From the NCBI GenBank assembly GCA_035549315.1, contig DASZRC010000038.1:1-57649 (forward strand): 57,649 bases of DNA. Reading direction: 5' to 3'. The notes below the pieces were generated by a model. The model was not told where the DNA came from and ran no database searches. It saw only the letters and a list, made by a program, of their open reading frames with translations. This DNA comes from Patescibacteria group bacterium (lineage in GTDB: Bacteria; Patescibacteriota; Microgenomatia; Levybacterales; GWA1-39-11). The translations under genes were made by a program, and so were the position numbers. Of this stretch, positions 1-57,649 are shown piece by piece (positions within the stretch are counted from its first letter, which is position 1; the number at the start of each line of letters is the position of its first letter).

Positions 1-2298
1 AGAAAAAAAATAAAACTTCTAACAAAAAAGGGAAATAGGTCAATAGGACGTAATTTTGCAATTAAAAATACAAAAGCAAATATAATAGCAATAACCGATG
101 CGGGTTGCATCCTAGACAAAAATTGGTTTAAAAATATTACCTCTCCGCTTAAGAAAATTAAGGTCGATGTAGTTGCCGGATACTATAAAGCCAAATCAAA
201 CAGTACATTCCAAAAGTCTTTGGTGCCATATGTATTGGTTATGCCGGATAGAGTAGATTCAAAAAAATTTTTACCTGCAACAAGATCTATGGCAATTAGA
301 AAAAGTGCTTGGCAACAAGTTGGGGGATTTGATGAAAGCCTTTCTAATAATGAAGATTATGCTTTTGCTAATAAAATACAAAAAGAGGGATTAAATATCG
401 AATTTACTAAAAATGCCGTTGTTTATTGGATTCCAAGAAACAACCTAAAACAAGCATTTGTTATGTTTTACCGTTTTGCAAAGGGAGACATGGAGGCAAA
501 TATTTTTAGGCCAAAAGTAGCTTTAATTATTGTTCGCTATATTATTGCAGCATTTTTGGTTTTATTTTTCTTTAATACTCAATCACTTTTTATTCTTTAC
601 TTATTGTTTATTATTTTCTTCCTCTATTTATATTGGGCTGTTGCTAAAAACTATAAATATGTAAGAGAGCCATTAGCAATTGTATATTTACCTATTTTGC
701 AGTTAACTTCTGACGCAGCAGTATTATTGGGAACTTTATTTATTTTCTGTGTTAAATATTTTGCTGGAGTATCTTTAATATCTTTTATTTATTTAATTTT
801 TAAAGGTATAAATTTACCATATGTTGGACAGAATGCATATAATTTTATTACCTATTCTTTAATTGCTCATAACTATAACCAATTTGGCTATTTACAGACT
901 AAGTTTGCCCCTTTGGTTTCTGTTTCAGCTGGTTATCCATTAATTCCGGAATACTTTATTCATCACCCGCCACTTCTATCTATTATTGAGTCTTTATTTT
1001 TGAAAATATTTGGAGAAGGGTTTTGGGTGGGAAGATTTATGTCCATTTTATTTACAGCAGCATTAATATTTGTCATTTACCTTATAGATAAAAATCTTTC
1101 AAATAAAAAACAGGCAAGTGTTACGTTAGCAGTTTTATGTCTATTGCCGGCAACAATTATTTTTGGAAAGATGGTTGGTCAAGAACCCCTAGTCTTATTT
1201 TTCACTCTCAGCTCTTTGTATTTCTCAATTAAATATGTAAAAGAAAATAAATCTAGGAATTTATATTTTGCTTTTATATCAATAATATTAGGGGTTTTAT
1301 CAGATTGGCCGGCAGTTTATTTTGCATTATTTCTTTTACCACTTTTTATAAGACATAAAAAAACTAAACACGGGTTATTATTATTGGGGACTTCATTAAT
1401 AACAGCCGGTATCTCTGTTGGTTGGATAGCATTCATTAGATCAGGCCTTTGGGATTTAAAAAATGCTGCAGGATCCAGGCTTTTTACGGCACTAAATTCT
1501 ATTCCCCTTTGGCCCATATTGTGGGTAGCTACAACAGTTTCCAGATTCTTAATTTACTTTAGTCCGGTATTTGTCTTTTTATCATTAGTATTTAGTTTTC
1601 GTTTTGTTAAACGATTTAAATTGTTAAGTGATAGGGATCTGGTTATTTTGATTTTAGGTTTCTTTGGTTTGTTTCATTTGATGCTTTATACAGAAGCATC
1701 TTTTACCCATCCCTACCTTATTATATATTTGGTCCCATTTATTGCTATGTCAGTGTCAACTATTTTGTTAGGAATTATAAATAACAAAAGTTATTTTGCT
1801 TTTTTTGCGATATTTTTATTTAGCATAATATATTTGTTTACCATCTGCTCAGTAAAGGAAGAACAAATTGTATCAAATGCCTGGCGATATCAATTGGCCG
1901 AGGCTATGTCGCCACAGCTATCTAAGTATGAGACCGTAATATATAACGTAAACTATGTAATAGATCCGGACATTTGGAGATATCCTTTATTAATTAACCC
2001 TAAGCTCCAAGATAAAAACAACAGTTCCTCATTTCTTTCCCACTACAATCATTATGTGTATTCTTGTTCGCCGAGTTGCGATATTTATGGAGGCCAAATA
2101 AATAGTCTAAAAAATAGATATCAATATGTGGACTATAAATCTGCCAATGGAGAAGCTTATTTATTTTATCTTAAGAAGAAACGGGACAATAATAAAAAAA
2201 ATAAAACATATTATGTGGAAACGAGCAAGATTAATGATGGGTTTTTTATAGGTTTTTATAGAAAAGTTAGGGATTTACTAAAAACTCCTCAAATATAA
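1..2298 (+). CDS. GT2 glycosyltransferase domain (5'-truncated by the window edge) fused to a polytopic ArnT/PMT-like (GT-C-like) membrane domain
   Basis: Frame 1 is open from nt 1 (RKKIKLLTKKGNRSIGRNFAIKNTKANIIAITDAGCILDKNWF...) and runs into the listed 220..2298 ORF. It has GT2 motifs (ITDAG, GGFDESLSNNEDYAF). The C-terminal ~500 aa are many hydrophobic helices with an HHPPL loop typical of GT39/PMT_2 proteins. Confidence 0.8.
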   Translation, partial: RKKIKLLTKKGNRSIGRNFAIKNTKANIIAITDAGCILDKNWFKNITSPLKKIKVDVVAGYYKAKSNSTFQKSLVPYVLVMPDRVDSKKFLPATRSMAIRKSAWQQVGGFDESLSNNEDYAFANKIQKEGLNIEFTKNAVVYWIPRNNLKQAFVMFYRFAKGDMEANIFRPKVALIIVRYIIAAFLVLFFFNTQSLFILYLLFIIFFLYLYWAVAKNYKYVREPLAIVYLPILQLTSDAAVLLGTLFIFCVKYFAGVSLISFIYLIFKGINLPYVGQNAYNFITYSLIAHNYNQFGYLQTKFAPLVSVSAGYPLIPEYFIHHPPLLSIIESLFLKIFGEGFWVGRFMSILFTAALIFVIYLIDKNLSNKKQASVTLAVLCLLPATIIFGKMVGQEPLVLFFTLSSLYFSIKYVKENKSRNLYFAFISIILGVLSDWPAVYFALFLLPLFIRHKKTKHGLLLLGTSLITAGISVGWIAFIRSGLWDLKNAAGSRLFTALNSIPLWPILWVATTVSRFLIYFSPVFVFLSLVFSFRFVKRFKLLSDRDLVILILGFFGLFHLMLYTEASFTHPYLIIYLVPFIAMSVSTILLGIINNKSYFAFFAIFLFSIIYLFTICSVKEEQIVSNAWRYQLAEAMSPQLSKYETVIYNVNYVIDPDIWRYPLLINPKLQDKNNSSSFLSHYNHYVYSCSPSCDIYGGQINSLKNRYQYVDYKSANGEAYLFYLKKKRDNNKKNKTYYVETSKINDGFFIGFYRKVRDLLKTPQI

Positions 2299-2549
2299 TG
2301 AAAAAAGATAGATCTTTATTATTTAAGTTGGGCATATTTATTAGTTTTGCTTTGATTGCAATGTTTCTGTCTTTTAGGTCAATCCGTGATAGTATTCCTC
2401 CTACGCCAATTTCTTCAAATGGCATAGTAGGGTATAGCCAATATTTTGGCTACCCATTATATTTTGACAGTTTTATATTTATTGGATTCATATTATTACC
2501 ACTTATTTTTTTTATATTTGCCAATTTTTTTAGGAATAAGAAAAAATGA
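2298..2549 (+). CDS. small membrane protein (2-3 TM helices), unknown function
   Basis: 83-aa ORF. Its ATG overlaps the upstream stop (TAATG) and its stop overlaps the next start (ATGA). Hydrophobic composition. Confidence 0.5.
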   Translation: MKKDRSLLFKLGIFISFALIAMFLSFRSIRDSIPPTPISSNGIVGYSQYFGYPLYFDSFIFIGFILLPLIFFIFANFFRNKKK

Positions 2550-4435
2550 AAAAAGAATATATAATTTTATTCATTATCTTAAGTCTTATATCCCTACCTA
2601 ATTTAAGCAATCTATGCAGGGGATATTACCCTTTATTATTTGATAATCAAATATTGTTGTCCTGGCAGTATTGGGTCAATCAAAATCTATTGCCTTATAG
2701 GGATATATATTACCAATACGGTATTCTGTTTTTTTATAAGGGACATAATATCTTTTTTTCTACTGTCTATTACTTTATAACTCCGTTTTTGTTGGTTTAT
2801 TTTTACTCTCTTAGTAAAAAGATTTCTAAAAATAGTGCATATTCAATTAGTTTTATATTTTTATTGTACTTATTTGTTAATCATATAGTGGGATATGAAA
2901 TATTTACACGTTACGGTTCGTTTCTTGGTCTTGCATGTATATTGGGCGAAATTCTATATGGGTATAAAAAAGAATTTCCATATACAAAACTTTTAAGTCT
3001 TGCGCTAATTAATGGTTTGGTTTTTTCTCTACTAAATGATGCCGGTATTTATGCCTTGGCATTGTCAATTCTATTTTTATTTATAGATAACTTAATTAGA
3101 AAATTGTCTTTTGTTAAATTTTTTCAAAAGAGCTGTGTTTATCTAGCTGGTTTTATAACAGGATTCACTCCATATTTAGTTTACTTATATATAAATAAAT
3201 CTTTGGGAAGTTTTGTTTCTTCATTTTTTGAACTTTCGGAGTTGCAGCAGTTGGCAAAGACGCCCTTTTTCCATGGTTTTATAAACTTAGATAATTTATT
3301 TACAGTTTTGATTTTATTCCTATCACTTACTTGGGTTTGTTTTAAGTTTTACCAAAAAAATAGACTATCTCTTGCTACTTATATCCAGGTTGGCCTAATA
3401 ATTTCATTAGTAATTTTGGAACAAAAGAGTATATGGAGGCATATAGATGGACAGCTAACATTTGGGGCTTTTATATTGGGTTCTATGCTTTTAGTTGAAA
3501 TGAAAGACTTCTTTAAAAGTTTCAGATATATTGCACTGCTAGTTTATATATTTGTTTCCTTATTTATATTATTTGTTTTGCCATTTAAAAAATTTGTATT
3601 TAATCAAGGTTCTTATACATGTAGTAACCGATTTGAGATTCAAGATAGAAATTACTTGGATGTGAAAAAAGCCTTGGATAAAACTAAGAATTTTAATGGA
3701 AAGATATTTAGCTATCCAGGGGATACGATTTTTTATATTATTTTTAGGCAAAAACCACCATACTATCCCACAAGCTTTGAAGCCGGTTCAAAAAAAGCTC
3801 AAGCAATGTTAATAGATTATATAGAAGGTGAAAAAATAGATTACGTAGTATATAACTACAAAAACACAGCTATTCAGGATGGGGTCCCCAACTATCTTAG
3901 ATCCTCTTATCTAAGTAGATACATAATTGATAATTTTAGGCCCTACAAAGTTGTGGGTAATTTTCTAATTCTTCATAAACAAAAAAATAATGATTTCTTT
4001 AATTCTCCAATAATAAGTAAGTTGCCTGAGTTTAAAAATTATCTTTTAACCGTTGACCTAGAAAATATTCCACGTTCGGAAGGGTATAATAAGGCGTCTT
4101 ATTTAGATCGAGATCATAGAATATTTGGTGGGCCAATTTCATATATTAACGATAAGCTTAATAGTGAGAAAATAAGCTCCAAGGACTTAATTATAGAGGT
4201 TAGTTTCAAAAATACGAGCTCAGGTTTAGAAAAAGTTGAGTTTATCGCTAATAGCGGAGAAACGGTTAATCTAATGTTTAAAAAATGTCCCGCATCTTAT
4301 TCGTGTATTATAGACCTTAATAACTTGCCATATTTTTACAATAGCAGGATTATTCAAAATATATCTCTAAGCGATCCACAAAATATTAAGAGTATCAATT
4401 TTTATAGCTACCCTTACAATTCGCCATTTTTCTAA
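2546..4435 (+). CDS. polytopic membrane protein, putative GT-C-like glycosyltransferase with an extracytoplasmic C-terminal domain
   Basis: 629 aa, N-terminal ~350 aa multi-TM. The first-loop motif LPYRDIYYQYG resembles IPYRDFFMTTTPG in the 10043..11674 protein. Soluble C-terminal ~250 aa. Confidence 0.6.
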   Translation: MKKEYIILFIILSLISLPNLSNLCRGYYPLLFDNQILLSWQYWVNQNLLPYRDIYYQYGILFFYKGHNIFFSTVYYFITPFLLVYFYSLSKKISKNSAYSISFIFLLYLFVNHIVGYEIFTRYGSFLGLACILGEILYGYKKEFPYTKLLSLALINGLVFSLLNDAGIYALALSILFLFIDNLIRKLSFVKFFQKSCVYLAGFITGFTPYLVYLYINKSLGSFVSSFFELSELQQLAKTPFFHGFINLDNLFTVLILFLSLTWVCFKFYQKNRLSLATYIQVGLIISLVILEQKSIWRHIDGQLTFGAFILGSMLLVEMKDFFKSFRYIALLVYIFVSLFILFVLPFKKFVFNQGSYTCSNRFEIQDRNYLDVKKALDKTKNFNGKIFSYPGDTIFYIIFRQKPPYYPTSFEAGSKKAQAMLIDYIEGEKIDYVVYNYKNTAIQDGVPNYLRSSYLSRYIIDNFRPYKVVGNFLILHKQKNNDFFNSPIISKLPEFKNYLLTVDLENIPRSEGYNKASYLDRDHRIFGGPISYINDKLNSEKISSKDLIIEVSFKNTSSGLEKVEFIANSGETVNLMFKKCPASYSCIIDLNNLPYFYNSRIIQNISLSDPQNIKSINFYSYPYNSPFF

Positions 4436-4454
4436 AATGGTTTACAATTAACAT

Positions 4455-5687
4455 ATGGGTTATTTAAGTCATACAATCAAGGGTATAAGTTGGTCCGGGG
4501 CCTTAAGGGTTGCTATTCGAGCTATTTCCGTACTAAGAGTAGTGATTTTGGCAAATCTGCTTAGCCCAAATCAGTTTGGGCTGTTTGGAATTGCAACAAT
4601 TACACAAGCTTTGCTCGAGGTGTTCCTAGAGACGGGTGTTAATGTTTTCTTAATTCAGGAAAAGTCAGATATTAAGAAGTATATTGATTCGGCATGGGTT
4701 GTTTCAATTGTTCGTGGGTTCTTAATGTTTGGAATTTTGGTTTTGGCCACACCATTTATTGCCGGGTTTTTTAAAAACAATGCAGCGATCGGCGTGTTGT
4801 TGTTAATATCCGTTGTTCCGCTTCTCAGAGGCTTCATCAATCCTTCAATCGTTTATTTTCAGAAGGATATAAAGTTTCATAAGGAGTTTGCTTATAGAGT
4901 TGCTCTTTTTGCGGTAGATACTATCTTTACCATTATTTTGGCGTTTCTAACTCACTCTGTTTATAGTATGGTAATTGGTGTAATAGTTTCTGTAATTTTT
5001 GAAATATATATATCGTTTAGATTTGCCAGTCCTAAACCAAAACTTTCATTTAATCCGGATTACATGAAGCTAATTTTCCACAGAGGAAAGTGGGTCACTT
5101 TATTTGGAATATTCAGCTACGTTGCCCAGGAGGGAGATACAATTGCTGTGGGAAGACTTATGAACACAACAGCTTTAGGACAGTACAATATGGCATATAC
5201 CGTTGGTACGCTGCCAATAGAAGCTTCCGATGTAGTAAACCAAGTAGTTTTCCCGGTATATACCAAAATAGCTCACGATAAAGTTAGGTTATTCAACGCC
5301 TTTATGAAAACGACTCTGTTGTTAACTTTTGGAACGGGTTTTATTTCTCTAATAATATTCTTGTTTGCATACCCAATAGTTCAAATTTTAGGCACTCAAT
5401 GGCTACCAATAATACCCGCACTTAAATTAATAGCAATATACGGGGTCTTACGTGCAATATTTGGTTCAGCGTCTGCTTTGTTCCTTGCGGTAGAAAAACA
5501 AAGTTATGTTTCCCTTATGACTTTCTTCAGGGTTTTAGGACTTATTTTGACAATTGTTCCGTTAGTTACAATGTATGGCTTAGTTGGGGCAGCCTATTCT
5601 GTAATTTTTTCAGTAATTATAGAAATTCCAATAATATTATTCTTGATTTCAAAAGTTTTCACCGGTAAAAGTTATACTACCAAATAG
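4455..5687 (+). CDS. oligo/polysaccharide flippase (Wzx/MOP superfamily)
   Basis: 410 aa, ~12 TM. The N-terminus (IKGISWSGALRVAIRAISVLRVVILANLLSPNQFGLFGIA) is typical of polysaccharide biosynthesis/flippase proteins. Confidence 0.7.
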   Translation: MGYLSHTIKGISWSGALRVAIRAISVLRVVILANLLSPNQFGLFGIATITQALLEVFLETGVNVFLIQEKSDIKKYIDSAWVVSIVRGFLMFGILVLATPFIAGFFKNNAAIGVLLLISVVPLLRGFINPSIVYFQKDIKFHKEFAYRVALFAVDTIFTIILAFLTHSVYSMVIGVIVSVIFEIYISFRFASPKPKLSFNPDYMKLIFHRGKWVTLFGIFSYVAQEGDTIAVGRLMNTTALGQYNMAYTVGTLPIEASDVVNQVVFPVYTKIAHDKVRLFNAFMKTTLLLTFGTGFISLIIFLFAYPIVQILGTQWLPIIPALKLIAIYGVLRAIFGSASALFLAVEKQSYVSLMTFFRVLGLILTIVPLVTMYGLVGAAYSVIFSVIIEIPIILFLISKVFTGKSYTTK

Positions 5688-7137
5688 GTACCCAGAATTC
5701 TTCCATTATAATAACCTGAATAAATATAAGCGAAAAAAGTATTATAAATTGAAGTTTATTGAATCTTAATTCATTGGTAATAAAATTTCCAACAAGAATT
5801 ACAGGGAGAAACATAAATGGTAGCCATATTCTCCCCACTTCTCCTCGGCTAGATCCGGAAACTATCAGCGCAATAAAAACTAACCAAAAAACATATAAAA
5901 ATCTTTTATTTAAGTCTTTCAAATCAAATTTTTGTTTTAAATAATAGATAGTTTTGTAAATAAAAATCAATGAAATGGGAAAGCCCATGTATACAAAAAA
6001 GTCGTAAGGATTAAATATTAGCCATGGTAGGTAGTCACGGCTTGCTTGATTATGTACCACAGCAATTATTGATTGAATTAAATCAAAACCTATTAGTTTT
6101 AACCCTAGAAACGATATTAATACTCCAACAATATAATAAAGGCATATACCAAGTACATTTTTATTATTTTCAATAAAATAAGAAATAACACCAAATACTA
6201 TAGCGCCAATTAAAACTGTTAAGATAGCAGCTGTAAAAAATAAAGAAAAAGCAGTAAAGCATCCGGCCCAAAATAAATACATGTTATTTTTACTATCAAT
6301 CCCTATATATATAAGTAAGACAAGCACGATGGCAAGTATTGCGTAAAAAGGGTCAAATATTAGGGCAAAGAATGAAAGACTTGGGGTTATAGAATAAATG
6401 ATTGTAATTTTAAGTGAATTCTTGGAATCCTTAATTATTTTTTTTGCTAGAAAATAAAAGGGAACAATTGTAAATGCAGATACAAGGTGTAGTAAGAAGG
6501 GCAAGCTTATTGCTGCGAGTCTCTGATTAAATGTCAATTGCGTCCAGAGATTTTTTGCCCAACCAACTTGCAAGTTGTTAATGTAGTGGAGTGCATTTGT
6601 GGGAAGTATAGATAATAACCCAATATAGGCTTTTATGAGTAATACGGCCCCCGGTGTATGACCGCTTGAATGTTGGGCTAGATGTCTTGCATTAATAATT
6701 TCAGGATATGAATTAAGAAATGAGCCTATATCATTAATTTTAATTGCCGTTGTAAAATATCCATTAATGCCTGGGTCAACCAGCCTTCTAAATAAGACTC
6801 CAATTCCAAATCTACTAAAATAAACCAAAGCTATTTGGAAAACAAAAGTTAATAGTCCTAGCAAAAATAATAAATACCATTCTTTTCTTTCAATATTGTT
6901 ACTTTTGTAAATATAATTGAATATTGCTAAGTAACCAATAAATATTGGAATAAAAATCCAAGCTTTACTTATTGTATTAACAAAATAGTATGGCCATTGA
7001 GAAGCAAGGCTCGAATCTATTGGTCCACGAAAATAAGGTGACAGATTTATAGCTAGACACAAGAAATAAAAAAGACTTATAAATACTGTTGTAATAACAA
7101 GCTTATTAGATTGAGAATTTTTATAAAATGAAATCAT
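5677..7137 (-). CDS. polytopic membrane protein (putative GT-C-like transferase or polymerase)
   Basis: 486 aa, >10 predicted TM helices. It is the only minus-strand gene in the glycosylation island. Function is inferred from context only. Confidence 0.5.
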   Translation of the reverse strand: MISFYKNSQSNKLVITTVFISLFYFLCLAINLSPYFRGPIDSSLASQWPYYFVNTISKAWIFIPIFIGYLAIFNYIYKSNNIERKEWYLLFLLGLLTFVFQIALVYFSRFGIGVLFRRLVDPGINGYFTTAIKINDIGSFLNSYPEIINARHLAQHSSGHTPGAVLLIKAYIGLLSILPTNALHYINNLQVGWAKNLWTQLTFNQRLAAISLPFLLHLVSAFTIVPFYFLAKKIIKDSKNSLKITIIYSITPSLSFFALIFDPFYAILAIVLVLLIYIGIDSKNNMYLFWAGCFTAFSLFFTAAILTVLIGAIVFGVISYFIENNKNVLGICLYYIVGVLISFLGLKLIGFDLIQSIIAVVHNQASRDYLPWLIFNPYDFFVYMGFPISLIFIYKTIYYLKQKFDLKDLNKRFLYVFWLVFIALIVSGSSRGEVGRIWLPFMFLPVILVGNFITNELRFNKLQFIILFSLIFIQVIIMEEFWVPIW

Positions 7138-7167
7138 GGTAAAAGTTTGGTATCATTGTAGCGAATA

Positions 7168-8901
7168 ATGCCTGTAAAAAAAATCACTAAAACCAAAAAG
7201 AAAAAAAACAAGCAAAGTTTATTTCTTCAACTTATTAATAGGATTAAGAATATAAAATCACAAGAGATATTGGAGTTTATTTTGGCCAACAAAATATTAA
7301 TACTTGTAGTTGGTCTATATGTTTTGTTAATGACTTCAACAATTAGATGGGGTTTACCCAATAATAGCCACCCATTTCCATACTTCATGGATGAATCACA
7401 TCAGGTTCAGGCTGTTAGGACTGTTTTTAAATATGGGACTTCAAACTATCCGCATCAAGAAAATGGACCAATGTTTCACTATATCATCTCCGGTTTTTTG
7501 ATAGCGCCTTTTTATGTAGTTGGCTTAATTAACCCATTTGCTATAAAGTCTGCTATAGCATCTCCTGACCTACAGCAGGCAATATATGTCGCATTTAGAG
7601 GAACCATTATCCTTTTTGGAGCATTATCTATTATTTTAGTTTGGATTCTAGCCAAAATTTTAAAAATTAACGAAAAACTCTCTATACTTTTATTCTCATT
7701 AACTCCAGTGTTTTTAATTGTCAGTGGTTACTTTAAATATGATGTCCCATTTATGTTTTGGACCTTATTGTCAATCGTGCTACTTTTAAAATACAGTAAA
7801 AATCAAAACTCTTTAACTTATTTAATAGCGGGTATCACATCAGCTATGGCATTGTCTACAAAAATTACAGGTATTCCGCTTTTTGTAATTTATATATTTT
7901 CTTTCTTTTATTTCACTCATGACTTTTTTAAAAAAATTTGGACTTTGGTAAAGGGAATTTTGGTATATGCTTTGGTATTTATATTCCTTGGTATACCGGA
8001 CATTATATTTGAAGGAAGGAGTATGAGTGAATATTTATACTACAACATAATTCTGAACCCACAAAATGATAAAACATTATTGTTCGGAGTTTCTCATTTG
8101 GAATATACTTTTGCACAATTAATTCCAACTATCTACGGACACTTTCTGGCAGGCATTGTTTATGTTTCAGTAATTTATTTAGTAATAAAAGTCATTAAAT
8201 ATATTTTAAATAAAAAATTTAATAACATTAAAGAAGAAGCTTATATATTATTAGTGTTGGCAATATTTTCTGTTAGCTTGATCCCGTTATGGGTAATTGC
8301 TGCAAATAGGGCATTAATATTACTCCCTTTTTTAATATGTGTATGCCTAATCTTTATAAGAGATTTGTGCAATAACCTGATTCCTGATTTTAAAAAATTA
8401 CTTGTTGTAGTTATTGTATTTGGAATGATAATGCAGGTTTTTGAAACTTATTCATGGGTCGGTTTAAAATATATCGAAGCTCCGCAAGTCACTGCGTCCA
8501 AATGGCTTGTTCAGAATGTCCCACACGGAGAAACCTTGGGAATAGAAAATATCCCAGTATATGAAATGTTGCCGGATCTGGTTGTAAAAGAGTTTTATGA
8601 AAAGCAATATAACATTCAAAAAAAATATAATTTTAATTATGAAATAATAGGTCCGGATTCAAAGAAACTTCCTAGAGTTATAGTTCTTTCTAATGCAGAA
8701 TTTGAAGATAAATATAGAAGTACATCTCCTAAGAAAGAGTTATTTGAAAATATGAAAAAACAAAACTACAAACTTGTGGCAAGTTTTTCCCCTCCACTTG
8801 ATTATCATAAACTGTTCACAACGGACATAAATTTTGTCATGGTGGGGATGAGCGGAGAACCACTTAATATATCAGTGTATGTTAAATCAAAAAAGTATTA
8901 A
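7168..8901 (+). CDS. ArnT/PMT-like (GT39-like) membrane glycosyltransferase
   Basis: 577 aa, basic N-terminus then multi-TM. The first-loop acidic motif (FMDESHQ) resembles the DE motif of GT-C enzymes. Soluble C-terminal domain. Confidence 0.6.
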   Translation: MPVKKITKTKKKKNKQSLFLQLINRIKNIKSQEILEFILANKILILVVGLYVLLMTSTIRWGLPNNSHPFPYFMDESHQVQAVRTVFKYGTSNYPHQENGPMFHYIISGFLIAPFYVVGLINPFAIKSAIASPDLQQAIYVAFRGTIILFGALSIILVWILAKILKINEKLSILLFSLTPVFLIVSGYFKYDVPFMFWTLLSIVLLLKYSKNQNSLTYLIAGITSAMALSTKITGIPLFVIYIFSFFYFTHDFFKKIWTLVKGILVYALVFIFLGIPDIIFEGRSMSEYLYYNIILNPQNDKTLLFGVSHLEYTFAQLIPTIYGHFLAGIVYVSVIYLVIKVIKYILNKKFNNIKEEAYILLVLAIFSVSLIPLWVIAANRALILLPFLICVCLIFIRDLCNNLIPDFKKLLVVVIVFGMIMQVFETYSWVGLKYIEAPQVTASKWLVQNVPHGETLGIENIPVYEMLPDLVVKEFYEKQYNIQKKYNFNYEIIGPDSKKLPRVIVLSNAEFEDKYRSTSPKKELFENMKKQNYKLVASFSPPLDYHKLFTTDINFVMVGMSGEPLNISVYVKSKKY

Positions 8902-8906
8902 TAATT

Positions 8907-8935
8907 CTGACAAGTAGGCATTAAATTGATATAAT
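8907..8935 (+). promoter_or_regulatory. sigma70-like promoter of the GT4 gene (near-leaderless)
   Basis: CTGACA (8907-8912), 17-nt spacer, TATAAT (8930-8935). ATG lies at 8946, only 10 nt after the -10, and there is no Shine-Dalgarno. Confidence 0.5.
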
Positions 8936-8945
8936 TGCACCACTT

Positions 8946-10043
8946 ATGAAGATAGCTTTTTTTCATGAACTGCCGCAGGGAGGAGCAAGGATCGCTGTTA
9001 ATGAAATTGCTGAAAAATTGAAGAAAAAACATCAGGTAGACCTCTATTTGGTAGATAGTGCCGGGCCATCAAAATCGGAAAGACGTAGTTTTAACAAAAT
9101 TTATTTTAGCAAGTTTATAGATAAAGAGTGGACGGGTAAAGATTGGAGTAGTAGGTTTTATAAAGATACTGTTGAAAGGATCAAGTTATATAAGCTACAT
9201 AAAAGAATCGCACAAAAAATTGATAAGAGAAACTACGATTTTGTTTTTGTAAACGCTTCAAAGTATATTGAGTCGCCTTTTATTTTGAGATTTGTAAAAA
9301 CATACACGGTATTTTATATGCATGATCCACATTTTAGAATTATATATGAACCAATTCTTGATATACCGCAAAACCTAGATTCCCCCAGATATGTATATGA
9401 AAAAATAAATAGGGCAATATTAAAATTACTGGATAAGCAAAATATTTCCAATGCTAACTTATTAATTGCAAACTCTGAATATACTAAAAAGACGGCCCTT
9501 AAGAGTTATGGTAAAAAAAGTGTTACAGGATATTTGGGTGTTGACACTAATTTTTTTAAACCTGCATTTAAAAAAAGGACAATAGATTTATTATATATTG
9601 GTTCAAGAGATGTTCTAGATGGATTTAGATTGCTTAGTGATGCTTTGGATTTAGTTAAATCGCCAATAAGGCTAAAGACTATATTTAAAGAAGACGAATG
9701 GGTAGATAGAGATCATATTAGGGATTTATACAGAAGATCAAAAATGGTAGTTTGTTTTGGAATAAATGAGCCTTTTGGTTTAATTGCAATAGAAGCGATG
9801 GCAAGTGGTGTTCCGGTAATTGCTCTTGACGAAGGGGGTTATAGGGAAACAATCTTAAATAATAAAACCGGATATCTGGTTCCAAGAAATGCGCAAGTAA
9901 TTGCACATAAGATTGATTATCTCCTAAAACATAGTGATAGGGTAGCAAAACTCGGAAGAAAGGGTAGGGAGGTTGCTTTAGATAGATGGTCTTGGAAAAG
10001 GCGAATAAAGGAATTGGAAAAAATATTTTCTACAATTAAATAA
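8946..10043 (+). CDS. GT4-family (GT-B fold) glycosyltransferase
   Basis: 365 aa. C-terminal EX7E-type region (NEPFGLIAIEAMASGVPVIALDEGGYRETI) is typical of GT4/GT1 enzymes. Confidence 0.85.
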   Translation: MKIAFFHELPQGGARIAVNEIAEKLKKKHQVDLYLVDSAGPSKSERRSFNKIYFSKFIDKEWTGKDWSSRFYKDTVERIKLYKLHKRIAQKIDKRNYDFVFVNASKYIESPFILRFVKTYTVFYMHDPHFRIIYEPILDIPQNLDSPRYVYEKINRAILKLLDKQNISNANLLIANSEYTKKTALKSYGKKSVTGYLGVDTNFFKPAFKKRTIDLLYIGSRDVLDGFRLLSDALDLVKSPIRLKTIFKEDEWVDRDHIRDLYRRSKMVVCFGINEPFGLIAIEAMASGVPVIALDEGGYRETILNNKTGYLVPRNAQVIAHKIDYLLKHSDRVAKLGRKGREVALDRWSWKRRIKELEKIFSTIK

Positions 10044-11674
10044 TGTTTAAAAAGATAATTAACAACCTGTATGCTCCTTTTGTTTTTGGATCCGGCCTTT
10101 TTATATATTTGCAGCTACAGATATACAATTTAGGACTAAATTTTAGGGATGAGGGCTTTTCATATCTTAATGCAGTGAGGATATTAAATGGCGACATACC
10201 TTATAGAGATTTTTTCATGACGACTACGCCCGGAAGTTTTTATTTGCTCGCTTTGGCAATAAAAATATTTGGGTTGGCACTTATTGAGGCCAGAATAATA
10301 TATATAGTTTTGGTAGTCATATGTTTGTTTTTTGTAAGCCTCACTTATAAGATTAAACAATTTAATAAATACGTTTTATTAATTGGTTTGGGTCTTATGT
10401 TTTTGGGTCCTAGCGCAATTGCTTCCTATAATATTGGAGCTTTAACACTATCTGTAATATCTTTTTATTTTCTTTCAAAAGGGTTAGATAGGAAAAAAGG
10501 AAAACTAATATTTATTTCCGGATTAGTAATTGGTATTGTGTTTTTATTTAAACAAAGTTACGGGATATGGATAGGCTTAGGATTCTTGTACTTAATATTA
10601 ATTGAAAGATTTAAAAAATTCGGTTTTAAAGACAAATTTATTGCCAACTACATACTTGGAGGGTTGGTTTCTACTGTTCCGTTTTTAATTTACTTATACA
10701 TAAACCATGCCCTTACTCAATTTATATATTATTCAGGAACTTTCTCTAGAATGGTTAAGGCTCACAGGACACCATTCATTTTAAAAAGCTTAATCTCTAT
10801 TCCCCTAATGTATATCATTTTGAAGTATTTCGTTCCTAGGGTATCAAAAAAGCTTATATACATAGCATTATTATTAATATTAATTGCTGCTTTCCTAATA
10901 AACTTTAAATTTGGGATACATTATTTTGAGCTATCAAGAATTTATTACGGATTACTGATATTTTTTCCACTTTTAGCCCTTGCATGGGTAAAGCCAAACA
11001 ATAAAGTTAAAATGATATATAGAGTAGCAATATTTTTGTTAGTGCTCTTTCTGGCAAATGCATCTTCCGGTAGAGAATTGGGGACCGTTATGTGGGTATC
11101 GCCGGTTTTCTTTCCATTAATAATACTCGTAATAGAATATCTTTCAGCCAAATATAAAAAAATAAATATTGGGGTATTTAATTTTGCAGCAACAATATTA
11201 ATATTAATCCAAGCTTTATATTTTTCTTGGAATTCAATAAATCCAAATGGAAGAGTGTACGTATCTTACAAAAAATCCGAATTGAAGTATGAGCTTAGTG
11301 AGCCCCAAGCAAAGGGGATAAAAGTTTCCCATGAGGATAAAAAAGAGTTAGATTACGTTATATCAAAAATAAATAAATACCCTAAGAACAAAAAGTTGCT
11401 ATGTTTTCCTTACTGTCCGTTAATGAGTGTAATAACAAACAGAGATAATACTTCCTATTATAACTTTTTTTATCCGGAAGCATTTCTACCGGAAGACCAA
11501 CCATATGTCATTGATGAGCTTAAAAAAACCAATTCAATAATTGTAATTCAAAAGGTGGGAAAACTAGAGTTGGAGGCAAATCTGGAAGATAAAAGATTTG
11601 GTAAGTTAAAAAAATATTTAATGAGTCACTATAAGAAGGCGTTTGAAACAAAGGACTTCATAGTTTATCAATAG
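10043..11674 (+). CDS. ArnT/PMT-like (GT39-like) membrane glycosyltransferase
   Basis: 543 aa, multi-TM. First-loop motifs RDEGFSYLNA and IPYRDFF. Start overlaps the upstream stop (TAATG). Confidence 0.6.
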   Translation: MFKKIINNLYAPFVFGSGLFIYLQLQIYNLGLNFRDEGFSYLNAVRILNGDIPYRDFFMTTTPGSFYLLALAIKIFGLALIEARIIYIVLVVICLFFVSLTYKIKQFNKYVLLIGLGLMFLGPSAIASYNIGALTLSVISFYFLSKGLDRKKGKLIFISGLVIGIVFLFKQSYGIWIGLGFLYLILIERFKKFGFKDKFIANYILGGLVSTVPFLIYLYINHALTQFIYYSGTFSRMVKAHRTPFILKSLISIPLMYIILKYFVPRVSKKLIYIALLLILIAAFLINFKFGIHYFELSRIYYGLLIFFPLLALAWVKPNNKVKMIYRVAIFLLVLFLANASSGRELGTVMWVSPVFFPLIILVIEYLSAKYKKINIGVFNFAATILILIQALYFSWNSINPNGRVYVSYKKSELKYELSEPQAKGIKVSHEDKKELDYVISKINKYPKNKKLLCFPYCPLMSVITNRDNTSYYNFFYPEAFLPEDQPYVIDELKKTNSIIVIQKVGKLELEANLEDKRFGKLKKYLMSHYKKAFETKDFIVYQ

Positions 11675-11678
11675 GCAT

Positions 11679-13865
11679 ATGAGAAGAGTCGACTTATCAA
11701 TAATTATTGTAAATTACAAAGCCGGGGAAAGTCTATTTAGATGTTTAGATTCAATAGTTTCTTCAGTTAAAGGTGTTGGGTATGAGGTTATAGTTGTTGA
11801 AAATGATATTAATACTAATTTAAGCAAAGAACTTAAGAAATATAAATTTGTAAAGTATATTAGGCCTGATTCCAATCTAGGCTACGGAACAGGTAATAAT
11901 CTGGGGGTTGATCATGCAGAGGGTAAATATGTTTTTATTTTAAACCCAGACACGGAAATTAGAAAAGGAAATGTAAAATTATTGTTAAATAAATTTAAAA
12001 AGCCAAAGGTTGGTTTAGTTGCCCCCATTTTAGTGGATAGTAAAAATAACCCCTATATTTTACAAGGAACAGATAAGCTAAATCCAATTAACGCCGTCTT
12101 CTCTTTATCTATATTAAATAAAGTTTGGCCGAATAACCCCATTGCCAAAAAATATTGGATGAAAGGGTTGGATAGAAGTAAAGATACACTTGTAAAAGTG
12201 GCACCGGGAACTGCATTTCTTATGGAGAGAAAACTATTCAATAATATTGGCGGATTTGATGAAAATTTTTTCTTATATTTTGAGGAGCATGATTTATGTG
12301 ACAGAATTGTTGACAAAGGATACAAAGTATATATAAGCCCAGATTTAGAAGTTTATCACGCATGGGGTTTAAGTACAAAAAAAAATAAAGAATCAAATAC
12401 TTTTTTTTCTAAAAGCCGCTATTATTATTTAAAAAAACATTATGGTTTTCTTCCCGCCCTTTTTACTACGTGGATTTTGAATTTTAATCTGGAATATTTA
12501 ATTTTATTCTCTACTATTGTTCTTGGTACTTTTCTGCGACTTGATAGACCGGGTCTTGCTATATTTATCCAAGATCAGGGGTGGTTCTATTTATCCGCAA
12601 GAAATATGATTTTAACGGGGACCATTCCCTTAGTGGGTATTACGTCTAGTCATACATGGTTGCATCAAGGTGCCTTTTGGACGTATTTACTTGCTCCTTT
12701 TCTTTCAACATTTAATTTTAACCCTTATGCAGGATTTTATTTGGCCGCAATGTTTGGAATTGGTTCAATAGTTCTTACTTATAAAGTAGGTAAGCGATTT
12801 ATTAATAAAAATTTTGGATTACTGGCTGCTGTCTTATATGCAGCATCACCACTAGTCGTAATCCATGAAAGAATGGCTTACCATACTGCTCCCATTTCAT
12901 TTTTTGTACTTCTTTTAATTTATTCACTAAATAAATGGGAAAAGGGTAATGTGTATTTCTTTTCAATCTCAATATTTATAATGTCTATTCTTTATAACTT
13001 GGAGCTAGCAACAGTTGTATTTTGGCCGGTAATAGGGCTTATTTGGCTTATTGGTTTTTACAATAAAAGAAAGTTTGTTCAAGATACATTAGGTAGAAAC
13101 ATTATTTTTCTATCCCTATTTTGTTTGGTGTTGCCCATGGTACCAATTATCCTTTATGATATAAATCATGGATACGTTCAGACCGTTAAGTATGCTGCTT
13201 GGCTTATATATAACCCTCTTACATCATTATTAAAATCAGGGAGCTCTTCCTCATCAGGAATTATCTTTTTTTCTTACTTACATATTCAAAGGATAATTTT
13301 TCTTAAAAGTATATTTCTGTCAATTATTATTTTGTTAGCTTCAATTTTTATAGTTTTTTTGGATGCTATTAAAAAAATCACAAGTTCTGTAGGAATAATA
13401 TTTATTGCAACAGTCATACCAATAGCAGCATATATTGTTAGTAAAACTCCGTCCGAAGCCTATTTGCCCATGCTTTTCCCTGGAATAATTTTGTCTCTTG
13501 CCTACTTTTTTTACAAAATATTCCTTTTGAATAATAAATTGGCCATTGTTTTGGTTGTAATATTTGTAGGCGTTAATGCATATCAAGTCTATAGCAATGA
13601 CTATCTTATAGAAAAACCTTACGGATACGGTTTACCAATAGAAAAAAGAATAGAGACTTCTAAAAAGATTATTAGCCTTACTCATGGTAAACCCTATAAT
13701 CTAATCTACCAATCGTCCGGAAAGCAAATTAAATATTCAACAGAAAACTACGAATATCTTACGGCATGGTTAGGTAATCCGCCTGTATCTTATCCGGTGA
13801 GCGCAAAAATAGTTGTATTTGAAGGAGAGCATGGTATTAAACTTACTAGCCTTGATGTAAAATAA
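11679..13865 (+). CDS. GT2 domain fused to an ArnT/PMT-like polytopic membrane domain
   Basis: 728 aa. The N-terminal 260 aa form a GT2 domain (LSIIIVNYKAGE, ILNPDTE, GGFDENFFLYFEEHDLCDR). The C-terminal ~460 aa are multi-TM with IQDQGWFYLSARN. Same architecture as the 1..2298 protein. Confidence 0.8.
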   Translation: MRRVDLSIIIVNYKAGESLFRCLDSIVSSVKGVGYEVIVVENDINTNLSKELKKYKFVKYIRPDSNLGYGTGNNLGVDHAEGKYVFILNPDTEIRKGNVKLLLNKFKKPKVGLVAPILVDSKNNPYILQGTDKLNPINAVFSLSILNKVWPNNPIAKKYWMKGLDRSKDTLVKVAPGTAFLMERKLFNNIGGFDENFFLYFEEHDLCDRIVDKGYKVYISPDLEVYHAWGLSTKKNKESNTFFSKSRYYYLKKHYGFLPALFTTWILNFNLEYLILFSTIVLGTFLRLDRPGLAIFIQDQGWFYLSARNMILTGTIPLVGITSSHTWLHQGAFWTYLLAPFLSTFNFNPYAGFYLAAMFGIGSIVLTYKVGKRFINKNFGLLAAVLYAASPLVVIHERMAYHTAPISFFVLLLIYSLNKWEKGNVYFFSISIFIMSILYNLELATVVFWPVIGLIWLIGFYNKRKFVQDTLGRNIIFLSLFCLVLPMVPIILYDINHGYVQTVKYAAWLIYNPLTSLLKSGSSSSSGIIFFSYLHIQRIIFLKSIFLSIIILLASIFIVFLDAIKKITSSVGIIFIATVIPIAAYIVSKTPSEAYLPMLFPGIILSLAYFFYKIFLLNNKLAIVLVVIFVGVNAYQVYSNDYLIEKPYGYGLPIEKRIETSKKIISLTHGKPYNLIYQSSGKQIKYSTENYEYLTAWLGNPPVSYPVSAKIVVFEGEHGIKLTSLDVK

Positions 13866-13869
13866 ACAG

Positions 13870-14619
13870 ATGACCGATATTAGCGTTGTAATTCTTACTA
13901 AAAATGAAGAAAAGAATATATATGACTGCTTAGAGTCTGTAAAAGATTTTGATGAAATAGTTGTCATAGATGATAACTCAACAGATAGAACCGTTGAAGT
14001 AGTAAAAAGCTTCAAAGGTAAAGCAACAAGTGTTTATAGACGAGAAATGAACGGAGATTTTTCAACTCAAAGAAACTTTGGTTTGGATAAATCTAAAAAT
14101 GATTGGGTTTTATTTATTGATGCAGATGAAAGAGTGTCAAAAACACTTTTTAATGAGATTCAAAATATTTCCCAATCAGAATATAAAGGGTTTAGGATTA
14201 GACGAGCAGATTATATGTGGGGAAAAGAGTTAAAACACGGTGAGACGGGGAATATAAAATTGGTTAGACTGGGAGTAAAGAAAAGCGGAAAATGGACTGG
14301 AAAAGTTCATGAGGTATGGAATATAGATGGAAAAATAGGAATGCTTGATGGAAAGATAGACCATTATCCTCACCAAACAATAAAGGAATTTATAAAAGAA
14401 ATAGATTTCTATTCAACACTTAGGGCAGAAGAGCTTAATCATAAAAGAGAAAAAGTAGGATTCTTCCAAATAATTTTTTATACAAAAATAAAATTTATTC
14501 AGAATTATTTTATAAAGCTTGGAGTTCTAGACGGGATAGGCGGCTTTATAAGTGCGCTCATGATGAGTTTTCATTCATTTTTGGTTAGATCAAAGTTGTA
14601 TTTCCTCAATAATAAATGA
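13870..14619 (+). CDS. GT2-family glycosyltransferase (small, soluble)
   Basis: 249 aa. ISVVILTKNEEKNI, VIDDNSTDRT and a DxD motif (FIDADE). Confidence 0.85.
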   Translation: MTDISVVILTKNEEKNIYDCLESVKDFDEIVVIDDNSTDRTVEVVKSFKGKATSVYRREMNGDFSTQRNFGLDKSKNDWVLFIDADERVSKTLFNEIQNISQSEYKGFRIRRADYMWGKELKHGETGNIKLVRLGVKKSGKWTGKVHEVWNIDGKIGMLDGKIDHYPHQTIKEFIKEIDFYSTLRAEELNHKREKVGFFQIIFYTKIKFIQNYFIKLGVLDGIGGFISALMMSFHSFLVRSKLYFLNNK

Positions 14620-14692
14620 AAAGTAAGTTACTGATAGGATTATTTGTTATCTATGCTACTTTAATTCTCCTAGACTATCTAATATATATACT

Positions 14693-16255
14693 TTGCAGAG
14701 CCAAAATATGTTTGAATTTGCCGTACTAGTAGGAATTTACTCTTATTTTCTTTTTTTACTTGGATTATTGGGTAGTCTGGGTATTTTTCCTTTGACTGCT
14801 TCTTTGATAGTTTTTCTAACTGTTTCTTTAACTATTTTTATAAGAAATCACCCATTATTAAAACTAATTAATTTTGTAAATAAATTAGCTACGGTAGAAA
14901 AAGCGGCTCTTTTTTTATTGGTAGTGCTTATGCTAATAAACCTAATTGGAGCATTGGGACCGGAAACTGCATTTGATTCATTGTGGTACCACCTTACAAT
15001 TCCAAAAGTGTATCTTGCTAATCAAAAGATTTTTTATATTACCGGCGGATTGCTCTATTACTCAGTTATGCCAAAACTGATTGATATTATATATATTCCG
15101 TTTATTGCATTAAAAATTGATATTCTAACAAAACTTTTGAGTTTTTTGTTTTCGATACTTACGGTGTTTGTTATCTATAGGACAGCAAGATTATTTTTTA
15201 CAAAACACATAGCATTAATAACCGTATTGGTTTTTTACTCTAATTTGGTGGTATCGTGGGAAGCGACTACATCATATATAGATTTTGGTAGAACCTTCTT
15301 TGAGTCTTTGGCAGTTTATTATTTAATAATTTTTCTAAATAAGAAAAAAAATGAGCAGTTGATTAAGATTGGAATTGCAGAAGGCTTGTCTATTTCGTCA
15401 AAAATTTTAGCGGTAGGATCACTTATTCCACTTTTTCTGACACTGTTGTGGGACAGAATTAAACTTAAAAAAATCTTTCTATGCATGCTAATTAGCGTAC
15501 TAATTCCTTTACCATGGTTTATTTTTGCTTATGTCTCCACCGGCAATCTATTTTATCCATTTTTTAGCCCGTTGTTTCAAACCTACCCCGGCGTAGATTT
15601 ATTAGCTCCTGTAAAGCTTTTAAGAAGCCCGGATCCTATTTCTCCAATATATTTTATTTCTCTTCCCTTGATAGTTCTATATTATAAAAAATACAAACCA
15701 ATATATAAAAAAACTGTTATATATGCTTTTTTAACTTTTCTTGTTTGGTGGATATCTCCACAAACCGGTGGTGGAAGATTTTTGATGCCATACCTACCCG
15801 TTTATTCAATTTTGGTTGGGGGCGTTATCTTTTATTCAAGTAAAAATGTTGCTAAATATCTGACTTTGGTTGTAGTTTTTATTACCGTTGTTACAATCTT
15901 TTATAGATTAGGGGCAAATATGAGATATCTGCCTGTTGTTTTAGGAAAAGAGAGCAGACAAGAGTATCTTTCAAAGAACCTGAAATATGATTTTGGGGAT
16001 TTTTACGACACAGATGGGTATTTTTCTAAACATATTACACAAAAAGATGTAGTTTTAACGTACAATATTCACAACTTGTATTATATTGATTTTCCATTTA
16101 TAGACTCCACATGGATTAAAAAAGGAGATAAATTTAATTATCTCTTGGTAAGAGGAAACATACCAACAAGGTTTAAAAAATGGAAATTAGTTTATAAAAA
16201 CAATAAAACAAACATTAAACTTTATTCTGGCGGAGGTAAAATGTGGGAATACTAG
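14693..16255 (+). CDS. polytopic membrane protein, putative GT-C-like glycosyltransferase
   Basis: 520 aa multi-TM. The listed start is TTG, and the first ATG is at 14708. The true N-terminus may be the 14616 ORF in another frame (see findings). Confidence 0.55.
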   Translation: MQSQNMFEFAVLVGIYSYFLFLLGLLGSLGIFPLTASLIVFLTVSLTIFIRNHPLLKLINFVNKLATVEKAALFLLVVLMLINLIGALGPETAFDSLWYHLTIPKVYLANQKIFYITGGLLYYSVMPKLIDIIYIPFIALKIDILTKLLSFLFSILTVFVIYRTARLFFTKHIALITVLVFYSNLVVSWEATTSYIDFGRTFFESLAVYYLIIFLNKKKNEQLIKIGIAEGLSISSKILAVGSLIPLFLTLLWDRIKLKKIFLCMLISVLIPLPWFIFAYVSTGNLFYPFFSPLFQTYPGVDLLAPVKLLRSPDPISPIYFISLPLIVLYYKKYKPIYKKTVIYAFLTFLVWWISPQTGGGRFLMPYLPVYSILVGGVIFYSSKNVAKYLTLVVVFITVVTIFYRLGANMRYLPVVLGKESRQEYLSKNLKYDFGDFYDTDGYFSKHITQKDVVLTYNIHNLYYIDFPFIDSTWIKKGDKFNYLLVRGNIPTRFKKWKLVYKNNKTNIKLYSGGGKMWEY

Positions 16256-17463
16256 AGTTTTTAATTAATTTAGTAATATTTACTTTGCCCTTGGGTGCTG
16301 TCTTAAGATTTAATATTGCACCTAATGCGTTTTTGTATATACAAGATGCGATAGCCTTAGTTGTTTTTATAGCTTGTTTATATTTGTATATCCTTAAAAA
16401 ACCTGACGTAAAAGACAGAAAAAACATCAAGATAATAGGCGTTTTTATTCTATGGGGGTTTATTTCTTTAGTTATCAATTCAAGTATACTTAATGGCCAA
16501 GAATTTATAATATCTCTTTCATACTTAATTAGATTTGCTTCATACGTATCTTTAATTATAGCCCCAATATTTTTGGCAACTAAATTTATAAAGTCAGTCA
16601 ATATTAAATTATTAATTGGTGGGTCGGTCTTTACACTATTGGGATATATTCAATATTTTTATTACCCAAATCTTAGAAATCTATATTATTTAGGTTGGGA
16701 TGATCATTTGTGGCGTTTGTTTTCTACCTTTTTAGATCCAAACTTTGCGGGGGCATTTATTGTTTTATTCCTGTTACTTATAAGTCAAAACATAATAGTA
16801 ATTAAGAAAATTAGTAAACAAAAATTAAAGGCCGGCTTGTTTGGGTTGCTCTGGATTGCTGCGCTTGTTGCTATTTTACTAACGCATTCAAGGTCAGCCT
16901 TTATAATGATAGTAGTAGGGTTGGCTACGCTATTAACTATTCATAGATTGTATAAGCTAATGTTTGTATCAATTGTGATTATTCTCTTTTTATTTGGTAT
17001 ATTTTCTAATACAAAAATAGAAGGATTAAATCCCTTTAGAATTGCATCTTCTGAAGCAAGAATTGAAACGGCAGGACAAGCATTTGACATATTCTTAAAG
17101 AGTCCAATAATTGGTGTTGGTTTTAATTCATATCGCTACGCACAAGTAAGATATGGTACAAGAAGTGAAATTGGATCTTCAAAAAGCAATGCAGACGCGG
17201 GAACTGACAACAGCTTTTTGTTTGTACTAGCAACAACTGGGATTTTTGGTTTCTTAATTTATGTCTACTTTTGGGTAAATCTTATAAAAACCACTTACGG
17301 AGAAATTCAAAAGGGTAAAAATTTTTACGCGCCTATTGTTTTGGCTTCAATAGTATCACTATTTATTGATGCGTTTTTTATCAATAGCCTTTTCTATGCT
17401 CCCATAATGGCTTGGGTATTTATAACAATAGGTCTCATGGAGAGCAAAAAGGTTATGGTATAA
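16243..17463 (+). CDS. O-antigen ligase/polymerase-like (Wzy_C domain) membrane protein
   Basis: 406 aa multi-TM with a LTHSRSAF motif and a periplasmic loop typical of the O-antigen ligase family. GTG start is preceded by GGAGGT 5 nt upstream. Confidence 0.7.
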   Translation: MGILEFLINLVIFTLPLGAVLRFNIAPNAFLYIQDAIALVVFIACLYLYILKKPDVKDRKNIKIIGVFILWGFISLVINSSILNGQEFIISLSYLIRFASYVSLIIAPIFLATKFIKSVNIKLLIGGSVFTLLGYIQYFYYPNLRNLYYLGWDDHLWRLFSTFLDPNFAGAFIVLFLLLISQNIIVIKKISKQKLKAGLFGLLWIAALVAILLTHSRSAFIMIVVGLATLLTIHRLYKLMFVSIVIILFLFGIFSNTKIEGLNPFRIASSEARIETAGQAFDIFLKSPIIGVGFNSYRYAQVRYGTRSEIGSSKSNADAGTDNSFLFVLATTGIFGFLIYVYFWVNLIKTTYGEIQKGKNFYAPIVLASIVSLFIDAFFINSLFYAPIMAWVFITIGLMESKKVMV

Positions 17464-17471
17464 TCACTTTT

Positions 17472-18194
17472 GTGACAACCTCAAAAAAACCTGAAATATC
17501 TGTTGTCATACTATGTTTTAGATCCGGAAGGTTTGCCAAAACTTTTCATCAAGAGGTAGAAAAGGAACTTTTAAAACATAAACTTAACTACGAAATAATT
17601 TTAGTTGGTAATTATAAACCCGGCAATATAGATGAAACGCCACTTGTTGTAAAGAAAATATCCAATTCTAAGAAAAGGACCAGATATATTGCAAAAAAGA
17701 AACTTAAATCTACTCATACAATGGGATGGGACGTAAAATCGGGTTTAGCAGTAGCACGCGGTGAGACTATTGCAATTATTGATGGTGATGGTCAGGTTCC
17801 TGCTTCTTCTGTTCCTAAAATATACAAAAAACTTTTAAATTCAAATCTAGACATTGTTAAAACAAAGCGAATTACTCGTAAAGATGGTCTGTACAGGAAG
17901 TCTATATCTGCAATATATAATATAATGATGAAGTTAATGTTTCCGGGAATTACGGATGATATAAATGGCAAGCCTAAAATATTTACAAGAAGTGTTTATA
18001 AAAAACTTAAGCCTGTATCTGATGATTGGTTTATAGATGCCGAAATTATGATTAAGGCAAGAAGGTTAAAGTTTAGAATTGCAGAAGTTCCTATAATTTT
18101 TGCAAAGAATAAAGAAGGTAAATCATCTGTGTCATTCAAAGCAAATTTTGAGTTTATTAGAAATATGGTTACCTGGCGAATAAAAGAATTTTAG
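17472..18194 (+). CDS. GT2 glycosyltransferase, Dpm1/GtrB-like polyprenyl-phosphate sugar synthase candidate
   Basis: The listed ORF begins at TTG 17412 and would overlap the upstream gene by 52 nt. In-frame GTG 17472 gives VTTSKKPEISVVILCF, a typical GT2 N-terminus. It has the DxD motif (IIDGDG). The start site is uncertain. Confidence 0.7.
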   Translation: MTTSKKPEISVVILCFRSGRFAKTFHQEVEKELLKHKLNYEIILVGNYKPGNIDETPLVVKKISNSKKRTRYIAKKKLKSTHTMGWDVKSGLAVARGETIAIIDGDGQVPASSVPKIYKKLLNSNLDIVKTKRITRKDGLYRKSISAIYNIMMKLMFPGITDDINGKPKIFTRSVYKKLKPVSDDWFIDAEIMIKARRLKFRIAEVPIIFAKNKEGKSSVSFKANFEFIRNMVTWRIKEF

Positions 18195-18911
18195 CTATTG
18201 AGAGTATGTTACTTTAATTTGTTTGGTTGTGGTTTTTCCTGCAGGATTCTCAGCTACTACCGTAATGTTATTATCTCCATCATTTAGGTTAAGTTGATAA
18301 GTAAAGTTTCCAGAGCTATCAACAATTGCAATAAAATCATTTACTTTGACACTGCTGTCCGGATTTGTTTTACCCTGTACGGTTATTTGTTGATCTGCTT
18401 TTGTAAAGCTTGCTCCGTCACTTGGAAATGTGATATCAAGACTTGGTGCATCTTGTTGTCTTTGGATTGTATAGTCATCGGACAAGCTGCTTCTTCTTTT
18501 TCCAATAATCATTCGTGTATTTATTGTATTTGTACCAGACCTTAAAGCCACATCTTTAAATTCAAAATCGAGGGAACTGTCGACATCTACCGAATCAACT
18601 TTTGCTCCATTAACATATAATTCCACTTCACCATTTGGGTAGAAAGATTGTCCTGTAATTTTTATGGTAGCGCTGGGTGTGGCGTCGGGTAGGGGATCAA
18701 GAGTTGGAGCTTGTAATTCAGAATTTGAAACTACCGTATCGGTTTGGTTGTTTTTACCCGTTATTCCATCAATTATATTTCCAACTCGTGCTAATAAAAA
18801 TGGACCAAAGTTAAGGGCTAAAAATATAATTACAACTATACTTATGAGGTATACATATAATTGCCTCTTACCTTGGTTGACGGATCTCCTGTTAAGTCTT
18901 GATTCTGGCAT
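18195..18911 (-). CDS. membrane-anchored surface protein with two Ig-like beta domains
   Basis: 238 aa. N-terminal TM anchor (LYVYLISIVVIIFLALNFGPFLL), then two similar beta-rich modules (...ITGQSFYPNGEVELYVNG... and ...ITVQGKTNPDSSVKVND...). Confidence 0.6.
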   Translation of the reverse strand: MPESRLNRRSVNQGKRQLYVYLISIVVIIFLALNFGPFLLARVGNIIDGITGKNNQTDTVVSNSELQAPTLDPLPDATPSATIKITGQSFYPNGEVELYVNGAKVDSVDVDSSLDFEFKDVALRSGTNTINTRMIIGKRRSSLSDDYTIQRQQDAPSLDITFPSDGASFTKADQQITVQGKTNPDSSVKVNDFIAIVDSSGNFTYQLNLNDGDNNITVVAENPAGKTTTKQIKVTYSQ

Positions 18912-18924
18912 TTTTCTTTTTGAG

Positions 18925-21599
<2,675 letters not shown>

Positions 21600-21601
21600 G
21601 T

Positions 21602-23119
21602 TTATTTGATAGTCTTTTTAAAATTCTCTATTTCCTCTTTTAGTTCACCTAGAACTTTATCATCCATTTTGTCCCCTGTTGATAGTCTTTGATAAAGTTT
21701 TTTATTTTTAACACTTATGTACTCGTTTACCTTTTCTTGGAACAAAGGAATCTTTTCTACAGGAAAGTCATCAAGCGCTCCGGAAGTTGCGGCGTAAATA
21801 CTAATTATTTGGCTTGATTCATCATACGGTTGGTATTGGGGTTGCTTTAGGATCTCGGCAAGTCTCATACCTCTATTAAGCTGTTTTTGTGTTTGTTCAT
21901 CCAAATCTGCGCCAAATTGAGCAAAAGCAGCAAGGGATCTGTATTGAGCAAGCTCAAGTCTTAATGGGCCGGCAATTTGCTTCATTGCTTTTGTTTGCGC
22001 AGCTCCTCCTACGCGGGAAACGGAAAGTCCTGCGTTAATAGCAGGTCTAGTCCCTGAGTTAAAAAGCTCTTTTTCTAAATGAATTTGTCCGTCAGTTATA
22101 GATATAACATTTGTAGGAACATAAGCTGAGATATCACCTTCCTGGGTTTCAATAATGGGGAGTGCTGTAATTGATCCTCCACCATTTTTTTCAGACATTC
22201 TTGAAGCTCTTTCCAGAAGTCTTGAGTGAAGATAAAAAATATCTCCGGGGTAAGCTTCACGACCAGCAGGACGCCTTAACAAAAGCGATATCTGTCTGTA
22301 GGCCCAAGCATGTTTGGATAAGTCATCATAAATAATCAAAACATCCTGTCCTTTATCCATAAAATATTCACCAATTGCTGTTGCCGCAAAAGGAGCAAGG
22401 TACTGAAGAGCGGGAGAGTCAGACGCAGAAGCAGTTACTACAATAGAATATTCCATTGCGCCTTCGCGAGTAAGTATATCTACAACTTGTGCGACCGTTC
22501 CTCTTTTTTGCCCAATTACACAATATATACAGATAACTTGTTTAAGACCCAAGTCCTTTTTCTTTTGGTTAATCATCGCATCAATTGCGATCGCTGTTTT
22601 CCCGGTACCTCTATCACCAATTATTAGCTCTCTTTGTCCCCGGCCTATTGGAATGATTGCATCAATAGCTTTAATTCCTGTTTTAAGAGGGGTATCAACC
22701 GGCTGTCTTTCTATAACCCCAGGTGCAATTTTTTCTAATGGATAAAATTTACCGCCAGTGGTTTTAAGAATTTTTCCATCGAGAGGATTTTGGAGTGGGT
22801 CAATAACTCTACCTATCAATGAATCAGATACGTTTACTCCTAAGATTCTTCCGGTAGTTTTTACCTTCATTTTCTCTACAATCTGGTTGGTATTTGAAAG
22901 CAAAATTATTGATACCTTATCTTCATCTAGGTTAAAGACAAGTCCGCGTGTTCCTTCTTCAAATTCTACCTCTTCCCCAAAGCCTGCTTCTGAAAGTCCT
23001 GATACAATTACAATTCCGTCTCCTACGGAAAGAACGTAACCTACATTCTCCTTTTTAGGAGTTACATCCATTTTTTTAAGACGTGTTTCTATTTCTTTTA
23101 CAAAATCTAATGTATCCAT
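21602..23119 (-). CDS. atpA: F1 ATP synthase subunit alpha
   Basis: 505 aa. Walker A GDRGTGKT, plus conserved ITDGQI. Confidence 0.97.
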   Translation of the reverse strand: MDTLDFVKEIETRLKKMDVTPKKENVGYVLSVGDGIVIVSGLSEAGFGEEVEFEEGTRGLVFNLDEDKVSIILLSNTNQIVEKMKVKTTGRILGVNVSDSLIGRVIDPLQNPLDGKILKTTGGKFYPLEKIAPGVIERQPVDTPLKTGIKAIDAIIPIGRGQRELIIGDRGTGKTAIAIDAMINQKKKDLGLKQVICIYCVIGQKRGTVAQVVDILTREGAMEYSIVVTASASDSPALQYLAPFAATAIGEYFMDKGQDVLIIYDDLSKHAWAYRQISLLLRRPAGREAYPGDIFYLHSRLLERASRMSEKNGGGSITALPIIETQEGDISAYVPTNVISITDGQIHLEKELFNSGTRPAINAGLSVSRVGGAAQTKAMKQIAGPLRLELAQYRSLAAFAQFGADLDEQTQKQLNRGMRLAEILKQPQYQPYDESSQIISIYAATSGALDDFPVEKIPLFQEKVNEYISVKNKKLYQRLSTGDKMDDKVLGELKEEIENFKKTIK

Positions 23120-23124
23120 TTTTA

Positions 23125-23478
23125 TTACAACTCTTGTTTTAGACCGGAAACTGTTTTATTAAGATATCCTTCTATGGATAGGTCTATGATTGTGTCGTTG
23201 TCCATTACTTTTATACCATCTTTAATAGATTTGTCTATATTGAATACTACTTCTTTTTTTGCAAACTCTCTTGCCAAAGTCTTTTTAAGAGCAGGCGCGA
23301 TTGGTGTATTTGACGAAACAGTTACAATCATTTTGTTTAAGTAATTTTTTAAATAAGTAAGGTAAAGTATTAATTCTTTCCTAGACATCTTACTAAAGAC
23401 AAAGTTTGCGAGCTTTTTATCTACTTTTCTATCTTGAGCTGTTAGCTTTGCAAGTTTTTTAATGTCTTGATTAGTCAT
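23125..23478 (-). CDS. atpH: F1 ATP synthase subunit delta (OSCP), unusually short
   Basis: 117 aa, positioned between atpF and atpA. The C-terminal part (VTVSSNTPI...DGIKVMDNDTIIDLSIEGYLN) matches the OSCP C-terminal domain. Confidence 0.7.
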   Translation of the reverse strand: MTNQDIKKLAKLTAQDRKVDKKLANFVFSKMSRKELILYLTYLKNYLNKMIVTVSSNTPIAPALKKTLAREFAKKEVVFNIDKSIKDGIKVMDNDTIIDLSIEGYLNKTVSGLKQEL

Positions 23479-23974
23479 ATTTGCCTAATTTGGAAATGTT
23501 TCTTTGAATTATCTTTTCTTTCTCTTGTTTGGTGAACATTTCATCAAGTATCCTATCTAACAAGGTCTTGGACATATCCAGAGCCATTGATTCAGCATCT
23601 TTCTTGCCTTTTTCTCTCTCTTCTTTGGCTGTTAATCTTGCCTCTTCAATAATTCTTTCCGCTTCACGTTTTGCTACAGTGTTTAATTCTGCACGCATAT
23701 CATCGGCACTTTTTTTGGTTTCTTCAATAATTCTTTCTGCTTCAACTGTTGCTTTTTTTATAATTTCATCCTTTTTACTTTCTGCCTCCTCAAGTGATTT
23801 GTGGGCATTTTCTGCATCTGCTAACCCTTGAGCAATTGTTTTCTGTCTCTCTTTAAGGGTTTTTAAGACAGGTTTATACAAATACTTTTTGAATACAAAA
23901 GCAATAATTAAGAAATTAATTATTTGAGCAGTAAAAAATACTGGATCAAAACCAAAATCTTTAAATAGTTCCAT
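23471..23974 (-). CDS. atpF: Fo ATP synthase subunit b
   Basis: 167 aa. One N-terminal TM helix, then a long charged coiled-coil region. Confidence 0.85.
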   Translation of the reverse strand: MELFKDFGFDPVFFTAQIINFLIIAFVFKKYLYKPVLKTLKERQKTIAQGLADAENAHKSLEEAESKKDEIIKKATVEAERIIEETKKSADDMRAELNTVAKREAERIIEEARLTAKEEREKGKKDAESMALDMSKTLLDRILDEMFTKQEKEKIIQRNISKLGKYD

Positions 23975-23992
23975 AATGATTTAAATCGGTAC

Positions 23993-24199
<207 letters not shown>

Positions 24200-24946
24200 T
24201 TAATGTCCACCTCCTTCCTCATGTGGTGAGATTAAAATTGACATAAATACCATTGTCAGCATTGCAAAAACTAAAGCTTGAACAAAAGCTACAATTGATT
24301 CCAGTAATAAAAATGGAATAGGGGCAATGTATGCAAAAATTGAATTAATTGTGTGAATAACAACTTCTCCGGCATAAATATTTCCAAAAAGCCTAAAAGA
24401 TAGAGAAATGACTTTTGTAACTTCTGATACGAGTTCTAGTATTCCTACAAAAAGAAGAACCGGGTTGAGGGAGAAAAATCTTTTTAGATAATTTCCAACA
24501 CCATTGTATTTGATGCTTAGATAATGAGTTGCAACTAATGATACGGTAGCCAAAGCAAGAGTTGTATTAAAGTCACTTGTTCCGGCCCTTAAGATTGGAG
24601 TAAAAACTTCCTTTCCTTGCTCTAGATGAAAAAATCCTATAGACCCAAACCCTGGAAATAACCCTACAAGGTTAGTAACAAATATAAATATAAAAAATGA
24701 TGCAAACCATGGGTAAATTGGATCAGCAAATTTACCGGCAATTTGCTCCGTTGTTGTATAAAAATAATCCACTGCGGATTCTGCAATTGTTTGAATTTTT
24801 CCGGGGATTGGTTTTAGATTTCTTCTAACAAGAACTATAAAAGAAACCAAAATTAGATCTATCGCAATAGTTGCAAGAAAAGTATTGGTAACCTTAATAT
24901 TACCAATATTAAAAATGACCTCAGGTGCTAACGAGACCGCGGACAT
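24200..24946 (-). CDS. atpB: Fo ATP synthase subunit a
   Basis: 248 aa multi-TM with the conserved arginine region (SLSFRLFGNIYAGE). Confidence 0.9.
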   Translation of the reverse strand: MSAVSLAPEVIFNIGNIKVTNTFLATIAIDLILVSFIVLVRRNLKPIPGKIQTIAESAVDYFYTTTEQIAGKFADPIYPWFASFFIFIFVTNLVGLFPGFGSIGFFHLEQGKEVFTPILRAGTSDFNTTLALATVSLVATHYLSIKYNGVGNYLKRFFSLNPVLLFVGILELVSEVTKVISLSFRLFGNIYAGEVVIHTINSIFAYIAPIPFLLLESIVAFVQALVFAMLTMVFMSILISPHEEGGGH

Positions 24947-24956
24947 AAACGATCAT

Positions 24957-24985
24957 ATTGTATAGAATATGGGGAGCCTCGTCAA
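24957..24985 (-). promoter_or_regulatory. sigma70-like promoter of the atp operon (near-leaderless)
   Basis: On the minus strand: TTGACG (24985-24980), 17-nt spacer, TACAAT (24962-24957). The atpB ATG at 24946 is 10 nt downstream. Confidence 0.5.
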
Positions 24986-25005
24986 CGACCATTTGAAGCA
25001 AAAAA

Positions 25006-28000
25006 TTAGTTTGATTGGATTTGTTCTAGTGTGTCAACAATTATTACCGGTTGCTCATCTTTAAAATTAAGTTTTCCTTCTATAAAAACAATATTGTCTT
25101 TAACCAGCTGATACTTATAGCTTTCAAAAATCTTTGGGAATACAACGCACTCAATTGAATAACCAACATGGTCTTCTAGTGTTGCAAATGCCATTTCGCT
25201 ATTATTTTTTCTGGTCAATATTTTTTTAACAGTAGAAAGTATTCCGGCAACTTTAATTCTTGTTCCCTCTTTTTCTTCTGCAAGGTTAACTATTGGGTGA
25301 GTAGTTTTTTCTAGTATTTGCTCTAGCTCTTGGTTTAGGGGGTGATTAGTAAGAAAGAAGCCAAGAAGTTCTCTTTCAAAGCCAAGCTTTTCTTTTTCGC
25401 TAAATTCTTCTATTGTTTCATCAACTTTTGCTTCATAGTGTGATTTAGTGGGAGTTGGCTCATCATCAAAGAGACTGAATTGGTTTCTATCTTTCTTTTT
25501 TGCTTCTTTTGCAATTTTTTCTACAATATTTGGATAGATTGAGAGTAGGGCAGCTCTTTTCCCAAACTCATCCATTGCTCCAGCCTTAACTAAACTTTCA
25601 ATAGTTTTTTTATTTACTTTAGAAAGATCTACTCTGTCACAAAAATCAGATAGACTTACAAATTCCGCATCATTTCTTGCTTCTAGAATTGTACTAATGG
25701 CAGCGCTTCCAACGTTTTTAATGGCAGATAATCCAAACCTAATATTTACATTGTCTTCTATACTAAAGTCAGACAAGGATTTATTTACAGATGGTGGAAG
25801 GATTGTAACCTTAAGCCTTTTACATTCGGCAATTGCCTGAGCAATTTTTTCATTTCTTGCAGGTCCGCTTGTTCCACGGGACTCTGCCGTTAGAAGTGCC
25901 GTCATAAACTCTACAGGGTAGTGGGCTTTAAGATAGGCGGTTCTAAAGGCAATTGTTGCATAACATGCGGCATGTGCCTTGTTAAATCCATATCCGGCGA
26001 AAGGTCCAATTAAATCAAAGAATTCGTGGGCTTTCTTCTCGCTTAGTCCATTGGTTATGCATCCTTTTACAAATAATTCCTCCTGTTTTTTCATCTCGGC
26101 AGGAATTTTCTTACCCATGGCTTTTCGGAATTTATCTGCTTCAAGCCAAGAATATCCGGCGAGCCTAATGGCAGTTAGTAAAACATCATCTTGGTAGGTA
26201 AGAACTCCATAGGATTGAGTCAAAATGTCCCTAAGTCTTGGATCCGGGTAGGTAATTAATGCCGGATTATGTTTTCTTTTAATAAACTCCGGAATATTTG
26301 CCATTGGACCGGGGCGATATAATGCAACCATTGCCTGAAGATCAAAAATGGTTGTTGGTCTAAGCTCTTTAATATACCTTCTCATCCCCGGAGATTCCAA
26401 TTGGAAAATTCCGGTTGTTTCACCGCTAGAGAGCAATTCAAAAGCCATTTTATCATCTACAGGAAGAGTGGAGAGATCTATTTCTTCATTTTTGTTCTCT
26501 CTTATAAACCTTAAAGTTTCTTCTATAATAGTTAGATTTCTAAGACCTAAGAAATCCATTTTGAGAAGCCCTACGCCGTCTTCTCCAACTGTGTACATAT
26601 CATACTGAGTTATGACCTTATCTCCATTTGTTTCTCTTTGGAGCGCTGTGTATTCGGTTAGGGGCTTATCTGCAATAACAACTCCGGCGGCGTGAACCGA
26701 TGCGTGTCTTGCTACTCCTTCCAATTTTTTTGCCAAATCAAGAAGTCTCTTGGTTTCCGGTTCTGTTCTATATGCTAGTGAAAGCTCAGGGCTTTGGGTC
26801 AAAGCGCTTTCTATTGTCATTGCGTGGCCTTGCCATCCCGGCGGAATCATTTTGGCAAGTCTATCAGGAGTTGCGTATGGCAGACCCAGGGCGCGTCCTG
26901 CGTCTCTTACGGCTTGCCTTGCCTCCATGGTTCCAAAAGTTATAATTTGGGCAACTTTGTCTTCACCATACTTTGATGTGACGTATTTAATAACCTCATC
27001 GCGTCTTATATCTGCAAAATCCAGATCAATATCCGGAGCAGAAGGGCGTAGTGGGTTCAAAAATCTTTCAAACGGAAGCTTAAAGAAAAATGGATCAACG
27101 TCGGTGATCCTTAATGCATAAGAAATTACAGATCCGGCAGCCGATCCACGGCCGGGACCAACGGATATTCCGTTATTCTTTGCCCAGTTTACAAAATCAG
27201 CAACAATTAAAAAGTATGCTTCATAGCCTTTTTTAGTAATTATAGAAAGCTCATATTCCGTTCTCTCTTTGATTTCATCTGTTACTGCGGGGTATCTATT
27301 TTCAAGTCCTTCATAAACTTTCTCGCCAAGATATTCTGCGGCAGTTTTGCCTTCCGGTACTTCAAATACGGGCATGATCCATTTTCCAAGCTGTAGTTCT
27401 ACATTGCAAAGTTCTGCAATTTTTACAGTGTTTTCAATTGCCTCTGGATATTCGGAAAATTCGCTTGCCATTTCATCCGCAGATTTTATGTAGAATCCCG
27501 GCGAACCGATCATGGAGAGTTTTCTATTTGGTGTATCAATAGTTGTTTGGGTACCAATGCAAAGAAGAATTTCTTGAGCCTCTGCATCTTCACGCCTTGT
27601 ATAGTGGTTATCATTTGTGGCTACAAGAGGAACTCCATATTTCTTAGAAAGTTCTACGAGCTTACTATTTAGTATATCTTGTTCGGGTAAGTTCGGGTGT
27701 TTTTGGAGTTCAATATATAAGTTATCTTGATAAACATCTATAAGTTTGTTAAGTCTATCTACAGCTTCACTTTCCTGATTATGCATGAGTGGATCAGAAA
27801 CAAATCCATTTAAACAAGAGGTTAGACATATTAATCCCTCATTGTGCTTTCTAAGTAATTCCAGGTCGGTCCTAGGTTTGTAGTAGTATCCTTCCAGGTA
27901 TGAAGCGGATACTATTCTCATAAGGTTTTTGTATCCCTCATTATTTTTTGCTAGCAAAATTAAGTGGTTATATTCCTTTGCTTCTGCAGTTTTTTCAAAA

Positions 28001-28224
28001 CGCGATCCTGCGGTAATATATATTTCACAACCTATAATGGGCTTGATTCCGGCATCCATGCATGCTTTATAAAATCTAATTGCTCCGTATAGTGCTCCAT
28101 GATCTGTTATTGCTATCGCGCTCATGCCAAGTTCTTTTGCGCGCTCAACCATCGGTCCTACCTTTGATAGTCCGTCTAAAAGAGAATACTCCGAGTGATT
28201 ATGGAGGTGTACAAAATCTGCCAT
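25006..28224 (-). CDS. dnaE: DNA polymerase III alpha subunit
   Basis: 1072 aa. N-terminal PHP domain (FVHLHNHSEYSLLDG) and polymerase core motifs (PDIDLDF, GLLKMDFLGL). Confidence 0.97.
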   Translation of the reverse strand: MADFVHLHNHSEYSLLDGLSKVGPMVERAKELGMSAIAITDHGALYGAIRFYKACMDAGIKPIIGCEIYITAGSRFEKTAEAKEYNHLILLAKNNEGYKNLMRIVSASYLEGYYYKPRTDLELLRKHNEGLICLTSCLNGFVSDPLMHNQESEAVDRLNKLIDVYQDNLYIELQKHPNLPEQDILNSKLVELSKKYGVPLVATNDNHYTRREDAEAQEILLCIGTQTTIDTPNRKLSMIGSPGFYIKSADEMASEFSEYPEAIENTVKIAELCNVELQLGKWIMPVFEVPEGKTAAEYLGEKVYEGLENRYPAVTDEIKERTEYELSIITKKGYEAYFLIVADFVNWAKNNGISVGPGRGSAAGSVISYALRITDVDPFFFKLPFERFLNPLRPSAPDIDLDFADIRRDEVIKYVTSKYGEDKVAQIITFGTMEARQAVRDAGRALGLPYATPDRLAKMIPPGWQGHAMTIESALTQSPELSLAYRTEPETKRLLDLAKKLEGVARHASVHAAGVVIADKPLTEYTALQRETNGDKVITQYDMYTVGEDGVGLLKMDFLGLRNLTIIEETLRFIRENKNEEIDLSTLPVDDKMAFELLSSGETTGIFQLESPGMRRYIKELRPTTIFDLQAMVALYRPGPMANIPEFIKRKHNPALITYPDPRLRDILTQSYGVLTYQDDVLLTAIRLAGYSWLEADKFRKAMGKKIPAEMKKQEELFVKGCITNGLSEKKAHEFFDLIGPFAGYGFNKAHAACYATIAFRTAYLKAHYPVEFMTALLTAESRGTSGPARNEKIAQAIAECKRLKVTILPPSVNKSLSDFSIEDNVNIRFGLSAIKNVGSAAISTILEARNDAEFVSLSDFCDRVDLSKVNKKTIESLVKAGAMDEFGKRAALLSIYPNIVEKIAKEAKKKDRNQFSLFDDEPTPTKSHYEAKVDETIEEFSEKEKLGFERELLGFFLTNHPLNQELEQILEKTTHPIVNLAEEKEGTRIKVAGILSTVKKILTRKNNSEMAFATLEDHVGYSIECVVFPKIFESYKYQLVKDNIVFIEGKLNFKDEQPVIIVDTLEQIQSN

Positions 28225-28225
28225 A

Positions 28226-29077
28226 TTAACTTGCTTTTGTGTCCTGTTGTCTCACATTGGCTATTTTCTTGATTGTATCTATATTATGTAATTGTTCTTC
28301 ACTAACTGTATTAAATAACACTGGTTCTGGTTTGGTTGAGTGAATTTTAGAGTTATATTTTGAAATATACATAGCCTCGTCCGCATTTTTTAGTGAGTTA
28401 GCGGGATTTGGCTCTAGAGAAGCGACTCCCATAGATACTTTGATTGCGCTTTCATTGTTGTTGCGGGCTTTTGCAAAATTTTCTTGTAGCCTTTTTAACA
28501 CTACTAGTGCTTCTTCAGGGGTTGTATCATATAAAATTATCGCAATTTCGTCTCCGCCTATTCTCCCCGCAGAATCTACTTCTCTTAGCGTCTTTAGAAT
28601 TGCATTTCCAGTATCAGACATTAATTTGTCGCCTGCAGTATGACCATTTGTATCATTTTCAATTTTTAAGTCATTAACGTCTCCTACAACAACAACTGTT
28701 TCAACGCCTGATCTGTGGGTATCTTCCGCGCGCTCTTCAAGCTTCCTCATGAATGCAGCTCTTGTCATAAGTCCTGTCAGCTCATCTACTTCACCACGTT
28801 CTGCCCTTTCTCTTTGTGCGGAAGCTTCTATTTCTGCTTCTGCTGCTATTTCAATGGCAATTTCTTTTTTTCTTCTTTCATCCTCTGCTTCTAGCTGATC
28901 AGCGGCCCTATCAAGTGCTACTTGATGGCGAGCCTGGAAGGGGATGGGTTCGCCGTTTGTTCCCTTTAGTTTTTCAGCATCTTGTAAGTTTTTAAACCAC
29001 TTTTCTCCAACCTTAGGGTCTTTAGGAATTTGAATTGCATTTTCTTCTGTAGAGGAAGGTGAATCACTCATCAGCAA
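28226..29077 (-). CDS. GGDEF-domain diguanylate cyclase (GGDEI variant) with a coiled-coil N-terminus
   Basis: 283 aa. DELTGLMTRAAF, GDVNDLKIENDTNGHTAGD and RIGGDEIAII. An RxxD I-site (REVD) lies exactly 5 residues before the GG. Confidence 0.85.
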   Translation of the reverse strand: MLMSDSPSSTEENAIQIPKDPKVGEKWFKNLQDAEKLKGTNGEPIPFQARHQVALDRAADQLEAEDERRKKEIAIEIAAEAEIEASAQRERAERGEVDELTGLMTRAAFMRKLEERAEDTHRSGVETVVVVGDVNDLKIENDTNGHTAGDKLMSDTGNAILKTLREVDSAGRIGGDEIAIILYDTTPEEALVVLKRLQENFAKARNNNESAIKVSMGVASLEPNPANSLKNADEAMYISKYNSKIHSTKPEPVLFNTVSEEQLHNIDTIKKIANVRQQDTKAS

Positions 29078-29105
29078 CTATTCTACCACTTATTTAAGAT
29101 TTCAA

Positions 29106-29468
29106 TCAACGATTTTGTGGAGGTATAGGGGGATGTGCTTTATCTAATTTTATATCACCATTCATTATCGCTGTATGGAGCTTTAATGCCTCTTTTCTCA
29201 TTTCTTCGGGAGTTGCCGTTAGCGTATTGAATACTGCGATTGGAATATCGGATGGTTTATTTGGATCAGAATTTTCTGGAGCATTTGGTACTAAAGATCT
29301 TAATACTAACTCCCCACTATTCCTAAGCTCAACTACCCTAAGTCCTTCGGGTAAACCATCTACCGGAACGGAGTGTGATTCTTCCCAGTATGATTCATCC
29401 TCCCAAAGTCTTTCAATATCATGCTGAAGTCTTTCCTGTGGACTTAATTGATCGGTAGATTCTTCCAT
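29106..29468 (-). CDS. hypothetical acidic protein
   Basis: 120-aa ORF tightly packed between gatB and the GGDEF gene. No recognisable motif. Confidence 0.5.
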   Translation of the reverse strand: MEESTDQLSPQERLQHDIERLWEDESYWEESHSVPVDGLPEGLRVVELRNSGELVLRSLVPNAPENSDPNKPSDIPIAVFNTLTATPEEMRKEALKLHTAIMNGDIKLDKAHPPIPPQNR

Positions 29469-29484
29469 TTAAAAAATTCTAGTC

Positions 29485-30819
29485 CTATTTTAGTCTTTCT
29501 TCAATCGCTTCTTTTATGCCTACAGTTGATGAACCGGCAGGGAGTAGGGCGCGAGTTTTACCTATCAAAAATCCAATAACTTGTACTTTTCCTGATTTAT
29601 AATCTTCAACTACTTTTGTATTTTCTTCCAATACTTTCGCGATTGCGTTATTAAGATCATCTTCTGATACTGCTTCTGTTTTTTGAGTAGCCAAAATTAG
29701 TTCTACTAATTCAGCCGGAACAGTCTCTTCCAGGTTTGGCTTTTTATTAATAATGTAATTTGCAATCTGTTTTGGAGTGATACCATGTTTCTCTCCCTCT
29801 TTTGCTGCTTCTTCAAAGTAGTCTGCAGTTGTTACCTCGCGGGTCAAGATTTCTGCATCATAATCTGTAATCTTTAGATCTGCTACAAATCTCTTCTGTT
29901 TTGCTTCCGGCATCTCCGGTATTCTGTCTTCAATATCTTTTATTTCTTGATCGGTTAATAATATTGGTGGAATATCAGGTTCCGGGAAATACCTATAATC
30001 ATTTGCTTCTTCTTTAATCCTTTGAGAGACTGTTGTGTTTTTCGCTTCATTCCATCCTCTAGTTTCTTGAGGAGGAATTTCACCACGATCTAAAATTTCC
30101 GATTGTCTAACAATTTCTGTTTCAATTGCACGAGCAACGAATCTAAATGAATTAATATTCTTTACTTCAACCTTGTATGATGGTAATTCGTTTTTTGCGA
30201 TTTGTTCTTCGTTTGCAAGTGAAATGTTTGGCTCAAGTCTCATGTCTCCCTTTTCCATGTCTGCATTGGAAACTCCTAAGTAGCGAACAATTTGCTGAAG
30301 TTTTTGCAAGTATTGAGTTACTTGGAATGCACTTTCAAAATCCGGTTCGGTTACTATTTCTACCAACGGTACACCTGACCTATTAAAATCTATTAGTGAT
30401 GCGCCATCTGCATGTGTAAGTTTTCCGGTGTCTTCTTCCATATGAACACGAGTTATTCCTATTCGTTTTAGGTTCTTTGATCCCGGTTCTTCCGGAATTT
30501 CTATAAATCCGCCAAGTCCAAACGGTTCATCATATTGGGATATTTGGTATCCCTTTGAAAGGTCCGGATAGAAATAGTTCTTTCTATCAAATTTGGAATT
30601 GTTTAGTATTCTACAGTTGAGTGCCAGGGCAATCATTACACACCAATCTATTGCCTGTTTATTTGGAACAGGAAGTGCTCCTGGTAGTCCAAGACAAACC
30701 GGGCATGTATCACTATTAGGGTCTTCTCCAAAATAAGAAGCCGAGCACTGACAAAACATTTTAGATTTTGTTTTAAGCTCTACATGTACCTCTAGTCCGA
30801 TAACTGGTTTATAATTCAT
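29485..30819 (-). CDS. gatB: Asp/Glu-tRNA amidotransferase subunit B
   Basis: 444 aa. IGLEVHVELKTKSKMFC, CPVCLGLPGALP and a C-terminal YqeY-like tail. Confidence 0.95.
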   Translation of the reverse strand: MNYKPVIGLEVHVELKTKSKMFCQCSASYFGEDPNSDTCPVCLGLPGALPVPNKQAIDWCVMIALALNCRILNNSKFDRKNYFYPDLSKGYQISQYDEPFGLGGFIEIPEEPGSKNLKRIGITRVHMEEDTGKLTHADGASLIDFNRSGVPLVEIVTEPDFESAFQVTQYLQKLQQIVRYLGVSNADMEKGDMRLEPNISLANEEQIAKNELPSYKVEVKNINSFRFVARAIETEIVRQSEILDRGEIPPQETRGWNEAKNTTVSQRIKEEANDYRYFPEPDIPPILLTDQEIKDIEDRIPEMPEAKQKRFVADLKITDYDAEILTREVTTADYFEEAAKEGEKHGITPKQIANYIINKKPNLEETVPAELVELILATQKTEAVSEDDLNNAIAKVLEENTKVVEDYKSGKVQVIGFLIGKTRALLPAGSSTVGIKEAIEERLK

Positions 30820-31288
30820 GTTGTACCTCTATTCTACCTTGAAGTTCAGGGCGGTGTATTTGTATTAATTCTGTAAAATCATCAGCATCTTGAGGGGAGT
30901 GCGTTCTAATTGCTTTAACAGTTTCTAATGGAATTATTCCTCTAACATAAACTTCGCCTGGAGATGCTACAACCCAGTATGGAGATATTTGTTTTCTTGC
31001 TTCTGTTGGTGTAATGACAGATAGAGAGTCATCAAACAACAGTGTTATCGAGCCTGGTCCCAATACCGTTCTGCGTCTATCGCTTGAGTATAAAAATACC
31101 CTATCGAGATAATCTGGAATTCCAGCTACGCTAATAGGAAGACTCTTGTAGGATATTCCTAGTTCCTTCGCTTTTATAGGTGAAACTATTCCGTATTTAA
31201 CAATCGATTCTAGTCTATCAACTTTTTGTCCTTCAAGTTCAAATGTTCTATCAAATGAGTGTCCGTATGAATAACTTTCTGAGCTCAT
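30809..31288 (-). CDS. hypothetical protein inserted between gatA and gatB
   Basis: 159-aa ORF. It starts 3 nt after the gatA stop and overlaps the gatB start by 11 nt. No recognisable motif. Confidence 0.55.
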   Translation of the reverse strand: MSSESYSYGHSFDRTFELEGQKVDRLESIVKYGIVSPIKAKELGISYKSLPISVAGIPDYLDRVFLYSSDRRRTVLGPGSITLLFDDSLSVITPTEARKQISPYWVVASPGEVYVRGIIPLETVKAIRTHSPQDADDFTELIQIHRPELQGRIEVQHEL

Positions 31289-31290
31289 AT

Positions 31291-32691
31291 TTATAAAATT
31301 CTCCTTTCTTGGGTTTGTTCATATGCATGTCCCACTTGGAATAGTAATTTTTCAGAAAATTGAGAACCCAATATTTGGAAGCCGGTTGGTAGGTCTCCAA
31401 TAAAGCCGGATGGTACAGCAAGTCCGGGAACTCCGGCAATGTTTGTTGTTACGGTTAGTGCATCAGACAAATACATTGCAAGCGGATCTCCCATTTTTTC
31501 TCCAAACTTCCAGGGTGGAGTAGGAGAAACGGGGGTTATTATTACATCAATTTTTTTGTATGCTTCTTCAAAATCACGGCGAACCAATGTTCTTACTTGC
31601 TGAGCTTTTTTATAATATGCATCATAATATCCGGAAGATAGAGTAAAGGTCCCAAGGATTATTCTGCGAATTGCTTCATCTCCAAAATGAGATCTAGTTT
31701 TTCCATAACGAATTCCATCATAGCGTGCTAGATTTGATGAAACCTCTGATGGCTGAATTATGTAATAACAAGCAATCCCGTATTCTGTATTAGGGAGAGA
31801 TATCTCAACAATTTCTGCTCCAAGTGATTCATATTGTTTTTTAACCTTCTCGAAATTTTCTTTAACCTCTGGAGCTAATCCCTTTTCAACATATTCCTTT
31901 GGAACACCAATTTTAAGTCCCTTAACTCCATTATTTATTCCTTCTAGATAGTTTTCTGTTTTATGTTTTGGATTGATTGTGGTGGCATCCATAGGATCAT
32001 TTCCTGCCGTGACAGATAGATATATGGCTGAATCCTCAACTGTTTTTGTAAAGTGCCCTATGGTATCAAGAGATGATGCCATAGCAATTACTCCATAGCG
32101 GCTCACCAATCCGTAGGTTGGTTTAAGCCCAACTGTATTTGTAAAAGAGGCGGGTAGTCTTATTGATCCTCCGGTATCGGTTCCGGATGCGGCAACTGCC
32201 ATATTTGCAGCAACAGAAGCTGCTGATCCCGAACTTGATCCTCCCGGTACGTAATCTTTATTCCAAGGGTTTTTGGTTGGCCCAAAGTCTGAATTTTCTC
32301 CGCTTGACCCATGTGCCCATGCATCAAGGTTTGTCTTCCCTAGGTTTACAATCCCTGCATTTTTTAGTTTTGTAACTGCGGTTCCATCATATTGCGCAAT
32401 ATAGTCTCTTAATACATTTGAAGCAGCGGTTGTCCTCATGCCTTTAGTCATAAAAATATCTTTAAGGGCCATGGGGATTCCAAGGAGGGGTAAATCTTGG
32501 CCGTCAGCAATTAGCTTATCAGCGTTTTTGGCTTCTTCAATTGCTTTATCATTAATAGTTATGAAAGCGTTAAGATCCGGGTTAAGTTTTTCTATTTGGT
32601 CAAGATAGCCTTGGGTGAGTTCTGCTGAAGAAAACTTCTTTTCTTTAAGTCCAACTCGTGCTTCTTTAATTGTTAATTCATTTAATTTCAT
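31291..32691 (-). CDS. gatA: Asp/Glu-tRNA amidotransferase subunit A (amidase signature)
   Basis: 466 aa. Amidase signature [12 protein letters not shown]...[12 protein letters not shown]. Confidence 0.95.
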
Positions 32692-33122
32692 AATTTTATT
32701 TCTACACGACCGTCTACTTTTGCGTGTGGATCGTTAATGAATATATGTTCTGGAGTTATTTTATAAATTCTATATGGTGATTTCATTAAGCCTTCGATAT
32801 CTGTTGATACAAAGACGGATTTATAGTATTGAAGGGCATGTTCATATTCTGAGTTTTCTAATAATTCAGCCTTACCATCTACTTGTATGCCGTTTCCTTG
32901 TCCCTCTGGTACCGTGGAGTTGTATATTGCAAATGAGACCTTTGGGTTTCCATCTATATTTGAACAGTGTTTTGATGATGGTATAGAAACAAAGTAAAAA
33001 ATGTAATTTCCGTCAACTCCATAATGGACAGGAGAAGCCCACGGTTTTGTACCCTCGCTTGTGGCCAACGCCAAATATTCATTGTCTCTTATGATTTTTT
33101 TTGCCAATTCTTCTAATTTCAT
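32688..33122 (-). CDS. pyridoxamine 5'-phosphate oxidase-family (FMN-binding split-barrel) protein
   Basis: 144 aa. LALATSEGTKPWASPVHYGVDGNYIFYFVS is typical of the PNPOx-like family. 4-nt overlaps with both neighbours. Confidence 0.65.
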   Translation of the reverse strand: MKLEELAKKIIRDNEYLALATSEGTKPWASPVHYGVDGNYIFYFVSIPSSKHCSNIDGNPKVSFAIYNSTVPEGQGNGIQVDGKAELLENSEYEHALQYYKSVFVSTDIEGLMKSPYRIYKITPEHIFINDPHAKVDGRVEIKL

Positions 33123-33625
33123 ATTGCTTTTAACATTGATATTTTATCGTTTACATACCCTTGTTTTAGATAAAGCCTGTGTGCCCTTACATTTGGCCCA
33201 AAAACATCTAGTTCTGCATGAGTACATCCTTTTTCTTTAAAATACTTTTCGGCTTGTTTGATTAGCATTTCTCCAATTCCCTTATTTCTATATTTTGAAG
33301 TTACAAAAAGAGATTCTAGGTGGCCCAATTTCATTGGCATTGTTGATAGTGCTTCTTCAGGGGTTTGATTTCTTAGAAATGTAGCAGCAAACCCAACAAT
33401 TACATTATCAATTTCTGCTACGTACATTATTCCAGAGCGGTTTTTGATATACCTAAATACTTTATCCAAATAATGCTTGGAAATAGCATTAAAATCCTGG
33501 TTCTCCCTTTTCCAAGGATCAATCGGTTCAAAGAATTTTGAGAATTCCATCATCAAAATTTTGATTTGTTCGCGGTCGCTCGCTTTATATTCTCTAATGT
33601 TTGTTTTGGATAAATCTTTATTCAT
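33119..33625 (-). CDS. GNAT-family N-acetyltransferase
   Basis: 168 aa. Acetyl-CoA motif A (YRNKGIGEMLIKQAE). Confidence 0.8.
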   Translation of the reverse strand: MNKDLSKTNIREYKASDREQIKILMMEFSKFFEPIDPWKRENQDFNAISKHYLDKVFRYIKNRSGIMYVAEIDNVIVGFAATFLRNQTPEEALSTMPMKLGHLESLFVTSKYRNKGIGEMLIKQAEKYFKEKGCTHAELDVFGPNVRAHRLYLKQGYVNDKISMLKAI

Positions 33626-33638
33626 TAATCTTTACTCC

Positions 33639-33923
33639 TTATTCTTCCGCAAGGATTGCCGGAACTTTAAAAAATCCGTTGTTTTTGTCTTTTGTACCAG
33701 ACAGTGCTTCTTCTTGAGTAAGGGCGGGAGTAGTTGTGTCGGCTCGGGTAACATTTTCTAGCCCTGTTACTTGGGAGGTTATTGGTACATCTTTTGTGTC
33801 AGCCTCATTTAGTTTGTCTATATAACCAACAATTTCATTAAGTTGTTTTTCAAATTTGGGAAGGTCTTCCTCTTTTATGCTTAAGTTCGCCAATTTAGCC
33901 ACCTTTTTAACATCTATTTTCAT
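33639..33923 (-). CDS. gatC: Asp/Glu-tRNA amidotransferase subunit C
   Basis: 94 aa. VKKVAKLANLSIKEEDLPKFEKQLNEIVGYIDKLNEADT is canonical GatC. Confidence 0.9.
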   Translation of the reverse strand: MKIDVKKVAKLANLSIKEEDLPKFEKQLNEIVGYIDKLNEADTKDVPITSQVTGLENVTRADTTTPALTQEEALSGTKDKNNGFFKVPAILAEE

Positions 33924-33929
33924 ACAGCT

Positions 33930-33958
33930 ATTATATTTTGTTTAGTGGCCTTAAACAA
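33930..33958 (-). promoter_or_regulatory. sigma70-like promoter of gatC (leaderless geometry)
   Basis: On the minus strand: TTGTTT (33958-33953), 17-nt spacer, TATAAT (33935-33930). The ATG at 33923 is 6 nt downstream. Confidence 0.5.
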
Positions 33959-33971
33959 GCTTCAAATGGGC

Positions 33972-34000
33972 TTGATTTTATAATAATCCTATAATATAAT
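33972..34000 (+). promoter_or_regulatory. sigma70-like promoter of the 34009 gene (leaderless geometry)
   Basis: TTGATT (33972-33977), 17-nt spacer, TATAAT (33995-34000). ATG 34009 is 8 nt downstream. The listed GTG 34003 is only 2 nt from the -10. Confidence 0.5.
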
Positions 34001-34008
34001 ACGTGACT

Positions 34009-34647
34009 ATGACTTTTCCACGAGAGGCAGCAATTATTGGTTTAAATCAAGAACACAGTGAAGACATGCATGTGGTTCTACCTGTTGGTGAAAGGCAAGG
34101 TTCTGTAGGTGTTCGTTTAAACGTGCCTTTTACAGTTCAACCACGAAGGGATTTTACGAGAACAATAGGTACTGATTTACACAAAGGATATCCGTACGGG
34201 TCTATTAGAGGTGTTTCAATTCCTCTTATTGGTGTAGGTGAGGAGCAAGGAAAAGTGGAGATAAGGGAAGAGTTTAGGGTAAGGGCAATAAGGGAGAACG
34301 AACAACTTCTACTTCCCGGGGGAGAACCATGCTACGATTTTTATATGGATCCCAAAACAGGTAAAACCGTGGCTCGTGCGCTTCCAATATCAATTGGTTT
34401 GACGTTTGGACCTTTTACAAATGATGAAATTAACTCTGGAGATGTAAGTTTTTCAATTTTGTTCTACGGAAAGGAATTTAGAGCGCATGCAGTATCGGTT
34501 CCATTCTTGCAGAGCAAGAGGAGACTATTAACTGCTCTTGACACATGGGAAGATGTTGATAAAAAAGTATCGGGCCCAATGGTTTTTCCATCAGGGGTAG
34601 ATTTCAGGAAAATTCAGCTTGTTATCAATAAAAATACTAAAAGTTAA
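34009..34647 (+). CDS. hypothetical protein
   Basis: The listed ORF runs 34003..34647 with a GTG start. ATG 34009 is preferred from the promoter geometry. No recognisable motif. Confidence 0.55.
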   Translation: MTFPREAAIIGLNQEHSEDMHVVLPVGERQGSVGVRLNVPFTVQPRRDFTRTIGTDLHKGYPYGSIRGVSIPLIGVGEEQGKVEIREEFRVRAIRENEQLLLPGGEPCYDFYMDPKTGKTVARALPISIGLTFGPFTNDEINSGDVSFSILFYGKEFRAHAVSVPFLQSKRRLLTALDTWEDVDKKVSGPMVFPSGVDFRKIQLVINKNTKS

Positions 34648-34655
34648 CTGAGAAT

Positions 34656-35699
34656 TTAGAGGCTTGCACTTAGCTCTCCTGCATATGAACGTAGTAGGCC
34701 TTGTTTTACTTTTTCATTAGAATAAATACTTTGTGCCAATAGCCACATAAGTTTCACCTCTGTCATTACATCTGTTAAATCTCCCGCCGGTATGGCTCCG
34801 GCTTCAACTGCAAGAACCGCACATTCATCATTTATTTCTTTAATAGTATTTCCGCCTAAGAATTTCGTTGCTACAATTACCGGAATTTTATATTCATTAA
34901 CAACCTTTTTAATAAATGGTAAATATGAGTATTCGCCTTCGGTTGGTACCGACCCGGCTCCAAAGCTTTTGAGAATTACTCCCTTACAGGCTCCGGATGT
35001 AATTAAATGCTCAATCATAGAGGGAAGCTGTCCGGGTGTTAAATCTAGGCTTACGATTTTTGTATTGAAGTGGGGTCTTAAGTTAAGCTTCGCCTTTGGA
35101 TTAAATGATTTTACAAGACTTTGGTTAAAATGTACTCCTGTTGAGGTGATTGTTGCAAGTGGCGGGAAAGCAGGAGATTTAAATGCGTCGAACGCAGACT
35201 CAGAAACTTTTACGGTTCTTGATCCCCTAAGGACTTCGTCGGCAAAAACTACCATAACTTCGGCTATATTTAGATCAGATGCAACTACAGCCGTTTTTAT
35301 GGCATTCTCAAAGTTAAATCTCGCATCATTTCCATAAACCGAAAGAGGAAGTTGTGAACCTGTAACAATAATGGGTTTCTTAAGACCATCTCCGAAGGCA
35401 AGAGATAAAGCAGATGCAGTGTAAGCGAGAGTGTTGGTTCCATGAGTTATAACAAACGCATCATAGCTATCTTGCTGGTCTGCAATGAAAAAAGCTAACT
35501 TAGTCCAATCATCTGGGGTTACATTTGTAGAGTCTTTATTTGTAAGTATTTCAAGTTTTACGTCGGCTACATCGCTGAGTTTTGGTACCAGCTTCAGTAT
35601 TTCACTTATGTTTTTTGCAGGAACAACGGATTTTCGCTTTTCATCAACAACCATCATAATAGTTCCGCCGTATCCAATAACTAAAACCTTTTTTAACAT
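34656..35699 (-). CDS. ansA: type I L-asparaginase
   Basis: 347 aa. Catalytic motifs VIGYGGTIMM (GGTI) and ITHGTNTLAYTA (HGTDT-like). Confidence 0.85.
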   Translation of the reverse strand: MLKKVLVIGYGGTIMMVVDEKRKSVVPAKNISEILKLVPKLSDVADVKLEILTNKDSTNVTPDDWTKLAFFIADQQDSYDAFVITHGTNTLAYTASALSLAFGDGLKKPIIVTGSQLPLSVYGNDARFNFENAIKTAVVASDLNIAEVMVVFADEVLRGSRTVKVSESAFDAFKSPAFPPLATITSTGVHFNQSLVKSFNPKAKLNLRPHFNTKIVSLDLTPGQLPSMIEHLITSGACKGVILKSFGAGSVPTEGEYSYLPFIKKVVNEYKIPVIVATKFLGGNTIKEINDECAVLAVEAGAIPAGDLTDVMTEVKLMWLLAQSIYSNEKVKQGLLRSYAGELSASL

Positions 35700-35737
35700 A
35701 CGCTGATTTTACAATATATTATGGCTAAATAGAAGTA

Positions 35738-36496
35738 TTAAGCAAGTTTCGCCAAAATTGTTTCTCTTGCCATAAGTTCCGTTGCATCATCCAACGGTTC
35801 CAATTTAAATTTTTCTTTATACTTTTTTTCTAGAGCTAGAGTTAACAATAAATCTGCTAATTGCGGATTCTTAGGCAATATTGGGCCATGTAAGTAAGTT
35901 CCAAAAGAGTTTTTGTAATGAATCCCCTCGGTTTTATCTTCCCCATTATTTCCAAATCCTTTTTCTACTGTGCCTAAAGCCATAGACTTATCCTCTATGT
36001 AGGTTCTTCCTCCATGATTTTCAAAACCTATAAGCTTGGATGTTAGATCGTGGATATTAGATTCTGGATTGATTATTACATTTCCAATAAGTCTTTCTGC
36101 TTTTGCTCCTGGGTTTTCAGTATAAAGAGGGAAAACTCCAAGCCCTGGAATTTCTGTACCATCAGCAGTTTTGTAATAGCGCCCAAGAAATTGATAAGCA
36201 CCACATATATATAGCCCGGGAATTCCATTTTCTATCTTTTCTACCAAAACTTTCCCCTTTTTGTCGTTGAGATCTTGAGCAACAATTTCTTGCTGTGTGT
36301 CTTGTGCGCCCCCCATAAAGATTAGATCGCAGTTGGCGAGTCGTTCTTCGTCAGTCGATAAATAAATTTCTTCAACTTTTACATCAATTCCACGCCATTC
36401 TGCTCGCTTTTTAAGAACAATTATATTTCCGCGGTCTCCATAGGTATTCATGAGATCCGGATATAACCAAGCAATGTTTATTGATAGTTTCTTCAT
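35738..36496 (-). CDS. gatD: lipid II isoglutaminyl synthase glutaminase subunit (CobQ-type GATase)
   Basis: 252 aa. N-terminus INIAWLYPDLMNTYGDRGN, plus catalytic Cys context (GLYICGAYQFLG). 4-nt overlap with murT. Confidence 0.8.
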   Translation of the reverse strand: MKKLSINIAWLYPDLMNTYGDRGNIIVLKKRAEWRGIDVKVEEIYLSTDEERLANCDLIFMGGAQDTQQEIVAQDLNDKKGKVLVEKIENGIPGLYICGAYQFLGRYYKTADGTEIPGLGVFPLYTENPGAKAERLIGNVIINPESNIHDLTSKLIGFENHGGRTYIEDKSMALGTVEKGFGNNGEDKTEGIHYKNSFGTYLHGPILPKNPQLADLLLTLALEKKYKEKFKLEPLDDATELMARETILAKLA

Positions 36497-37878
36497 AATA
36501 TTGCCTTTCCTGTAAGTATTTTTCTTGCCTCAAGCATGGCAGAGTAGGTAGGGAAAATAAATAAAGTTTCTTCAGGTTTTGTTGCAGCAATTGCCTGGTC
36601 AATTGAGTTTTCTAAGCCTTGGAAAATGTTGGTATCAAGCTTTCTGTCGCCCAAATATTTAATTCGGAGTCCCATGTCATAAGCTCGATCTCCGGATATA
36701 AAAATTTCATATTGTTTTGGTATGTTTTCAAAATCAACGTCCCAGATCCATGAGACATCACGTCCATCAGGAATTCTGTCATTTAAAAGAAGAAGTACGT
36801 TTCCTTCTTTCTTTGAATCAATCATTGCACCAATTGACTGATTAAATCCTGCAGGATTTTTGGAAAGAAGCATGATAACTTCACGATTCTTGTATTTTAT
36901 TGTTTCTTGTCTTCCAAAAGCAGGTTTGAAATCTTCCAAGGCTTTATGGACAGTGTCTTTGCCTACGTTAAAAGCAATGGAAGCGAGTAGAACGGCAGCA
37001 TTTGTATTGTAAATATTGTAGAGACCAAGTAGTGGATGGGGAAGGGTAGGAAAAGTTTTGGTTTCGGGATTTGTAAGTTTACATTTAGGACAAGAAAAGC
37101 GGCCCATATGAGAGAAAGAAATCTTTGAGTATTTAAGTTTTGTTTGGCAATTAGGGCAATAGGTAAAGTCAGTATCAGTTTTTAGATCTTGGTTTTTAGA
37201 TCTTGGATTAAGACCTTGTGTCATTAGCTTTTCTTCTACTCCAAAGTAATATGAGGTTAGTTTTGATTTTTGAGCTACATAAGTTAACTCCGGATCGTCA
37301 CCGTTTGTAACAAGGATTGTTTTGGAATCAAGTTTTCCCAAGGCTTCTTGCCAGTCACCTATAACTTGGTTTACTTCCCCATAACGATCAAGCTGATCTC
37401 TGAAAATATTAAGAAGCATGATTGCATACGGGTTTATTTCCTTAAGGGTTAATGAAACATTCCTTTCATCAACTTCAAAGATAGCTACATCATATTTTAT
37501 CTTTCCAAATAATGAACAGTTAGTAATTACCGTTGAGGCAATACCATTAAGCAGATTTGCTCCTGCTTCATTTTGAAAAACTTTTAGTCCCGCTTCTTCC
37601 AATATTTTTCTAAGCATAAGAGAGGTGGTGGTTTTTCCATTGGTTCCTGCAACCAAGACTACTTTGAGGTTTGGATTTTTTTTAAGGACTTGTTTTACAA
37701 AACGGGGGTTTGTTTCCATTGCCACATGTCCTGGCCACGTTGAACCGGAGCCAAGATTGAAAGTTTTACTAATCCATAAGACTAGCTTTCCAAGGAGAAT
37801 TAAAAGATAGTTCATTATTCGATTATAGCAGGGATACAACACTTCGCTAAAGCTCAATGTGGTTTCTAACGAAATCAC
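36493..37878 (-). CDS. murT: lipid II isoglutaminyl synthase, Mur-ligase-like subunit MurT
   Basis: Mur ligase P-loop (VAGTNGKTTT), a Cys4 ribbon (CPNCQTKL...FSCPKCKL) and the DUF1727-like C-terminus (DGRDVSWIWDVDFE). The GTG 37878 start overlaps the htpX stop (GTGA). An alternative ATG at 37815 gives MNYLLILLGK. Confidence 0.85.
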   Translation of the reverse strand: MISLETTLSFSEVLYPCYNRIMNYLLILLGKLVLWISKTFNLGSGSTWPGHVAMETNPRFVKQVLKKNPNLKVVLVAGTNGKTTTSLMLRKILEEAGLKVFQNEAGANLLNGIASTVITNCSLFGKIKYDVAIFEVDERNVSLTLKEINPYAIMLLNIFRDQLDRYGEVNQVIGDWQEALGKLDSKTILVTNGDDPELTYVAQKSKLTSYYFGVEEKLMTQGLNPRSKNQDLKTDTDFTYCPNCQTKLKYSKISFSHMGRFSCPKCKLTNPETKTFPTLPHPLLGLYNIYNTNAAVLLASIAFNVGKDTVHKALEDFKPAFGRQETIKYKNREVIMLLSKNPAGFNQSIGAMIDSKKEGNVLLLLNDRIPDGRDVSWIWDVDFENIPKQYEIFISGDRAYDMGLRIKYLGDRKLDTNIFQGLENSIDQAIAATKPEETLFIFPTYSAMLEARKILTGKAIL

Positions 37879-38777
37879 ATATCTCTCAATATCTTAATCC
37901 TCTCTTCTATTGGTGGGTGAGTAGAGAATAGGTTGGTTAAGAAGTTTCCTTTATTTTTCCCTGTGTCTGCTTTGTAAGGATTCTCAATATATAGATGCGC
38001 GGTTCCTGTATTTGCATGTTTTAGGGGGCGGGGGTAGTCTGCAATTTTTTCCAGTGCGTCAGCAAGACCATCGGGATATCTGGTAATTAGAGCTCCGTCT
38101 GCGTCTGCTAAGTATTCGCGTCTACGCGATACTGCCAGTTGAATTAAGGTAGCAATAATTGGAGCAAGAATAGCCGCTATTATTCCCAATATTAAAAATA
38201 TTTGGTTAGATGATCTATCATCATCGCTATCTCTAAACCACATGGAGCGCATAAATACATTGGCAAGAATCGCTATTGATCCAACCAATATTGCCACTAC
38301 GCCCATAAGTCTTGTGTCATAGTTTTTAACATGGGACATTTCATGAGCTATAACACCTTCAAGCTCTGCAGGCTTCAACTTATCCAGGAGTCCGGTAGTT
38401 GCAGCAATGGCTGCATGTTTTGGATCTCTTCCGGTAGCAAAAGCATTTGGGGATGGATCTTCTACTACATACACTTTTGGCATAGGAAGGCCAGTAGCAA
38501 TTGATAAATTTTCTACCGCTGTATATAGGCCTCTGTAATGCTCTTTGTCAGCAGGTTTTGCTCCATTGATTGATAAAACAATTTTATCTGAGTTGTAGTA
38601 GGAAATAAATGAAAAGGCCGCAGAAATAAATAGCATTACGATTGCCCAGGATCTACCATATCCAAAAGCTACTCCAAGAACATATGAAACCGTAAAGAAG
38701 AACAAAATAAAAAGAATCATTATGATCCACGTTTTCGTTTTGTTCGATGATATTTGATTGTAGATAGTACCTGCCAT
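37875..38777 (-). CDS. htpX: M48 zinc metalloprotease HtpX
   Basis: 300 aa, TM helices, HEMSH zinc motif. Confidence 0.9.
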   Translation of the reverse strand: MAGTIYNQISSNKTKTWIIMILFILFFFTVSYVLGVAFGYGRSWAIVMLFISAAFSFISYYNSDKIVLSINGAKPADKEHYRGLYTAVENLSIATGLPMPKVYVVEDPSPNAFATGRDPKHAAIAATTGLLDKLKPAELEGVIAHEMSHVKNYDTRLMGVVAILVGSIAILANVFMRSMWFRDSDDDRSSNQIFLILGIIAAILAPIIATLIQLAVSRRREYLADADGALITRYPDGLADALEKIADYPRPLKHANTGTAHLYIENPYKADTGKNKGNFLTNLFSTHPPIEERIKILRDM

Positions 38778-38792
38778 AAGTTATGTGATTCG

Positions 38793-39176
38793 CTATTCGT
38801 TTTTCGTATTTCGAAGAGAAGCTTGAAATTTGCTTATCATTCTAGAAATCTTATTCAGTTGTTCATATATTATACTAAATTCACTTTCGGATATTAAATT
38901 TTGTTGCTTACAAATATCTATTATCGCTACGCATTCAAAACAAGATCCTTTGGCTAAACTCAAAAAATGAGCAAAATCTTTTTTGGTTCTTGCTGAGCCC
39001 TCAGCAATATTCAAAGCAATAGACGTAGAGGCCCTTCTCAATTGATTTGTAAGACCAAACATTTCCTCTTTGGGAAATTTTTTGCTGATCTGGTAAGTGA
39101 GGTTAACTATCTTTATAGATTCTTGATAAACATTCAGTCGTTCGAATCCAAATTTCTCATAAACGAACTGCGACAT
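38793..39176 (-). CDS. four-helix-bundle protein (23S rRNA intervening-sequence protein / Avd-like family)
   Basis: 127 aa. Family-typical FKFERLNVYQ-like N-terminus (FGFERLNVYQES), QLRRASTSIALNIAEG and GSCFEC. Confidence 0.8.
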   Translation of the reverse strand: MSQFVYEKFGFERLNVYQESIKIVNLTYQISKKFPKEEMFGLTNQLRRASTSIALNIAEGSARTKKDFAHFLSLAKGSCFECVAIIDICKQQNLISESEFSIIYEQLNKISRMISKFQASLRNTKNE

Positions 39177-39195
39177 ACTAACTACAAACTACTTA

Positions 39196-39789
39196 TTAGA
39201 ACTTAACTTTAACTTCTTTCTTTTCGTCCTCTGTAGCTGCGAAGAACTCCATTTCTTTAAAGCCCATTTGGTTTGCTATAAATACTGCCGGAAACTTTTT
39301 AATAGTTGTGTTGTAATCAAGAACATTTGCATTGTAGAACTGACGAGAATAAGAAACCTTGTTTTCAGTATCTGTAAGTTCTTGTTGAAGATCTAAAAAG
39401 TTTTGGCTTGCTTTAAGATCAGGATAACTTTCTGCTATAGCAAAAACCGATTTAAGAGCCTCTGTAATTTGATTATTAGCTTTTGCTTTATCTTGTAAGG
39501 TATCGGCTTTAAGCAAGCTTGCACGAGCCTTTGTAACATCTTCTAATACATCTTTTTCATGTTTTGCATATCCTTTTACAGTTTCTACAAGGTTAGGAAT
39601 TAGGTCAGCTCTTCTTTTGAGTTGGATATCAATTTGGGAGAGTGCTTCTTTTATTCTTTCACGAAGTACTACGAGGTTGTTGTAGGTAAACCAAAGATAA
39701 ACGAGAATTATTAAAAGTATTATTCCTATTATTAGGGGAGTGCTCATGTTGAATATATTTTCCCACAAACTATAGATTAAGTCAAACAA
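39196..39789 (-). CDS. lemA: LemA family membrane protein
   Basis: 197 aa. N-terminal TM helix, [43 protein letters not shown]. Confidence 0.9.
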
Positions 39790-39837
39790 ATGTAAGAAAA
39801 GTAATTGGAAGTTTGGTTGTTAGTATTTCGTAAACAA

Positions 39838-41622
39838 TTATTTGTTTAGTAGCCATTTATAAAAATCTTCGTAGGGTAGGCTGTTTAGAATATCTTTTTT
39901 TTCACACCAACCGCGTCTGGCAACAGAAACTCCATAAAACATGTGATCCATCTGGTCTGTTGCGTGACTGTCAGTATCTATTACAAATTTTACGCCAAGT
40001 TCTCTTGCTTCAAAAACAAGTGAATCTACAAGGTCTAGGCGGGTAGGCCATGCATTAATTTCTATTGCCTTGTTGTTTTCAACGCAAAACTTAAAAATCT
40101 TGTCATAATCCAACTGATATCCATCCCTTTGGTTTATAAGTCTGCCGCTGGGATGCGCAAGAATTTTTGCTTTGGGGTGAGACAAACCTTTTAAAACTCT
40201 TTCCGTCATTTTTTCCTTGGGAGTTTTAAACACGCTATGTATTGAGACAATTGCTCCATCCACATATTCCAATGCCTCGTCATCTATTGCAAGATCCCCT
40301 GAAGGTAAAATATCAAGTTCGAGCATGTTAATTACTCGAATACTTTTATTACTCTTTTTAATTTGTTCAATATATTCAAAACGCCTTTTCATTATTGAAA
40401 TAATTTGTTCCTTAGTATGGTTAGATGTGCTTGGGTGGTGTTCTGAAAATGCTAAGTACTCATATCCTAACTTCCTTGCGTAATCTAACATGTTTTGCAT
40501 AGTGTTCTGTCCCATATCATGACTTGGCTCTATGGGATAACTAGAGTGTATGTGGAGATCTCCTTTAATATCCTTCAGTTCAACTAATTTCGGTAAACCA
40601 GGTAGTTTACCCTGAGCTTGCCGAAGGGCTGCTTCTATTTCTCCTTTGTTCTCACGAATCTCCGGAGGAATCCAATCAAGTCCTAAAAAATTATAAAATG
40701 CTTCCTCTTTTTCAAAAGTTTTAACCGGTTGGTCTTTTTCTTTAAGTAATTTAATCCCTTTTTCTGACAAAGAAAAATTTTTCTTAAGTGAGTATTCACG
40801 TAAAGCAACATTGTGGTATTTGCTCCCCGTAAAATGTTGGAGAAGTGAACCAAAGGTTTCCGGAGTTTGGGCAATAAGGTCTACTTGTCTTCCGCCAGTA
40901 ACCAAAATAGATGAAGACGTTGGCCCTCTTTCAATAATTCTTTCAATATTTGGGTAATTAACAAAATGATTAATAGATTCTTCCGGATTTGTTGTTGCAA
41001 CTGCAAAATCTAAATCGCCAATTGTGTCTCTCATGCGTCTTAATGACCCCAATGGGAAAACTTGTGTAGTGTTTTTGTCTTTTCTAAGATATGCTTCTAT
41101 CTTTTTTGCTAGCTCGAATGCGTAGGGAAGTGGCATTCTGTTTGATTTTATTTTTCCTTGGCTAAATTCATCTAGGGCACGAATAATATCTGTTTGGGAT
41201 TTTTCTCCAAATGTCTCAAGTTCTGCAATGCGTCCGTCAATTGCTGCTTTCTTAAGGTCTTCATAAACAGTCTTTGGGTTATTAAGGTTTAAAGCAGTGA
41301 CGAGTTTATATGCTTTTTTGGGTCCAAGACTTGTAACATCCAAGAGTGGAAAAACACTTGCCGGTACCATAGAGGTTATTTCATCAAAATGCTTAAAGTG
41401 ACCATTCTTGTAAAGCTCTACAAGATGGGCGCGAATTGATGTACCAATACCTGGTATTTTTTCTTCTTCTTTCAGTAAATCCCCAAGCTCTGTGGGCAAA
41501 TGTGCAATTGCATCTGCGGCTTTTTGATAAGCAAGAAGCTGGAATAGATATTTTTTCTCGTCTTTTATGGAATAGGCGGCGGCTACATTTCTAAGAAGTT
41601 TAGCAACTTCGTGGTTAGTCAT
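39838..41622 (-). CDS. polX: family X DNA polymerase with C-terminal PHP phosphoesterase domain
   Basis: 594 aa. HhH N-terminus (NHEVAKLLRNVAAAY), GSLRRMRDTIGDLDF, and the PHP region (GDLHIHSSY...). Confidence 0.9.
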   Translation of the reverse strand: MTNHEVAKLLRNVAAAYSIKDEKKYLFQLLAYQKAADAIAHLPTELGDLLKEEEKIPGIGTSIRAHLVELYKNGHFKHFDEITSMVPASVFPLLDVTSLGPKKAYKLVTALNLNNPKTVYEDLKKAAIDGRIAELETFGEKSQTDIIRALDEFSQGKIKSNRMPLPYAFELAKKIEAYLRKDKNTTQVFPLGSLRRMRDTIGDLDFAVATTNPEESINHFVNYPNIERIIERGPTSSSILVTGGRQVDLIAQTPETFGSLLQHFTGSKYHNVALREYSLKKNFSLSEKGIKLLKEKDQPVKTFEKEEAFYNFLGLDWIPPEIRENKGEIEAALRQAQGKLPGLPKLVELKDIKGDLHIHSSYPIEPSHDMGQNTMQNMLDYARKLGYEYLAFSEHHPSTSNHTKEQIISIMKRRFEYIEQIKKSNKSIRVINMLELDILPSGDLAIDDEALEYVDGAIVSIHSVFKTPKEKMTERVLKGLSHPKAKILAHPSGRLINQRDGYQLDYDKIFKFCVENNKAIEINAWPTRLDLVDSLVFEARELGVKFVIDTDSHATDQMDHMFYGVSVARRGWCEKKDILNSLPYEDFYKWLLNK

Positions 41623-41628
41623 AGGGAT

Positions 41629-41657
41629 ATTTTAAACCAGAATTGACTCGAACTCAA
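41629..41657 (-). promoter_or_regulatory. sigma70-like promoter of polX (leaderless geometry)
   Basis: On the minus strand: TTGAGT (41657-41652), 17-nt spacer, TAAAAT (41634-41629). The ATG at 41622 is 6 nt downstream. Confidence 0.4.
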
Positions 41658-41671
41658 TAAATTGAGATAAT
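41643..41671 (+). promoter_or_regulatory. sigma70-like promoter of tRNA-Asp
   Basis: TTGACT (41643-41648), 17-nt spacer, GATAAT (41666-41671). The tRNA starts 15 nt downstream. It overlaps the divergent polX promoter. Confidence 0.5.
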
Positions 41672-41686
41672 ATAGCCTATCAATTT

Positions 41687-41763
41687 GGGGGCGTAGCTCA
41701 GTTGGTTAGAGCGCCTCCCTGTCACGGAGGAGGTCGCGGGTTCGAGTCCCGTCGCTCCCGCCA
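41687..41763 (+). tRNA. tRNA-Asp (anticodon GTC), CCA encoded
   Basis: Hand-folded cloverleaf: acceptor GGGGGCG/CGCTCCC, anticodon arm CCTCC-CTGTCAC-GGAGG, T arm GCGGG-TTCGAGT-CCCGT, 3' GCCA. Confidence 0.9.
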
Positions 41764-41820
41764 CATTCGTTTAGCATGGATGTGGCCCGCTACCCAATTG
41801 ATTTCCCCAAAAAGAACGTC

Positions 41821-41849
41821 TTGACAACCTGTTTAGTAAAGTTTATATT
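41821..41849 (+). promoter_or_regulatory. sigma70-like promoter of the LysM gene
   Basis: TTGACA (41821-41826), 17-nt spacer, TATATT (41844-41849). Confidence 0.5.
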
Positions 41850-41908
41850 TTACTGAAACTGCTCACTGTCCACGAGTTTTATTATTCTCTGTCCGCAAAA
41901 ATTATTAT

Positions 41909-42541
41909 ATGCCAAGAAAAAAGGTATCAGTTAAAAAATCGAGTAAAAAAGAGGTAGTCTTAAAAAGAAACGTCTCTACTTCTCCCATAGCAAAATCTTA
42001 CATAAGTCTTCTTTATGGTGTTTTATCAGTCGTAATACTTTTTGTAATTATATTTTTAGGTCTTAAGGCATTATCGGCTAGACCAAATCCTCAAATTTCA
42101 GATCAGGCGGCAAACACAGAAGCAAAAGTTACTTACACCGTAAAAACGGGTGATAGTTTGTGGACAATTGCCCAAGATCAGCTTAAGGATGGATACCAAT
42201 GGACAAGAATTGCAGAGGCGAATAAGATTTCTGACCCAAATATTATAGAAAAGGGTATGGTTCTCACAATGCCAGCCATAGAAACTCCAACCGTATCTCC
42301 TACCGTGTCTCCAAAGCCAACCACGGTTCCAACAGCACCTATAGCTATGCAGTCAGCACCAAACTCAGCCGGCTCAAAAATAACAGGGTCTAGTTACACT
42401 GTTGTAAGGGGAGACAATCTTTGGGATATAGCAGTAAGAGCATATGGAGACGGATACAAATGGACAGAAATTGCCAAAGCAAATAACCTTGCAAACCCTA
42501 GAATAATCCATTCAGGTAACAAATTCATATTACCTCGTTAG
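41909..42541 (+). CDS. membrane-anchored protein with two LysM peptidoglycan-binding domains
   Basis: 210 aa, TM anchor. Two LysM repeats (YTVKTGDSLWTIAQ...MVLTMP and YTVVRGDNLWDIAV...NKFILP) separated by a Pro/Thr linker. Confidence 0.85.
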   Translation: MPRKKVSVKKSSKKEVVLKRNVSTSPIAKSYISLLYGVLSVVILFVIIFLGLKALSARPNPQISDQAANTEAKVTYTVKTGDSLWTIAQDQLKDGYQWTRIAEANKISDPNIIEKGMVLTMPAIETPTVSPTVSPKPTTVPTAPIAMQSAPNSAGSKITGSSYTVVRGDNLWDIAVRAYGDGYKWTEIAKANNLANPRIIHSGNKFILPR

Positions 42542-42610
42542 TTGTTTTAATTTCCCTAAGATTATAAAATAGCCATTATTGCGTTTGTACTATAAAGTGT
42601 AGGCGCTGAA

Positions 42611-42645
42611 GCGGGCGTAGTTCACCGGTAGAATGTCTCCTTCCC
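42611..42645 (+). repeat. orphan copy of the 5' half of tRNA-Gly(CCC): acceptor, D arm, anticodon stem and loop through the anticodon
   Basis: The 35 nt gcgggcgtagttcaccggtagaatgtctccttccc are identical to 42995-43029. Identity stops right after the third anticodon base. Confidence 0.9.
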
Positions 42646-42994
42646 CCACCAAAAGTTCGCTTTGCTCTCAATTTGGCGGACCCGCCAGAATGCTTCAGCT
42701 TTCGGCGGGCAAGGTGTATTATGAAAGCATGTATTATACTTATGTTCTTTTATGTAGTAGTGTAAAAGATGGTAGGCATGAATTTTATACTGGTTTTTCT
42801 GCAAATTTACCTGAAAGAGAAATAGATTACAAGACTAAAAGTGTTAAAACAACTAAGAAATTTGATAAAATCGAACTCGTATATTTTGAAGCTTGCCTTA
42901 ATAAAGTCGATGCAATGAAAAGAGAGAAACAATTGAAAACAGGATTTGGTAGAGGCTATATTAAGAGAAGATTGGAAAGTTATATAAATACGTT
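42646..42994 (+). mobile_element. GIY-YIG mini-cassette (349 bp) bracketed by the duplicated tRNA-Gly 5' half
   Basis: This interval between the two 35-nt copies holds a GC-rich hairpin (CCCGCC 42681-42686 / GGCGGG 42704-42709) and a single GIY-YIG ORF. No other gene is present. Confidence 0.6.
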
Positions 42995-43004
42995 GCGGGC
43001 GTAG
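42729..43004 (+). CDS. small GIY-YIG nuclease-family protein
   Basis: 91 aa from ATG 42729: MYYTYVLL...EFYTGFS...REKQLKTGFGRGYIKRRL. The listed ORF 42633..43004 is an N-terminal over-extension into the tRNA fragment. AAGGTG lies upstream. The stop TAG (43002-43004) lies inside the tRNA-Gly gene. Confidence 0.75.
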   Translation: MYYTYVLLCSSVKDGRHEFYTGFSANLPEREIDYKTKSVKTTKKFDKIELVYFEACLNKVDAMKREKQLKTGFGRGYIKRRLESYINTLRA

Positions 43005-43066
43005 TTCACCGGTAGAATGTCTCCTTCCCAAGGAGAAGGCAGTGGGTCCGATTCCCATCGCCCGCT
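42995..43066 (+). tRNA. tRNA-Gly (anticodon CCC), CCA not encoded
   Basis: Hand-folded: acceptor GCGGGCG/CGCCCGC, anticodon arm TCTCC-TTCCCAA-GGAGA, T arm GTGGG-TCCGATT-CCCAT, discriminator T. Confidence 0.85.
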
Positions 43067-43067
43067 C

Positions 43068-43517
43068 ATGAAGAATAATTCCAAAATAAGTTTATTAGAC
43101 AGAGTCTGGAGCTTAAAAGCTGTTATTCTTTCATTTGGAATTGCGTTAGGTATAATGCTTTTCGTTGGCATATTTTGGACCAGCGTTAAATACGAGAATT
43201 ACGACAAAACTCACCACTTTTACTTGAATAGAGGATTATTTGGAACATGGGCGGGTGAGGGTTCACCTAATACTAAAGTTTATTTTCCTTTTGTTAAAGT
43301 ACCGTTTGTTGAAACTATTGAGCCGCTCGGAAATAATAAAATTGCAAAAATAATAGATGTTTCTATATTTGTTCCAGATCTTTTAGTGATTATGCTAATA
43401 TGCTATCCTCTTGCATTAGCAATTGTTCGTAGTTTAGACAAGAAATACAACTTTTTCTATTTAATAATATTTGTATTGGATTGCTGGTTATATTTTAGTT
43501 GGTTTCCCAGAGTTTAA
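43068..43517 (+). CDS. small membrane protein, unknown function
   Basis: The listed ORF starts at 43017 inside the tRNA. In-frame ATG 43068 (MKNNSKISLL...) lies 2 nt after the tRNA. Three or four hydrophobic helices. Confidence 0.55.
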   Translation: MKNNSKISLLDRVWSLKAVILSFGIALGIMLFVGIFWTSVKYENYDKTHHFYLNRGLFGTWAGEGSPNTKVYFPFVKVPFVETIEPLGNNKIAKIIDVSIFVPDLLVIMLICYPLALAIVRSLDKKYNFFYLIIFVLDCWLYFSWFPRV

Positions 43518-43560
43518 AATTAACAATTGACTCAATTAGAGCATTTTGATAATATAAATC

Positions 43561-45231
43561 GTGCCGCTCAAGAATTCTTCAAAACATAAAACAAAATACA
43601 TTTTTGTCTCCGGGGGAGTCATTTCAGGCATCGGAAAAGGTATTACGGCCGCCTCAATAGCATTACTTCTAAAAGCCAGGGGTCTTAGGGTTGCTCCATT
43701 AAAGTTTGAAAATTATCTCAATTTAGACGCAGGCACAATTAATCCCATAGAGCATGGAGATCCATTTCTGTGTGAAGACGGTACAGAGGGCGATATGGAC
43801 ATTGGGTCTTATGAAAAATTCTTAGACGAGGATATGGGACGCGACAACTTTGTCACTATGGGGAGGATTTACCAAACCGTAATAGATAGAGAAAGGCGCT
43901 TTGAATATAACGGAGAAGACGTTGAGGCAATACCTCATATAACAGATGAAATTATTTCAAGAATTACTACTCTTGCCAAAAAAAGTGACGCAGATGTTGT
44001 TTTGGTAGAACTTGGAGGAACAGCAGGGGAATATCAAAATGTATTTTATTATGAAGCTTCCCGTATTTTGACCCTTAAGAATCCAGGAGATGTTGTGCAT
44101 ATTCACGTAAGTTATGTTCCAACGCCAAGCCATTTGGGAGAACCTAAAACCAAACCAACTCAACTATCTGTAAGAACTCTCAACTCTATGGGAATTCAGC
44201 CTGACTTTATAGTTGCAAGAAGTGAAAAATATCTTGACCAAAGAAGGCGCGACCGTTTTGCACTCTTTTGCAATATGGAAGGGGAAGCTATTATTTCCAA
44301 TCCGGATGTGGAAACAGTATATGAAATTCCATTGGTGCTTCATAAACAAGAGTTGGATAAAAAAATCCTCACTAAATTAGGCTTGAAAATAGAGAAATCA
44401 AATCTTTCTGCCTGGGAAGAATTGGTAAGAAAGATTAAAGCTCCAAAGAAAAAGACAATAAATATTGCAATCATTGGTAAATATTTTGGTACGGGGGAAT
44501 ACCAGATAAGAGATTCTTATGCGGCCCTTTTTGATGCAATAGATCATGCTTCATGGTTTAACGGGTTAGAAGTTAAAACCCATTGGATTGATGCTGAAAA
44601 GCTTGAAAAGACAGACGCTAAAGAGCTTATAGGTAAGCCTGATGGTATTATAGTTCCAATTGGATGGGGTTTGAGAGGGGCTGAGGGTATGATAAAGGCA
44701 GCTTCCTATGCCAGAGAAAATAAAATTCCATATTTAGGATTATGTTACGGAATGCAGTTGGCGGCCATTGCCTTTGCTCGAGACGTTTTGGGTTTTAAAG
44801 ATGCAAATACTACAGAAAATGATCCTGATTCAAAACATCCGGTGATACATATCATAGAAGCTCAAAAAGAACATATGAAAAATAGGGCATACGGCGGAAC
44901 AATGAGGCTCGGTGGTTGGGAGGCAATAGTTAAAAAGGGAACAAGAGCTTTTGATTTTTACTCAAAATATGGGGATATTGATAAAAAAACCGGATTAACT
45001 TCAGAAAGGCACAGGCACAGATTTGAGTTTAATAACAAGTTTGCAGAGGATTTTGAGAGGAAGGGGCTTATAATTAGCGCCAGATCTGTTAAGGAAAGTC
45101 TAGTTGAGATACTCGAGTTACCGGCTTCCGCCCACCCCTTTTATATGGGTACTCAAGGCCATCCGGAATATAAAAGCAGACCTCTTAAGCCACATCCTTT
45201 CTTTATTGAGTTCCTCAAAGCTTGTGCATAA
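43561..45231 (+). CDS. pyrG: CTP synthase
   Basis: 556 aa. KYIFVSGGVISGIGKGITAAS, plus the GATase domain (GLCYGMQ, HRHRFEFN). GTG start. Confidence 0.97.
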   Translation: MPLKNSSKHKTKYIFVSGGVISGIGKGITAASIALLLKARGLRVAPLKFENYLNLDAGTINPIEHGDPFLCEDGTEGDMDIGSYEKFLDEDMGRDNFVTMGRIYQTVIDRERRFEYNGEDVEAIPHITDEIISRITTLAKKSDADVVLVELGGTAGEYQNVFYYEASRILTLKNPGDVVHIHVSYVPTPSHLGEPKTKPTQLSVRTLNSMGIQPDFIVARSEKYLDQRRRDRFALFCNMEGEAIISNPDVETVYEIPLVLHKQELDKKILTKLGLKIEKSNLSAWEELVRKIKAPKKKTINIAIIGKYFGTGEYQIRDSYAALFDAIDHASWFNGLEVKTHWIDAEKLEKTDAKELIGKPDGIIVPIGWGLRGAEGMIKAASYARENKIPYLGLCYGMQLAAIAFARDVLGFKDANTTENDPDSKHPVIHIIEAQKEHMKNRAYGGTMRLGGWEAIVKKGTRAFDFYSKYGDIDKKTGLTSERHRHRFEFNNKFAEDFERKGLIISARSVKESLVEILELPASAHPFYMGTQGHPEYKSRPLKPHPFFIEFLKACA

Positions 45232-45242
45232 ATATGCTAGCC

Positions 45243-45271
45243 TTGAAAGATTAGCTTAGCTTTAGTATAAT
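45243..45271 (+). promoter_or_regulatory. sigma70-like promoter of rplS (leaderless geometry)
   Basis: TTGAAA (45243-45248), 17-nt spacer, TATAAT (45266-45271). The ATG at 45280 is 8 nt downstream. Confidence 0.55.
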
Positions 45272-45279
45272 AATGACCT

Positions 45280-45558
45280 ATGGATATTGTAGATACACTT
45301 CGTGAAGGCCAAACAGTAAAAGTCTTCCAAAAAATTGTTGACGGTAAAAGGGAAAGAATAGTTCCTTTTGTGGGAAAACTAATGAAAGTTAGAGGAGAGG
45401 GTGTAAATAAAACCATCACCGTTAAACAAAACTTAGAGGGCGTAGACGTAGAAAAAATCTTTCCGGTTGTTTCACCAACAATAACAAAAATAGAAATCGT
45501 TATAGTAGCTGAAAAGAAAAGAAAATCTAAAAAATCTTCAAAAGGCAAAAGAAAATAA
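45280..45558 (+). CDS. rplS: 50S ribosomal protein L19 (short form with Lys-rich tail)
   Basis: 92 aa. LREGQTVKVFQKIVDGKRERIVPFVGKLMKVRGEGVNKTITVKQ...GVDVEKIFPVVSP aligns by eye with E. coli L19 [36 protein letters not shown]...GVERVFQTHSP. Confidence 0.8.
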   Translation: MDIVDTLREGQTVKVFQKIVDGKRERIVPFVGKLMKVRGEGVNKTITVKQNLEGVDVEKIFPVVSPTITKIEIVIVAEKKRKSKKSSKGKRK

Positions 45559-45667
45559 TTTCTCTAGCACTTCCTTAACTTCTTTCATTTCTCTTACACC
45601 TATCTTGTTGCTTTATCAAAGTGCTTAGCTATTATTTTATCAATGATAGCAAAGGAGGTGATAAAGA

Positions 45668-45802
45668 ATGGCTAGAAAACAAAGTAAAGGTCGCGGATGG
45701 CACGGTGACTCACAAGGACACGCAGCTGCCGGAAGGAAGGGCGGACTTGCTAGCAGGAGAGGCAAGCAGGGCTCAAATGAAAATCAACAGCAAGCACTAT
45801 AA
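45668..45802 (+). CDS. 44-aa basic KGG-motif (general-stress-like) protein
   Basis: Strong SD AAGGAGGTG 6-7 nt upstream of ATG 45668. Translation: MARKQSKGRGWHGDSQGHAAAGRKGGLASRRGKQGSNENQQQAL. It replaces the listed 45621..45818 ORF, which is in a different frame. A terminator follows. Confidence 0.65.
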   Translation: MARKQSKGRGWHGDSQGHAAAGRKGGLASRRGKQGSNENQQQAL

Positions 45803-45816
45803 TTTTTTGGTGAGGT

Positions 45817-45844
45817 AAAAGCAGGTGTAAGTTTGCCTGCTTTT
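45817..45844 (+). terminator. rho-independent terminator after the KGG gene
   Basis: AAAAGCAGG (45817-45825), 10-nt loop, CCTGCTTTT (45836-45844). Confidence 0.6.
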
Positions 45845-45873
45845 ACTGTAACATTTTAGCCTCACCGAATTGC

Positions 45874-45902
45874 TTGACGATTTTTCAGGCTTTAGATAGT
45901 AT
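45874..45902 (+). promoter_or_regulatory. sigma70-like promoter of the 45942 gene
   Basis: TTGACG (45874-45879), 17-nt spacer, TAGTAT (45897-45902). The palindrome TACGTAA-gtt-TTACGTA (45909-45925) follows. Confidence 0.45.
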
Positions 45903-45941
45903 TAGAAATACGTAAGTTTTACGTAAATATAGATATTATCT

Positions 45942-46439
45942 ATGCCCGATTTATTTGCGCTTAACTCAAACACTTTTCATTTGGGATCTTACTCTCTAAC
46001 AGTATCAAAGGGTCTATATGCTACAAAAATAAGAATGAATTGTTTGACTCCTGTAGTAAACACCAAGCAACTACCAAAGTCTTTTAAAATCCTTTCCCAA
46101 GAACTTCCGTCTATATTTAAATCCAAATGTTTTAATGATCAAGATTATCCATTTATGGAAGAAGCCAAGAGAACAGAGTTGGGGCACCTATTTGAACACA
46201 TAATGCTTGAATACATATGTATGGGTAAAATGGAAAAAGGTCTTAGACGAGTATCTGTTTCTGGGGTTACGGATTGGAATTGGAGGGTAGACCCTTATGG
46301 TACCTATAACATTACATTAAGAGTTGGGAAAATAGACCAGACGGTAATTGACGAAGCACTTAAAAAAACAATTCTACTATTTGATTCAATATTAGATACA
46401 AGATATTTACATACGAAAAAACAGATAGCGTCTTCATAA
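45942..46439 (+). CDS. hypothetical protein
   Basis: 165-aa ORF with its own promoter. It contains GHLFEHIML (an HxxEH-like string), but I recognise no family. Confidence 0.55.
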   Translation: MPDLFALNSNTFHLGSYSLTVSKGLYATKIRMNCLTPVVNTKQLPKSFKILSQELPSIFKSKCFNDQDYPFMEEAKRTELGHLFEHIMLEYICMGKMEKGLRRVSVSGVTDWNWRVDPYGTYNITLRVGKIDQTVIDEALKKTILLFDSILDTRYLHTKKQIASS

Positions 46440-46461
46440 CCATCTGTTTTTCCGTCTACTC

Positions 46462-46596
46462 TTATTCGTCTTGTTCGCTCATGTCAGTATCTATGTCTGA
46501 GTCTTCAAACTCCTGAGTTGTTTGTCCTCCTTTTGTTCCGGATTCGTCCTCCTCCGTTGTAAGGTTTTGGTCTTTGTTCATGTCATCCTGTGCCAT
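46462..46596 (-). CDS. 44-aa highly acidic small protein with one KGG motif
   Basis: Not in the ORF track (<60 aa). SD GGAGGTG 7 nt upstream of ATG 46596. Hand translation: MAQDDMNKDQNLTTEEDESGTKGGQTTQEFEDSDIDTDMSEQDE, stop TAA at 46464-46462. Confidence 0.5.
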   Translation of the reverse strand: MAQDDMNKDQNLTTEEDESGTKGGQTTQEFEDSDIDTDMSEQDE

Positions 46597-46731
46597 ATTC
46601 TATTCACCTCCTTCCTTAGAAATTATTGTTAGCTTTTGGGTTCTTGAGTATTTAAATGCCTTCATAAGCACCATATTAGATTGCTGGAATTATAATGCAA
46701 CAAGAAGCATGTAAGAAAAGCAAAAGAAGGG

Positions 46732-48288
46732 TTATCTAAACTTTAGTCCGGGGTCAGAATCCGTATTATATGGAATTTTAGTTTCTTCATTTGTTAGTTT
46801 GTATTTTTCAATTTTGTATCCATTTGGGAAGTTAATTGTGAGCACTGGCTTTGAAGATATTTTGATTTGATTCTTTGTCCACCATGCATCTCCTGTGATG
46901 TATTTATTAACAGGCGTTGGGGCAATCAGAAGATACGTAATTGGTTTCTTTGTAAAATAGGAACCGTTATGGTGGGTTTCTGCTGCATAAATCATGGCAT
47001 ATCTTCCTTCATATGCAAAAGAGTCCGGTGAATACACAAAATAACCAATATCTTTATCATTCCTTGCATAGATTTTATCCGTTGCTTCTTTTAAGAATTT
47101 CCAAGAGTGAGTGTCTTTTCCAATTATGTTTACAGAATCTTTCATATCTCTAATCCCGTTTGAAATATTGACCAAAAGTATCATACACAAGGGGATAATA
47201 AGATATTTTTCATATTTAGAATTAAGAAATGAAGAGATAATCAGAAACACCAATGGGAATAGGGGGAAGATGTAGAAGTAAAGAATAGGGCCTTTGTCTA
47301 TAAAACTTGTTATAAAAAACCCAAAGTAAAAATACAAAAAGTAAATATAAATATCTTTGTTTTTCCCTGCCCTAATTTGTAAATAAATTAGGAATAAGAC
47401 TGATAGAAAAAGGATAACATTAAGATATCCATATGCATCATGACGGAGAATCTCTGTTCCGTTAAATGCCATATCTATCCTGTTTTTAACTAGAGAAGTG
47501 TAATTGTAAATTTGGCCCTGGTCTTGTGGAGAAACAAAAGATGCAACCTTTTTAGCTAGTAAAAAGTCATGTCTAACATCAAATAACACAAAATTAGTAA
47601 ACATTAGGGGAATAAGTAAAAAGAAAAGAAGATGTTTTTTATTTCCTTTTTTAATTATAGAAACTACTATCCATAACGTAGAGAGAATTATAAATGGTAT
47701 GCCTAATGCTAGTTGAAATTGAAGAATAATTGCTTCAGTTACTAAAACAAAAACTAAAAATTTCCACTTTCTTGTTCGCATGTATTTTATAAAAAAGTAG
47801 AAGAAGGCGGGAATAAAAAACATAGCCCCATGTGGATTAAACAGCCCCATGGTATGGTAGCCCATGTAAACCGCCGTAAACATGGCAAAGAAAAGGCCCG
47901 AGAGCCGTCCAAAGAGTTCTTTGCCTATAAAATAGCATGAGACTACAAATAATCCGGAGAGGAGTACCCAGTACCATCCAACAACTATTGGGTTACCATG
48001 GCCAATTATATATGCGGGCCAGTCAACATAAGTCCACAAGGGTCCATGGAATAATCCAGTACTAGACCTAGGACCAATTAGAACAATTTTCTTTTCATTA
48101 ACTTCCCTGAGTAAATGAAAGTCTCGTGCAATATCTGCAGAAAAGGTTATGTCACCATGGGCTACGTACCAAGAAGAAAAAATAAAACTAAAAACAAAAA
48201 CGGCAATAATACCTATTTTTTGTAATAAAGACATTAAAGAGATTATAGCATTTAAAAGAAGATTATTTGTGGTTCTTTGGCCAAGCAT
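46732..48288 (-). CDS. ArnT/PMT-like (GT39-like) polytopic membrane glycosyltransferase
   Basis: 518 aa multi-TM. The first loop is SADIARDFHLLREV...GPRSSTGLFHGPLWTY. ATG 48288 overlaps the DinB gene by 26 nt. The alternative ATG 48234 (MSLLQKIG) lies 7 nt after a TATAAT. Confidence 0.6.
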   Translation of the reverse strand: MLGQRTTNNLLLNAIISLMSLLQKIGIIAVFVFSFIFSSWYVAHGDITFSADIARDFHLLREVNEKKIVLIGPRSSTGLFHGPLWTYVDWPAYIIGHGNPIVVGWYWVLLSGLFVVSCYFIGKELFGRLSGLFFAMFTAVYMGYHTMGLFNPHGAMFFIPAFFYFFIKYMRTRKWKFLVFVLVTEAIILQFQLALGIPFIILSTLWIVVSIIKKGNKKHLLFFLLIPLMFTNFVLFDVRHDFLLAKKVASFVSPQDQGQIYNYTSLVKNRIDMAFNGTEILRHDAYGYLNVILFLSVLFLIYLQIRAGKNKDIYIYFLYFYFGFFITSFIDKGPILYFYIFPLFPLVFLIISSFLNSKYEKYLIIPLCMILLVNISNGIRDMKDSVNIIGKDTHSWKFLKEATDKIYARNDKDIGYFVYSPDSFAYEGRYAMIYAAETHHNGSYFTKKPITYLLIAPTPVNKYITGDAWWTKNQIKISSKPVLTINFPNGYKIEKYKLTNEETKIPYNTDSDPGLKFR

Positions 48289-48751
48289 TCATAACTTGGC
48301 GCATGATTGCAAATTCTCCCAAGTGATAAGCATTGTGGTCTGTAATAACAGCTGCTTCTCTGGCCAAAGTTTGTCCATCTCCCCATGGAAATACTTTGTA
48401 AATATCAACTGTTTGGTCTTCTATTATCTTTTTTAGTCTTTCTCTATCTTCTAGAAAATCTTTTATAGTTTTGTTCCAATCTTCTTTTGTAGCTTTTGCA
48501 TCCTTTTTTGGCCAATAATCATCTGGCCACTTAAGGTCTTTGTAATCGGGGTTAATTGAAAAATTTATAATATCTGCTTGGGTTCTTCTCATATGCTCTA
48601 ACAAGTGCCAAAAAGTGTAGTCTCCGTTAGTAAACACATCATTCATATGTTCTTCCGGAAAATCCGCAACTGCGTCTTCATATGACATATGAGCGTGTCC
48701 GCGCATAAGGTGAAAGACTAACTCGTCTCGTGTTTTTTTATCGTTATCCAT
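48263..48751 (-). CDS. DinB-family (DinB_2-like) four-helix metalloprotein
   Basis: 162 aa. Has the His triad context (FWHLLEHM..., ITDHNAYHLGE). Confidence 0.65.
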   Translation of the reverse strand: MDNDKKTRDELVFHLMRGHAHMSYEDAVADFPEEHMNDVFTNGDYTFWHLLEHMRRTQADIINFSINPDYKDLKWPDDYWPKKDAKATKEDWNKTIKDFLEDRERLKKIIEDQTVDIYKVFPWGDGQTLAREAAVITDHNAYHLGEFAIMRQVMNAWPKNHK

Positions 48752-48814
48752 TAATATATTCTACACCCAAATAAACACATTAATAAACAACCTATAACAT
48801 GATATACTTTGCAA

Positions 48815-49111
48815 ATGAGCGAGCGTTGTGTGTTGGTTGAATTCTGTGTGGGCCCAAACTGTGGCCGAGATGGTAAGAAATACCATCAAGATTTTAAAGA
48901 TGCAATAGACAATACTAAGGACCTTGAGGGTCTGACAGTTACTGCTAGGGGCTGCAAAAATGAATGTGCTACATCTGCCAATATGGCTCTTACAGTAAAC
49001 AACGGAGATCCGGTTAAATTTAAATATCTTGGGGATAAGAGTAGAGGATTGCCGGTTGAACAATTAATAACTACCATCAAGCAAAATCTTCTCCCTCCAA
49101 CAGAACAGTAG
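48815..49111 (+). CDS. thioredoxin-like [2Fe-2S] ferredoxin-domain protein
   Basis: Cys pattern CVGPNC ... CKNEC (CX4C ... CX3C). ATG 48815 is preferred to the listed TTG 48809. Confidence 0.6.
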   Translation: MSERCVLVEFCVGPNCGRDGKKYHQDFKDAIDNTKDLEGLTVTARGCKNECATSANMALTVNNGDPVKFKYLGDKSRGLPVEQLITTIKQNLLPPTEQ

Positions 49112-49124
49112 TTTCTTTTAAAAG

Positions 49125-49176
49125 AAAACATCTCGCAAACGCTTGATGTGAACATCGAGTTTTAACGAGATGTTTT
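49125..49176. terminator. long hairpin between convergent genes (putative bidirectional terminator)
   Basis: AAAACATCTCG (49125-49135) pairs with CGAGATGTTTT (49166-49176). A nested imperfect hairpin CTTGATG/CATCGAG sits in the loop. Confidence 0.5.
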
Positions 49177-49181
49177 ACAAT

Positions 49182-49850
49182 CTAAAGCTTTTTTGAAAGC
49201 TTTGTTAAGATCTCTCTGGCTGCTTCTTTACCTCCAAGACCAAAAGCTAGTCCTCCGGCTAAAGCTACCATTGCAACTACTCCTGCAAAAAGAATTCTTA
49301 TTAGATCGCTTGCTATACCGAGTTGGTTAAGGGCAATTAGAACAGCAAATACAATTACAGAATATCTTCCGATAACAGCAATTGTTCTTGCGGATTCTTT
49401 TGATACCCCACTAACTGATGCTAGTAAAAGATCGTGAACCAATTTTGCTACAACAAATCCAACCAAAAGTAAAAGTACTGCTACTATTACATTTGGTAAG
49501 AATGCTAAGAAATTGTTGAGAATTACAACAAACTGTCCTAATCCCCAAATGTCTGATGTTGGTATTAAAAATAAAATAATAATAAACCAACGTGCTAGCT
49601 CTGCTAGGAAAGTTGTCCATGAAACCCCCTCTTTACCACGTGTTTCCGGAACTCCATATCTTTCCAGCATGTCCTCCAGTCTTACAAATCTAAAAACCTG
49701 AATAAGGATCTGCCTTACTAAAGACGCAATAATCAAGCCAATAAGTAAGACGATAAGACCTGTGAGGAAACGGGGTACAAACAGTGCGACCGTAGCTATG
49801 GTGTCATTAAGAGTTGCCGTAAATACTTCATTTACGTTTTCAAACTGCAT
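49182..49850 (-). CDS. membrane protein with repeated TM-helix modules (MscS-N-terminal-like)
   Basis: 222 aa, 4-5 TM helices, two similar halves. SD GGAGGTG upstream. Confidence 0.6.
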   Translation of the reverse strand: MQFENVNEVFTATLNDTIATVALFVPRFLTGLIVLLIGLIIASLVRQILIQVFRFVRLEDMLERYGVPETRGKEGVSWTTFLAELARWFIIILFLIPTSDIWGLGQFVVILNNFLAFLPNVIVAVLLLLVGFVVAKLVHDLLLASVSGVSKESARTIAVIGRYSVIVFAVLIALNQLGIASDLIRILFAGVVAMVALAGGLAFGLGGKEAAREILTKLSKKL

Positions 49851-49994
49851 AAAATTTCACCTCCAATCATCTAAAAGATTACAAACTAACCCAAAAGTAC
49901 CACAAAAAATCTTGACATGTCAATACTTTTTGATATCTTAGCCTCGTCCTTGTTGCTTTGCAGGCCAAGGTTCTGGTAAAATTTACTGTTCGGG

Positions 49995-50066
49995 CGGGCC
50001 GATAGCTCAATGGTAGAGCAAAAGCCTTTTAAGCTTTTGGTTCTGGGTTCGAATCCCAGTCGGCTC
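49995..50066 (+). tRNA. tRNA-Lys (anticodon TTT), CCA not encoded
   Basis: Hand-folded: acceptor GGGCCGA/TCGGCTC, anticodon arm AAAGC-CTTTTAA-GCTTT, T arm CTGGG-TTCGAAT-CCCAG. Confidence 0.9.
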
Positions 50067-50091
50067 ACATCTTATATATATCATGATTTTT

Positions 50092-50165
50092 GGCGCCATC
50101 GTCTAGTGGCCTAGGACACAGGGCTTTCATCCCTGTAATCATGGGTTCGAATCCCATTGGCGTCA
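50092..50165 (+). tRNA. tRNA-Glu (anticodon TTC), CCA not encoded
   Basis: Hand-folded: acceptor GGCGCCA/TGGCGTC, anticodon arm CAGGG-CTTTCAT-CCCTG, T arm ATGGG-TTCGAAT-CCCAT. Confidence 0.9.
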
Positions 50166-50166
50166 C

Positions 50167-50506
50167 TAACCTTCGCTAAAGCTACGGTTAGCAAGCAATG
50201 TATTATACGTACGTTCTTAGGAATAATAAAACGAATCGTTATTACATAGGCTATACTCCTGATTTGAAAAACCGGCTGATGAAACACAAGTCGGGAAAAG
50301 TCTTATCTACTAAATCAAATTTAAACTACGAACTGGAATGGTATTGTGCTTTCAAAACAAAGGGTCAGGCATTATCTTTCGAACAATACTTAAAAACAGG
50401 TTCTGGTGTAGCATTTATGAAAAAAAGGTTTTTCAAATCTGAAGCTTTTGCGAAGTTAGAATCAATGGGAAGTCCTGCTACTCGTAGCTCAAAGAGCGAA
50501 GTGTAG
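50167..50506 (+). mobile_element. GIY-YIG mini-cassette (340 bp) bracketed by a duplicated tRNA-Glu 3' end
   Basis: This interval lies between the two copies of tcccattggcgtcac (50152-50166 and 50507-50521). It holds a hairpin (CTAACC 50166-50171 / GGTTAG 50186-50191) and one GIY-YIG ORF. Confidence 0.6.
50198..50506 (+). CDS. small GIY-YIG nuclease-family protein
   Basis: 102 aa. MYYTYVLRNNKTNRYYIGYTPDLKNRLMKHKSG...FEQYLKTGSGVAFMKKRF, with GIY...YIG, the conserved Arg and Glu. The stop TAG abuts the second tRNA-derived repeat. Confidence 0.85.
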   Translation: MYYTYVLRNNKTNRYYIGYTPDLKNRLMKHKSGKVLSTKSNLNYELEWYCAFKTKGQALSFEQYLKTGSGVAFMKKRFFKSEAFAKLESMGSPATRSSKSEV

Positions 50507-50521
50507 TCCCATTGGCGTCAC
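50507..50521 (+). repeat. orphan copy of the 3' end of tRNA-Glu (last T-loop base, T-stem 3' strand, acceptor 3' strand, discriminator, +1 nt)
   Basis: tcccattggcgtcac is identical to 50152-50166. Confidence 0.85.
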
Positions 50522-50642
50522 CTAAAGGAATGCTCAGGCATGGGGTTCGAACCTTTTGAACGTGAATTGTTTGTAAGATTTCTTCATCAGTATTTTCATC
50601 TTTAATTACCACCCTCATTTTGGTTCGATATTCCATTAGGGT
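50520..50642 (-). repeat. ~123-nt repeat, copy A, containing a 46-codon ORF (50478..50618, minus)
   Basis: Matches 52237-52358. The plus-strand block acctaaaggaatgctca...cgtgaa has 42/47 identical positions. The block cctcatt(t)tggttcRatattccattagggt differs by 1 indel and 1 mismatch. Minus-strand ORF: MRVVIKDENTDEEILQTIHVQKVRTPCLSIPLGDANGTTLRSLSYE. Confidence 0.6.
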
Positions 50643-50649
50643 TCTGAAT

Positions 50650-52116
50650 TTACAGAGCATTTGCAGCTTTAAATTCTGCAGCAGCCAAATATGCAGTTAA
50701 TTTTGGTCTATATAGGTGATTAAATTGTTCATTATCTTTAAAGTTATCAATTGCGCTCCTTGCCAAATCTAAATAACCATTGTCACACAATTCATGAATT
50801 GCGATTGTTAAGATTTGCATTTTCCCATCATCTATAAATTCGGCCCAATCATATTTATCCATAGGAAATTCCATAACTTTTTTAACAGCAAATCTGTAGG
50901 CTTCTGTTGCATCAAAACCTGCTGCATCAAGCGCTTTCGCAATAGTTAAGGATCCTGTCATCGGATCAGTCTCCGACATGGGAACACCGAAAATTGTCCA
51001 TCTATTCTCCTCGCTTGCCGCGTTCCAAGCTTTCTTAAAATGATCATTGGCACTATTAAAATCTCCTGATTTTTGCGATGCTTCAGCCAAATCTGCATGA
51101 ATAGAAATAAAATCTATTAATCCAACAGTTTTTTTGTCATCGTCACTTCTCGCACCAATATTCAATTCTGATAACTCATCATCTATTTCTTGAAATGGTC
51201 TATGTTGTTGTGCATTTATTACGGCTTGTCTCGCACGAGCTCTATAGTAGATTGTTCCACCAACTTCTTTAGTAACTTGCACAGCATCGTCTGCTAGGCC
51301 TCTTGAAAGTTGCTCTTGTGCTATATCATTGACCGTATACCAATAGTAGTGTGAATTATCTTCTCTGAAAACTTCAGCTATGTCTAAAGCTTTAGCAAAA
51401 AGTCCAGCCTTAGTATATGCCTGCATCAATCTATAATACATTCCTTCAAAACCAAACAATACAATTCTATTCAATGCTTCACTACGAGAAATAGCTGTAT
51501 TTTTACCTTGAGATATTTGAAAATTGTATTCATCAGAAAATTGCATTCTTTGAACAGCTAACGTATTTTCTGCTTTTGTAAATAAACCCAAGGCTTCTTC
51601 ATCTTTTCCAGCATCTGCAAACACACTTCCAATATTGATATCTTGCCATGTGTTTCTAGCTAGATCTTTTCGTCCATACGCATCAAGATGTTGAATATTT
51701 GAAAGATGCCTGACTTTCTGAAGTATTTCCGATTGGTCTTGCCCTCTTTGCCTTTGCAACCAGAGTAAATAAGCATAATCGTTTAAAGGATCTTTTACTT
51801 GGGGCAAAATTCGACCTACAACCTCATCATTACCCAACACTGCGTTAACCCTTACCAATCCGCTCATTGATATTTGTCTTTCATCTTCATGAATGGAATT
51901 TTCTAATCTAAATTCAGCGCTACGCAAAAGAGGAACCGCTGAGAATCCGCTTGACTCCATCCTGTAAGCTGTTTCTACCAGATCTTGAATTTGAAAATTC
52001 GCACCCATATTATGAAAGAGAGATACTGCTTGTCTAAAATGTTGCTGAGAAAAATTTCTTTCTTGAGAAGAAACCACTTCGCTAGGATTTTTGAGTCGAT
52101 ATTCTATTTCTGCCAT
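50650..52116 (-). CDS. hypothetical cytoplasmic alpha-helical-repeat (TPR-like) protein
   Basis: 488-aa ORF, no signal peptide or TM helix. Helix-rich composition with repeated A/L/Y-rich segments. No family recognised. Confidence 0.6.
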   Translation of the reverse strand: MAEIEYRLKNPSEVVSSQERNFSQQHFRQAVSLFHNMGANFQIQDLVETAYRMESSGFSAVPLLRSAEFRLENSIHEDERQISMSGLVRVNAVLGNDEVVGRILPQVKDPLNDYAYLLWLQRQRGQDQSEILQKVRHLSNIQHLDAYGRKDLARNTWQDINIGSVFADAGKDEEALGLFTKAENTLAVQRMQFSDEYNFQISQGKNTAISRSEALNRIVLFGFEGMYYRLMQAYTKAGLFAKALDIAEVFREDNSHYYWYTVNDIAQEQLSRGLADDAVQVTKEVGGTIYYRARARQAVINAQQHRPFQEIDDELSELNIGARSDDDKKTVGLIDFISIHADLAEASQKSGDFNSANDHFKKAWNAASEENRWTIFGVPMSETDPMTGSLTIAKALDAAGFDATEAYRFAVKKVMEFPMDKYDWAEFIDDGKMQILTIAIHELCDNGYLDLARSAIDNFKDNEQFNHLYRPKLTAYLAAAEFKAANAL

Positions 52117-52127
52117 AAGATAGGTTG

Positions 52128-52155
52128 ATTATACAATCTAGAGTTATATATTCAA
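52128..52155 (-). promoter_or_regulatory. sigma70-like promoter of the 488-aa gene
   Basis: On the minus strand: TTGAAT (52155-52150), 16-nt spacer, TATAAT (52133-52128). The ATG at 52116 is 11 nt downstream. Confidence 0.5.
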
Positions 52156-52236
52156 TTCTTCCTGATTTTCTTTGTACGCTTCAATTAACCTACCCTAGAA
52201 GATTAAGTGTGGTTCGAACTGTTCGCCCCTAGGGTT

Positions 52237-52358
52237 ACCTAAAGGAATGCTCACGCATGGTGTTCGAACCACTTGAGCGTGAAAGTTGAGTAGATAATTT
52301 TTGTTTTCTTCTTCATGGTTAATCTCTAGCCTCATTTGGTTCAATATTCCATTAGGGT
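52237..52358 (-). repeat. ~122-nt repeat, copy B, containing a 46-codon ORF (52195..52335, minus)
   Basis: See copy A. Minus-strand ORF: MRLEINHEEENKNYLLNFHAQVVRTPCVSIPLGNPRGEQFEPHLIF. It has the same length as the copy A ORF and aligns without gaps. Confidence 0.6.
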
Positions 52359-52406
52359 AATAAACCGATAATTATTGATTTTCAATTTTAATACCTTCTT
52401 TCATTA

Positions 52407-53579
52407 TTATTTTGTGGATTTGTTTGTACGGAGCGGTGCAAACGTGAAAGTTTTAAGAATCTGACTAATAGTTGGGTCCGAATCTGGATTAGATACCGGA
52501 ATATTAATTGTAACTATTTTCTGGCTACTGCTTAAAACAATAATATATCCTCGTGAGCCTTCTCCTAGAGCAGGATATATCAGACCTGGATAACCGGCGA
52601 TAGCAACACCGTCATAAACACCGAACTGATTATGTACATCTTGATGCGCATAAGCAGGATTGTTTACAGTTTGTCTATTTATATATTCATCTGTTGTCTC
52701 TGTTGAATTTATTGTGTTGAAATAAACATACTTTGTAGGTAGCTGTATATCTTTCTCCCCATTTACTGTAAAACTTTTTCCAACAGTCTGAATAGAAGTA
52801 GGATCGTAGAATTGTTCTGCGCTATCCGATTTTTGTATAGTCCATGAATTTGGATAATAGATTGAAAAACCATCACCATTAAATTTTTTCCAATTTGCCC
52901 AGGTTGAATCGTAGCTTGAGGTATCCGCTGTTTTTTTGTCTGTAAATTTAAAATTTGAAATCACTGTTTTTTGGAAGGAGGATATTGATCCGTCCGAGTT
53001 TGAATTAAATTCTATTTCGTATGTATAATTATTTTTATTTGTTACAAAATCCAAATAATAAAAGACCATATTTGGAGCGTAACAAGCCATTTGGCACGGG
53101 TGCGAAGAGAGAAAAACGTTCCACCTTTGATTATTATAGGTAATTGTTCCCAACGGTTTTCCCAATTCTACCTCAATTTTCTGTAGATTAGTTAGGAGAA
53201 CCCTAACATAAATTTCTTTGTTCGAAGAATCTACAACAGTCATAAAGTCTTGCGCCGGGTCTGGGTATGTAATTGATCCCCCCGCGACATTTGGTGGATA
53301 CTTAAACTCGTAATTATATTTATCACTAAAATACGTCTTCCAATTCGAAGTATCTATGATGGGAGAAATTGAATTTCCTAATTTAGGAGGGAATATTCTT
53401 GGAATGAAAAACCATCCTGCAAATACCGATATTGGAACGATCAATAAGATAAGCGGGATCTTCACGAGTAATGGGAGTTTAAATTTTGGTTTTGCTTTCA
53501 AAGTTTCTGGAACAACGATAGTTTCTTCAGGAATTGAATTTTCAATTTGTGTTTGAATTTTAATATCATCATTATCCAT
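52407..53579 (-). CDS. membrane-anchored extracytoplasmic protein with two similar beta-rich modules
   Basis: 390 aa. TM anchor (LLVKIPLILLIVPISVFAGWFFI). Repeated W-K-x-Y/F...Y-x-F-x-YP modules (NWKTYFSDKYNYEFKYPPN, NWKKFNGDGFSIYYPNSW). Confidence 0.65.
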   Translation of the reverse strand: MDNDDIKIQTQIENSIPEETIVVPETLKAKPKFKLPLLVKIPLILLIVPISVFAGWFFIPRIFPPKLGNSISPIIDTSNWKTYFSDKYNYEFKYPPNVAGGSITYPDPAQDFMTVVDSSNKEIYVRVLLTNLQKIEVELGKPLGTITYNNQRWNVFLSSHPCQMACYAPNMVFYYLDFVTNKNNYTYEIEFNSNSDGSISSFQKTVISNFKFTDKKTADTSSYDSTWANWKKFNGDGFSIYYPNSWTIQKSDSAEQFYDPTSIQTVGKSFTVNGEKDIQLPTKYVYFNTINSTETTDEYINRQTVNNPAYAHQDVHNQFGVYDGVAIAGYPGLIYPALGEGSRGYIIVLSSSQKIVTINIPVSNPDSDPTISQILKTFTFAPLRTNKSTK

Positions 53580-53738
53580 ATTGATTAGTATTTGCTATTT
53601 AAATTTCTGTGTCAACTGTCCGGGTATTTATCTTCCGTACGTTCGTAAGATGAAATTAGAGTTGCCCAAAGCTTAATAGTGGGTTCGAACTGAGGATAGT
53701 TAAGGTCACACTTCCAGAAATTGAAGAAAGGAGAAGTT

Positions 53739-54209
53739 TTATAGCAATTTTAAAATCTTTATTTTTGATTCGCCTTTTGGGGTAGTAATAGATATTACAT
53801 CCCCGGCTTTTTTGCCGGATAAAGATTTGCCAATGGGGGAGAGTACTGAGATTTTTTTCTCGCTAGGGTTTGCTTCAAAATCTCCTACCAAAGAATAAAC
53901 TATTTCTTCACCGTTTTGTTCCACTACCACCCTAGATCCAATTCCAATAGAATTAGTTGGGGCATCTTGAACGTCAGCTAGCTTTATCATCCTATTCATG
54001 CGCCTTAGGTTAGCATCAATAGAAGAAAGATTCATGCGTGCTGCCTTGTAAAGACCGTTTTCTGAAAGATCTCCCATTTCTCGAGCTCTTTTAAGCTCTA
54101 AAACTGCCGGAGGACGTTTATCCAATAACTCTTGGTATTCCTTTTTAAGTTTATCTAGCCCTTCTTGGGTAAATCTTATTTGTTTTGGCAATGGTCTGCT
54201 AAATTTCAT
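53739..54209 (-). CDS. greA: transcription elongation factor GreA
   Basis: 156 aa. LTQEGLDKLKKEYQELL..., REMGDLSENGLYKAAR, and the C-terminal FKBP-like domain. Confidence 0.9.
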   Translation of the reverse strand: MKFSRPLPKQIRFTQEGLDKLKKEYQELLDKRPPAVLELKRAREMGDLSENGLYKAARMNLSSIDANLRRMNRMIKLADVQDAPTNSIGIGSRVVVEQNGEEIVYSLVGDFEANPSEKKISVLSPIGKSLSGKKAGDVISITTPKGESKIKILKLL

Positions 54210-54212
54210 ATT

Positions 54213-55169
54213 TTAATTTGTTAATGTTTTAATAATTCCCCTAACATCCTCAAGATTTTCTGTTGTCATTAGCCTTTCTCTTATCTCGCTAGCATTTGGT
54301 AATCCTAGTGTATAGATCTTAAAGAATTTCTTAAGAATTGCAAAGTGTTTAGATTGTCCCCATGTTTCTTCAAACAAAGTTGCATGTTTAAGCAAAAGAT
54401 CTAGGCGTTCAGAAAGCGCCATATTATCTAGTTTTGTTTTTCCATCAAATAGGAATGGGTCTTTGAAAATTCCACGACCCACCATTACGCCGTCTATACC
54501 AAATTCTTTTACTTTAGCGTTTGCCTCTTCTAAGCTTTCTATATTTCCGTTCGCCAAGAGAACAGTCTCCGGATTAATTTTATTTCTTAGTTCTACTACT
54601 TTTGGCAATTCTTCCCAATGGGGTGGAGGGTTAGACATTTCACGAGCAGTTCTAAGATGAACAGTTAAGGCGCTAATGTTTTGCTCCAATAAAAAGCTTA
54701 TCCAGGATTCTGTAACTATTTCTTTTACTCCAATTCTGGTTTTAACAGAAACCGGTAATTTACCTGCTCCTTTTTTTGCGGCTTCAATTATTTTTCCTGC
54801 ATGTTCCGGATTATTAATAAGTCCTGCACAAGCTCCGCGTTTTACAACATTTCTCTCAGGACATCCCATGTTTATATCAATGCCATCAAATCCCATTTCT
54901 ACCGCTAGTTCTGCAGCCCTTGTGTAATTATCTGGCTCCATACCCCAGATCTGGGCAATAAGAGGTTTTTCTACAGGCGTAAATTGTAAACGGTGTTCAA
55001 CTTCTTTTTTGCCTTTGGAAAATAAACCGTCTACATTTGTAAATTCGGTAAAAAATACAGTTGGTTTGCCGCAATAGGCAACAATTCTTCTAAAAACTGT
55101 ATCTGTAACTCCTTCCATAGGAGCCAAGGCATAAATTGGTTTTGGTAAGTCTTGCCAAAAAGATTTCAT
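54213..55169 (-). CDS. dus: tRNA-dihydrouridine synthase
   Basis: 318 aa. LAPMEGVTDTVFRRI, DINMGCP, TVHLRT. Confidence 0.9.
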   Translation of the reverse strand: MKSFWQDLPKPIYALAPMEGVTDTVFRRIVAYCGKPTVFFTEFTNVDGLFSKGKKEVEHRLQFTPVEKPLIAQIWGMEPDNYTRAAELAVEMGFDGIDINMGCPERNVVKRGACAGLINNPEHAGKIIEAAKKGAGKLPVSVKTRIGVKEIVTESWISFLLEQNISALTVHLRTAREMSNPPPHWEELPKVVELRNKINPETVLLANGNIESLEEANAKVKEFGIDGVMVGRGIFKDPFLFDGKTKLDNMALSERLDLLLKHATLFEETWGQSKHFAILKKFFKIYTLGLPNASEIRERLMTTENLEDVRGIIKTLTN

Positions 55170-55216
55170 AGGAGTTAAATTATACTAAACTTGAGGCTAT
55201 TAACCTAATTGTTAGT

Positions 55217-56983
55217 CTATTTTACGGTTACAGATTTTGCAAGGTTGCGTGGTTTGTCAGGGTCATTATTGCCTTTTGCTAAAGCCAAATAATATCCCAA
55301 TAGATGAGCTACGGTTACGTGAGGTAGTAGAGTTGCTTCTTCTATATCATCAGTCTCTAGGAAATCATCAAATACTTCATTATTTATTGGTCCAATACCT
55401 ATTATATGTCCACCTCTTGCTTTGATTTCTTGTGCATTGGACACTATTTCTTCATAAGTTTCATCGTTTGGTGCAAATACAATACACGGTGTCCCCTTTT
55501 CTATCAAAGCAATAACTCCATGTTTTAATTCTCCACCCGGAAAAGCTTCAGCGTGAATATAAGTGGCCTCTTTTATTTTTAAGGTAGCTTCTAAAGCGGC
55601 AGTGTAGGAAACACCCCTTCCAATAATATAAATATGCTCTTTATTCTTAAGTTTTTCAGCTACCTCTTTTACCATATCAATATATGTTTCACCCAAAATT
55701 TTTGCTACATTCTCAGCGGCTTTTGTTAATAAATCTTGACCTTTCTTTGCTTTGTCTGCTAGAGCGTAGGATGTAAGAAGAACTGCCGCGATCATAGCGC
55801 TAAAGCTTTTGGTTGCAACTACTGCCTTTTCTGGCCCGGTTTCAAGTAGAAAATTAAAATCGGAAAGTCTGTATAGGGTAGAACCTAATACGTTTACGAT
55901 CGAGGCAATTTTTGCGCCTTTCTCTTTTTTTGCCTTAGATGTTGGTTCAATTACATCAATTGATTCACCACTTTGTGAAATTGGAATCACAAGTGTTTGT
56001 GGGATTATAAAATCTTCTATATATTTAAATTCGGATCCTACAGCAAAATTGACATGTTTTTTTGCTACTTTTGAAAAAAGATATGTGGCAGCCGTTGCTG
56101 CGTAAGAAGCTGAACCACAGGCAATTAAGAATGTTCCGGTAGCCTCATCAATTAGATGTGCCAAAGTTTTTGCGCTTGATATTCCGTTTAATGCAATATT
56201 TCTTATGATCTTGGGCTCTTCGTGAATTTCTTTAATAAAGAAATGTTCATATTTACCAAGCTCGGCGTCTTCAAAAGTCCATTTTATTGTTTCAATTTTT
56301 GCTTTTACTTCTTTACCGCTATCTAACTTAAGCAATTTTAATTCTTTACCCAAGATGACCATATGATGGTCTTCTAAGAAAAGGACATCCTTGGTGTATT
56401 GTAAAATGCCGGCTGCATCTGAAGCTATAAAATATTCATCTTTTCCTACGCCAACAACAAGTGGTGAGCCATTTTTTGCAGCAATTACTTCAGAGGATGC
56501 GCTATTGACTACAACAATAGCATTCATACCGTGTAGGCTATTAAACGCATTTCTAACTGCTGTTGGAAAGTTCTCGGTTTTAAGATTCTCTTCTATAAGA
56601 TGTACGGCAACTTCCGTGTCAGTTTCTGATAAAAACTTGTGGCCCTTTTTGATAAGCTCGTTTCTTAATTCAAGAAAGTTTTCAATTATTCCATTGTGAA
56701 TAAGGGCAATTTGCTTTGTGCAATCAAGATGAGGATGAGCATTTTCATTGGTAACTCCACCGTGTGTTGCCCATCTTGTATGACCTATTCCTAGGTTACT
56801 ATTTGGTAAAATTGTGCTTGCTTGGCCAATTTTTCCAGTGTGTTTCTCGGTATCCAATTTATCACCTTTTTTAACAGCGATTCCCCACGAGTCATAGCCT
56901 CTATATTCTAGAGTCTTAAGACCTTTTAGGACTATATTAGCGGCATCATCACGATGCCCAACGTATGCAAATATTCCGCACAT
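55217..56983 (-). CDS. glmS: glutamine--fructose-6-phosphate aminotransferase
   Basis: 588 aa. N-terminal MCGIFAYVG (Ntn Cys), two SIS domains, C-terminal LAKSVTVK. Confidence 0.97.
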   Translation of the reverse strand: MCGIFAYVGHRDDAANIVLKGLKTLEYRGYDSWGIAVKKGDKLDTEKHTGKIGQASTILPNSNLGIGHTRWATHGGVTNENAHPHLDCTKQIALIHNGIIENFLELRNELIKKGHKFLSETDTEVAVHLIEENLKTENFPTAVRNAFNSLHGMNAIVVVNSASSEVIAAKNGSPLVVGVGKDEYFIASDAAGILQYTKDVLFLEDHHMVILGKELKLLKLDSGKEVKAKIETIKWTFEDAELGKYEHFFIKEIHEEPKIIRNIALNGISSAKTLAHLIDEATGTFLIACGSASYAATAATYLFSKVAKKHVNFAVGSEFKYIEDFIIPQTLVIPISQSGESIDVIEPTSKAKKEKGAKIASIVNVLGSTLYRLSDFNFLLETGPEKAVVATKSFSAMIAAVLLTSYALADKAKKGQDLLTKAAENVAKILGETYIDMVKEVAEKLKNKEHIYIIGRGVSYTAALEATLKIKEATYIHAEAFPGGELKHGVIALIEKGTPCIVFAPNDETYEEIVSNAQEIKARGGHIIGIGPINNEVFDDFLETDDIEEATLLPHVTVAHLLGYYLALAKGNNDPDKPRNLAKSVTVK

Positions 56984-57129
56984 AAGTATTAAGAATCAAT
57001 TACCAAGCATCAATTTTCAAACCAATTAAGTAATGTTTAATTAAATAATTCTTAATTTTAGTTTGGTTTGATTAATTGGAATTTGGTTAATTAATCAGGT
57101 AGTTCTTGAAGAAATAAAGTGGAAATTGT

Positions 57130-57318
57130 TATTAATTCCTCTAGTTTTGTATTATTACAAAGTTTAAGAATTAAATTATGGTTGACAATACAACCAGAGG
57201 GTTTCCGCAGATGCTCTAGGTGGTTGACCTAGGTTCGATTGGCACTTTCATTAACTGAATGTACCCCCTCTTCCTCGTATTCCCGAATGAAAACTATCAT
57301 CGGGACCACGCGCTATAT
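57130..57318 (-). ncRNA. glmS ribozyme: probable glmS ribozyme in the glmS 5' leader
   Basis: The minus strand reads A|GCGCG (57314/57313). P1 hairpin is CCCGAUGA-UAGUUU-UCAUUCGGG, followed by AAUACGAGGAAGAGGGGGU. Then come AUCGAA, the hairpin CUAGGU-CAACC-ACCUAG, and CUGCGGAAACCCUC (pairs with GAGGG). A P3-like hairpin GGUUG-UAUUGU-CAACC and a long P4-like hairpin (57134-57172) follow. Order and sequences resemble the consensus AGCGCC...GACGAGG...AUCGAA...GGCGGAUGCC. Confidence 0.6.
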
Positions 57319-57439
57319 CAAATATGATTCCACTTTTTCAAAGAACAGCCTATATTTTATCAACAGTTATCTTGTTTTGCAAATCAGTGCCTGGTTTGCT
57401 TCCTAAAGTTGCCTAAATAGAGTAAAATAAGTACTGCCC

Positions 57440-57649
57440 ATGAAATACTTACTTGCCCTATTTATCCTTGTCTCTTTTCTTTTTTTAATTCCTAAACATG
57501 TGGATGCTAGTTATGATCCCACAAGTAAACCAAATAATATTTTTGGTATCCATATTCTGTTTCCAACAGAGCTCGACAAAGCGGCCAAGCTAGTAAATAC
57601 AAATGGTGGAGATTGGGGATATGTAACAATTCCAATCCAGTATGGAGAT
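57440..57649 (+). CDS. secreted protein, 3'-truncated by the window edge
   Basis: ATG 57440, open to the window end. MKYLLALFILVSFLFLIPKHVDA|SYDP looks like a signal peptide. Confidence 0.5.
   Translation, partial: MKYLLALFILVSFLFLIPKHVDASYDPTSKPNNIFGIHILFPTELDKAAKLVNTNGGDWGYVTIPIQYGD

Follow-up and report, generated by a model that had tools for sequence, protein, structure and literature searches.

The stretch of DNA analysed here (the window) is 57,649 nucleotides long and comes from a Patescibacteria group bacterium (contig DASZRC010000038.1). Its forward strand carries an intact tRNA-Gly(CCC) gene at 42995-43066/7 (ARAGORN; 59.7 bits for the Rfam tRNA model), which we treat as the working copy (42995-43067) and which has its anticodon at nt 33-35. 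The 5' part of this gene is repeated upstream: all 35 nt of 42611-42645 recur unchanged at 42995-43029 (100% identity), with a start-to-start spacing of 384 nt and a gap of 349 nt between the copies. The probability of a 35-mer match arising by chance in 57.6 kb is negligible. Both the exact repeat and the intact tRNA had been described in an earlier note on this DNA and hold in full, with ARAGORN and Rfam in agreement. The note also placed the end of the identity at the third anticodon base. Literally this is so, but C42645, the last of the 35 identical bases, already opens a hairpin module; in relatives this base is T or C and pairs with a base 3' of hairpin 1. Since C42645 belongs to the module, the real tRNA identity amounts to 34 nt (orphan copy of tRNA nt 1-34, 42611-42644, forward strand).

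The module itself, a dyad-symmetric double hairpin of 65 nt (42645-42709), lies inside the anticodon of the orphan copy and is directly followed by CAAGG (42710-42714, forward strand), which reads as nt 35-39 of the tRNA. Counting this resumption, 39 nt of the tRNA are copied upstream, with the split falling inside the anticodon; the identity stops there because the conserved module interrupts the copy. About 30 related loci likewise have a C-AAG(G) patch 3' of the module. Its AAGG is placed as a Shine-Dalgarno-like element for the downstream reading frame and might serve in ribosome binding; the distance from patch to ATG is 5-9 nt in most relatives and 12 nt in the window.

This reading frame encodes a GIY-YIG nuclease of 91 aa (42729-43004, forward strand), of which the TAG stop (43002-43004) coincides with nt 8-10 of the intact tRNA. 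A longer frame of 123 aa, starting at 42633 within the orphan fragment, was rejected since the homologues all begin with MYYTY, corresponding to 42729. Double hairpin and nuclease gene together form a cassette of 384 bp in the tRNA-Gly gene. In the 3' end of the reading frame, 32 nt 5' of the intact tRNA, a promoter-like TTGAAA-18-TATATT (42933-42962, forward strand) overlaps codons for QLKTGFGRGYI, the best-conserved motif of the protein; going by its consensus match (10 of 12 positions), it is a possible internal promoter of the tRNA. The duplication is unlikely to be an assembly artefact, a concern raised in the earlier note, because many independent assemblies show this architecture too. 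The window also contains a second, mirror-image cassette at a tRNA-Glu gene (50092-50521), and the two cassettes differ in topology.

The protein matches the Pfam GIY-YIG domain (PF01541) with 34.2 bits (cut-off 22.6, E 3.2e-8; the match spans residues 33-107 of the 123-aa reading), which bears out the earlier description of a 91-aa GIY-YIG gene ending inside the tRNA. The search for homologues yielded 341, and nearly all family members measure 80-130 aa; no NCBIfam model matches the window protein. The catalytic core of the superfamily comprises the Tyr of 'GIY', the Tyr-x-Gly of 'YIG', an Arg, a His four residues after it, and a Glu. Residues Y5, Y20, G22, R30 and E66 are invariant in the family and all present in the window. 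Position 34, however, is Tyr in the window alone (H34Y), against His in 119 of 120 relatives (R-x3-H motif); R30 and position 34 may correspond to the R27/H31 pair of I-TevI. Inactivating changes at catalytic residues are among the findings that the earlier note named as speaking against its proposal, and H34Y goes part of the way towards this. In view of H34Y and of the two mismatched pairs in the module stem, the window copy is judged to be probably old ("aged") and may possibly be inactive now.

Judged by its sequence, the protein consists of just a catalytic domain: in profile searches nothing but the GIY-YIG domain matches, and a DNA-binding domain is not recognisable. The nearest solved structures are the UPF0213 proteins BH0048 and EF2693 (E 3e-4), followed by SLX1 and UvrC. 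The precedent proposed earlier, phage T4 SegB, consequently fits in target class but not in architecture, as the DNA-binding domain found in SegB or I-TevI has no counterpart here. Particular to the cassette family is an invariant C-terminal motif, KTGFGRGY(I/L)KRR.

The double hairpin is described by a covariance model (R1), which scores 53.8 bits on the + strand of 42645-42709 (E 3e-10) and 51.2 bits on the - strand, and finds a single copy in the 57.6-kb window. In the family alignment 15 of the 23 base pairs show compensatory changes; hairpin 1 of the window contains two non-Watson-Crick pairs (C.A and A.C). Folding of the sequence likewise supports the double hairpin. The near-equal fit on both strands (dyad symmetry), together with the lack of a G-U excess in the family alignment (7 G-U pairs against 5 A-C pairs), favours a module acting at the DNA level. 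The GC-rich hairpin noted earlier between the two copies is thus present but not incidental, as it represents a conserved, cognate two-hairpin module whose type co-varies with the protein clade. Module copies occupy only single-stranded positions of tRNAs (anticodon, D-loop, T-loop or 3' end) and always adjoin a displaced tRNA fragment; they are also found within 3' fragments, on the 3' side of the intact tRNA. Throughout 390 kb of related loci every copy adjoins a cassette or its tRNA, and R1 is absent from four loci without a cassette (L087, L092, L089, L090). On these grounds a general genomic repeat was rejected (one copy in the window, none at the cassette-free loci), as was a MITE or double-hairpin repeat family, for which dispersed, gene-independent copies are expected whereas the copies in relatives are cassette-linked. 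An RNA guide was also discarded: no complementarity between the module loops and the tRNA sequence is seen, the module fits both strands and G-U pairs are not in excess.

The same observations bear on an alternative in which the double hairpin is the true mobile or targeting unit, comparable to a MITE or to the ends of IS200/IS605. Such a unit would enter the single-stranded loops of tRNA genes, and would be mobilised by, or would guide, the domain-only GIY-YIG protein through recognition of structure or nucleic acid, with the linked replacement tRNA as an antidote that hinders loss. The restriction to tRNA loops and tails, the constant contact with displaced fragments (also 3' of intact tRNAs), the co-variation with the protein and the signs of action at the DNA level agree with this idea, as do several loci at which a long hairpin encloses the reading frame in its loop (L066, L069, L070, L086 and the second cassette of the window) and the presence of the structure-specific nuclease SLX1 among the nearest solved relatives. 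Strand transfer, on the other hand, is not known for GIY-YIG enzymes, the one module in 57.6 kb and the strictly cassette-linked copies elsewhere are unlike freely dispersed MITEs, and the module loops show no complementarity to the tRNA. We regard a hairpin-directed element as unlikely, albeit worth keeping in mind.

Related reading frames are numerous: GTDB species genomes contain at least 588 such loci, most of them in CPR bacteria, and there are 778 clusters at 50% identity (E<=1e-10). The family nearly always adjoins the 5' end of a tRNA gene, accompanied by the cognate hairpin and displaced tRNA fragments. In a set of 80 loci, a same-strand tRNA closely follows the reading frame in 64 (at no more than 25 nt in 60), the stop codon falls within the tRNA in 47, and an R1 module precedes the ATG by at most 60 nt in 58. 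Among the tRNAs targeted are those for Gly(CCC/UCC/GCC), Val, Ile, Gln, Glu, Asn, Thr, His, Lys, Leu and Ala. At 8 of 14 loci the upstream fragment is closer to the functional tRNA of a foreign lineage than to its own neighbour; the fragment of L005, for example, matches the neighbouring tRNA at 24 of 34 positions and the functional tRNAs of L007 and L032 at 34 of 34. In L001 the two halves of the resident tRNA flank the reading frame and a different, intact tRNA, and split resident tRNAs with both halves left as debris are also found in L013, L014, L068 and L077. A rule by which the cargo tRNA always differs in type from its target (an "immune allele") was rejected, as the two main sequence types of tRNA-Gly(CCC) occur in every combination. 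Neither is a phage origin supported: the reading frame has no meaningful match in PHROGs, and 2.9 million viral contigs (IMG/VR) contain only one related locus, with no vector evident.

Site occupancy was compared in the context PolX - tRNA-Asp - LysM - tRNA-Gly. Four syntenic relatives (L087, L092, L089, L090) have an uninterrupted tRNA-Gly with no reading frame and no module, so that the empty sites which the earlier note proposed to look for do exist; the closest relative (L089, with a PolX 90% identical) is among them. In a metagenome scan with PolX two loci were obtained, of which L087 is an empty site and L088 stops at tRNA-Asp. Cassettes are present in the syntenic relatives L003, L005 and L001, and the LysM-tRNA-Gly site is occupied in the window, L003 and L005. 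The orphan fragment of the window starts 69 nt past the LysM stop codon and so lies where the uninterrupted tRNA begins in cassette-free relatives (64 nt past that codon in L087, 40 nt in L092). Among relatives, then, one and the same site occurs with and without the gene, as for free-standing homing endonuclease genes. The reading frame is 68-70% identical to the syntenic copies in Levybacteria, and PolX 59-66%. Given this comparable divergence, vertical descent with losses fits the locus as well as repeated invasion does, and the arrangement is old and widespread rather than a recent one-off.

Such vertical descent, with occasional loss, is what would be expected of a domesticated, host-beneficial locus, in which the GIY-YIG protein and the hairpin serve as accessories of the tRNA gene (for instance in controlling expression, in processing, or in repair where tRNA loci are heavily transcribed) and the orphan fragments are by-products of local rearrangement. 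Strong purifying selection on the protein (about 20 invariant columns across 120 sequences), the syntenic position kept in Levybacteria with a divergence similar to that of the host, the near-absence from viral contigs and the promoter-like site for the tRNA inside the reading frame are all in line with such a role. It is less easily reconciled with the patchy presence (the closest relative being without a cassette), the many different tRNA targets, the fragments that match foreign functional tRNAs, the five loci with split resident tRNAs and the two cassettes of different topology in one genome. Overall, we consider domestication improbable.

Bacterial tRNA group I introns interrupt the anticodon loop, and tRNA genes are classic integration sites. 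The break in the anticodon might for these reasons recall an att duplication left by an integrative element, or the 5' exon of a tRNA that is split or contains a group I intron, a reading to which we assign hardly any probability and which is already contradicted by the absence of an intron or any RNA family besides two tRNAs (Rfam scan of 41500-44000, E<=1), by structured sequence of only 65 nt, by a complete tRNA rather than a 3' exon after the reading frame, by the lack of a recombinase gene in or near the 384-bp insert and by duplication of the 5' part where the 3' part is usual. The same Rfam scan led us to reject a group I intron or other known RNA; an integrase-mediated tRNA-targeting element was discarded on the duplicated 5' part and an insert without any other reading frame. 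An alternative or spliced tRNA made up of the orphan 5' half and the downstream tRNA's 3' half was dismissed because the acceptor strands are non-complementary in L003 and L005.

The reading that we favour, and hold to be fairly probable, is that of a minimal homing-type selfish cassette which brings its own replacement tRNA sequence and belongs to a large, apparently undescribed family of CPR/Patescibacteria. It consists of the cognate GC-rich double-hairpin module, a gene of about 90 aa for a GIY-YIG catalytic domain only, and a tRNA-restoring sequence that in some relatives amounts to a whole tRNA gene. Compared with relatives that have no cassette, the resident tRNA gene is interrupted in a single-stranded loop, which for the tRNA-Gly(CCC) of the window means within the anticodon; the resident 5' part is displaced upstream as an orphan fragment adjoining the module, while the reading frame extends into the restored tRNA and borrows its stop codon from U8-A9-G10. 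In a first step the nuclease would break uninterrupted tRNA genes. Recombination would then repair the break, with the conserved tRNA sequence on either side of the insert serving as homology arms; as these arms derive from the tRNA itself, the cassette could spread between lineages without flanking synteny. Expression of the reading frame may be driven by the promoter of the resident tRNA and helped by the AAGG patch. The module, finally, would be the cis element for the domain-only nuclease, probably at the DNA level.

A minimal selfish tRNA-gene element with a replacement part had already been suggested in the earlier note, and this core survives: the element lacks integrase and intron, empty sites exist, the tRNA linkage is tight and foreign-type fragments recur. 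Some points nonetheless count against homing. The cutting of tRNA genes by the protein is a prediction from its sequence, the 91-aa protein has no recognisable DNA-binding domain (and H34Y in the window), and the restored tRNA keeps the presumed target sequence, which leaves the avoidance of self-cleavage unaccounted for. As the fragment equals the tRNA in the window, a replacement from elsewhere is not demonstrable for this copy; the perfect repeat of 34-35 nt might result from gene conversion with the adjacent tRNA, or the resident tRNA may have been near-identical from the start.

A stronger version of the homing reading can be put forward tentatively, as a possibility that we would not bet on. 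The cassette might then represent a new, gene-drive-like class in which a catalytic-domain-only GIY-YIG nuclease obtains its recognition from a cognate dyad-symmetric double-hairpin DNA, breaks tRNA genes at single-stranded loops, destroys the essential resident tRNA and carries the linked replacement. Such an element would enter any lineage through tRNA homology arms, and its loss would mean cell death.

If the favoured homing reading is correct, the tRNA genes of CPR/Patescibacteria host a widespread and very small selfish element that invades an essential, intron-less RNA gene by means of a replacement tRNA. This would account for the orphan tRNA fragments and the GC-rich hairpins near CPR tRNA genes, as well as a route by which tRNA alleles move between lineages, and would aid annotation of thousands of "GIY-YIG nuclease family proteins" of about 90 aa without an assigned role. 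Such loci should not be called tRNA pseudogenes, split tRNAs or assembly errors. The cassette would also offer a minimal system for target choice by a 91-aa nuclease domain, with a bearing on how homing endonucleases evolved and possibly on compact tools for genome editing.

In the literature we found no description of a bacterial tRNA cassette of this kind, in agreement with the earlier note; most papers in subscription journals fall outside this coverage, so that this is no proof of novelty. Several known systems share part of its features. OMEGA-type systems (IscB/TnpB, with RuvC, with or without HNH, and an omega RNA) were rejected as a class, since the nuclease here is GIY-YIG, no Rfam family is present and the module fits both strands without a G-U excess; the likeness is one of layout only (flank, structured element, reading frame) and remains an analogy. 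Closer in host are insertions in CPR rRNA genes that encode GIY-YIG proteins, match introns of neither group I nor group II, and were considered to be sparse and not propagated by homing (PMC11270868). By description they resemble the cassette in having a GIY-YIG reading frame inside an insertion in a structural RNA gene without an intron ribozyme; the cassette differs in targeting tRNA genes, in restoring a working copy and in recurring in hundreds of genomes.

Regarding the hairpins, the mitochondrial DNA of Allomyces contains GC-rich double-hairpin elements that are regarded as mobile (Paquin et al. 2000, as cited in PMC3787672). They and other GC-rich palindromic mobile repeats share with the module two adjacent GC-rich hairpins, an AT-rich genome and endonuclease reading frames in the same genomes. 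The module differs in being single per locus, tied to one nuclease gene, conserved in sequence across CPR phyla and confined to tRNA loops, and the two are not related in sequence.

With respect to the nuclease, UPF0213/COG2827 proteins (BH0048, 1zg2; EF2693, 1ywl; the class of E. coli YhbQ) are likewise catalytic domains only, of about 90-107 aa. Their sequence similarity to the cassette family is low, however, and the latter is set apart by the KTGFGRGY(I/L)KRR motif and the strict linkage to tRNA 5' ends. SegB of phages T4 and T6 is a free-standing GIY-YIG homing endonuclease that acts on tRNA-containing DNA, and the 3' end of segB is reported to have recombined with the 5' part of a tRNA gene (PMC13096335; PMC2988022). 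The cassette shares with it the catalytic family and a free-standing gene without an intron. Seg proteins, in contrast, exceed 200 aa and join the nuclease to a DNA-binding domain that gives specificity, which the 91-aa protein does not have; they are phage-borne and lie between tRNA genes, whereas the cassette family is chromosomal in CPR bacteria, and a duplicated tRNA part with a hairpin module is not described for Seg.

The conceptual precedent, which qualifies the novelty claimed earlier, is found in the mORFs of fungal mitochondria, free-standing endonuclease reading frames that come with a replacement gene terminus (atp6 in Allomyces; atp6, atp9, cox2 and nad3 in Glomus; PMC3630166). 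Differences are evident: the mORF host is a mitochondrial protein gene and not a bacterial tRNA gene, and the cassette usually replaces the 5' part (sometimes the whole tRNA), encodes a 91-aa catalytic domain only, marks its junction with a conserved cognate double hairpin and has two identical copies in the window. In both, however, an essential gene has received an endonuclease reading frame (LAGLIDADG or GIY-YIG) and the insert supplies its own copy of the displaced part, while the native part stays nearby as an unused fragment. The window shows just this, with an orphan of nt 1-34 (+5) next to an intact tRNA, and so does the family at large. The mORF-type difference between fragment and working copy is seen at 8 of 14 related loci; examples are L005 and L001, whose native fragment agrees with lineages free of the element, the working copy being of another type. 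By analogy, the cassette is best read as the bacterial tRNA counterpart of the fungal mitochondrial mORFs.

The features that the earlier note had described from the sequence (a 35-nt repeat, an intact tRNA-Gly(CCC) and a GIY-YIG ORF between them) are all present as stated. The tRNA is intact at 42995-43066/7 (ARAGORN and Rfam agree) and its start, 42995-43029, is identical at 35 of 35 positions to an upstream copy at 42611-42645, with a start-to-start spacing of 384 nt. The repeat stops at the third anticodon base (the anticodon occupies tRNA nt 33-35), and the space between the copies is filled by a GC-rich structured stretch and the ORF (42729-43004; 34.2 bits against Pfam PF01541, cut-off 22.6). 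Because all homologues start with MYYTY, we place the ORF start at 42729, which gives a protein of 91 aa; its TAG stop codon (43002-43004) coincides with nt 8-10 of the tRNA. What had been called a GC-rich hairpin is indeed a structured stretch, but really a conserved unit of about 64 nt with two hairpins (42645-42709), known from relatives. Directly 3' of this module the tRNA copy restarts with CAAGG (42710-42714, tRNA nt 35-39). The module thus sits between tRNA nt 34 and CAAGG and divides, within the anticodon, an upstream tRNA copy that totals 39 nt. The resumed copy is separated from the ORF by 14 nt; the distance from AAGG to ATG is 12 nt here and 5-9 nt in most relatives, and the AAGG patch could act as ribosome-binding site of the ORF.

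The module consensus, (T/C)CCGCC-AAAAG...ATTT-GGCGG-A-CCCGCC-AAATG...CTTTTGGCGGG, forms two hairpins, and compensatory double changes occur in 15 of the 23 predicted pairs (alignment of 31 copies). Across all 57.6 kb of the window, a covariance model (R1) built from this alignment has just one hit, at 42645-42709. The first position of the module forms a pair with the nucleotide that separates the two hairpins (20 copies have U-A there, 10 have C-G). The last of the 35 matching bases is thus module sequence in the upstream copy, which leaves 34 nt of genuine tRNA identity in a duplication that is exact over 35 nt. At this first pair the window has C opposite A, and CCACC/GGCGG holds an additional A.C mismatch. 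Hairpin 2 approximates the reverse complement of hairpin 1, so that R1 scores both strands nearly alike (53.8 against 51.2 bits in the window), and G-U pairs are no commoner than A-C mismatches in the alignment (7 against 5). The near-equal strand scores and the missing G-U surplus hint, weakly, at a role of the module at the DNA level.

A word-indexed search yielded 341 homologues of the window protein, and a full profile search of 1.84 billion representatives yielded 778 clusters at 50% identity (E <= 1e-10). Nearly all family proteins measure 80-130 aa, and those with a named source come from Levy-, Gottesman-, Woese-, Specht- and Wildermuthbacteria as well as other Patescibacteria. Invariant residues include Y5, Y20, G22, R30, E54, E66 and a C-terminal KTGFGRGY(I/L)KRR motif. 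Among solved structures, the small UPF0213 proteins BH0048 and EF2693 come nearest, with SLX1 and UvrC next; the NCBIfam models gave no match and PHROGs no meaningful one. The module is probably the cis partner of this domain-only nuclease, though our confidence in any specific mechanism for the module is low. Within the R30-x3-H34 motif, the window protein alone among 120 carries Tyr at position 34 (the other 119 have His), and it also has F in place of the usual Y53. Codon 34 (42828-42830) reads TAC, one transition from CAC, which could mean either that the nuclease has truly decayed or that an error arose during sequencing or assembly. As H34 is presumably a conserved active-site residue of GIY-YIG enzymes, its replacement means that the window nuclease may be impaired.

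With one genome taken for each GTDB species, a scan found at least 588 related loci; the counts that follow refer to 80 that were retained. A same-strand tRNA lies just 3' of the ORF in 64 of the 80 (within 25 nt in 60), the ORF stop codon falls within the tRNA in 47 (TAG at nt 8-10 being most frequent), and in 58 an R1 module precedes the ATG by no more than 60 nt. The closest proteins occupy tRNA-Gly(CCC) sites, and more distant ones Gly(UCC/GCC), Val, Ile, Gln, Glu, Asn, Thr, His, Lys, Leu, Ala and Ser tRNAs. In most loci the adjoining tRNA has its 5' part copied upstream. The module lies inside the anticodon of this copy in 25-30 cases (TTCC|module|CAAG), and otherwise in the D-loop, or elsewhere in T-loops or right after the tRNA 3' end; in every case the insertion point is a single-stranded position of the cloverleaf. 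At three of the relatives' loci (L030, L052, L081) the module stands between the ORF and an intact tRNA-Pro, whose 3' end it directly follows (...ATCCCCGA|module), which makes the tRNA 3' tail a fourth insertion position. Hairpin type tracks protein clade, as a separate clade of 18 leaves has its own long single hairpin (CCCGCCTGCAACGC...GCATTGCGGGCAGG or CCGCCTCGCC type) and a broader range of target tRNAs.

Other arrangements occur as well. In L066, L069, L070 (~2350-2500) and L086, tandem copies of a third type of GC-rich hairpin (CCCGCCCGCCTCGCCTGAGCGAGCG...GGCTCGCGATGGCGGGCAGG) stand upstream of the ORF; the ORF itself lies within the loop of one such hairpin, and no tRNA was detected near it. 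L039 (~2600-2800) is nested: an intact tRNA-Gly lies between both arms of a split GC hairpin, which itself occupies the anticodon of a disrupted tRNA-Gly with its 5' and 3' parts flanking. In L091 (PolX 77% identical; 3082-3478) an inverted tRNA-Asp precedes a hairpin and then a small GIY-YIG ORF of another kind, the COG2827 type (MYYFYVLRSLKNEKLYIGWT...), which is a further case of a small GIY-YIG gene adjoining a tRNA.

The gene order in the window is PolX (minus strand), tRNA-Asp, LysM, cassette/tRNA-Gly and CTP synthase. The presence/absence polymorphism proposed as a test is found: L003 and L005 carry the cassette in the same context (L001 in a rearranged one), and it is missing, module included, from L087, L092, L089 and L090. 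The tRNA-Gly(CCC) is uninterrupted in L087 (PolX 58% identical), 64 nt after LysM and with one base different in its 5' half, and in L092 (76%), 40 nt after LysM. The orphan fragment of the window begins 69 nt after LysM, where the empty-site tRNA begins. In L089 (90%, the closest relative; 2567-2639) and L090 (77%; 2730-2802) the tRNA-Gly(CCC) is inverted relative to LysM without an ORF, in L089 abutting the LysM stop codon; even where the cassette is absent, the LysM/tRNA-Gly locus looks like a hot spot of rearrangement. A listed 166-aa ORF (43017-43517) overlaps the window tRNA, though its true start is likely to be the ATG of 43069; Pfam yields no match for it, and L089 has no counterpart between tRNA-Gly and CTP synthase.

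Two histories can be weighed for this locus. Because ORF identity among syntenic carriers (68-70%) is about that of the hosts (PolX 59-66%), insertion long ago, with losses afterwards, accounts for the locus just as well as repeated invasion does, and recombination of the 34-35-nt direct repeats would remove the cassette precisely.

For the family, the evidence from sequence comparison suggests that cassettes bring tRNA sequence from elsewhere. Among 14 loci with a full 34-nt fragment and an intact tRNA-Gly(CCC), the fragment is identical to the neighbouring tRNA in 5 (the window included) and closer to the functional tRNA of a foreign lineage in 8. The L005 fragment matches its own neighbour at 24/34 positions and L007/L032 at 34/34. 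Decay of a local duplicate cannot explain these differences, since they involve co-adapted stems. In L001, resident tRNA-Gly halves (GCGGGGT.../...ACCCCGC), of a type that is the functional tRNA in L007, L011, L032, L033 and L092, enclose the ORF and a different intact tRNA-Gly (GCGAGAG.../...CTCTCGC). Seven loci (L014, L068, L077, L013, L012, L028, L056) have a second module just 3' of the intact tRNA, embedded in a tRNA 3' fragment at the same tRNA position.

A mirror-image topology (intact tRNA, ORF, hairpin, 3' fragment) is also seen, for example in L078, a MAG labelled Akkermansia muciniphila. In this example from outside the CPR (~2400-2850), the ORF comes after an intact tRNA-Val(GAC) and 20 nt of flank; beyond the ORF, a 9-nt patch of tRNA sequence leads into a hairpin, after which the 3' part of the tRNA recurs together with that 20-nt flank. 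The window holds such a cassette at 50092-50553: an intact tRNA-Glu(UUC) (50092-50166), a 102-aa GIY-YIG ORF (50198-50506; Pfam E 1.6e-14; 34% identical to the 91-aa ORF) and, directly after it, an exact 15-nt copy of tRNA-Glu nt 61-75 (50507-50521). The breakpoint is in the T-loop. The ORF is bracketed by inverted repeats (50165-50193 and 50476-50507), and another fragment resembling a T-arm is present at 50540-50553. The phenomenon is thus recurrent in this genome.

It is established how the cassettes are built, that ORF, module and tRNA are linked, that empty sites and foreign-type fragments exist, and that module and protein co-vary, and we lean towards a selfish cassette; the earlier interpretation is largely right, with corrections in detail. 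The nuclease would break uninterrupted tRNA genes, and repair would copy the insert in, the tRNA sequence on either side acting as homology arms; flanking synteny would not be needed, because tRNAs are conserved. The resident tRNA promoter may transcribe fragment, module, ORF and tRNA as one, and an RNase P cut at tRNA nt 1, stripping the ORF of its stop codon, could hold nuclease levels low. A promoter-like TTGAAA-18-TATATT inside the ORF (42933-42962; 10/12 positions), 32 nt ahead of the intact tRNA, might provide the tRNA with transcription of its own. It coincides with the codons for QLKTGFGRGYI, the best conserved motif of the protein, and a dual role as tRNA promoter might account for part of that conservation. 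The presumed nuclease target is still present in the restored tRNA, so that self-cleavage would have to be avoided in some way. Judged by its perfect repeat, degraded module stem and H34Y change, the window copy looks old, homogenised by gene conversion and possibly inactive.

Readings as a group I intron, an integrase-att element or an OMEGA-type system each fail a defining feature. We found no description of this bacterial tRNA cassette in the literature, though coverage was incomplete and novelty is not proven. GIY-YIG ORFs have been reported in non-intron insertions of CPR rRNA genes (PMC11270868), and GC-rich double-hairpin elements are known from Allomyces mtDNA (as cited in PMC3787672). 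In T-even phages, the free-standing GIY-YIG enzyme SegB acts on DNA that contains tRNA genes (PMC13096335), but it is a larger, two-domain phage protein, whereas the window protein is the catalytic domain only and lacks the DNA-binding domain that SegB and I-TevI have. In concept, the mORFs of fungal mitochondria come closest: free-standing endonuclease ORFs in atp6, atp9, cox2 or nad3 that carry their own replacement C-terminus and leave the native terminus behind as a fragment (PMC3630166). We regard the element as a homing-type endonuclease cassette with a replacement gene segment; it is set apart by the new class of host gene that it occupies, by its minimal nuclease and by the cognate double hairpin.

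Follow-up and report, generated by a model that had tools for sequence, protein, structure and literature searches.

A 340-bp insert carrying a minimal GIY-YIG nuclease gene behind tRNA-Glu in a Patescibacteria genome, bounded by terminal hairpins and a second copy of the tRNA 3' end

When a genomic island or prophage integrates into the 3' end of a tRNA gene, the insert comes to lie between direct repeats of that end, from the T-loop onwards, and the tRNA remains intact. In IS200/IS605 and REP/RAYT systems, the terminal hairpins are read by their structure; IS200/IS605 also uses a short guide, located 5' of the hairpin, which base-pairs with the cleavage or the target site. The enzyme of these systems is an HUH/Y1 transposase, insertion leaves no target duplication, and neither hairpin is an inverted copy of the other. 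Seg proteins, about twice the length of the protein described here, have a DNA-binding domain; to our knowledge, Seg genes have neither hairpin termini nor a target duplication. One of them, SegB of T4, is a selfish GIY-YIG nuclease encoded in a tRNA gene cluster that spreads by cutting DNA without it (PMC2330249).

Fungal mORFs (Allomyces atp6; Glomus atp6, atp9, cox2, and nad3) are endonuclease ORFs at the 3' end of an essential gene; the end of the host gene is duplicated, a complete copy is kept, the native fragment is displaced downstream, and the mORF is co-transcribed with the host gene (PMC3630166). Bacterial Slx1-like/UPF0213 proteins are stand-alone minimal GIY-YIG domains with no auxiliary domain (PMC1564403). 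Proteins of the UPF0213 type are described as repair-type small nucleases of unknown role in a phylogenomic study of GIY-YIG proteins, a survey of Caulobacter repair genes, and a review (PMC1564403, PMC1839093, PMC7017083); for UPF0213, the three sources mention neither tRNA adjacency, terminal hairpins, tRNA-end duplication, nor mobility. A literature search on GIY-YIG, UPF0213, or YhbQ together with tRNA or Patescibacteria found no description of an element such as the one reported below.

The window is the whole stretch of DNA that was analysed, 57,649 nucleotides from a Patescibacteria group bacterium. The features around its tRNA-Glu gene are as follows.

49912..49939, + strand: sigma-70-like promoter match (TTGACA, 16-nt spacer, TATCTT; 10/12 matches), upstream of tRNA-Lys
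49996..50068, + strand: tRNA-Lys(TTT), 76.5 bits; upstream neighbour, unoccupied here
50092..50166, + strand: tRNA-Glu(TTC), target gene, intact (ARAGORN 50092-50166; Rfam 50092-50165, 63.4 bits)
50152..50166, + strand: direct repeat copy 1, within the functional tRNA-Glu, TCCCATTGGCGTCAC
50198..50506, + strand: ORF of 102 aa, minimal GIY-YIG nuclease domain at about residues 1-80; only gene of the insert
50507..50521, + strand: second copy of the direct repeat, exact TCCCATTGGCGTCAC; a tRNA-Glu 3' end, either displaced or duplicated
50522..50642, + strand: native downstream flank of tRNA-Glu, homologous to the sequence directly 3' of tRNA-Glu in related locus L163

The tRNA-Glu, the 340-bp insert, and the exact 15-nt second copy, as given in a preliminary description of this DNA, were confirmed by ARAGORN, Rfam, and a repeat count; TCCCATTGGCGTCAC has exactly two occurrences (50152-50166 and 50507-50521), against a chance expectation of about 0.01 matches with 2 mismatches allowed. 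The ORF stop codon does abut the repeat (TAG at 50504-50506, duplicate from 50507), the hairpin reported behind the tRNA is real, and the 15-mer has the anatomy ascribed to it (last T-loop base, 3' T-stem strand, 3' acceptor strand, and discriminator), with one further C included. The insert (50167-50506) starts directly after this C, which lies 3' of the discriminator and is itself part of the first pair of the left hairpin stem. No terminator-like site and, besides 49912-49939, no second promoter-like site was seen in 49800-50750. Within the element, there is no promoter or terminator match, so that its expression probably depends on transcripts that start at the tRNA-Lys/tRNA-Glu promoter and read through into it, 49912-49939 being the likely source as far as motif matches tell.

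The empty-site comparison proposed in the preliminary description was positive at three loci. In the closest relative found (L161), the tRNA-Glu is 100% identical and is followed by an immediate terminator, the cassette being absent and the neighbouring channel protein 91% identical. In L163, the tRNA-Glu 3' end is continuous with the homologue of window flank 50522-50642 (window 50507-50642 vs L163, 72.8% over 136 nt with the tRNA 3' end overlapped), so the 15-mer is single-copy there; L165 is also without the cassette. At the level of sequence comparison, 50167-50506 is shown to be a real insertion that is missing in close relatives. The two repeat copies in the window are identical, and its tRNA-Glu equals that of L161.

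Both ends of the insert, together with the sequence just inside the right end, contain the following features.

50166..50191, + strand: left terminal hairpin (X), stem CTAACC/GGTTAG, conserved 14-nt loop TTCGCTAAAGCTAC
50438..50460, + strand: inner X' copy (reverse-complement motif), tctGAAGCTTTTGCGAAGTtaga, which matches the minus-strand motif with 1 mismatch
50463..50470, + strand: CAATGGGA, the opening 8 nt of the downstream tRNA duplicate in inverted form, 7 nt 5' of the outer hairpin
50478..50506, + strand: right terminal hairpin (outer X'), stem CTAC/GTAG, loop containing AGCTCAAAGAGCGAAG; abuts the duplicate

The 14-nt loops of both end hairpins are conserved and mutually reverse-complementary. 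For the left stem, 98.4% of cells were paired across 63 loci, compensatory changes were present in 6/6 pairs, and 0/500 shuffles were equal to this; a covariance model (R1) scored the left hairpin at 41.7 bits, E 1e-10. The foot of the right hairpin is the final base of the insert (50506); in relatives, the right loop reads GAAGCYTTRGCGAA, the stems are locus-variable yet paired, and the duplicate directly adjoins. The copies in Bacteroidota have their hairpin loops in the opposite orientation. An imperfect inverted repeat had been proposed between 50168-50183 and 50443-50457. It exists but is incomplete, 50443-50457 being the inner arm only, which lies inside the annotated ORF directly past the GIY-YIG domain and belongs to the stretch tctGAAGCTTTTGCGAAGTtaga that codes for a conserved '(V)ALAKD'-type peptide; the true element termini are the hairpins at 50166-50191 and 50478-50506. 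Like MITEs and classical insertion sequences, the cassette is small, with terminal inverted repeats, a flanking target repeat, and solo or truncated derivatives; unlike them, it has no known transposase but a nuclease of its own that belongs to no transposase class, and its duplication is variable in length and set by tRNA-structure landmarks.

Right-end complementarity of at least 7 nt to the duplicate was present in 7/42 loci, vs 2.1% of wrong-tRNA-paired controls. In the window, this segment CAATGGGA may be a guide, a stem, or an insertion by-product. Three other readings of the right end were rejected: CAATGGGA as a same-strand copy of the tRNA T-stem 5' region; a duplicate that reaches further upstream, over the variable loop and the T-stem 5' strand, and is interrupted by the outer hairpin, for which same-strand similarity showed no excess over controls; and a T-arm or minihelix mimic formed by the tail and the duplicate together, for which no consistent acceptor-strand partner was found in the right ends inspected. 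Rfam at permissive E-values gave tRNAs only in 42400-50800, with no group I intron or other RNA family; in seven related loci, it gave no hairpin family, only tRNAs and an unrelated LOOT RNA.

The 102-aa protein has its family and size in common with UPF0213 (YhbQ, YazA, BH0048; COG2827). It matches Pfam PF01541 over residues 1-67 (E 1.6e-14, 54.3 bits vs a cut-off of 22.6), and precomputed Pfam annotation placed PF01541 on all 120 homologues among the matches listed. In an alignment of 24 sequences, Y3, Y5, Y16, G18, and E62 are invariant and R26 and H30 nearly so; by analogy, the conserved Tyr, Arg, and Glu residues would be of catalytic type. The sole GIY-YIG match in a PDB sequence search was 1zg2 (UPF0213 protein BH0048), E 1e-4. 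An AlphaFold2 model had a mean pLDDT of 78.5, with residues 82-98 below 50; Foldseek ranked 1zg2 and Slx1 entries (6seh, 7cq2, 4xm5) at 1-10, with probability 1.00 and modest E-values (2e-3 to 4e-2), ahead of I-TevI (rank 11) and UvrC (rank 16). The last 20 residues are disordered in the model, and their codons lie in the terminal hairpins, the ORF tail being a read-through across the right-end hairpins. From these matches and the model, the protein is a minimal Slx1/UPF0213-type GIY-YIG nuclease with predicted activity. It is under purifying selection (dN/dS about 0.10 at dS about 1.75). Only the GIY-YIG domain is present in the 102 aa, with no sequence-specific DNA-binding domain, and the insert, whose only ORF is this one, encodes no transposase of a known class (DDE, HUH, or serine/tyrosine recombinase) and no integrase. 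NCBIfam gave no informative family for either GIY-YIG protein of the window or for a neighbouring 488-aa ORF.

Related loci (160, from a genome collection and a metagenome collection) were surveyed for the same arrangement. The preliminary description had named two outcomes that would speak against it, homologues at unrelated non-tRNA positions and a repeat at chance frequency around tRNAs without a GIY-YIG gene. Neither was seen. What was found is an ORF at most 300 nt downstream of a same-strand tRNA in 48/77 cases of the genome collection (62%) and 46/65 of the metagenome collection (71%); after the ORF, 12 nt or more of the tRNA 3' terminus were repeated exactly at 43/86 GIY-YIG-followed tRNAs vs 4/55 control tRNAs in the same loci. 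The four control copies are tentatively attributed to a tandem element or a neighbouring tRNA-Ser. The tRNA-adjacent homologues involve 22 tRNA species, and no homologue has an opposite-strand tRNA only. Duplicates start in the T-loop or T-stem (about position 55-64), end at the discriminator or one base further, and are 10-21 nt long. About 40% of the tRNA-adjacent relatives are without an exact duplicate; this group consists mainly of non-Patescibacteria whose spacers measure 100-300 nt.

In the protein tree, elements found behind Lys, Glu, and Tyr tRNAs are intermingled, by which closely related elements are shown to occupy different tRNAs; the nearest relatives of the tRNA-Glu element target tRNA-Lys (protein identity about 80-90%). 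Locus L012 has two 100% identical copies in tandem with a duplicate after each, in keeping with repeat insertion or amplification, and truncated or solo remnants are present elsewhere. Differences between duplicate and tRNA in L099 and L109/L111 are confined to the acceptor part. In L086, L100, L110, L114, and L120, a tRNA 3' fragment is present on the right despite a non-tRNA left flank, which fits an element-carried fragment or a later rearrangement. The comparative data are largely metagenome assemblies, in which chimeras across repeats are possible; L081 is the same as L082 to about ORF nucleotide 100 and then has an L086-type right end and flank, so it is a recombinant or an assembly chimera, and was rejected as proof of a duplicate travelling with the element. 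Seg genes are phage-carried, whereas the cassette family has only 2 matches in 2.9 million viral contigs; a phage origin was rejected. Judged by its homologues, the cassette is a member of a widespread family of tRNA-seeking elements.

The window contains a second cassette, which the preliminary description had presented as the mirror image of the first.

42611..43067, + strand: mirror-type sister cassette at tRNA-Gly(CCC), with a 5'-half copy, a hairpin region, a GIY-YIG ORF, and the intact tRNA

This arrangement is real. An exact 35-nt repeat at 42611-42645 and 42995-43029 corresponds to tRNA-Gly positions 1-35, the intact tRNA lies downstream (42995-43067), and the GIY-YIG ORF (42729-43004) runs into its start. 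The view that one element type had hit both tRNAs holds as to kind; the elements themselves are different, with proteins only 34% identical. Duplications of the 5' end were also seen in L029 (24 nt) and L115 (18 nt), and are much rarer than those of the 3' end.

The reading we regard as probable, with appreciable doubt, is that 50167-50506 is a mobile mini-element that targets tRNA 3' ends, is inserted by its nuclease through staggered, structure-specific cleavage, and is transcribed from the tRNA promoter. We infer the nuclease activity, the cut sites, and the link between protein and mobility. The element's own nuclease would drive insertion, acting on DNA structure like Slx1; it would nick at the acceptor-stem foot and in the T-loop of a transiently extruded or single-stranded tRNA gene, and also at the feet of the element's own hairpins. 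Fill-in of the staggered cuts would give a 14-20-nt duplication of the tRNA 3' end; in the mirror type, the cuts would lie at the 5' end and in the D-loop or anticodon loop. We know of no transposase or ligase activity in a minimal GIY-YIG domain, so that joining would be left to host repair. The target tRNA survives insertion, and the same tRNA is therefore open to repeat insertion. On the other side of the ledger stand the fragments at non-tRNA sites, the relatives without a duplicate, the loop flip in Bacteroidota, and the chimera-prone assemblies; the variable duplication length (10-21 nt) is also against this reading, being unusual for a target-site duplication made by a transposase.

A further-reaching version is put forward tentatively, as one we would not expect to hold in full. 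The element would represent an unrecognised class of prokaryotic DNA transposon in which an Slx1-like GIY-YIG nuclease is the sole mobility protein, reading the shape of its own hairpins and of the cloverleaf of the tRNA gene, with the short segment complementary to the T-stem and the acceptor 3' strand of the tRNA as a guide or splint that places the right end on the target strand. The guide of IS200/IS605 resembles CAATGGGA in being complementary to the target; the tRNA-Glu element differs from IS200/IS605 in having no HUH protein and in having a duplication. If the guided version is true, few base changes would re-programme targeting between tRNAs.

Homing, as by the mORFs of fungal mitochondria, is unlikely as an alternative to nuclease-driven insertion into tRNA 3' ends. 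The unit would consist of a replacement tRNA 3' end plus hairpin, ORF, and hairpin; the nuclease would break both strands of an unoccupied tRNA gene in its T-loop, repair would copy the unit from the occupied allele, with the tRNA body as left arm and the 15-20-nt duplicate as right arm, and the downstream copy would be the displaced native 3' end instead of a fill-in product. Precedent exists in the endonuclease mORFs of atp6, atp9, cox2, and nad3, which carry a foreign C-terminal copy (PMC3630166). The start of the duplicates in the T-loop, the most conserved stretch among tRNA genes, agrees with such a break, as do the acceptor-part mismatches of L099 and L109/L111 with what two alleles would give and the tRNA 3' fragments retained by elements at non-tRNA sites. 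In that same source, mORFs differ in having protein-coding hosts, a carried copy that is foreign and much longer, and an ORF often fused in frame (PMC3630166). Their hosts and duplicates contrast with the bacterial chromosomal tRNA gene here and with family duplicates of 10-21 nt that match the local tRNA; terminal hairpins, present in the tRNA-Glu element, go unreported for mORFs in the text available (PMC3630166). With a free-standing homing endonuclease gene, the cassette shares presence/absence polymorphism but not the DNA-binding domain. Near relatives stand behind different tRNAs with every duplicate matching the local one, whereas a donor from another tRNA species would leave a chimeric, non-functional tRNA; the one clear mismatch case is L081, with its recombinant or chimeric structure. 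The intact tRNA persists with its T-loop, so the occupied allele would not be immune to re-cutting, and the conserved terminal hairpins are left unexplained.

Campbell-type integration of a small circle is improbable. The circle would carry hairpin, ORF, hairpin, and a tRNA 3' fragment, the repeats would be the attL and attR cores, and host recombination or a trans-acting recombinase would act through the 15-20-bp identity between repeat and tRNA. The geometry is that of tRNA-integrating islands and prophages, with a direct repeat from the T-loop of the tRNA 3' end at both borders; the fragment remains with elements at non-tRNA sites, and the perfect tandem dimer of L012 would be expected from a multimeric circle or unequal exchange. 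Those islands and prophages measure kilobases and encode a tyrosine or serine integrase, in contrast to a 340-bp insert with a nuclease only. No integrase is found in the cassette and no adjoining recombinase in the few contexts with genes that were inspected; a circle of 355-460 bp would be very small, the frequent switching between tRNA species is hard to explain, and the conserved nuclease is left without a role.

Marginally less credible again is a resident, not actively mobile gene with a cellular role tied to tRNA genes or tRNA, co-transcribed with the tRNA, whose hairpins and tRNA fragment are selected because they act in the RNA on processing, stability, or the control of translation. 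Such a gene would suit the strong purifying selection on the protein, a location on the tRNA's own strand that is open to read-through and lacks a separate promoter match, and duplicates that are exact despite element divergence to dS about 1.75; at the RNA level, the two hairpin loops could pair with each other, in the flipped Bacteroidota arrangement as well. COG4123 is taken here to be a tRNA methyltransferase family. Fusions of bacterial Slx1-like proteins to COG4123 and to the tRNA methyltransferase TrmH have been described (PMC1564403). A resident gene is hard to reconcile with close relatives that differ in its presence although their tRNA is identical, the occurrence of two cassettes within 57 kb, tandem, truncated, and solo copies elsewhere, the many different tRNAs occupied, and hairpin feet that coincide exactly with the insertion boundaries; moreover, the fold of the whole cassette RNA is barely better than that of shuffled sequence (z -1.76). 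A chance repeat or an assembly artefact, for which the chimeras that metagenome repeats can yield (L081) might be cited, is effectively refuted by the recurrence of the architecture in dozens of independent assemblies from different projects, the repeat expectation of 0.01, and the control rate of 4/55.

If the reading as a nuclease-driven, tRNA-targeting mini-element is correct, a large share of the small genes annotated as 'GIY-YIG nuclease family protein' in Patescibacteria, Bacteroidota, Verrucomicrobiota, Alphaproteobacteria, and other phyla would be cargo of tRNA-seeking selfish elements and not repair genes. The bacterial Slx1-like proteins (UPF0213/YhbQ) would gain a first concrete biological context, with tRNA-gene DNA and a defined hairpin as a substrate that can be put to the test. 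Partial tRNA duplications and tRNA-adjacent assembly breaks in uncultured bacteria would be explained, and a very small autonomous element (about 340 bp) would join known mobile DNA, its safe-harbour strategy leaving an essential gene unharmed. A minimal nuclease that recognises DNA structure, perhaps aided by a short complementary guide, would be of potential interest as a tool. A covariance-model search of the window for further terminal hairpins gave one weak solo candidate, at 37837-37865.

An intact tRNA-Glu(TTC) gene, a 340-bp segment, a 15-nt repeat, a GIY-YIG ORF and a stop codon abutting the repeat had been listed in the preliminary description, and every one of these elements was confirmed (ARAGORN and Rfam calls, repeat search, Pfam). 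Features of this cassette, and of a sister cassette of the mirror type (duplicating the tRNA 5' end), are as follows.

42611-43067, tRNA-Gly(CCC) cassette of the mirror type: 35-nt 5' copy, GIY-YIG ORF and intact tRNA-Gly
50092-50166, plus strand, intact tRNA-Glu(TTC)
50166-50191, left terminal hairpin of the tRNA-Glu cassette
50438-50460, inner copy of the reverse-complement hairpin motif, just past the nuclease domain, coding for a conserved 'ALAKD'-like peptide
50478-50506, right terminal (outer) hairpin, loop expanded

tRNA-Glu(TTC) follows tRNA-Lys(TTT) after a gap of 23 nt. The 57.6-kb window has two, and only two, exact copies of the 15-mer TCCCATTGGCGTCAC (50152-50166 and 50507-50521; chance expectation for a match ~0.01, two mismatches permitted). 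The 340 nt separating the copies hold a single ORF (50198-50506); its 102-aa product clearly matches Pfam GIY-YIG (E 1.6e-14), and its stop codon directly adjoins the second copy.

Related genomes, which are Patescibacteria and most likely Levybacteria, were found through a channel-like protein of 222 aa encoded in the neighbourhood (49182-49850, minus strand). The comparison locus L161, whose neighbour protein is 91% identical, retains tRNA-Lys and tRNA-Glu as a pair, the latter identical base for base; a hairpin and T-run lie directly 3' of tRNA-Glu, and the cassette is absent. In L163 (neighbour protein 81% identical) the tRNA-Glu 3' end joins sequence homologous to window positions 50522-50642, and the 15-mer is present as a single copy to which both window copies align; the cassette is likewise absent from L165. 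Relative to these three loci the tRNA-Glu cassette is an insertion, the window having 355 additional bases, that is, the element and one copy of the 15-mer.

Close homologues of the 102-aa protein number in the hundreds in Patescibacteria (65–90% identity). A species-level genome collection and a set of metagenomes supplied 80 loci each, yielding 77 and 65 distinct ORFs, respectively, with sufficient upstream sequence. A same-strand tRNA ends at most 300 nt upstream of 48/77 and 46/65 of these, so the homologues do not sit at unrelated, non-tRNA positions; ORFs with an opposite-strand tRNA alone number zero in both collections, and 22 tRNA species are occupied. Such genomes carry about 45 tRNA genes per megabase, from which the chance rate of such an upstream tRNA is estimated at well under 2%. 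Of the 86 tRNAs with a homologous ORF at most 150 nt downstream, 43 have 12 nt or more of their own 3' terminus repeated exactly 150–700 nt downstream, compared with only 4 of 55 control tRNAs lacking such an ORF in the same sequences, the four being tentatively attributed to an element in tandem or to an adjacent tRNA-Ser; the repeat near GIY-YIG-linked tRNAs, as first proposed, thus exceeds chance frequency. The first base of a duplicate falls in the T-loop or the 3' T-stem strand (GAATCC..., AATCC..., CC...), the last at the discriminator or one base past it. Beyond Patescibacteria and some Bacteroidota, tRNA adjacency is kept (Verrucomicrobiota, Alphaproteobacteria, Acidobacteriota, others); spacers in these copies are longer and exact duplicates mostly lacking.

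Comparison of loci showed that the left end is always of type CTATCTTTCGCTAAAGCTACAGATAG, followed by GCAAGC. Its hairpin consists of a 6-bp stem and a conserved 14-nt loop, the first pair being formed by the C 3' of the tRNA discriminator. Among 63 distinct loci, 98.4% of stem cells are paired, with compensatory changes in 6/6 pairs; none of 500 shuffles was as good, and shifting the partner by one column reduced pairing to 31–42%. The hairpin at the right end has a loop, GAAGCYTTRGCGAA, that is reverse-complementary to the loop of the left end; the stems vary by locus yet stay paired (CTCTAC/GTAGAG, CCTAC/GTAGG, TATCC/GGATA, others), and the final base of the hairpin adjoins the duplicate. 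An inverted repeat bracketing the ORF had been noted earlier: its second arm exists, as the inner copy, whereas the right end of the element is formed by the outer hairpin. The C-terminal tail of the protein, ATRSSKSEV, is read-through over this outer hairpin; it recurs in relatives sharing that hairpin variant and is disordered in the AlphaFold2 model. No Rfam family matched the terminal hairpins. Since no promoter-like or terminator-like sites were found inside the cassette, and the sole promoter match near the locus lies upstream of tRNA-Lys, the cassette is likely expressed by read-through from the tRNA operon.

Seven nt 5' of the outer hairpin, CAATGGGA (50463-50470) is perfectly reverse-complementary to the eight bases with which the duplicate opens, TCCCATTG (50507-50514); a stem enclosing the outer hairpin can therefore form. 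At the equivalent position, three other loci carry their own tRNA-specific pairs (GGCTGGGAT/ATCCCAGCC in L082, GGGTGGGA/TCCCACCC in L087, GGCGGGAT/ATCCCGCC in L100), and an inverted copy of the first 6–9 nt of the duplicate is present in the right end of the window element, of these three, and of L083, L094 and L138. The complementary segment is regarded as real. Complementarity of at least 7 nt occurs in 7/42 loci versus 2.1% of wrong-tRNA-paired controls, and most loci have a short segment or none. Its role may be that of a guide or splint or of a stem kept by selection, or it may have arisen as a side effect of insertion. An origin as a same-strand duplicate of the tRNA variable-loop/T-stem region was rejected, same-strand similarity being no greater than in controls.

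The tRNA-Gly case previously described is equally real. A second GIY-YIG ORF (42729-43004) is preceded by an exact 35-nt copy of tRNA positions 1–35 (42611-42645) and extends into the intact tRNA-Gly (42995-43067), so that its final codons overlap the tRNA start; of two hairpins 5' of the ORF, one has a loop, TTCGCTTTGCTCTC, resembling X, the left-end hairpin type. The tRNA-Glu and tRNA-Gly cassette proteins share only 34% identity; the cassettes represent one type of element without being copies of each other. Further 5'-end duplications were found at a tRNA-Ser (L029, 24 nt) and a tRNA-Glu (L115, 18 nt).

By sequence and fold, the 102-aa protein belongs to the Slx1/UPF0213 branch of the GIY-YIG superfamily. 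It is assigned to the bacterial Slx1-like minimal group because the sole GIY-YIG match in a PDB sequence search was UPF0213 protein BH0048 (1zg2), and because 1zg2, followed by ten Slx1 chains, heads the structural matches of the AlphaFold2 model (mean pLDDT 78.5, core >85), with I-TevI and UvrC ranking lower. COG4123, like TrmH, is presumably a tRNA methyltransferase family. Members of the bacterial Slx1-like group are stand-alone domains in a 2006 phylogenomic study, which noted Slx1-like fusions with the tRNA methyltransferase TrmH and with COG4123 (PMC1564403). Branched DNA is the substrate of Slx1, a structure-specific nuclease (PMC7017083; titles of PDB entries 6seh and 7cq4). Among 40 distinct close relatives dN/dS is ~0.10 and dS ~1.75, values which show that selection maintains the protein and that the element lineages are old. 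Despite this dS, duplicates match each local tRNA exactly, so either insertion was recent or the duplicate is under selection. Elements with tRNA-Lys, tRNA-Glu and tRNA-Tyr as targets intermingle in a neighbour-joining tree of 78 residues, which is only indicative, and the Glu element of the window is nearest to tRNA-Lys elements.

The comparisons thus show a small insert precisely where a tRNA gene ends, with inverted-hairpin ends and a conserved nuclease gene, present in some relatives and absent from others; the same type recurs behind many tRNAs, with a duplicate matching the target. The original interpretation as a tRNA-targeting GIY-YIG cassette is supported and extended: we class it as a bacterial, tRNA-targeting, hairpin-ended endonuclease mini-element. 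Taken as a whole, a mobile element using its Slx1-like nuclease is the reading we favour, somewhat above an even chance; the mechanistic details are less certain. The nuclease would cut DNA structures: the feet of the element's own hairpins and, in a tRNA gene with its strands folded back, the acceptor-stem foot and a loop. Staggered cuts and fill-in would then give the duplication. Such structure-directed cuts would explain why structural landmarks of the tRNA, and not a fixed length, set the limits of the duplicate, and, with fill-in, why the tRNA always survives; a nuclease reading structure could use any tRNA, and cuts at the 5' end and the D-loop or anticodon loop would produce the mirror type (tRNA-Gly, L029).

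The proposed mobile element would act most like fungal mitochondrial mORFs, which also duplicate the end of the host gene (PMC3630166), and like free-standing homing endonuclease genes, of which T4 segB is located in a tRNA cluster (PMC2330249). A rival reading, homing in which a replacement 3' end is carried along as in mORFs (PMC3630166), is unlikely and fits frequent target switching poorly; Campbell-type integration of a small circle via a tRNA fragment meets the same difficulty and is quite improbable. A resident tRNA-linked gene, with hairpins and duplicate as RNA signals, is about as improbable and fits the presence/absence pattern poorly. Phage homing enzymes have a DNA-binding domain, insertion sequences a known transposase, tRNA-integrating islands an integrase and IS200/IS605 an HUH enzyme, whereas the window element encodes none of these and, unlike IS200/IS605, shows a duplication. 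In the full-text literature searched, with most subscription journals outside coverage, tRNA adjacency, hairpin termini and tRNA-end duplication were not found described for these proteins. We regard a truly new transposon class, driven by a minimal GIY-YIG nuclease with structure- or guide-directed targeting, as a doubtful though conceivable designation.

Several loci bear traces of element activity or decay. Behind tRNA-Trp, L012 (2432-3350) carries two tandem element copies (457 nt, 100% identical), each followed by a tRNA 3' duplicate, then the native terminator; the arrangement is compatible with a second hit on the surviving target or with unequal exchange involving the repeats. A second or degenerate element lies 3' of the duplicate in L119, L137 and L001, and solo 24-nt hairpins of the element motif lie within a duplicated tRNA-Tyr fragment, directly after GAATCC (L095, 988-1012; L114, right end). 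In L086, L100, L110, L114 and L120 the left flank is non-tRNA, yet the right side retains a tRNA 3' fragment; the fragment may travel with the element, or flanks may have been swapped by recombination between copies. L081 shows that such recombination, or else chimeric assembly of a metagenome, does happen: it equals L082 for ~2100 nt (flank, tRNA-Lys, ORF to about nt 100), beyond which both right end and flank are of the L086 type. Bacteroidota loci L029 (2413-2817) and L062 (1068-1460) share the architecture (tRNA-Ser, ORF, 20-nt duplicate), with both hairpin loops reversed relative to Patescibacteria copies and the ORF and tRNA strand kept; in L029 a second GIY-YIG ORF, with the 5' duplicate, lies 5' of the same tRNA-Ser.

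A LOOT RNA (RF03000; L086 1299-1410, minus strand, 80 bits) lies ~550 nt upstream of the element and is probably unrelated. Elsewhere in the window, a solo hairpin with loop TTCGCTAAAGCTCA (37837-37865, plus strand; covariance model 14.6 bits, E 0.046) sits at the junction of minus-strand ORFs 36493-37878 and 37875-38777, being intergenic only if the true start of the first is near 37815; it possibly represents a leftover or a miniature form of the element. Right behind tRNA-Asp lies an 11-bp hairpin (41760-41786) whose 5' strand is formed by the encoded CCA end of that tRNA; its loop is not element-type.

The native tRNA-Glu flank occurs twice in the window (50522-50642 and 52207-52421). In front of the second copy (52231-52421), which is 76% identical to L163, stands a degenerate tRNA-Glu 3' end, gcccctagggtta (52219-52231), and the inverted repeat GTGTGGTTCGAAC/GTTCGAACCAC encloses the copy (DNA fold z -3.6). 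Between the flank copies lies an orphan ORF of 488 aa (50650-52116, minus strand) with zero matches in Pfam and NCBIfam; together with the duplicated flank it looks like a separate insertion or duplication beside tRNA-Glu.

Follow-up and report, generated by a model that had tools for sequence, protein, structure and literature searches.

Two repeats beside a tRNA-Glu gene in a Levybacteria-like genome are probably attachment arms of integrase-less cassettes

In the very small (1.12-Mb) genome of a Levybacteria-like (CPR) soil bacterium, two neighboring orphan genes are each followed by a related repeat, and each repeat holds an open reading frame (ORF) of 46 codons. Are these repeats small-protein genes, structured RNAs or traces of mobile DNA? 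Our analysis favors the last of these: they are probably the integrase-proximal attachment arms (a P arm plus the crossover core) of two cassettes that lack an integrase and derive from Levybacteria (CPR) elements whose large serine recombinase (LSR) targets the extreme 3' end of tRNA-Glu.

Two repeats behind unrelated genes

Both copies lie on the minus strand of the window, i.e., the whole stretch of 57,649 nucleotides analyzed here. In a whole-genome search, copy A (50515 to 50650) matched copy B (52234 to 52358) with 76% identity over 126 nucleotides (E value of 6.9e-18), and no third copy was found in the genome, the next-best matches being 14 to 19 nucleotides long at an E value of 1.6. 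Copy A starts 7 to 8 nucleotides past the stop of a 488-amino-acid gene (50650 to 52116, minus strand), and copy B starts approximately 49 nucleotides past that of a 390-amino-acid gene (52407 to 53579, minus strand). The two minus-strand ORFs (50481 to 50618 in copy A and 52198 to 52335 in copy B) align without gaps, the sole indel between the copies being a single nucleotide upstream of the ATG. In all of this, the genome search and the alignments agreed with the initial annotation, including its description of nearly identical ends around a diverged center: one 50-nucleotide block is 88% identical, and one 24-nucleotide block is 96% identical. Since the 488- and 390-amino-acid proteins are not paralogues (best BLASTP E value of 0.11), a simple tandem duplication of a gene together with its tail was ruled out. 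The key clue lies next to copy A, where the last 15 nucleotides of tRNA-Glu (50152 to 50166) are repeated as an orphan copy (50507 to 50521, plus strand) that directly abuts the repeat; the C terminus of peptide A is, as had been pointed out before, encoded by tRNA-derived sequence.

Three DNA runs from one study, labeled soil metagenome, contain the stretch as contigs, and no RNA runs containing it were listed. No joints were seen in the contigs of these three DNA runs, which carries no weight either way; one variant contig departs from the reference at position 50613.

Copies in related genomes

The wider search that the initial annotation had called for yielded ten more copies in seven related genomes or contigs, making 12 copies in eight genomes or contigs, all of which end in a GGTGAC-like core. 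Past that core, we found an intact tRNA-Glu in 2 of the 12 (G011 and G014), a 3' fragment of tRNA-Glu in four (copy A, G053, G007 and L033_2) and the leader (P') of a next cassette in five (copy B, G009a, G009b, L033_1 and G097b), while the sequence past the core of G097a (1/12) had no clear assignment. In the metagenome scan, L032, with the pattern at the contig start, was left out, and L034, which scored identically to G014, was treated as the same sequence and not counted. A protein word-index search with a profile of seven peptides matched only the window's copy B and the G009a ORF, and a pattern scan of genome contigs matched only the G014 and G053 records. Short BLAST matches of 27 to 34 nucleotides in G036, G019, G013 and G002 fell within the A-rich center.

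Homology to the 3' end of LSR genes

The conserved part of the frame turned out to be homologous to the C terminus of LSRs, as expected of a coding relic of such enzymes. A profile of the conserved block and the P' tail retrieved 34 proteins at an E value of ≤1e-3 among 1.84e9 proteins, and in P0017, P0011, P0013 and P0032, the LSR C-terminal motif, the block and the tail form one uninterrupted stretch. Profile A5 matched P0017 with an E value of 5.6e-5 among 1.84e9 proteins (1.5e-12 in a set of 51), and all 50 listed matches of P0017 itself (452 to 542 amino acids; E values down to 2e-74) carry PF00239 and PF07508, with PF13408 present in 42 of these 50. The comparison of the peptide profile with an LSR alignment by hhalign was weak (E value of 0.0082 and probability of 4.9% over 20 columns), as were block-only matches to integrated LSRs (best E value of 0.04); the link to LSRs therefore rests on the sequences in which enzyme body, block and tail are contiguous. 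Judged by its sequence, the VRTPC..IPLG core of the supposed peptide is a fossil of the integrase C terminus.

The C termini of the LSRs read ...PFGDP, followed by the same residues as the tail of the G014 copy, which is antisense tRNA-Glu, and the 3' end of the LSR gene overlaps a convergent tRNA-Glu at five of nine loci and a tRNA-Pro at two, the other two being cut by contig ends. Integrases of this clade thus meet the tRNA inside their last codons (...YQSIR......VPFGDP, where GGTGAC codes for G-D), so that an inserted element reads P arm, core and antisense tRNA-Glu on one side; the natural tail of the integrase (P'; FEPxLxxWxxxLxxxY) stands behind the core copy at the far end of the element. 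In two of the three integrase-bearing elements that allowed a test, P' and the integrase were separated by approximately 14 kb and 17.4 kb. Compared with the part of genuine integrase genes to which it corresponds, the P arm has approximately 40 extra nucleotides, and no counterpart could be detected for its first ~18 codons. An island in G009 that contains two cassette-P junctions ends in a complete LSR gene lying directly against tRNA-Glu. The genome containing our window (G000) gave no matches to LSRs of the cassette-related clade at an E value of ≤1e-20, and the single LSR that it does encode is distantly related and located at tRNA-Gln; hence, nothing indicates that the cassettes are still mobile.

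Organization of the array

If the repeats are attachment arms, the whole array can be read along the minus strand. At its left end (53615 to 53710), a TGTGAC core leads directly into P', the leader arm of cassette 1; the core has no P arm before it, and greA is located upstream. This P' is a relic of the natural C-terminal tail of the integrase (CD....FEP..W...L...Y) and ends at a TGA within the TTGACA box of a promoter-like site (TTGACA-17-AATACT; 53587 to 53615, minus strand), which lies just upstream of the 390-amino-acid gene and is plausible by position only, the number of promoter-like sites in the region not exceeding that in shuffled sequences. The product of the 390-amino-acid gene, the putative cargo of cassette 1, has what by eye looks like an N-terminal membrane anchor and matched no family in Pfam or PADLOC; its relatives in G011 and G009 (two in the latter) each come with the same leader and P arm. 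Copy B (52234 to 52361 as an arm) would serve cassette 1 as its P arm, in which the final integrase codons survive as a relic and which ends in the core GGTAAC (52234 to 52239). From this core, the predicted P' arm of cassette 2 (52144 to 52239, minus strand) continues through TTCGAACC (52211 to 52218); homology to the G007 copy of this cassette starts at the core, and a TAG (52195 to 52197) stands where G007 has TGG. From the P arm, the 46-codon ORF of copy B crosses the core and runs a short way into P' before that TAG terminates it.

The 488-amino-acid gene, putative cargo of cassette 2, has weak, subthreshold TPR matches only. Its cassette is 87% identical to that of G007 over 1,735 nucleotides, leader and P arm included, with homology beginning near the core after copy B and ending near the core of copy A. 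Copy A (50517 to 50645 as an arm) would be the P arm of cassette 2, its core GGTGAC (50517 to 50522) being joined to tRNA-Glu-derived sequence in what resembles an attR-type junction; past GD, its ORF runs antisense through the tRNA-Glu fragment and into the end of a GIY-YIG gene. That gene, a nuclease ORF of 102 amino acids (50198 to 50506, plus strand) flanked by the 15-nucleotide duplication, separates copy A from the intact tRNA-Glu(UUC) (50092 to 50166, plus strand), the presumed attachment target (attB side), and is a later insertion between the two. Both cassettes in the window begin with the core and P', continue with a promoter-like site and the orphan gene and close with the P arm. 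GTGAC-type cores mark the left end of the array (53705 to 53709), copies A and B and the 3' terminus of tRNA-Glu, i.e., both ends of an element and its target, as one would look for in LSR attachment arms. The 46-codon ORFs are truncated remnants of a longer frame, with that of copy A fused to tRNA antisense and that of copy B cut by a TAG that is TGG in a relative. As to the function of the cargo, the 488-amino-acid, 390-amino-acid and G014 genes had no PADLOC matches, and the window genes had no Pfam matches above the cutoff.

The longer frame can be followed in the leader, where VRTPC..IPLG runs on through GGTGAC into (G/C)DPxxxxFEPxLxxWxxxLxxxY. Substitutions in P' follow a coding-type pattern (39, 24 and 56 by codon position), and 34 of 86 codon differences are synonymous in frame, whereas the two out-of-frame readings give 19 of 85 and 7 of 86. 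We also considered the flank after copy B as a displaced fragment of the host tRNA, a reading ruled out by its being 5 nucleotides too long for a tRNA, by the in-frame peptide conservation in 14 leaders and by the fact that it travels with the downstream gene.

Site geometry may point in the same direction. The distance from GT to TTCGAAyC is 18 nucleotides in all 14 P' arms and, by regular expression, 13 nucleotides in eight of nine tRNA-Glu genes, the ninth having the same geometry. In the sites of the LI integrase, the ZD (zinc ribbon) motif is described as lying 5 bp closer to the center in attB than in attP (PMC3783163), and the difference between P' and tRNA-Glu fits that shift; TTCGAAyC might accordingly be the half-site motif read by the enzyme. 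No definition of the left half-site or the central dinucleotide was obtained from the arms. The tRNA-Glu flank is variable across the genus, with unoccupied sites in G003, G010, G002 and G005.

As for the construction of the tandem array and the enzyme responsible in this genome, we infer that the cassettes arrived by LSR-catalyzed, site-specific recombination at the GTGAC core. Copy B is the P-core-P' junction of two stacked cassettes, and copy A is the P-core-tRNA junction that was later split from the tRNA by the GIY-YIG insertion. The integrase-less cassettes may move, or may once have moved, in trans, by analogy with ccr-less SCC elements. Since LSRs are described as recombining attP with attB only (PMC3783163), a further route is needed to account for insertion at a tRNA junction that is already taken or for how P-core-P' arose.

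Other readings of the repeat

The initial annotation had proposed a small acidic peptide with a conserved core. The core is indeed coding-like: among the seven open copies, the block (codons 23 to 34) differs 66, 24 and 87 times at codon positions 1, 2 and 3, so that block and P' both have coding-type substitution patterns. A free-standing peptide, in contrast, is a poorer explanation than an LSR 3' end with an attachment core. In the 21 codons before the core, differences are spread evenly over the codon positions (216, 190 and 219), and 32 codon differences are synonymous versus 316 nonsynonymous, no better than in other frames, and codons 2 to 22 show neither amino acid constraint nor frame preference. 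One could still think of a real small-protein gene that joins a new N terminus (MRL plus ~19 free residues) to the C-terminal tail of the integrase, that is complete only at cassette-cassette junctions (64 amino acids in G009) or in a circular cassette and that may modulate recombination; both copies in the window would then be C-terminally altered forms. All seven copies with 90-nucleotide spacing have an ATG and no stop, and the central part of G009b is open as well, whereas the frame stayed open in only 13 to 22% of mononucleotide shuffles per copy; taking approximately six independent lineages, we estimate the chance of such openness at roughly 3e-5. Moreover, the spacer is fixed at 57 or 56 nucleotides in 12 of 12 copies, and in 34 clusters, ORFs of this kind had been predicted by gene callers. 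Nevertheless, we consider this gene unlikely. Frameshifts or stops in further copies, which the initial annotation had named as a sign of noncoding sequence, break the frame in 5 of the 12 copies and leave it open in 7: G009b has a 1-nucleotide deletion, and G097a, G097b, L033_1 and L033_2 have two to four in-frame stops and TTG, TCG, TTG or GTG at the start position. Because the broken copies keep the "MRL" nucleotides and the spacing, those features are constrained at the DNA level. In addition, G007 has lost the P-C residues by a compensated shift, P' arms without any start codon are conserved equally well, and no family was found in Pfam or PHROGs. The AlphaFold2 model of the 64-amino-acid junction ORF was poor (mean pLDDT of 58.9 and pTM of 0.28), with only the tail helix reaching ~80. 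A conserved small protein should show an open frame in all members together with purifying selection; here, the frame is not open throughout, and the coding pattern is confined to the integrase-derived block. That 7 of 12 frames are open, beyond chance, remains a puzzle that a pure relic model does not explain. A bolder speculation, to which we give little credence, would make the tRNA-Glu locus of Levybacteria an integron-like capture platform run by a serine integrase, with single-gene cassettes that carry their own promoters and a 90-nucleotide-spacing junction encoding a maintained microprotein (free N terminus plus integrase tail), whole only at cassette-cassette junctions or in excised circles, that senses or controls the recombination state.

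A structured RNA, whether a 3' untranslated region element, a terminator of the upstream gene or a tRNA-Glu trailer, is extremely improbable. A long imperfect hairpin of 22 pairs can be drawn among the six same-genus copies, and single-sequence folds of the minus strand lie slightly below shuffles (z scores of -1.75 and -1.31). Against this, RNAalifold found 0 consensus pairs over all 12 copies, and when the genus hairpin was imposed, 74.1% of cells were paired versus 72.8% in shuffles, 56 of 500 of which did at least as well. A two-sided change occurred in only 1 of the 22 pairs among the six same-genus copies, and the covarying GTTCA/TGAGC stem proposed earlier proved to be a one-sided G-U to G-C change in a stem that distant copies do not keep. 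Rfam gathering matches in the window were limited to four tRNAs and a glmS ribozyme, and the absence of any terminator-like site in copy A or B ruled out a terminator role. Scarcely better are the prospects of another mobile system, whether the attC of an integron with a tyrosine IntI, a MITE bounded by terminal inverted repeats or a repeat that homologous recombination had spread on its own. The layout is certainly cassette-like, with conserved ends and a variable center, just 3' of orphan genes and in one orientation, and two tyrosine recombinases are encoded elsewhere in the genome. These two PF00589 genes, however, are on other contigs, and no recombinase gene lies beside the array. The end consensus of attC is RYYYAAC...GTTRRRY, and inspection of the alignment of the copies revealed no such pair at their ends; an attC-like folded site (an imperfect inverted repeat with a 14-nucleotide bulge) was dropped after the 12-copy alignment, RNAalifold and the shuffle test. 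With no conserved hairpin across copies, the marks of an attC site (R''/R' ends, a folded bottom strand and a linked IntI) were not found. Having just two copies in the genome is not typical of a MITE, distant members do not have ends that mirror one another as inverted copies, and the sequence is demonstrably related to LSR gene 3' ends.

Comparison with known systems

Integron cassettes are one-gene orphan units arrayed in a single orientation, with a conserved recombination-site element at the end of each. The cassettes here have the same orientation, orphan cargo and a conserved, recombination-site-like end of ~130 nucleotides; unlike integrons, they lack IntI, attC ends and a conserved fold, each has its own promoter-like site, and the element comes from integrase coding sequence. 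Streptococcal CIMEs are integrase-less, att-bounded elements, stacked at the same tRNA site beside an autonomous element, in systems that use tyrosine integrases, and the G009 island resembles this accretion. Literature searches combining integron/attC with CPR, tRNA-Glu cassettes with Patescibacteria, and LSR and tRNA with Patescibacteria returned nothing relevant.

In known phage serine integrase systems, attP lies beside int and is not known to lie within it. The phage enzymes (LI/A118, phiC31 and Bxb1) belong to the same family as those found here (PF00239, PF07508 and PF13408) and use short sites. A motif beside the core that comes 5 bp closer to it in the host (here tRNA) site than in that of the element may be a shared trait; the attP-by-attB reaction described for them does not by itself account for the tandem arrays (PMC3783163). 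Similar in architecture are the composite islands that SCC elements, ccr-less pseudo-SCC among them, form at rlmH, as portrayed in two sources: LSRs insert at the 3' end of a housekeeping gene, and elements are stacked in tandem with repeated attachment sequences between them, some members being cargo only, without a recombinase (PMC13739063; bioRxiv 10.1101/336396). Unlike SCC, the array described here has a tRNA target, a CPR host, a core within the integrase frame and cassettes of 1.5 to 1.7 kb with a single orphan gene, known from sequence alone; the recombinases, from different organisms, are presumably not Ccr. Archaeal SSV-type "suicidal" integrases likewise have an att site that matches a tRNA gene within the integrase gene; integration partitions that gene, leaving its parts at opposite ends of the element and disrupting the enzyme, and the account in one review gives this arrangement for tyrosine recombinases of archaea only (PMC8371274). 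The enzyme here, in contrast, is a bacterial serine recombinase, and only its last ~25 to 35 codons are exchanged for tRNA-antisense codons.

Implications

The locus suggests a route by which orphan genes enter very small CPR genomes, namely, on serine integrase elements, and on derivatives of these that lack the integrase, which are stacked at tRNA-Glu. It also documents bacterial serine integrases with the attachment core inside their own 3' coding end, and integration therefore exchanges the tail of the enzyme for antisense-tRNA codons. For a new LSR clade, the arms and tRNA genes provide natural pairs of attP-like and attB sites with a clear spacing signature. Finally, the case calls for caution in small-ORF discovery, as the gap-free, codon-like conserved core of a repeat can be the fossil end of a larger gene.

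Repeat copies and cassette anatomy

The repeat pair in the window was borne out, with 76% identity over 126 nt (E 6.9e-18) between copy A (50517-50645, minus strand) and copy B (52234-52361, minus strand), and a whole-genome search revealed these to be the sole copies in the genome of this CPR (Patescibacteria) bacterium, which measures 1.12 Mb at 37% G+C and in which the window is contig C38 (the sequencing runs containing the window are labelled soil metagenome). As described in the initial annotation, each repeat is located directly 3' of an orphan gene (488 aa, 50650-52116, and 390 aa, 52407-53579, both minus strand), each contains a minus-strand ORF of 46 codons (50481-50618 and 52198-52335), and copy A adjoins a tRNA-Glu fragment. 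The two genes proved to be mutually unrelated, and the fragment to be a 15-nt duplicate of the tRNA-Glu 3' end. While these observations stood, their interpretation as a small acidic peptide gene or a structured RNA did so only in part.

BLAST, together with a covariance model derived from six copies, was run over 49 family and 151 order genomes; with one metagenome pattern scan added, a total of 12 copies was found in eight genomes or contigs: two each in the genome of the window (G000), in the related genomes G009 and G097 and on metagenome contig L033, and one each in G007, G011, G014 and G053. All 12 terminate in a GGTGAC-like core, followed by an intact convergent tRNA-Glu (G011 and G014), a 3' fragment of tRNA-Glu (copy A, G053, G007 and L033_2), a conserved leader, P' (copy B, G009a, G009b, L033_1 and G097b), or a sequence with no clear assignment (G097a). 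Shorter junction variants were seen at L024 6383-6480, L026 (G053) 4170-4250 and L043 (G007 contig C35) 250-342; these start with a TTCGAAC-like motif 1, reach the core ~50 to 65 nt later and lack the VRTPC block, i.e., the conserved peptide core, and in G007 a shortened form precedes tRNA-Glu itself. A second contig in run X1 (2,151 nt; depth, ~10) aligns with the terminal part of the 488-aa gene (window 50613-50761) with seven differences. Its sequence departs from the reference at 50613, where the variable centre of copy A starts, and derives either from a variant strain or from a different junction.

The genes 5' of the repeat fall into three mutually unrelated families, and each is preceded by a leader of fixed order: core, 18 nt, TTCGAAyC, a conserved stretch and a promoter-like site. 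The 488-aa gene is common to G000 and G007, with homology (87% over 1,735 nt) that begins close to the core that follows copy B and ends close to that of copy A. Since the limits of homology lie near the cores, and since the leftmost array gene (adjoining greA) has a core and leader without a repeat in front, the cassette unit consists of core, P', gene and repeat (P arm), and the array reads as follows: flank, core, [P'-390 aa-P], core, [P'-488 aa-P], core, tRNA-Glu. Nearly every genome of the genus has a different tRNA-Glu flank, and the site is free of any such element in G003, G010, G002 and G005.

Both cassette genes of the window have a -10-like hexamer within ~8 to 12 nt of the ATG (52116-52155 and 53579-53615), with no Shine-Dalgarno sequence visible at either, and their sequence suggests leaderless or near-leaderless mRNAs. 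The metagenome cassette at L033 870-2149 (minus strand) carries a possible defence pair of genes, which encode a histidine-kinase-like ATPase (weak Pfam matches; PADLOC match to the N-terminal part of DrmA) and a DUF4325 STAS-like protein.

Integrase origin of the repeat

The frame of the VRTPC block continues through the core, which codes for G-D, into the leader, where (G/C)DPxxxxFEPxLxxWxxxLxxxY is encoded in 14/14 cases. Leader differences are distributed 39/24/56 over codon positions 1/2/3, and synonymous changes are enriched solely in the GDP...FEP frame. A profile of the peptide region retrieved 34 proteins, mostly small ORFs, at E<=1e-3 among 1.84 billion; in four of these (P0017 [232 aa], P0011, P0013 and P0032), the motif directly follows ...SIFPSGM.W.YPG.SN..ISP.YQSI. 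Judged by sequence, P0017 corresponds to the C-terminal region of large serine recombinases (LSRs): among its longer relatives listed, 50/50 have Resolvase and Recombinase domains and 42/50 a zinc ribbon. At the start of the repeat, ATCGAACCAA corresponds to YPG(I/C)SN(R/Q) codons, one frame off, and the 15 nt that run up to and include the core are identical in the G058 integrase gene and the genus copies. Clade integrases finish with ...VPFGDP plus a tail of the same type as in the G014 copy, where the tail is antisense tRNA-Glu. Of nine family loci, five have an integrase 3' end that overlaps with a convergent tRNA-Glu and two have one that overlaps with tRNA-Pro; the remaining two are cut by contig ends. 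The repeat is thus the fossil of an integrase 3' end, with the attachment core inside the former reading frame.

The only LSR of G000, a 535-aa open frame (contig C22, 57-1675), is distant from the tRNA-Glu clade. It extends in antisense orientation into tRNA-Gln (1604-1675), just as genes of that clade do at their tRNA.

Alternatively, the repeat might encode a micro-protein, which we consider improbable. In 7/12 copies, an ATG is followed by 90 nt to a CCY codon with zero stops, whereas the frame stayed open in merely 13 to 22% of shuffle trials per copy; stop avoidance in the 90-nt form therefore exceeds chance and is left unexplained by the fossil reading. Against a micro-protein, the AlphaFold2 model is weak except for a tail helix. 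Four of the 12 copies have TTG, TCG, TTG or GTG at the start position, 89 nt and two to four stops, and one has a 1-nt deletion. A spacer of 56 or 57 nt is common to all 12, and even the broken copies retain the 'MRL' nucleotides, so that spacing and start motif are under constraint at the DNA level. The ORF of copy B stops at a TAG where G007 has TGG, and that of copy A has a tail of tRNA antisense. Amino-acid constraint is present in the integrase-derived block and absent from codons 2 to 22. The proposed structured RNA was not upheld: a hairpin visible in six close copies is gone with 12 (RNAalifold, 0 pairs), its pairing is 74.1% versus 72.8% in shuffles (56/500 at least as high), and no Rfam family matches either repeat. 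A terminator role likewise fell away, a terminator-like site being absent from the repeats.

Whole elements and other apparent insertions at tRNA genes

On the tRNA-Glu island of G009 (contig C11; L023 2666-15266), an LSR gene adjoins tRNA-Glu at the contig end and is preceded upstream by a replication-relaxation gene, two cassette-plus-repeat units, a reverse transcriptase, an IS1595 transposase and, furthest out, a lone leader. Leader and integrase are ~17.4 kb apart in G043 and ~14 kb in G060; in G016, no leader was found within 20 kb of the integrase. The overall layout is that of an element integrated between attL and attR, with integrase-less derivatives stacked alongside. The G009 reverse transcriptase has defence-type (DRT-like) PADLOC matches, and the two cassette genes there are membrane-anchored paralogues.

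Between the intact tRNA-Glu of the window and copy A (region 50167-50521) lies a 340-nt insert with a 102-aa GIY-YIG nuclease ORF, bounded by a 15-nt duplication of the tRNA-Glu 3' end. G053 has the same layout (ORF at L026 5651-5977, minus strand, beside an 18-nt tRNA fragment), and the two nucleases show no close relationship at E<1e-5. The insert looks like a second, different insertion type into the same tRNA. Elsewhere in G000, the tRNA-Met 3' end is repeated ~100 nt downstream (C6:4460-4650) and part of tRNA-Cys 85 nt away (C29:13150-13320), which suggests further insertions at tRNA genes; C6 also encodes a tyrosine recombinase (7252-7701). A ~24-nt CTGAGCGAGCGTAGCGAGTCGAAG-like motif directly 3' of tRNA-Glu in G004 (L038) and G008 (L041) resembles both the tRNA-Glu(CUC) flank on G000 C26:4290-4316 and the window sequence that separates tRNA-Glu from the GIY-YIG ORF. 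The window also contains a glmS ribozyme (57121-57325, minus strand; 56.3 bits, exceeding the gathering score) upstream of glmS (55217-56983).

Proposed mechanism

Established here are the anatomy of cassettes and array, the core that they share, the derivation of the repeat from an integrase gene and the link to tRNA-Glu. In the inferred mechanism, strand exchange by an LSR would take place in the GTGAC core, with P-core-P' on the element and the tRNA-Glu 3' end as partners, which would leave the tRNA intact; integrase-less cassettes would be moved in trans. The absence from G000 of an integrase of the tRNA-Glu clade counts against this mechanism. Between the core and TTCGAAyC, a candidate motif for one of the two half-sites, there are 18 nt in 14/14 leaders versus 13 nt in tRNA-Glu. 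This spacing would fit, by analogy, the LI integrase, for which PMC3783163 places the zinc-ribbon motif of attB 5 bp further toward the centre than that of attP. A further point against the mechanism is that the same paper describes LSRs as pairing attP with attB only; stacking could then be accounted for only by enzymes acting as the Ccr recombinases of staphylococci do. No excision joints occurred in contigs of the runs containing the window, which at contig level is no evidence either way.

The cassette array would operate in the manner of SCC-type composite islands built by serine recombinases, and its att site lies inside int, an arrangement described in PMC8371274 for archaeal tyrosine integrases. 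Our literature search found no description of the feature in CPR bacteria; as far as that search went, the feature is a variant undescribed for this group that combines SCC-type composite islands with an attachment site inside the integrase gene.
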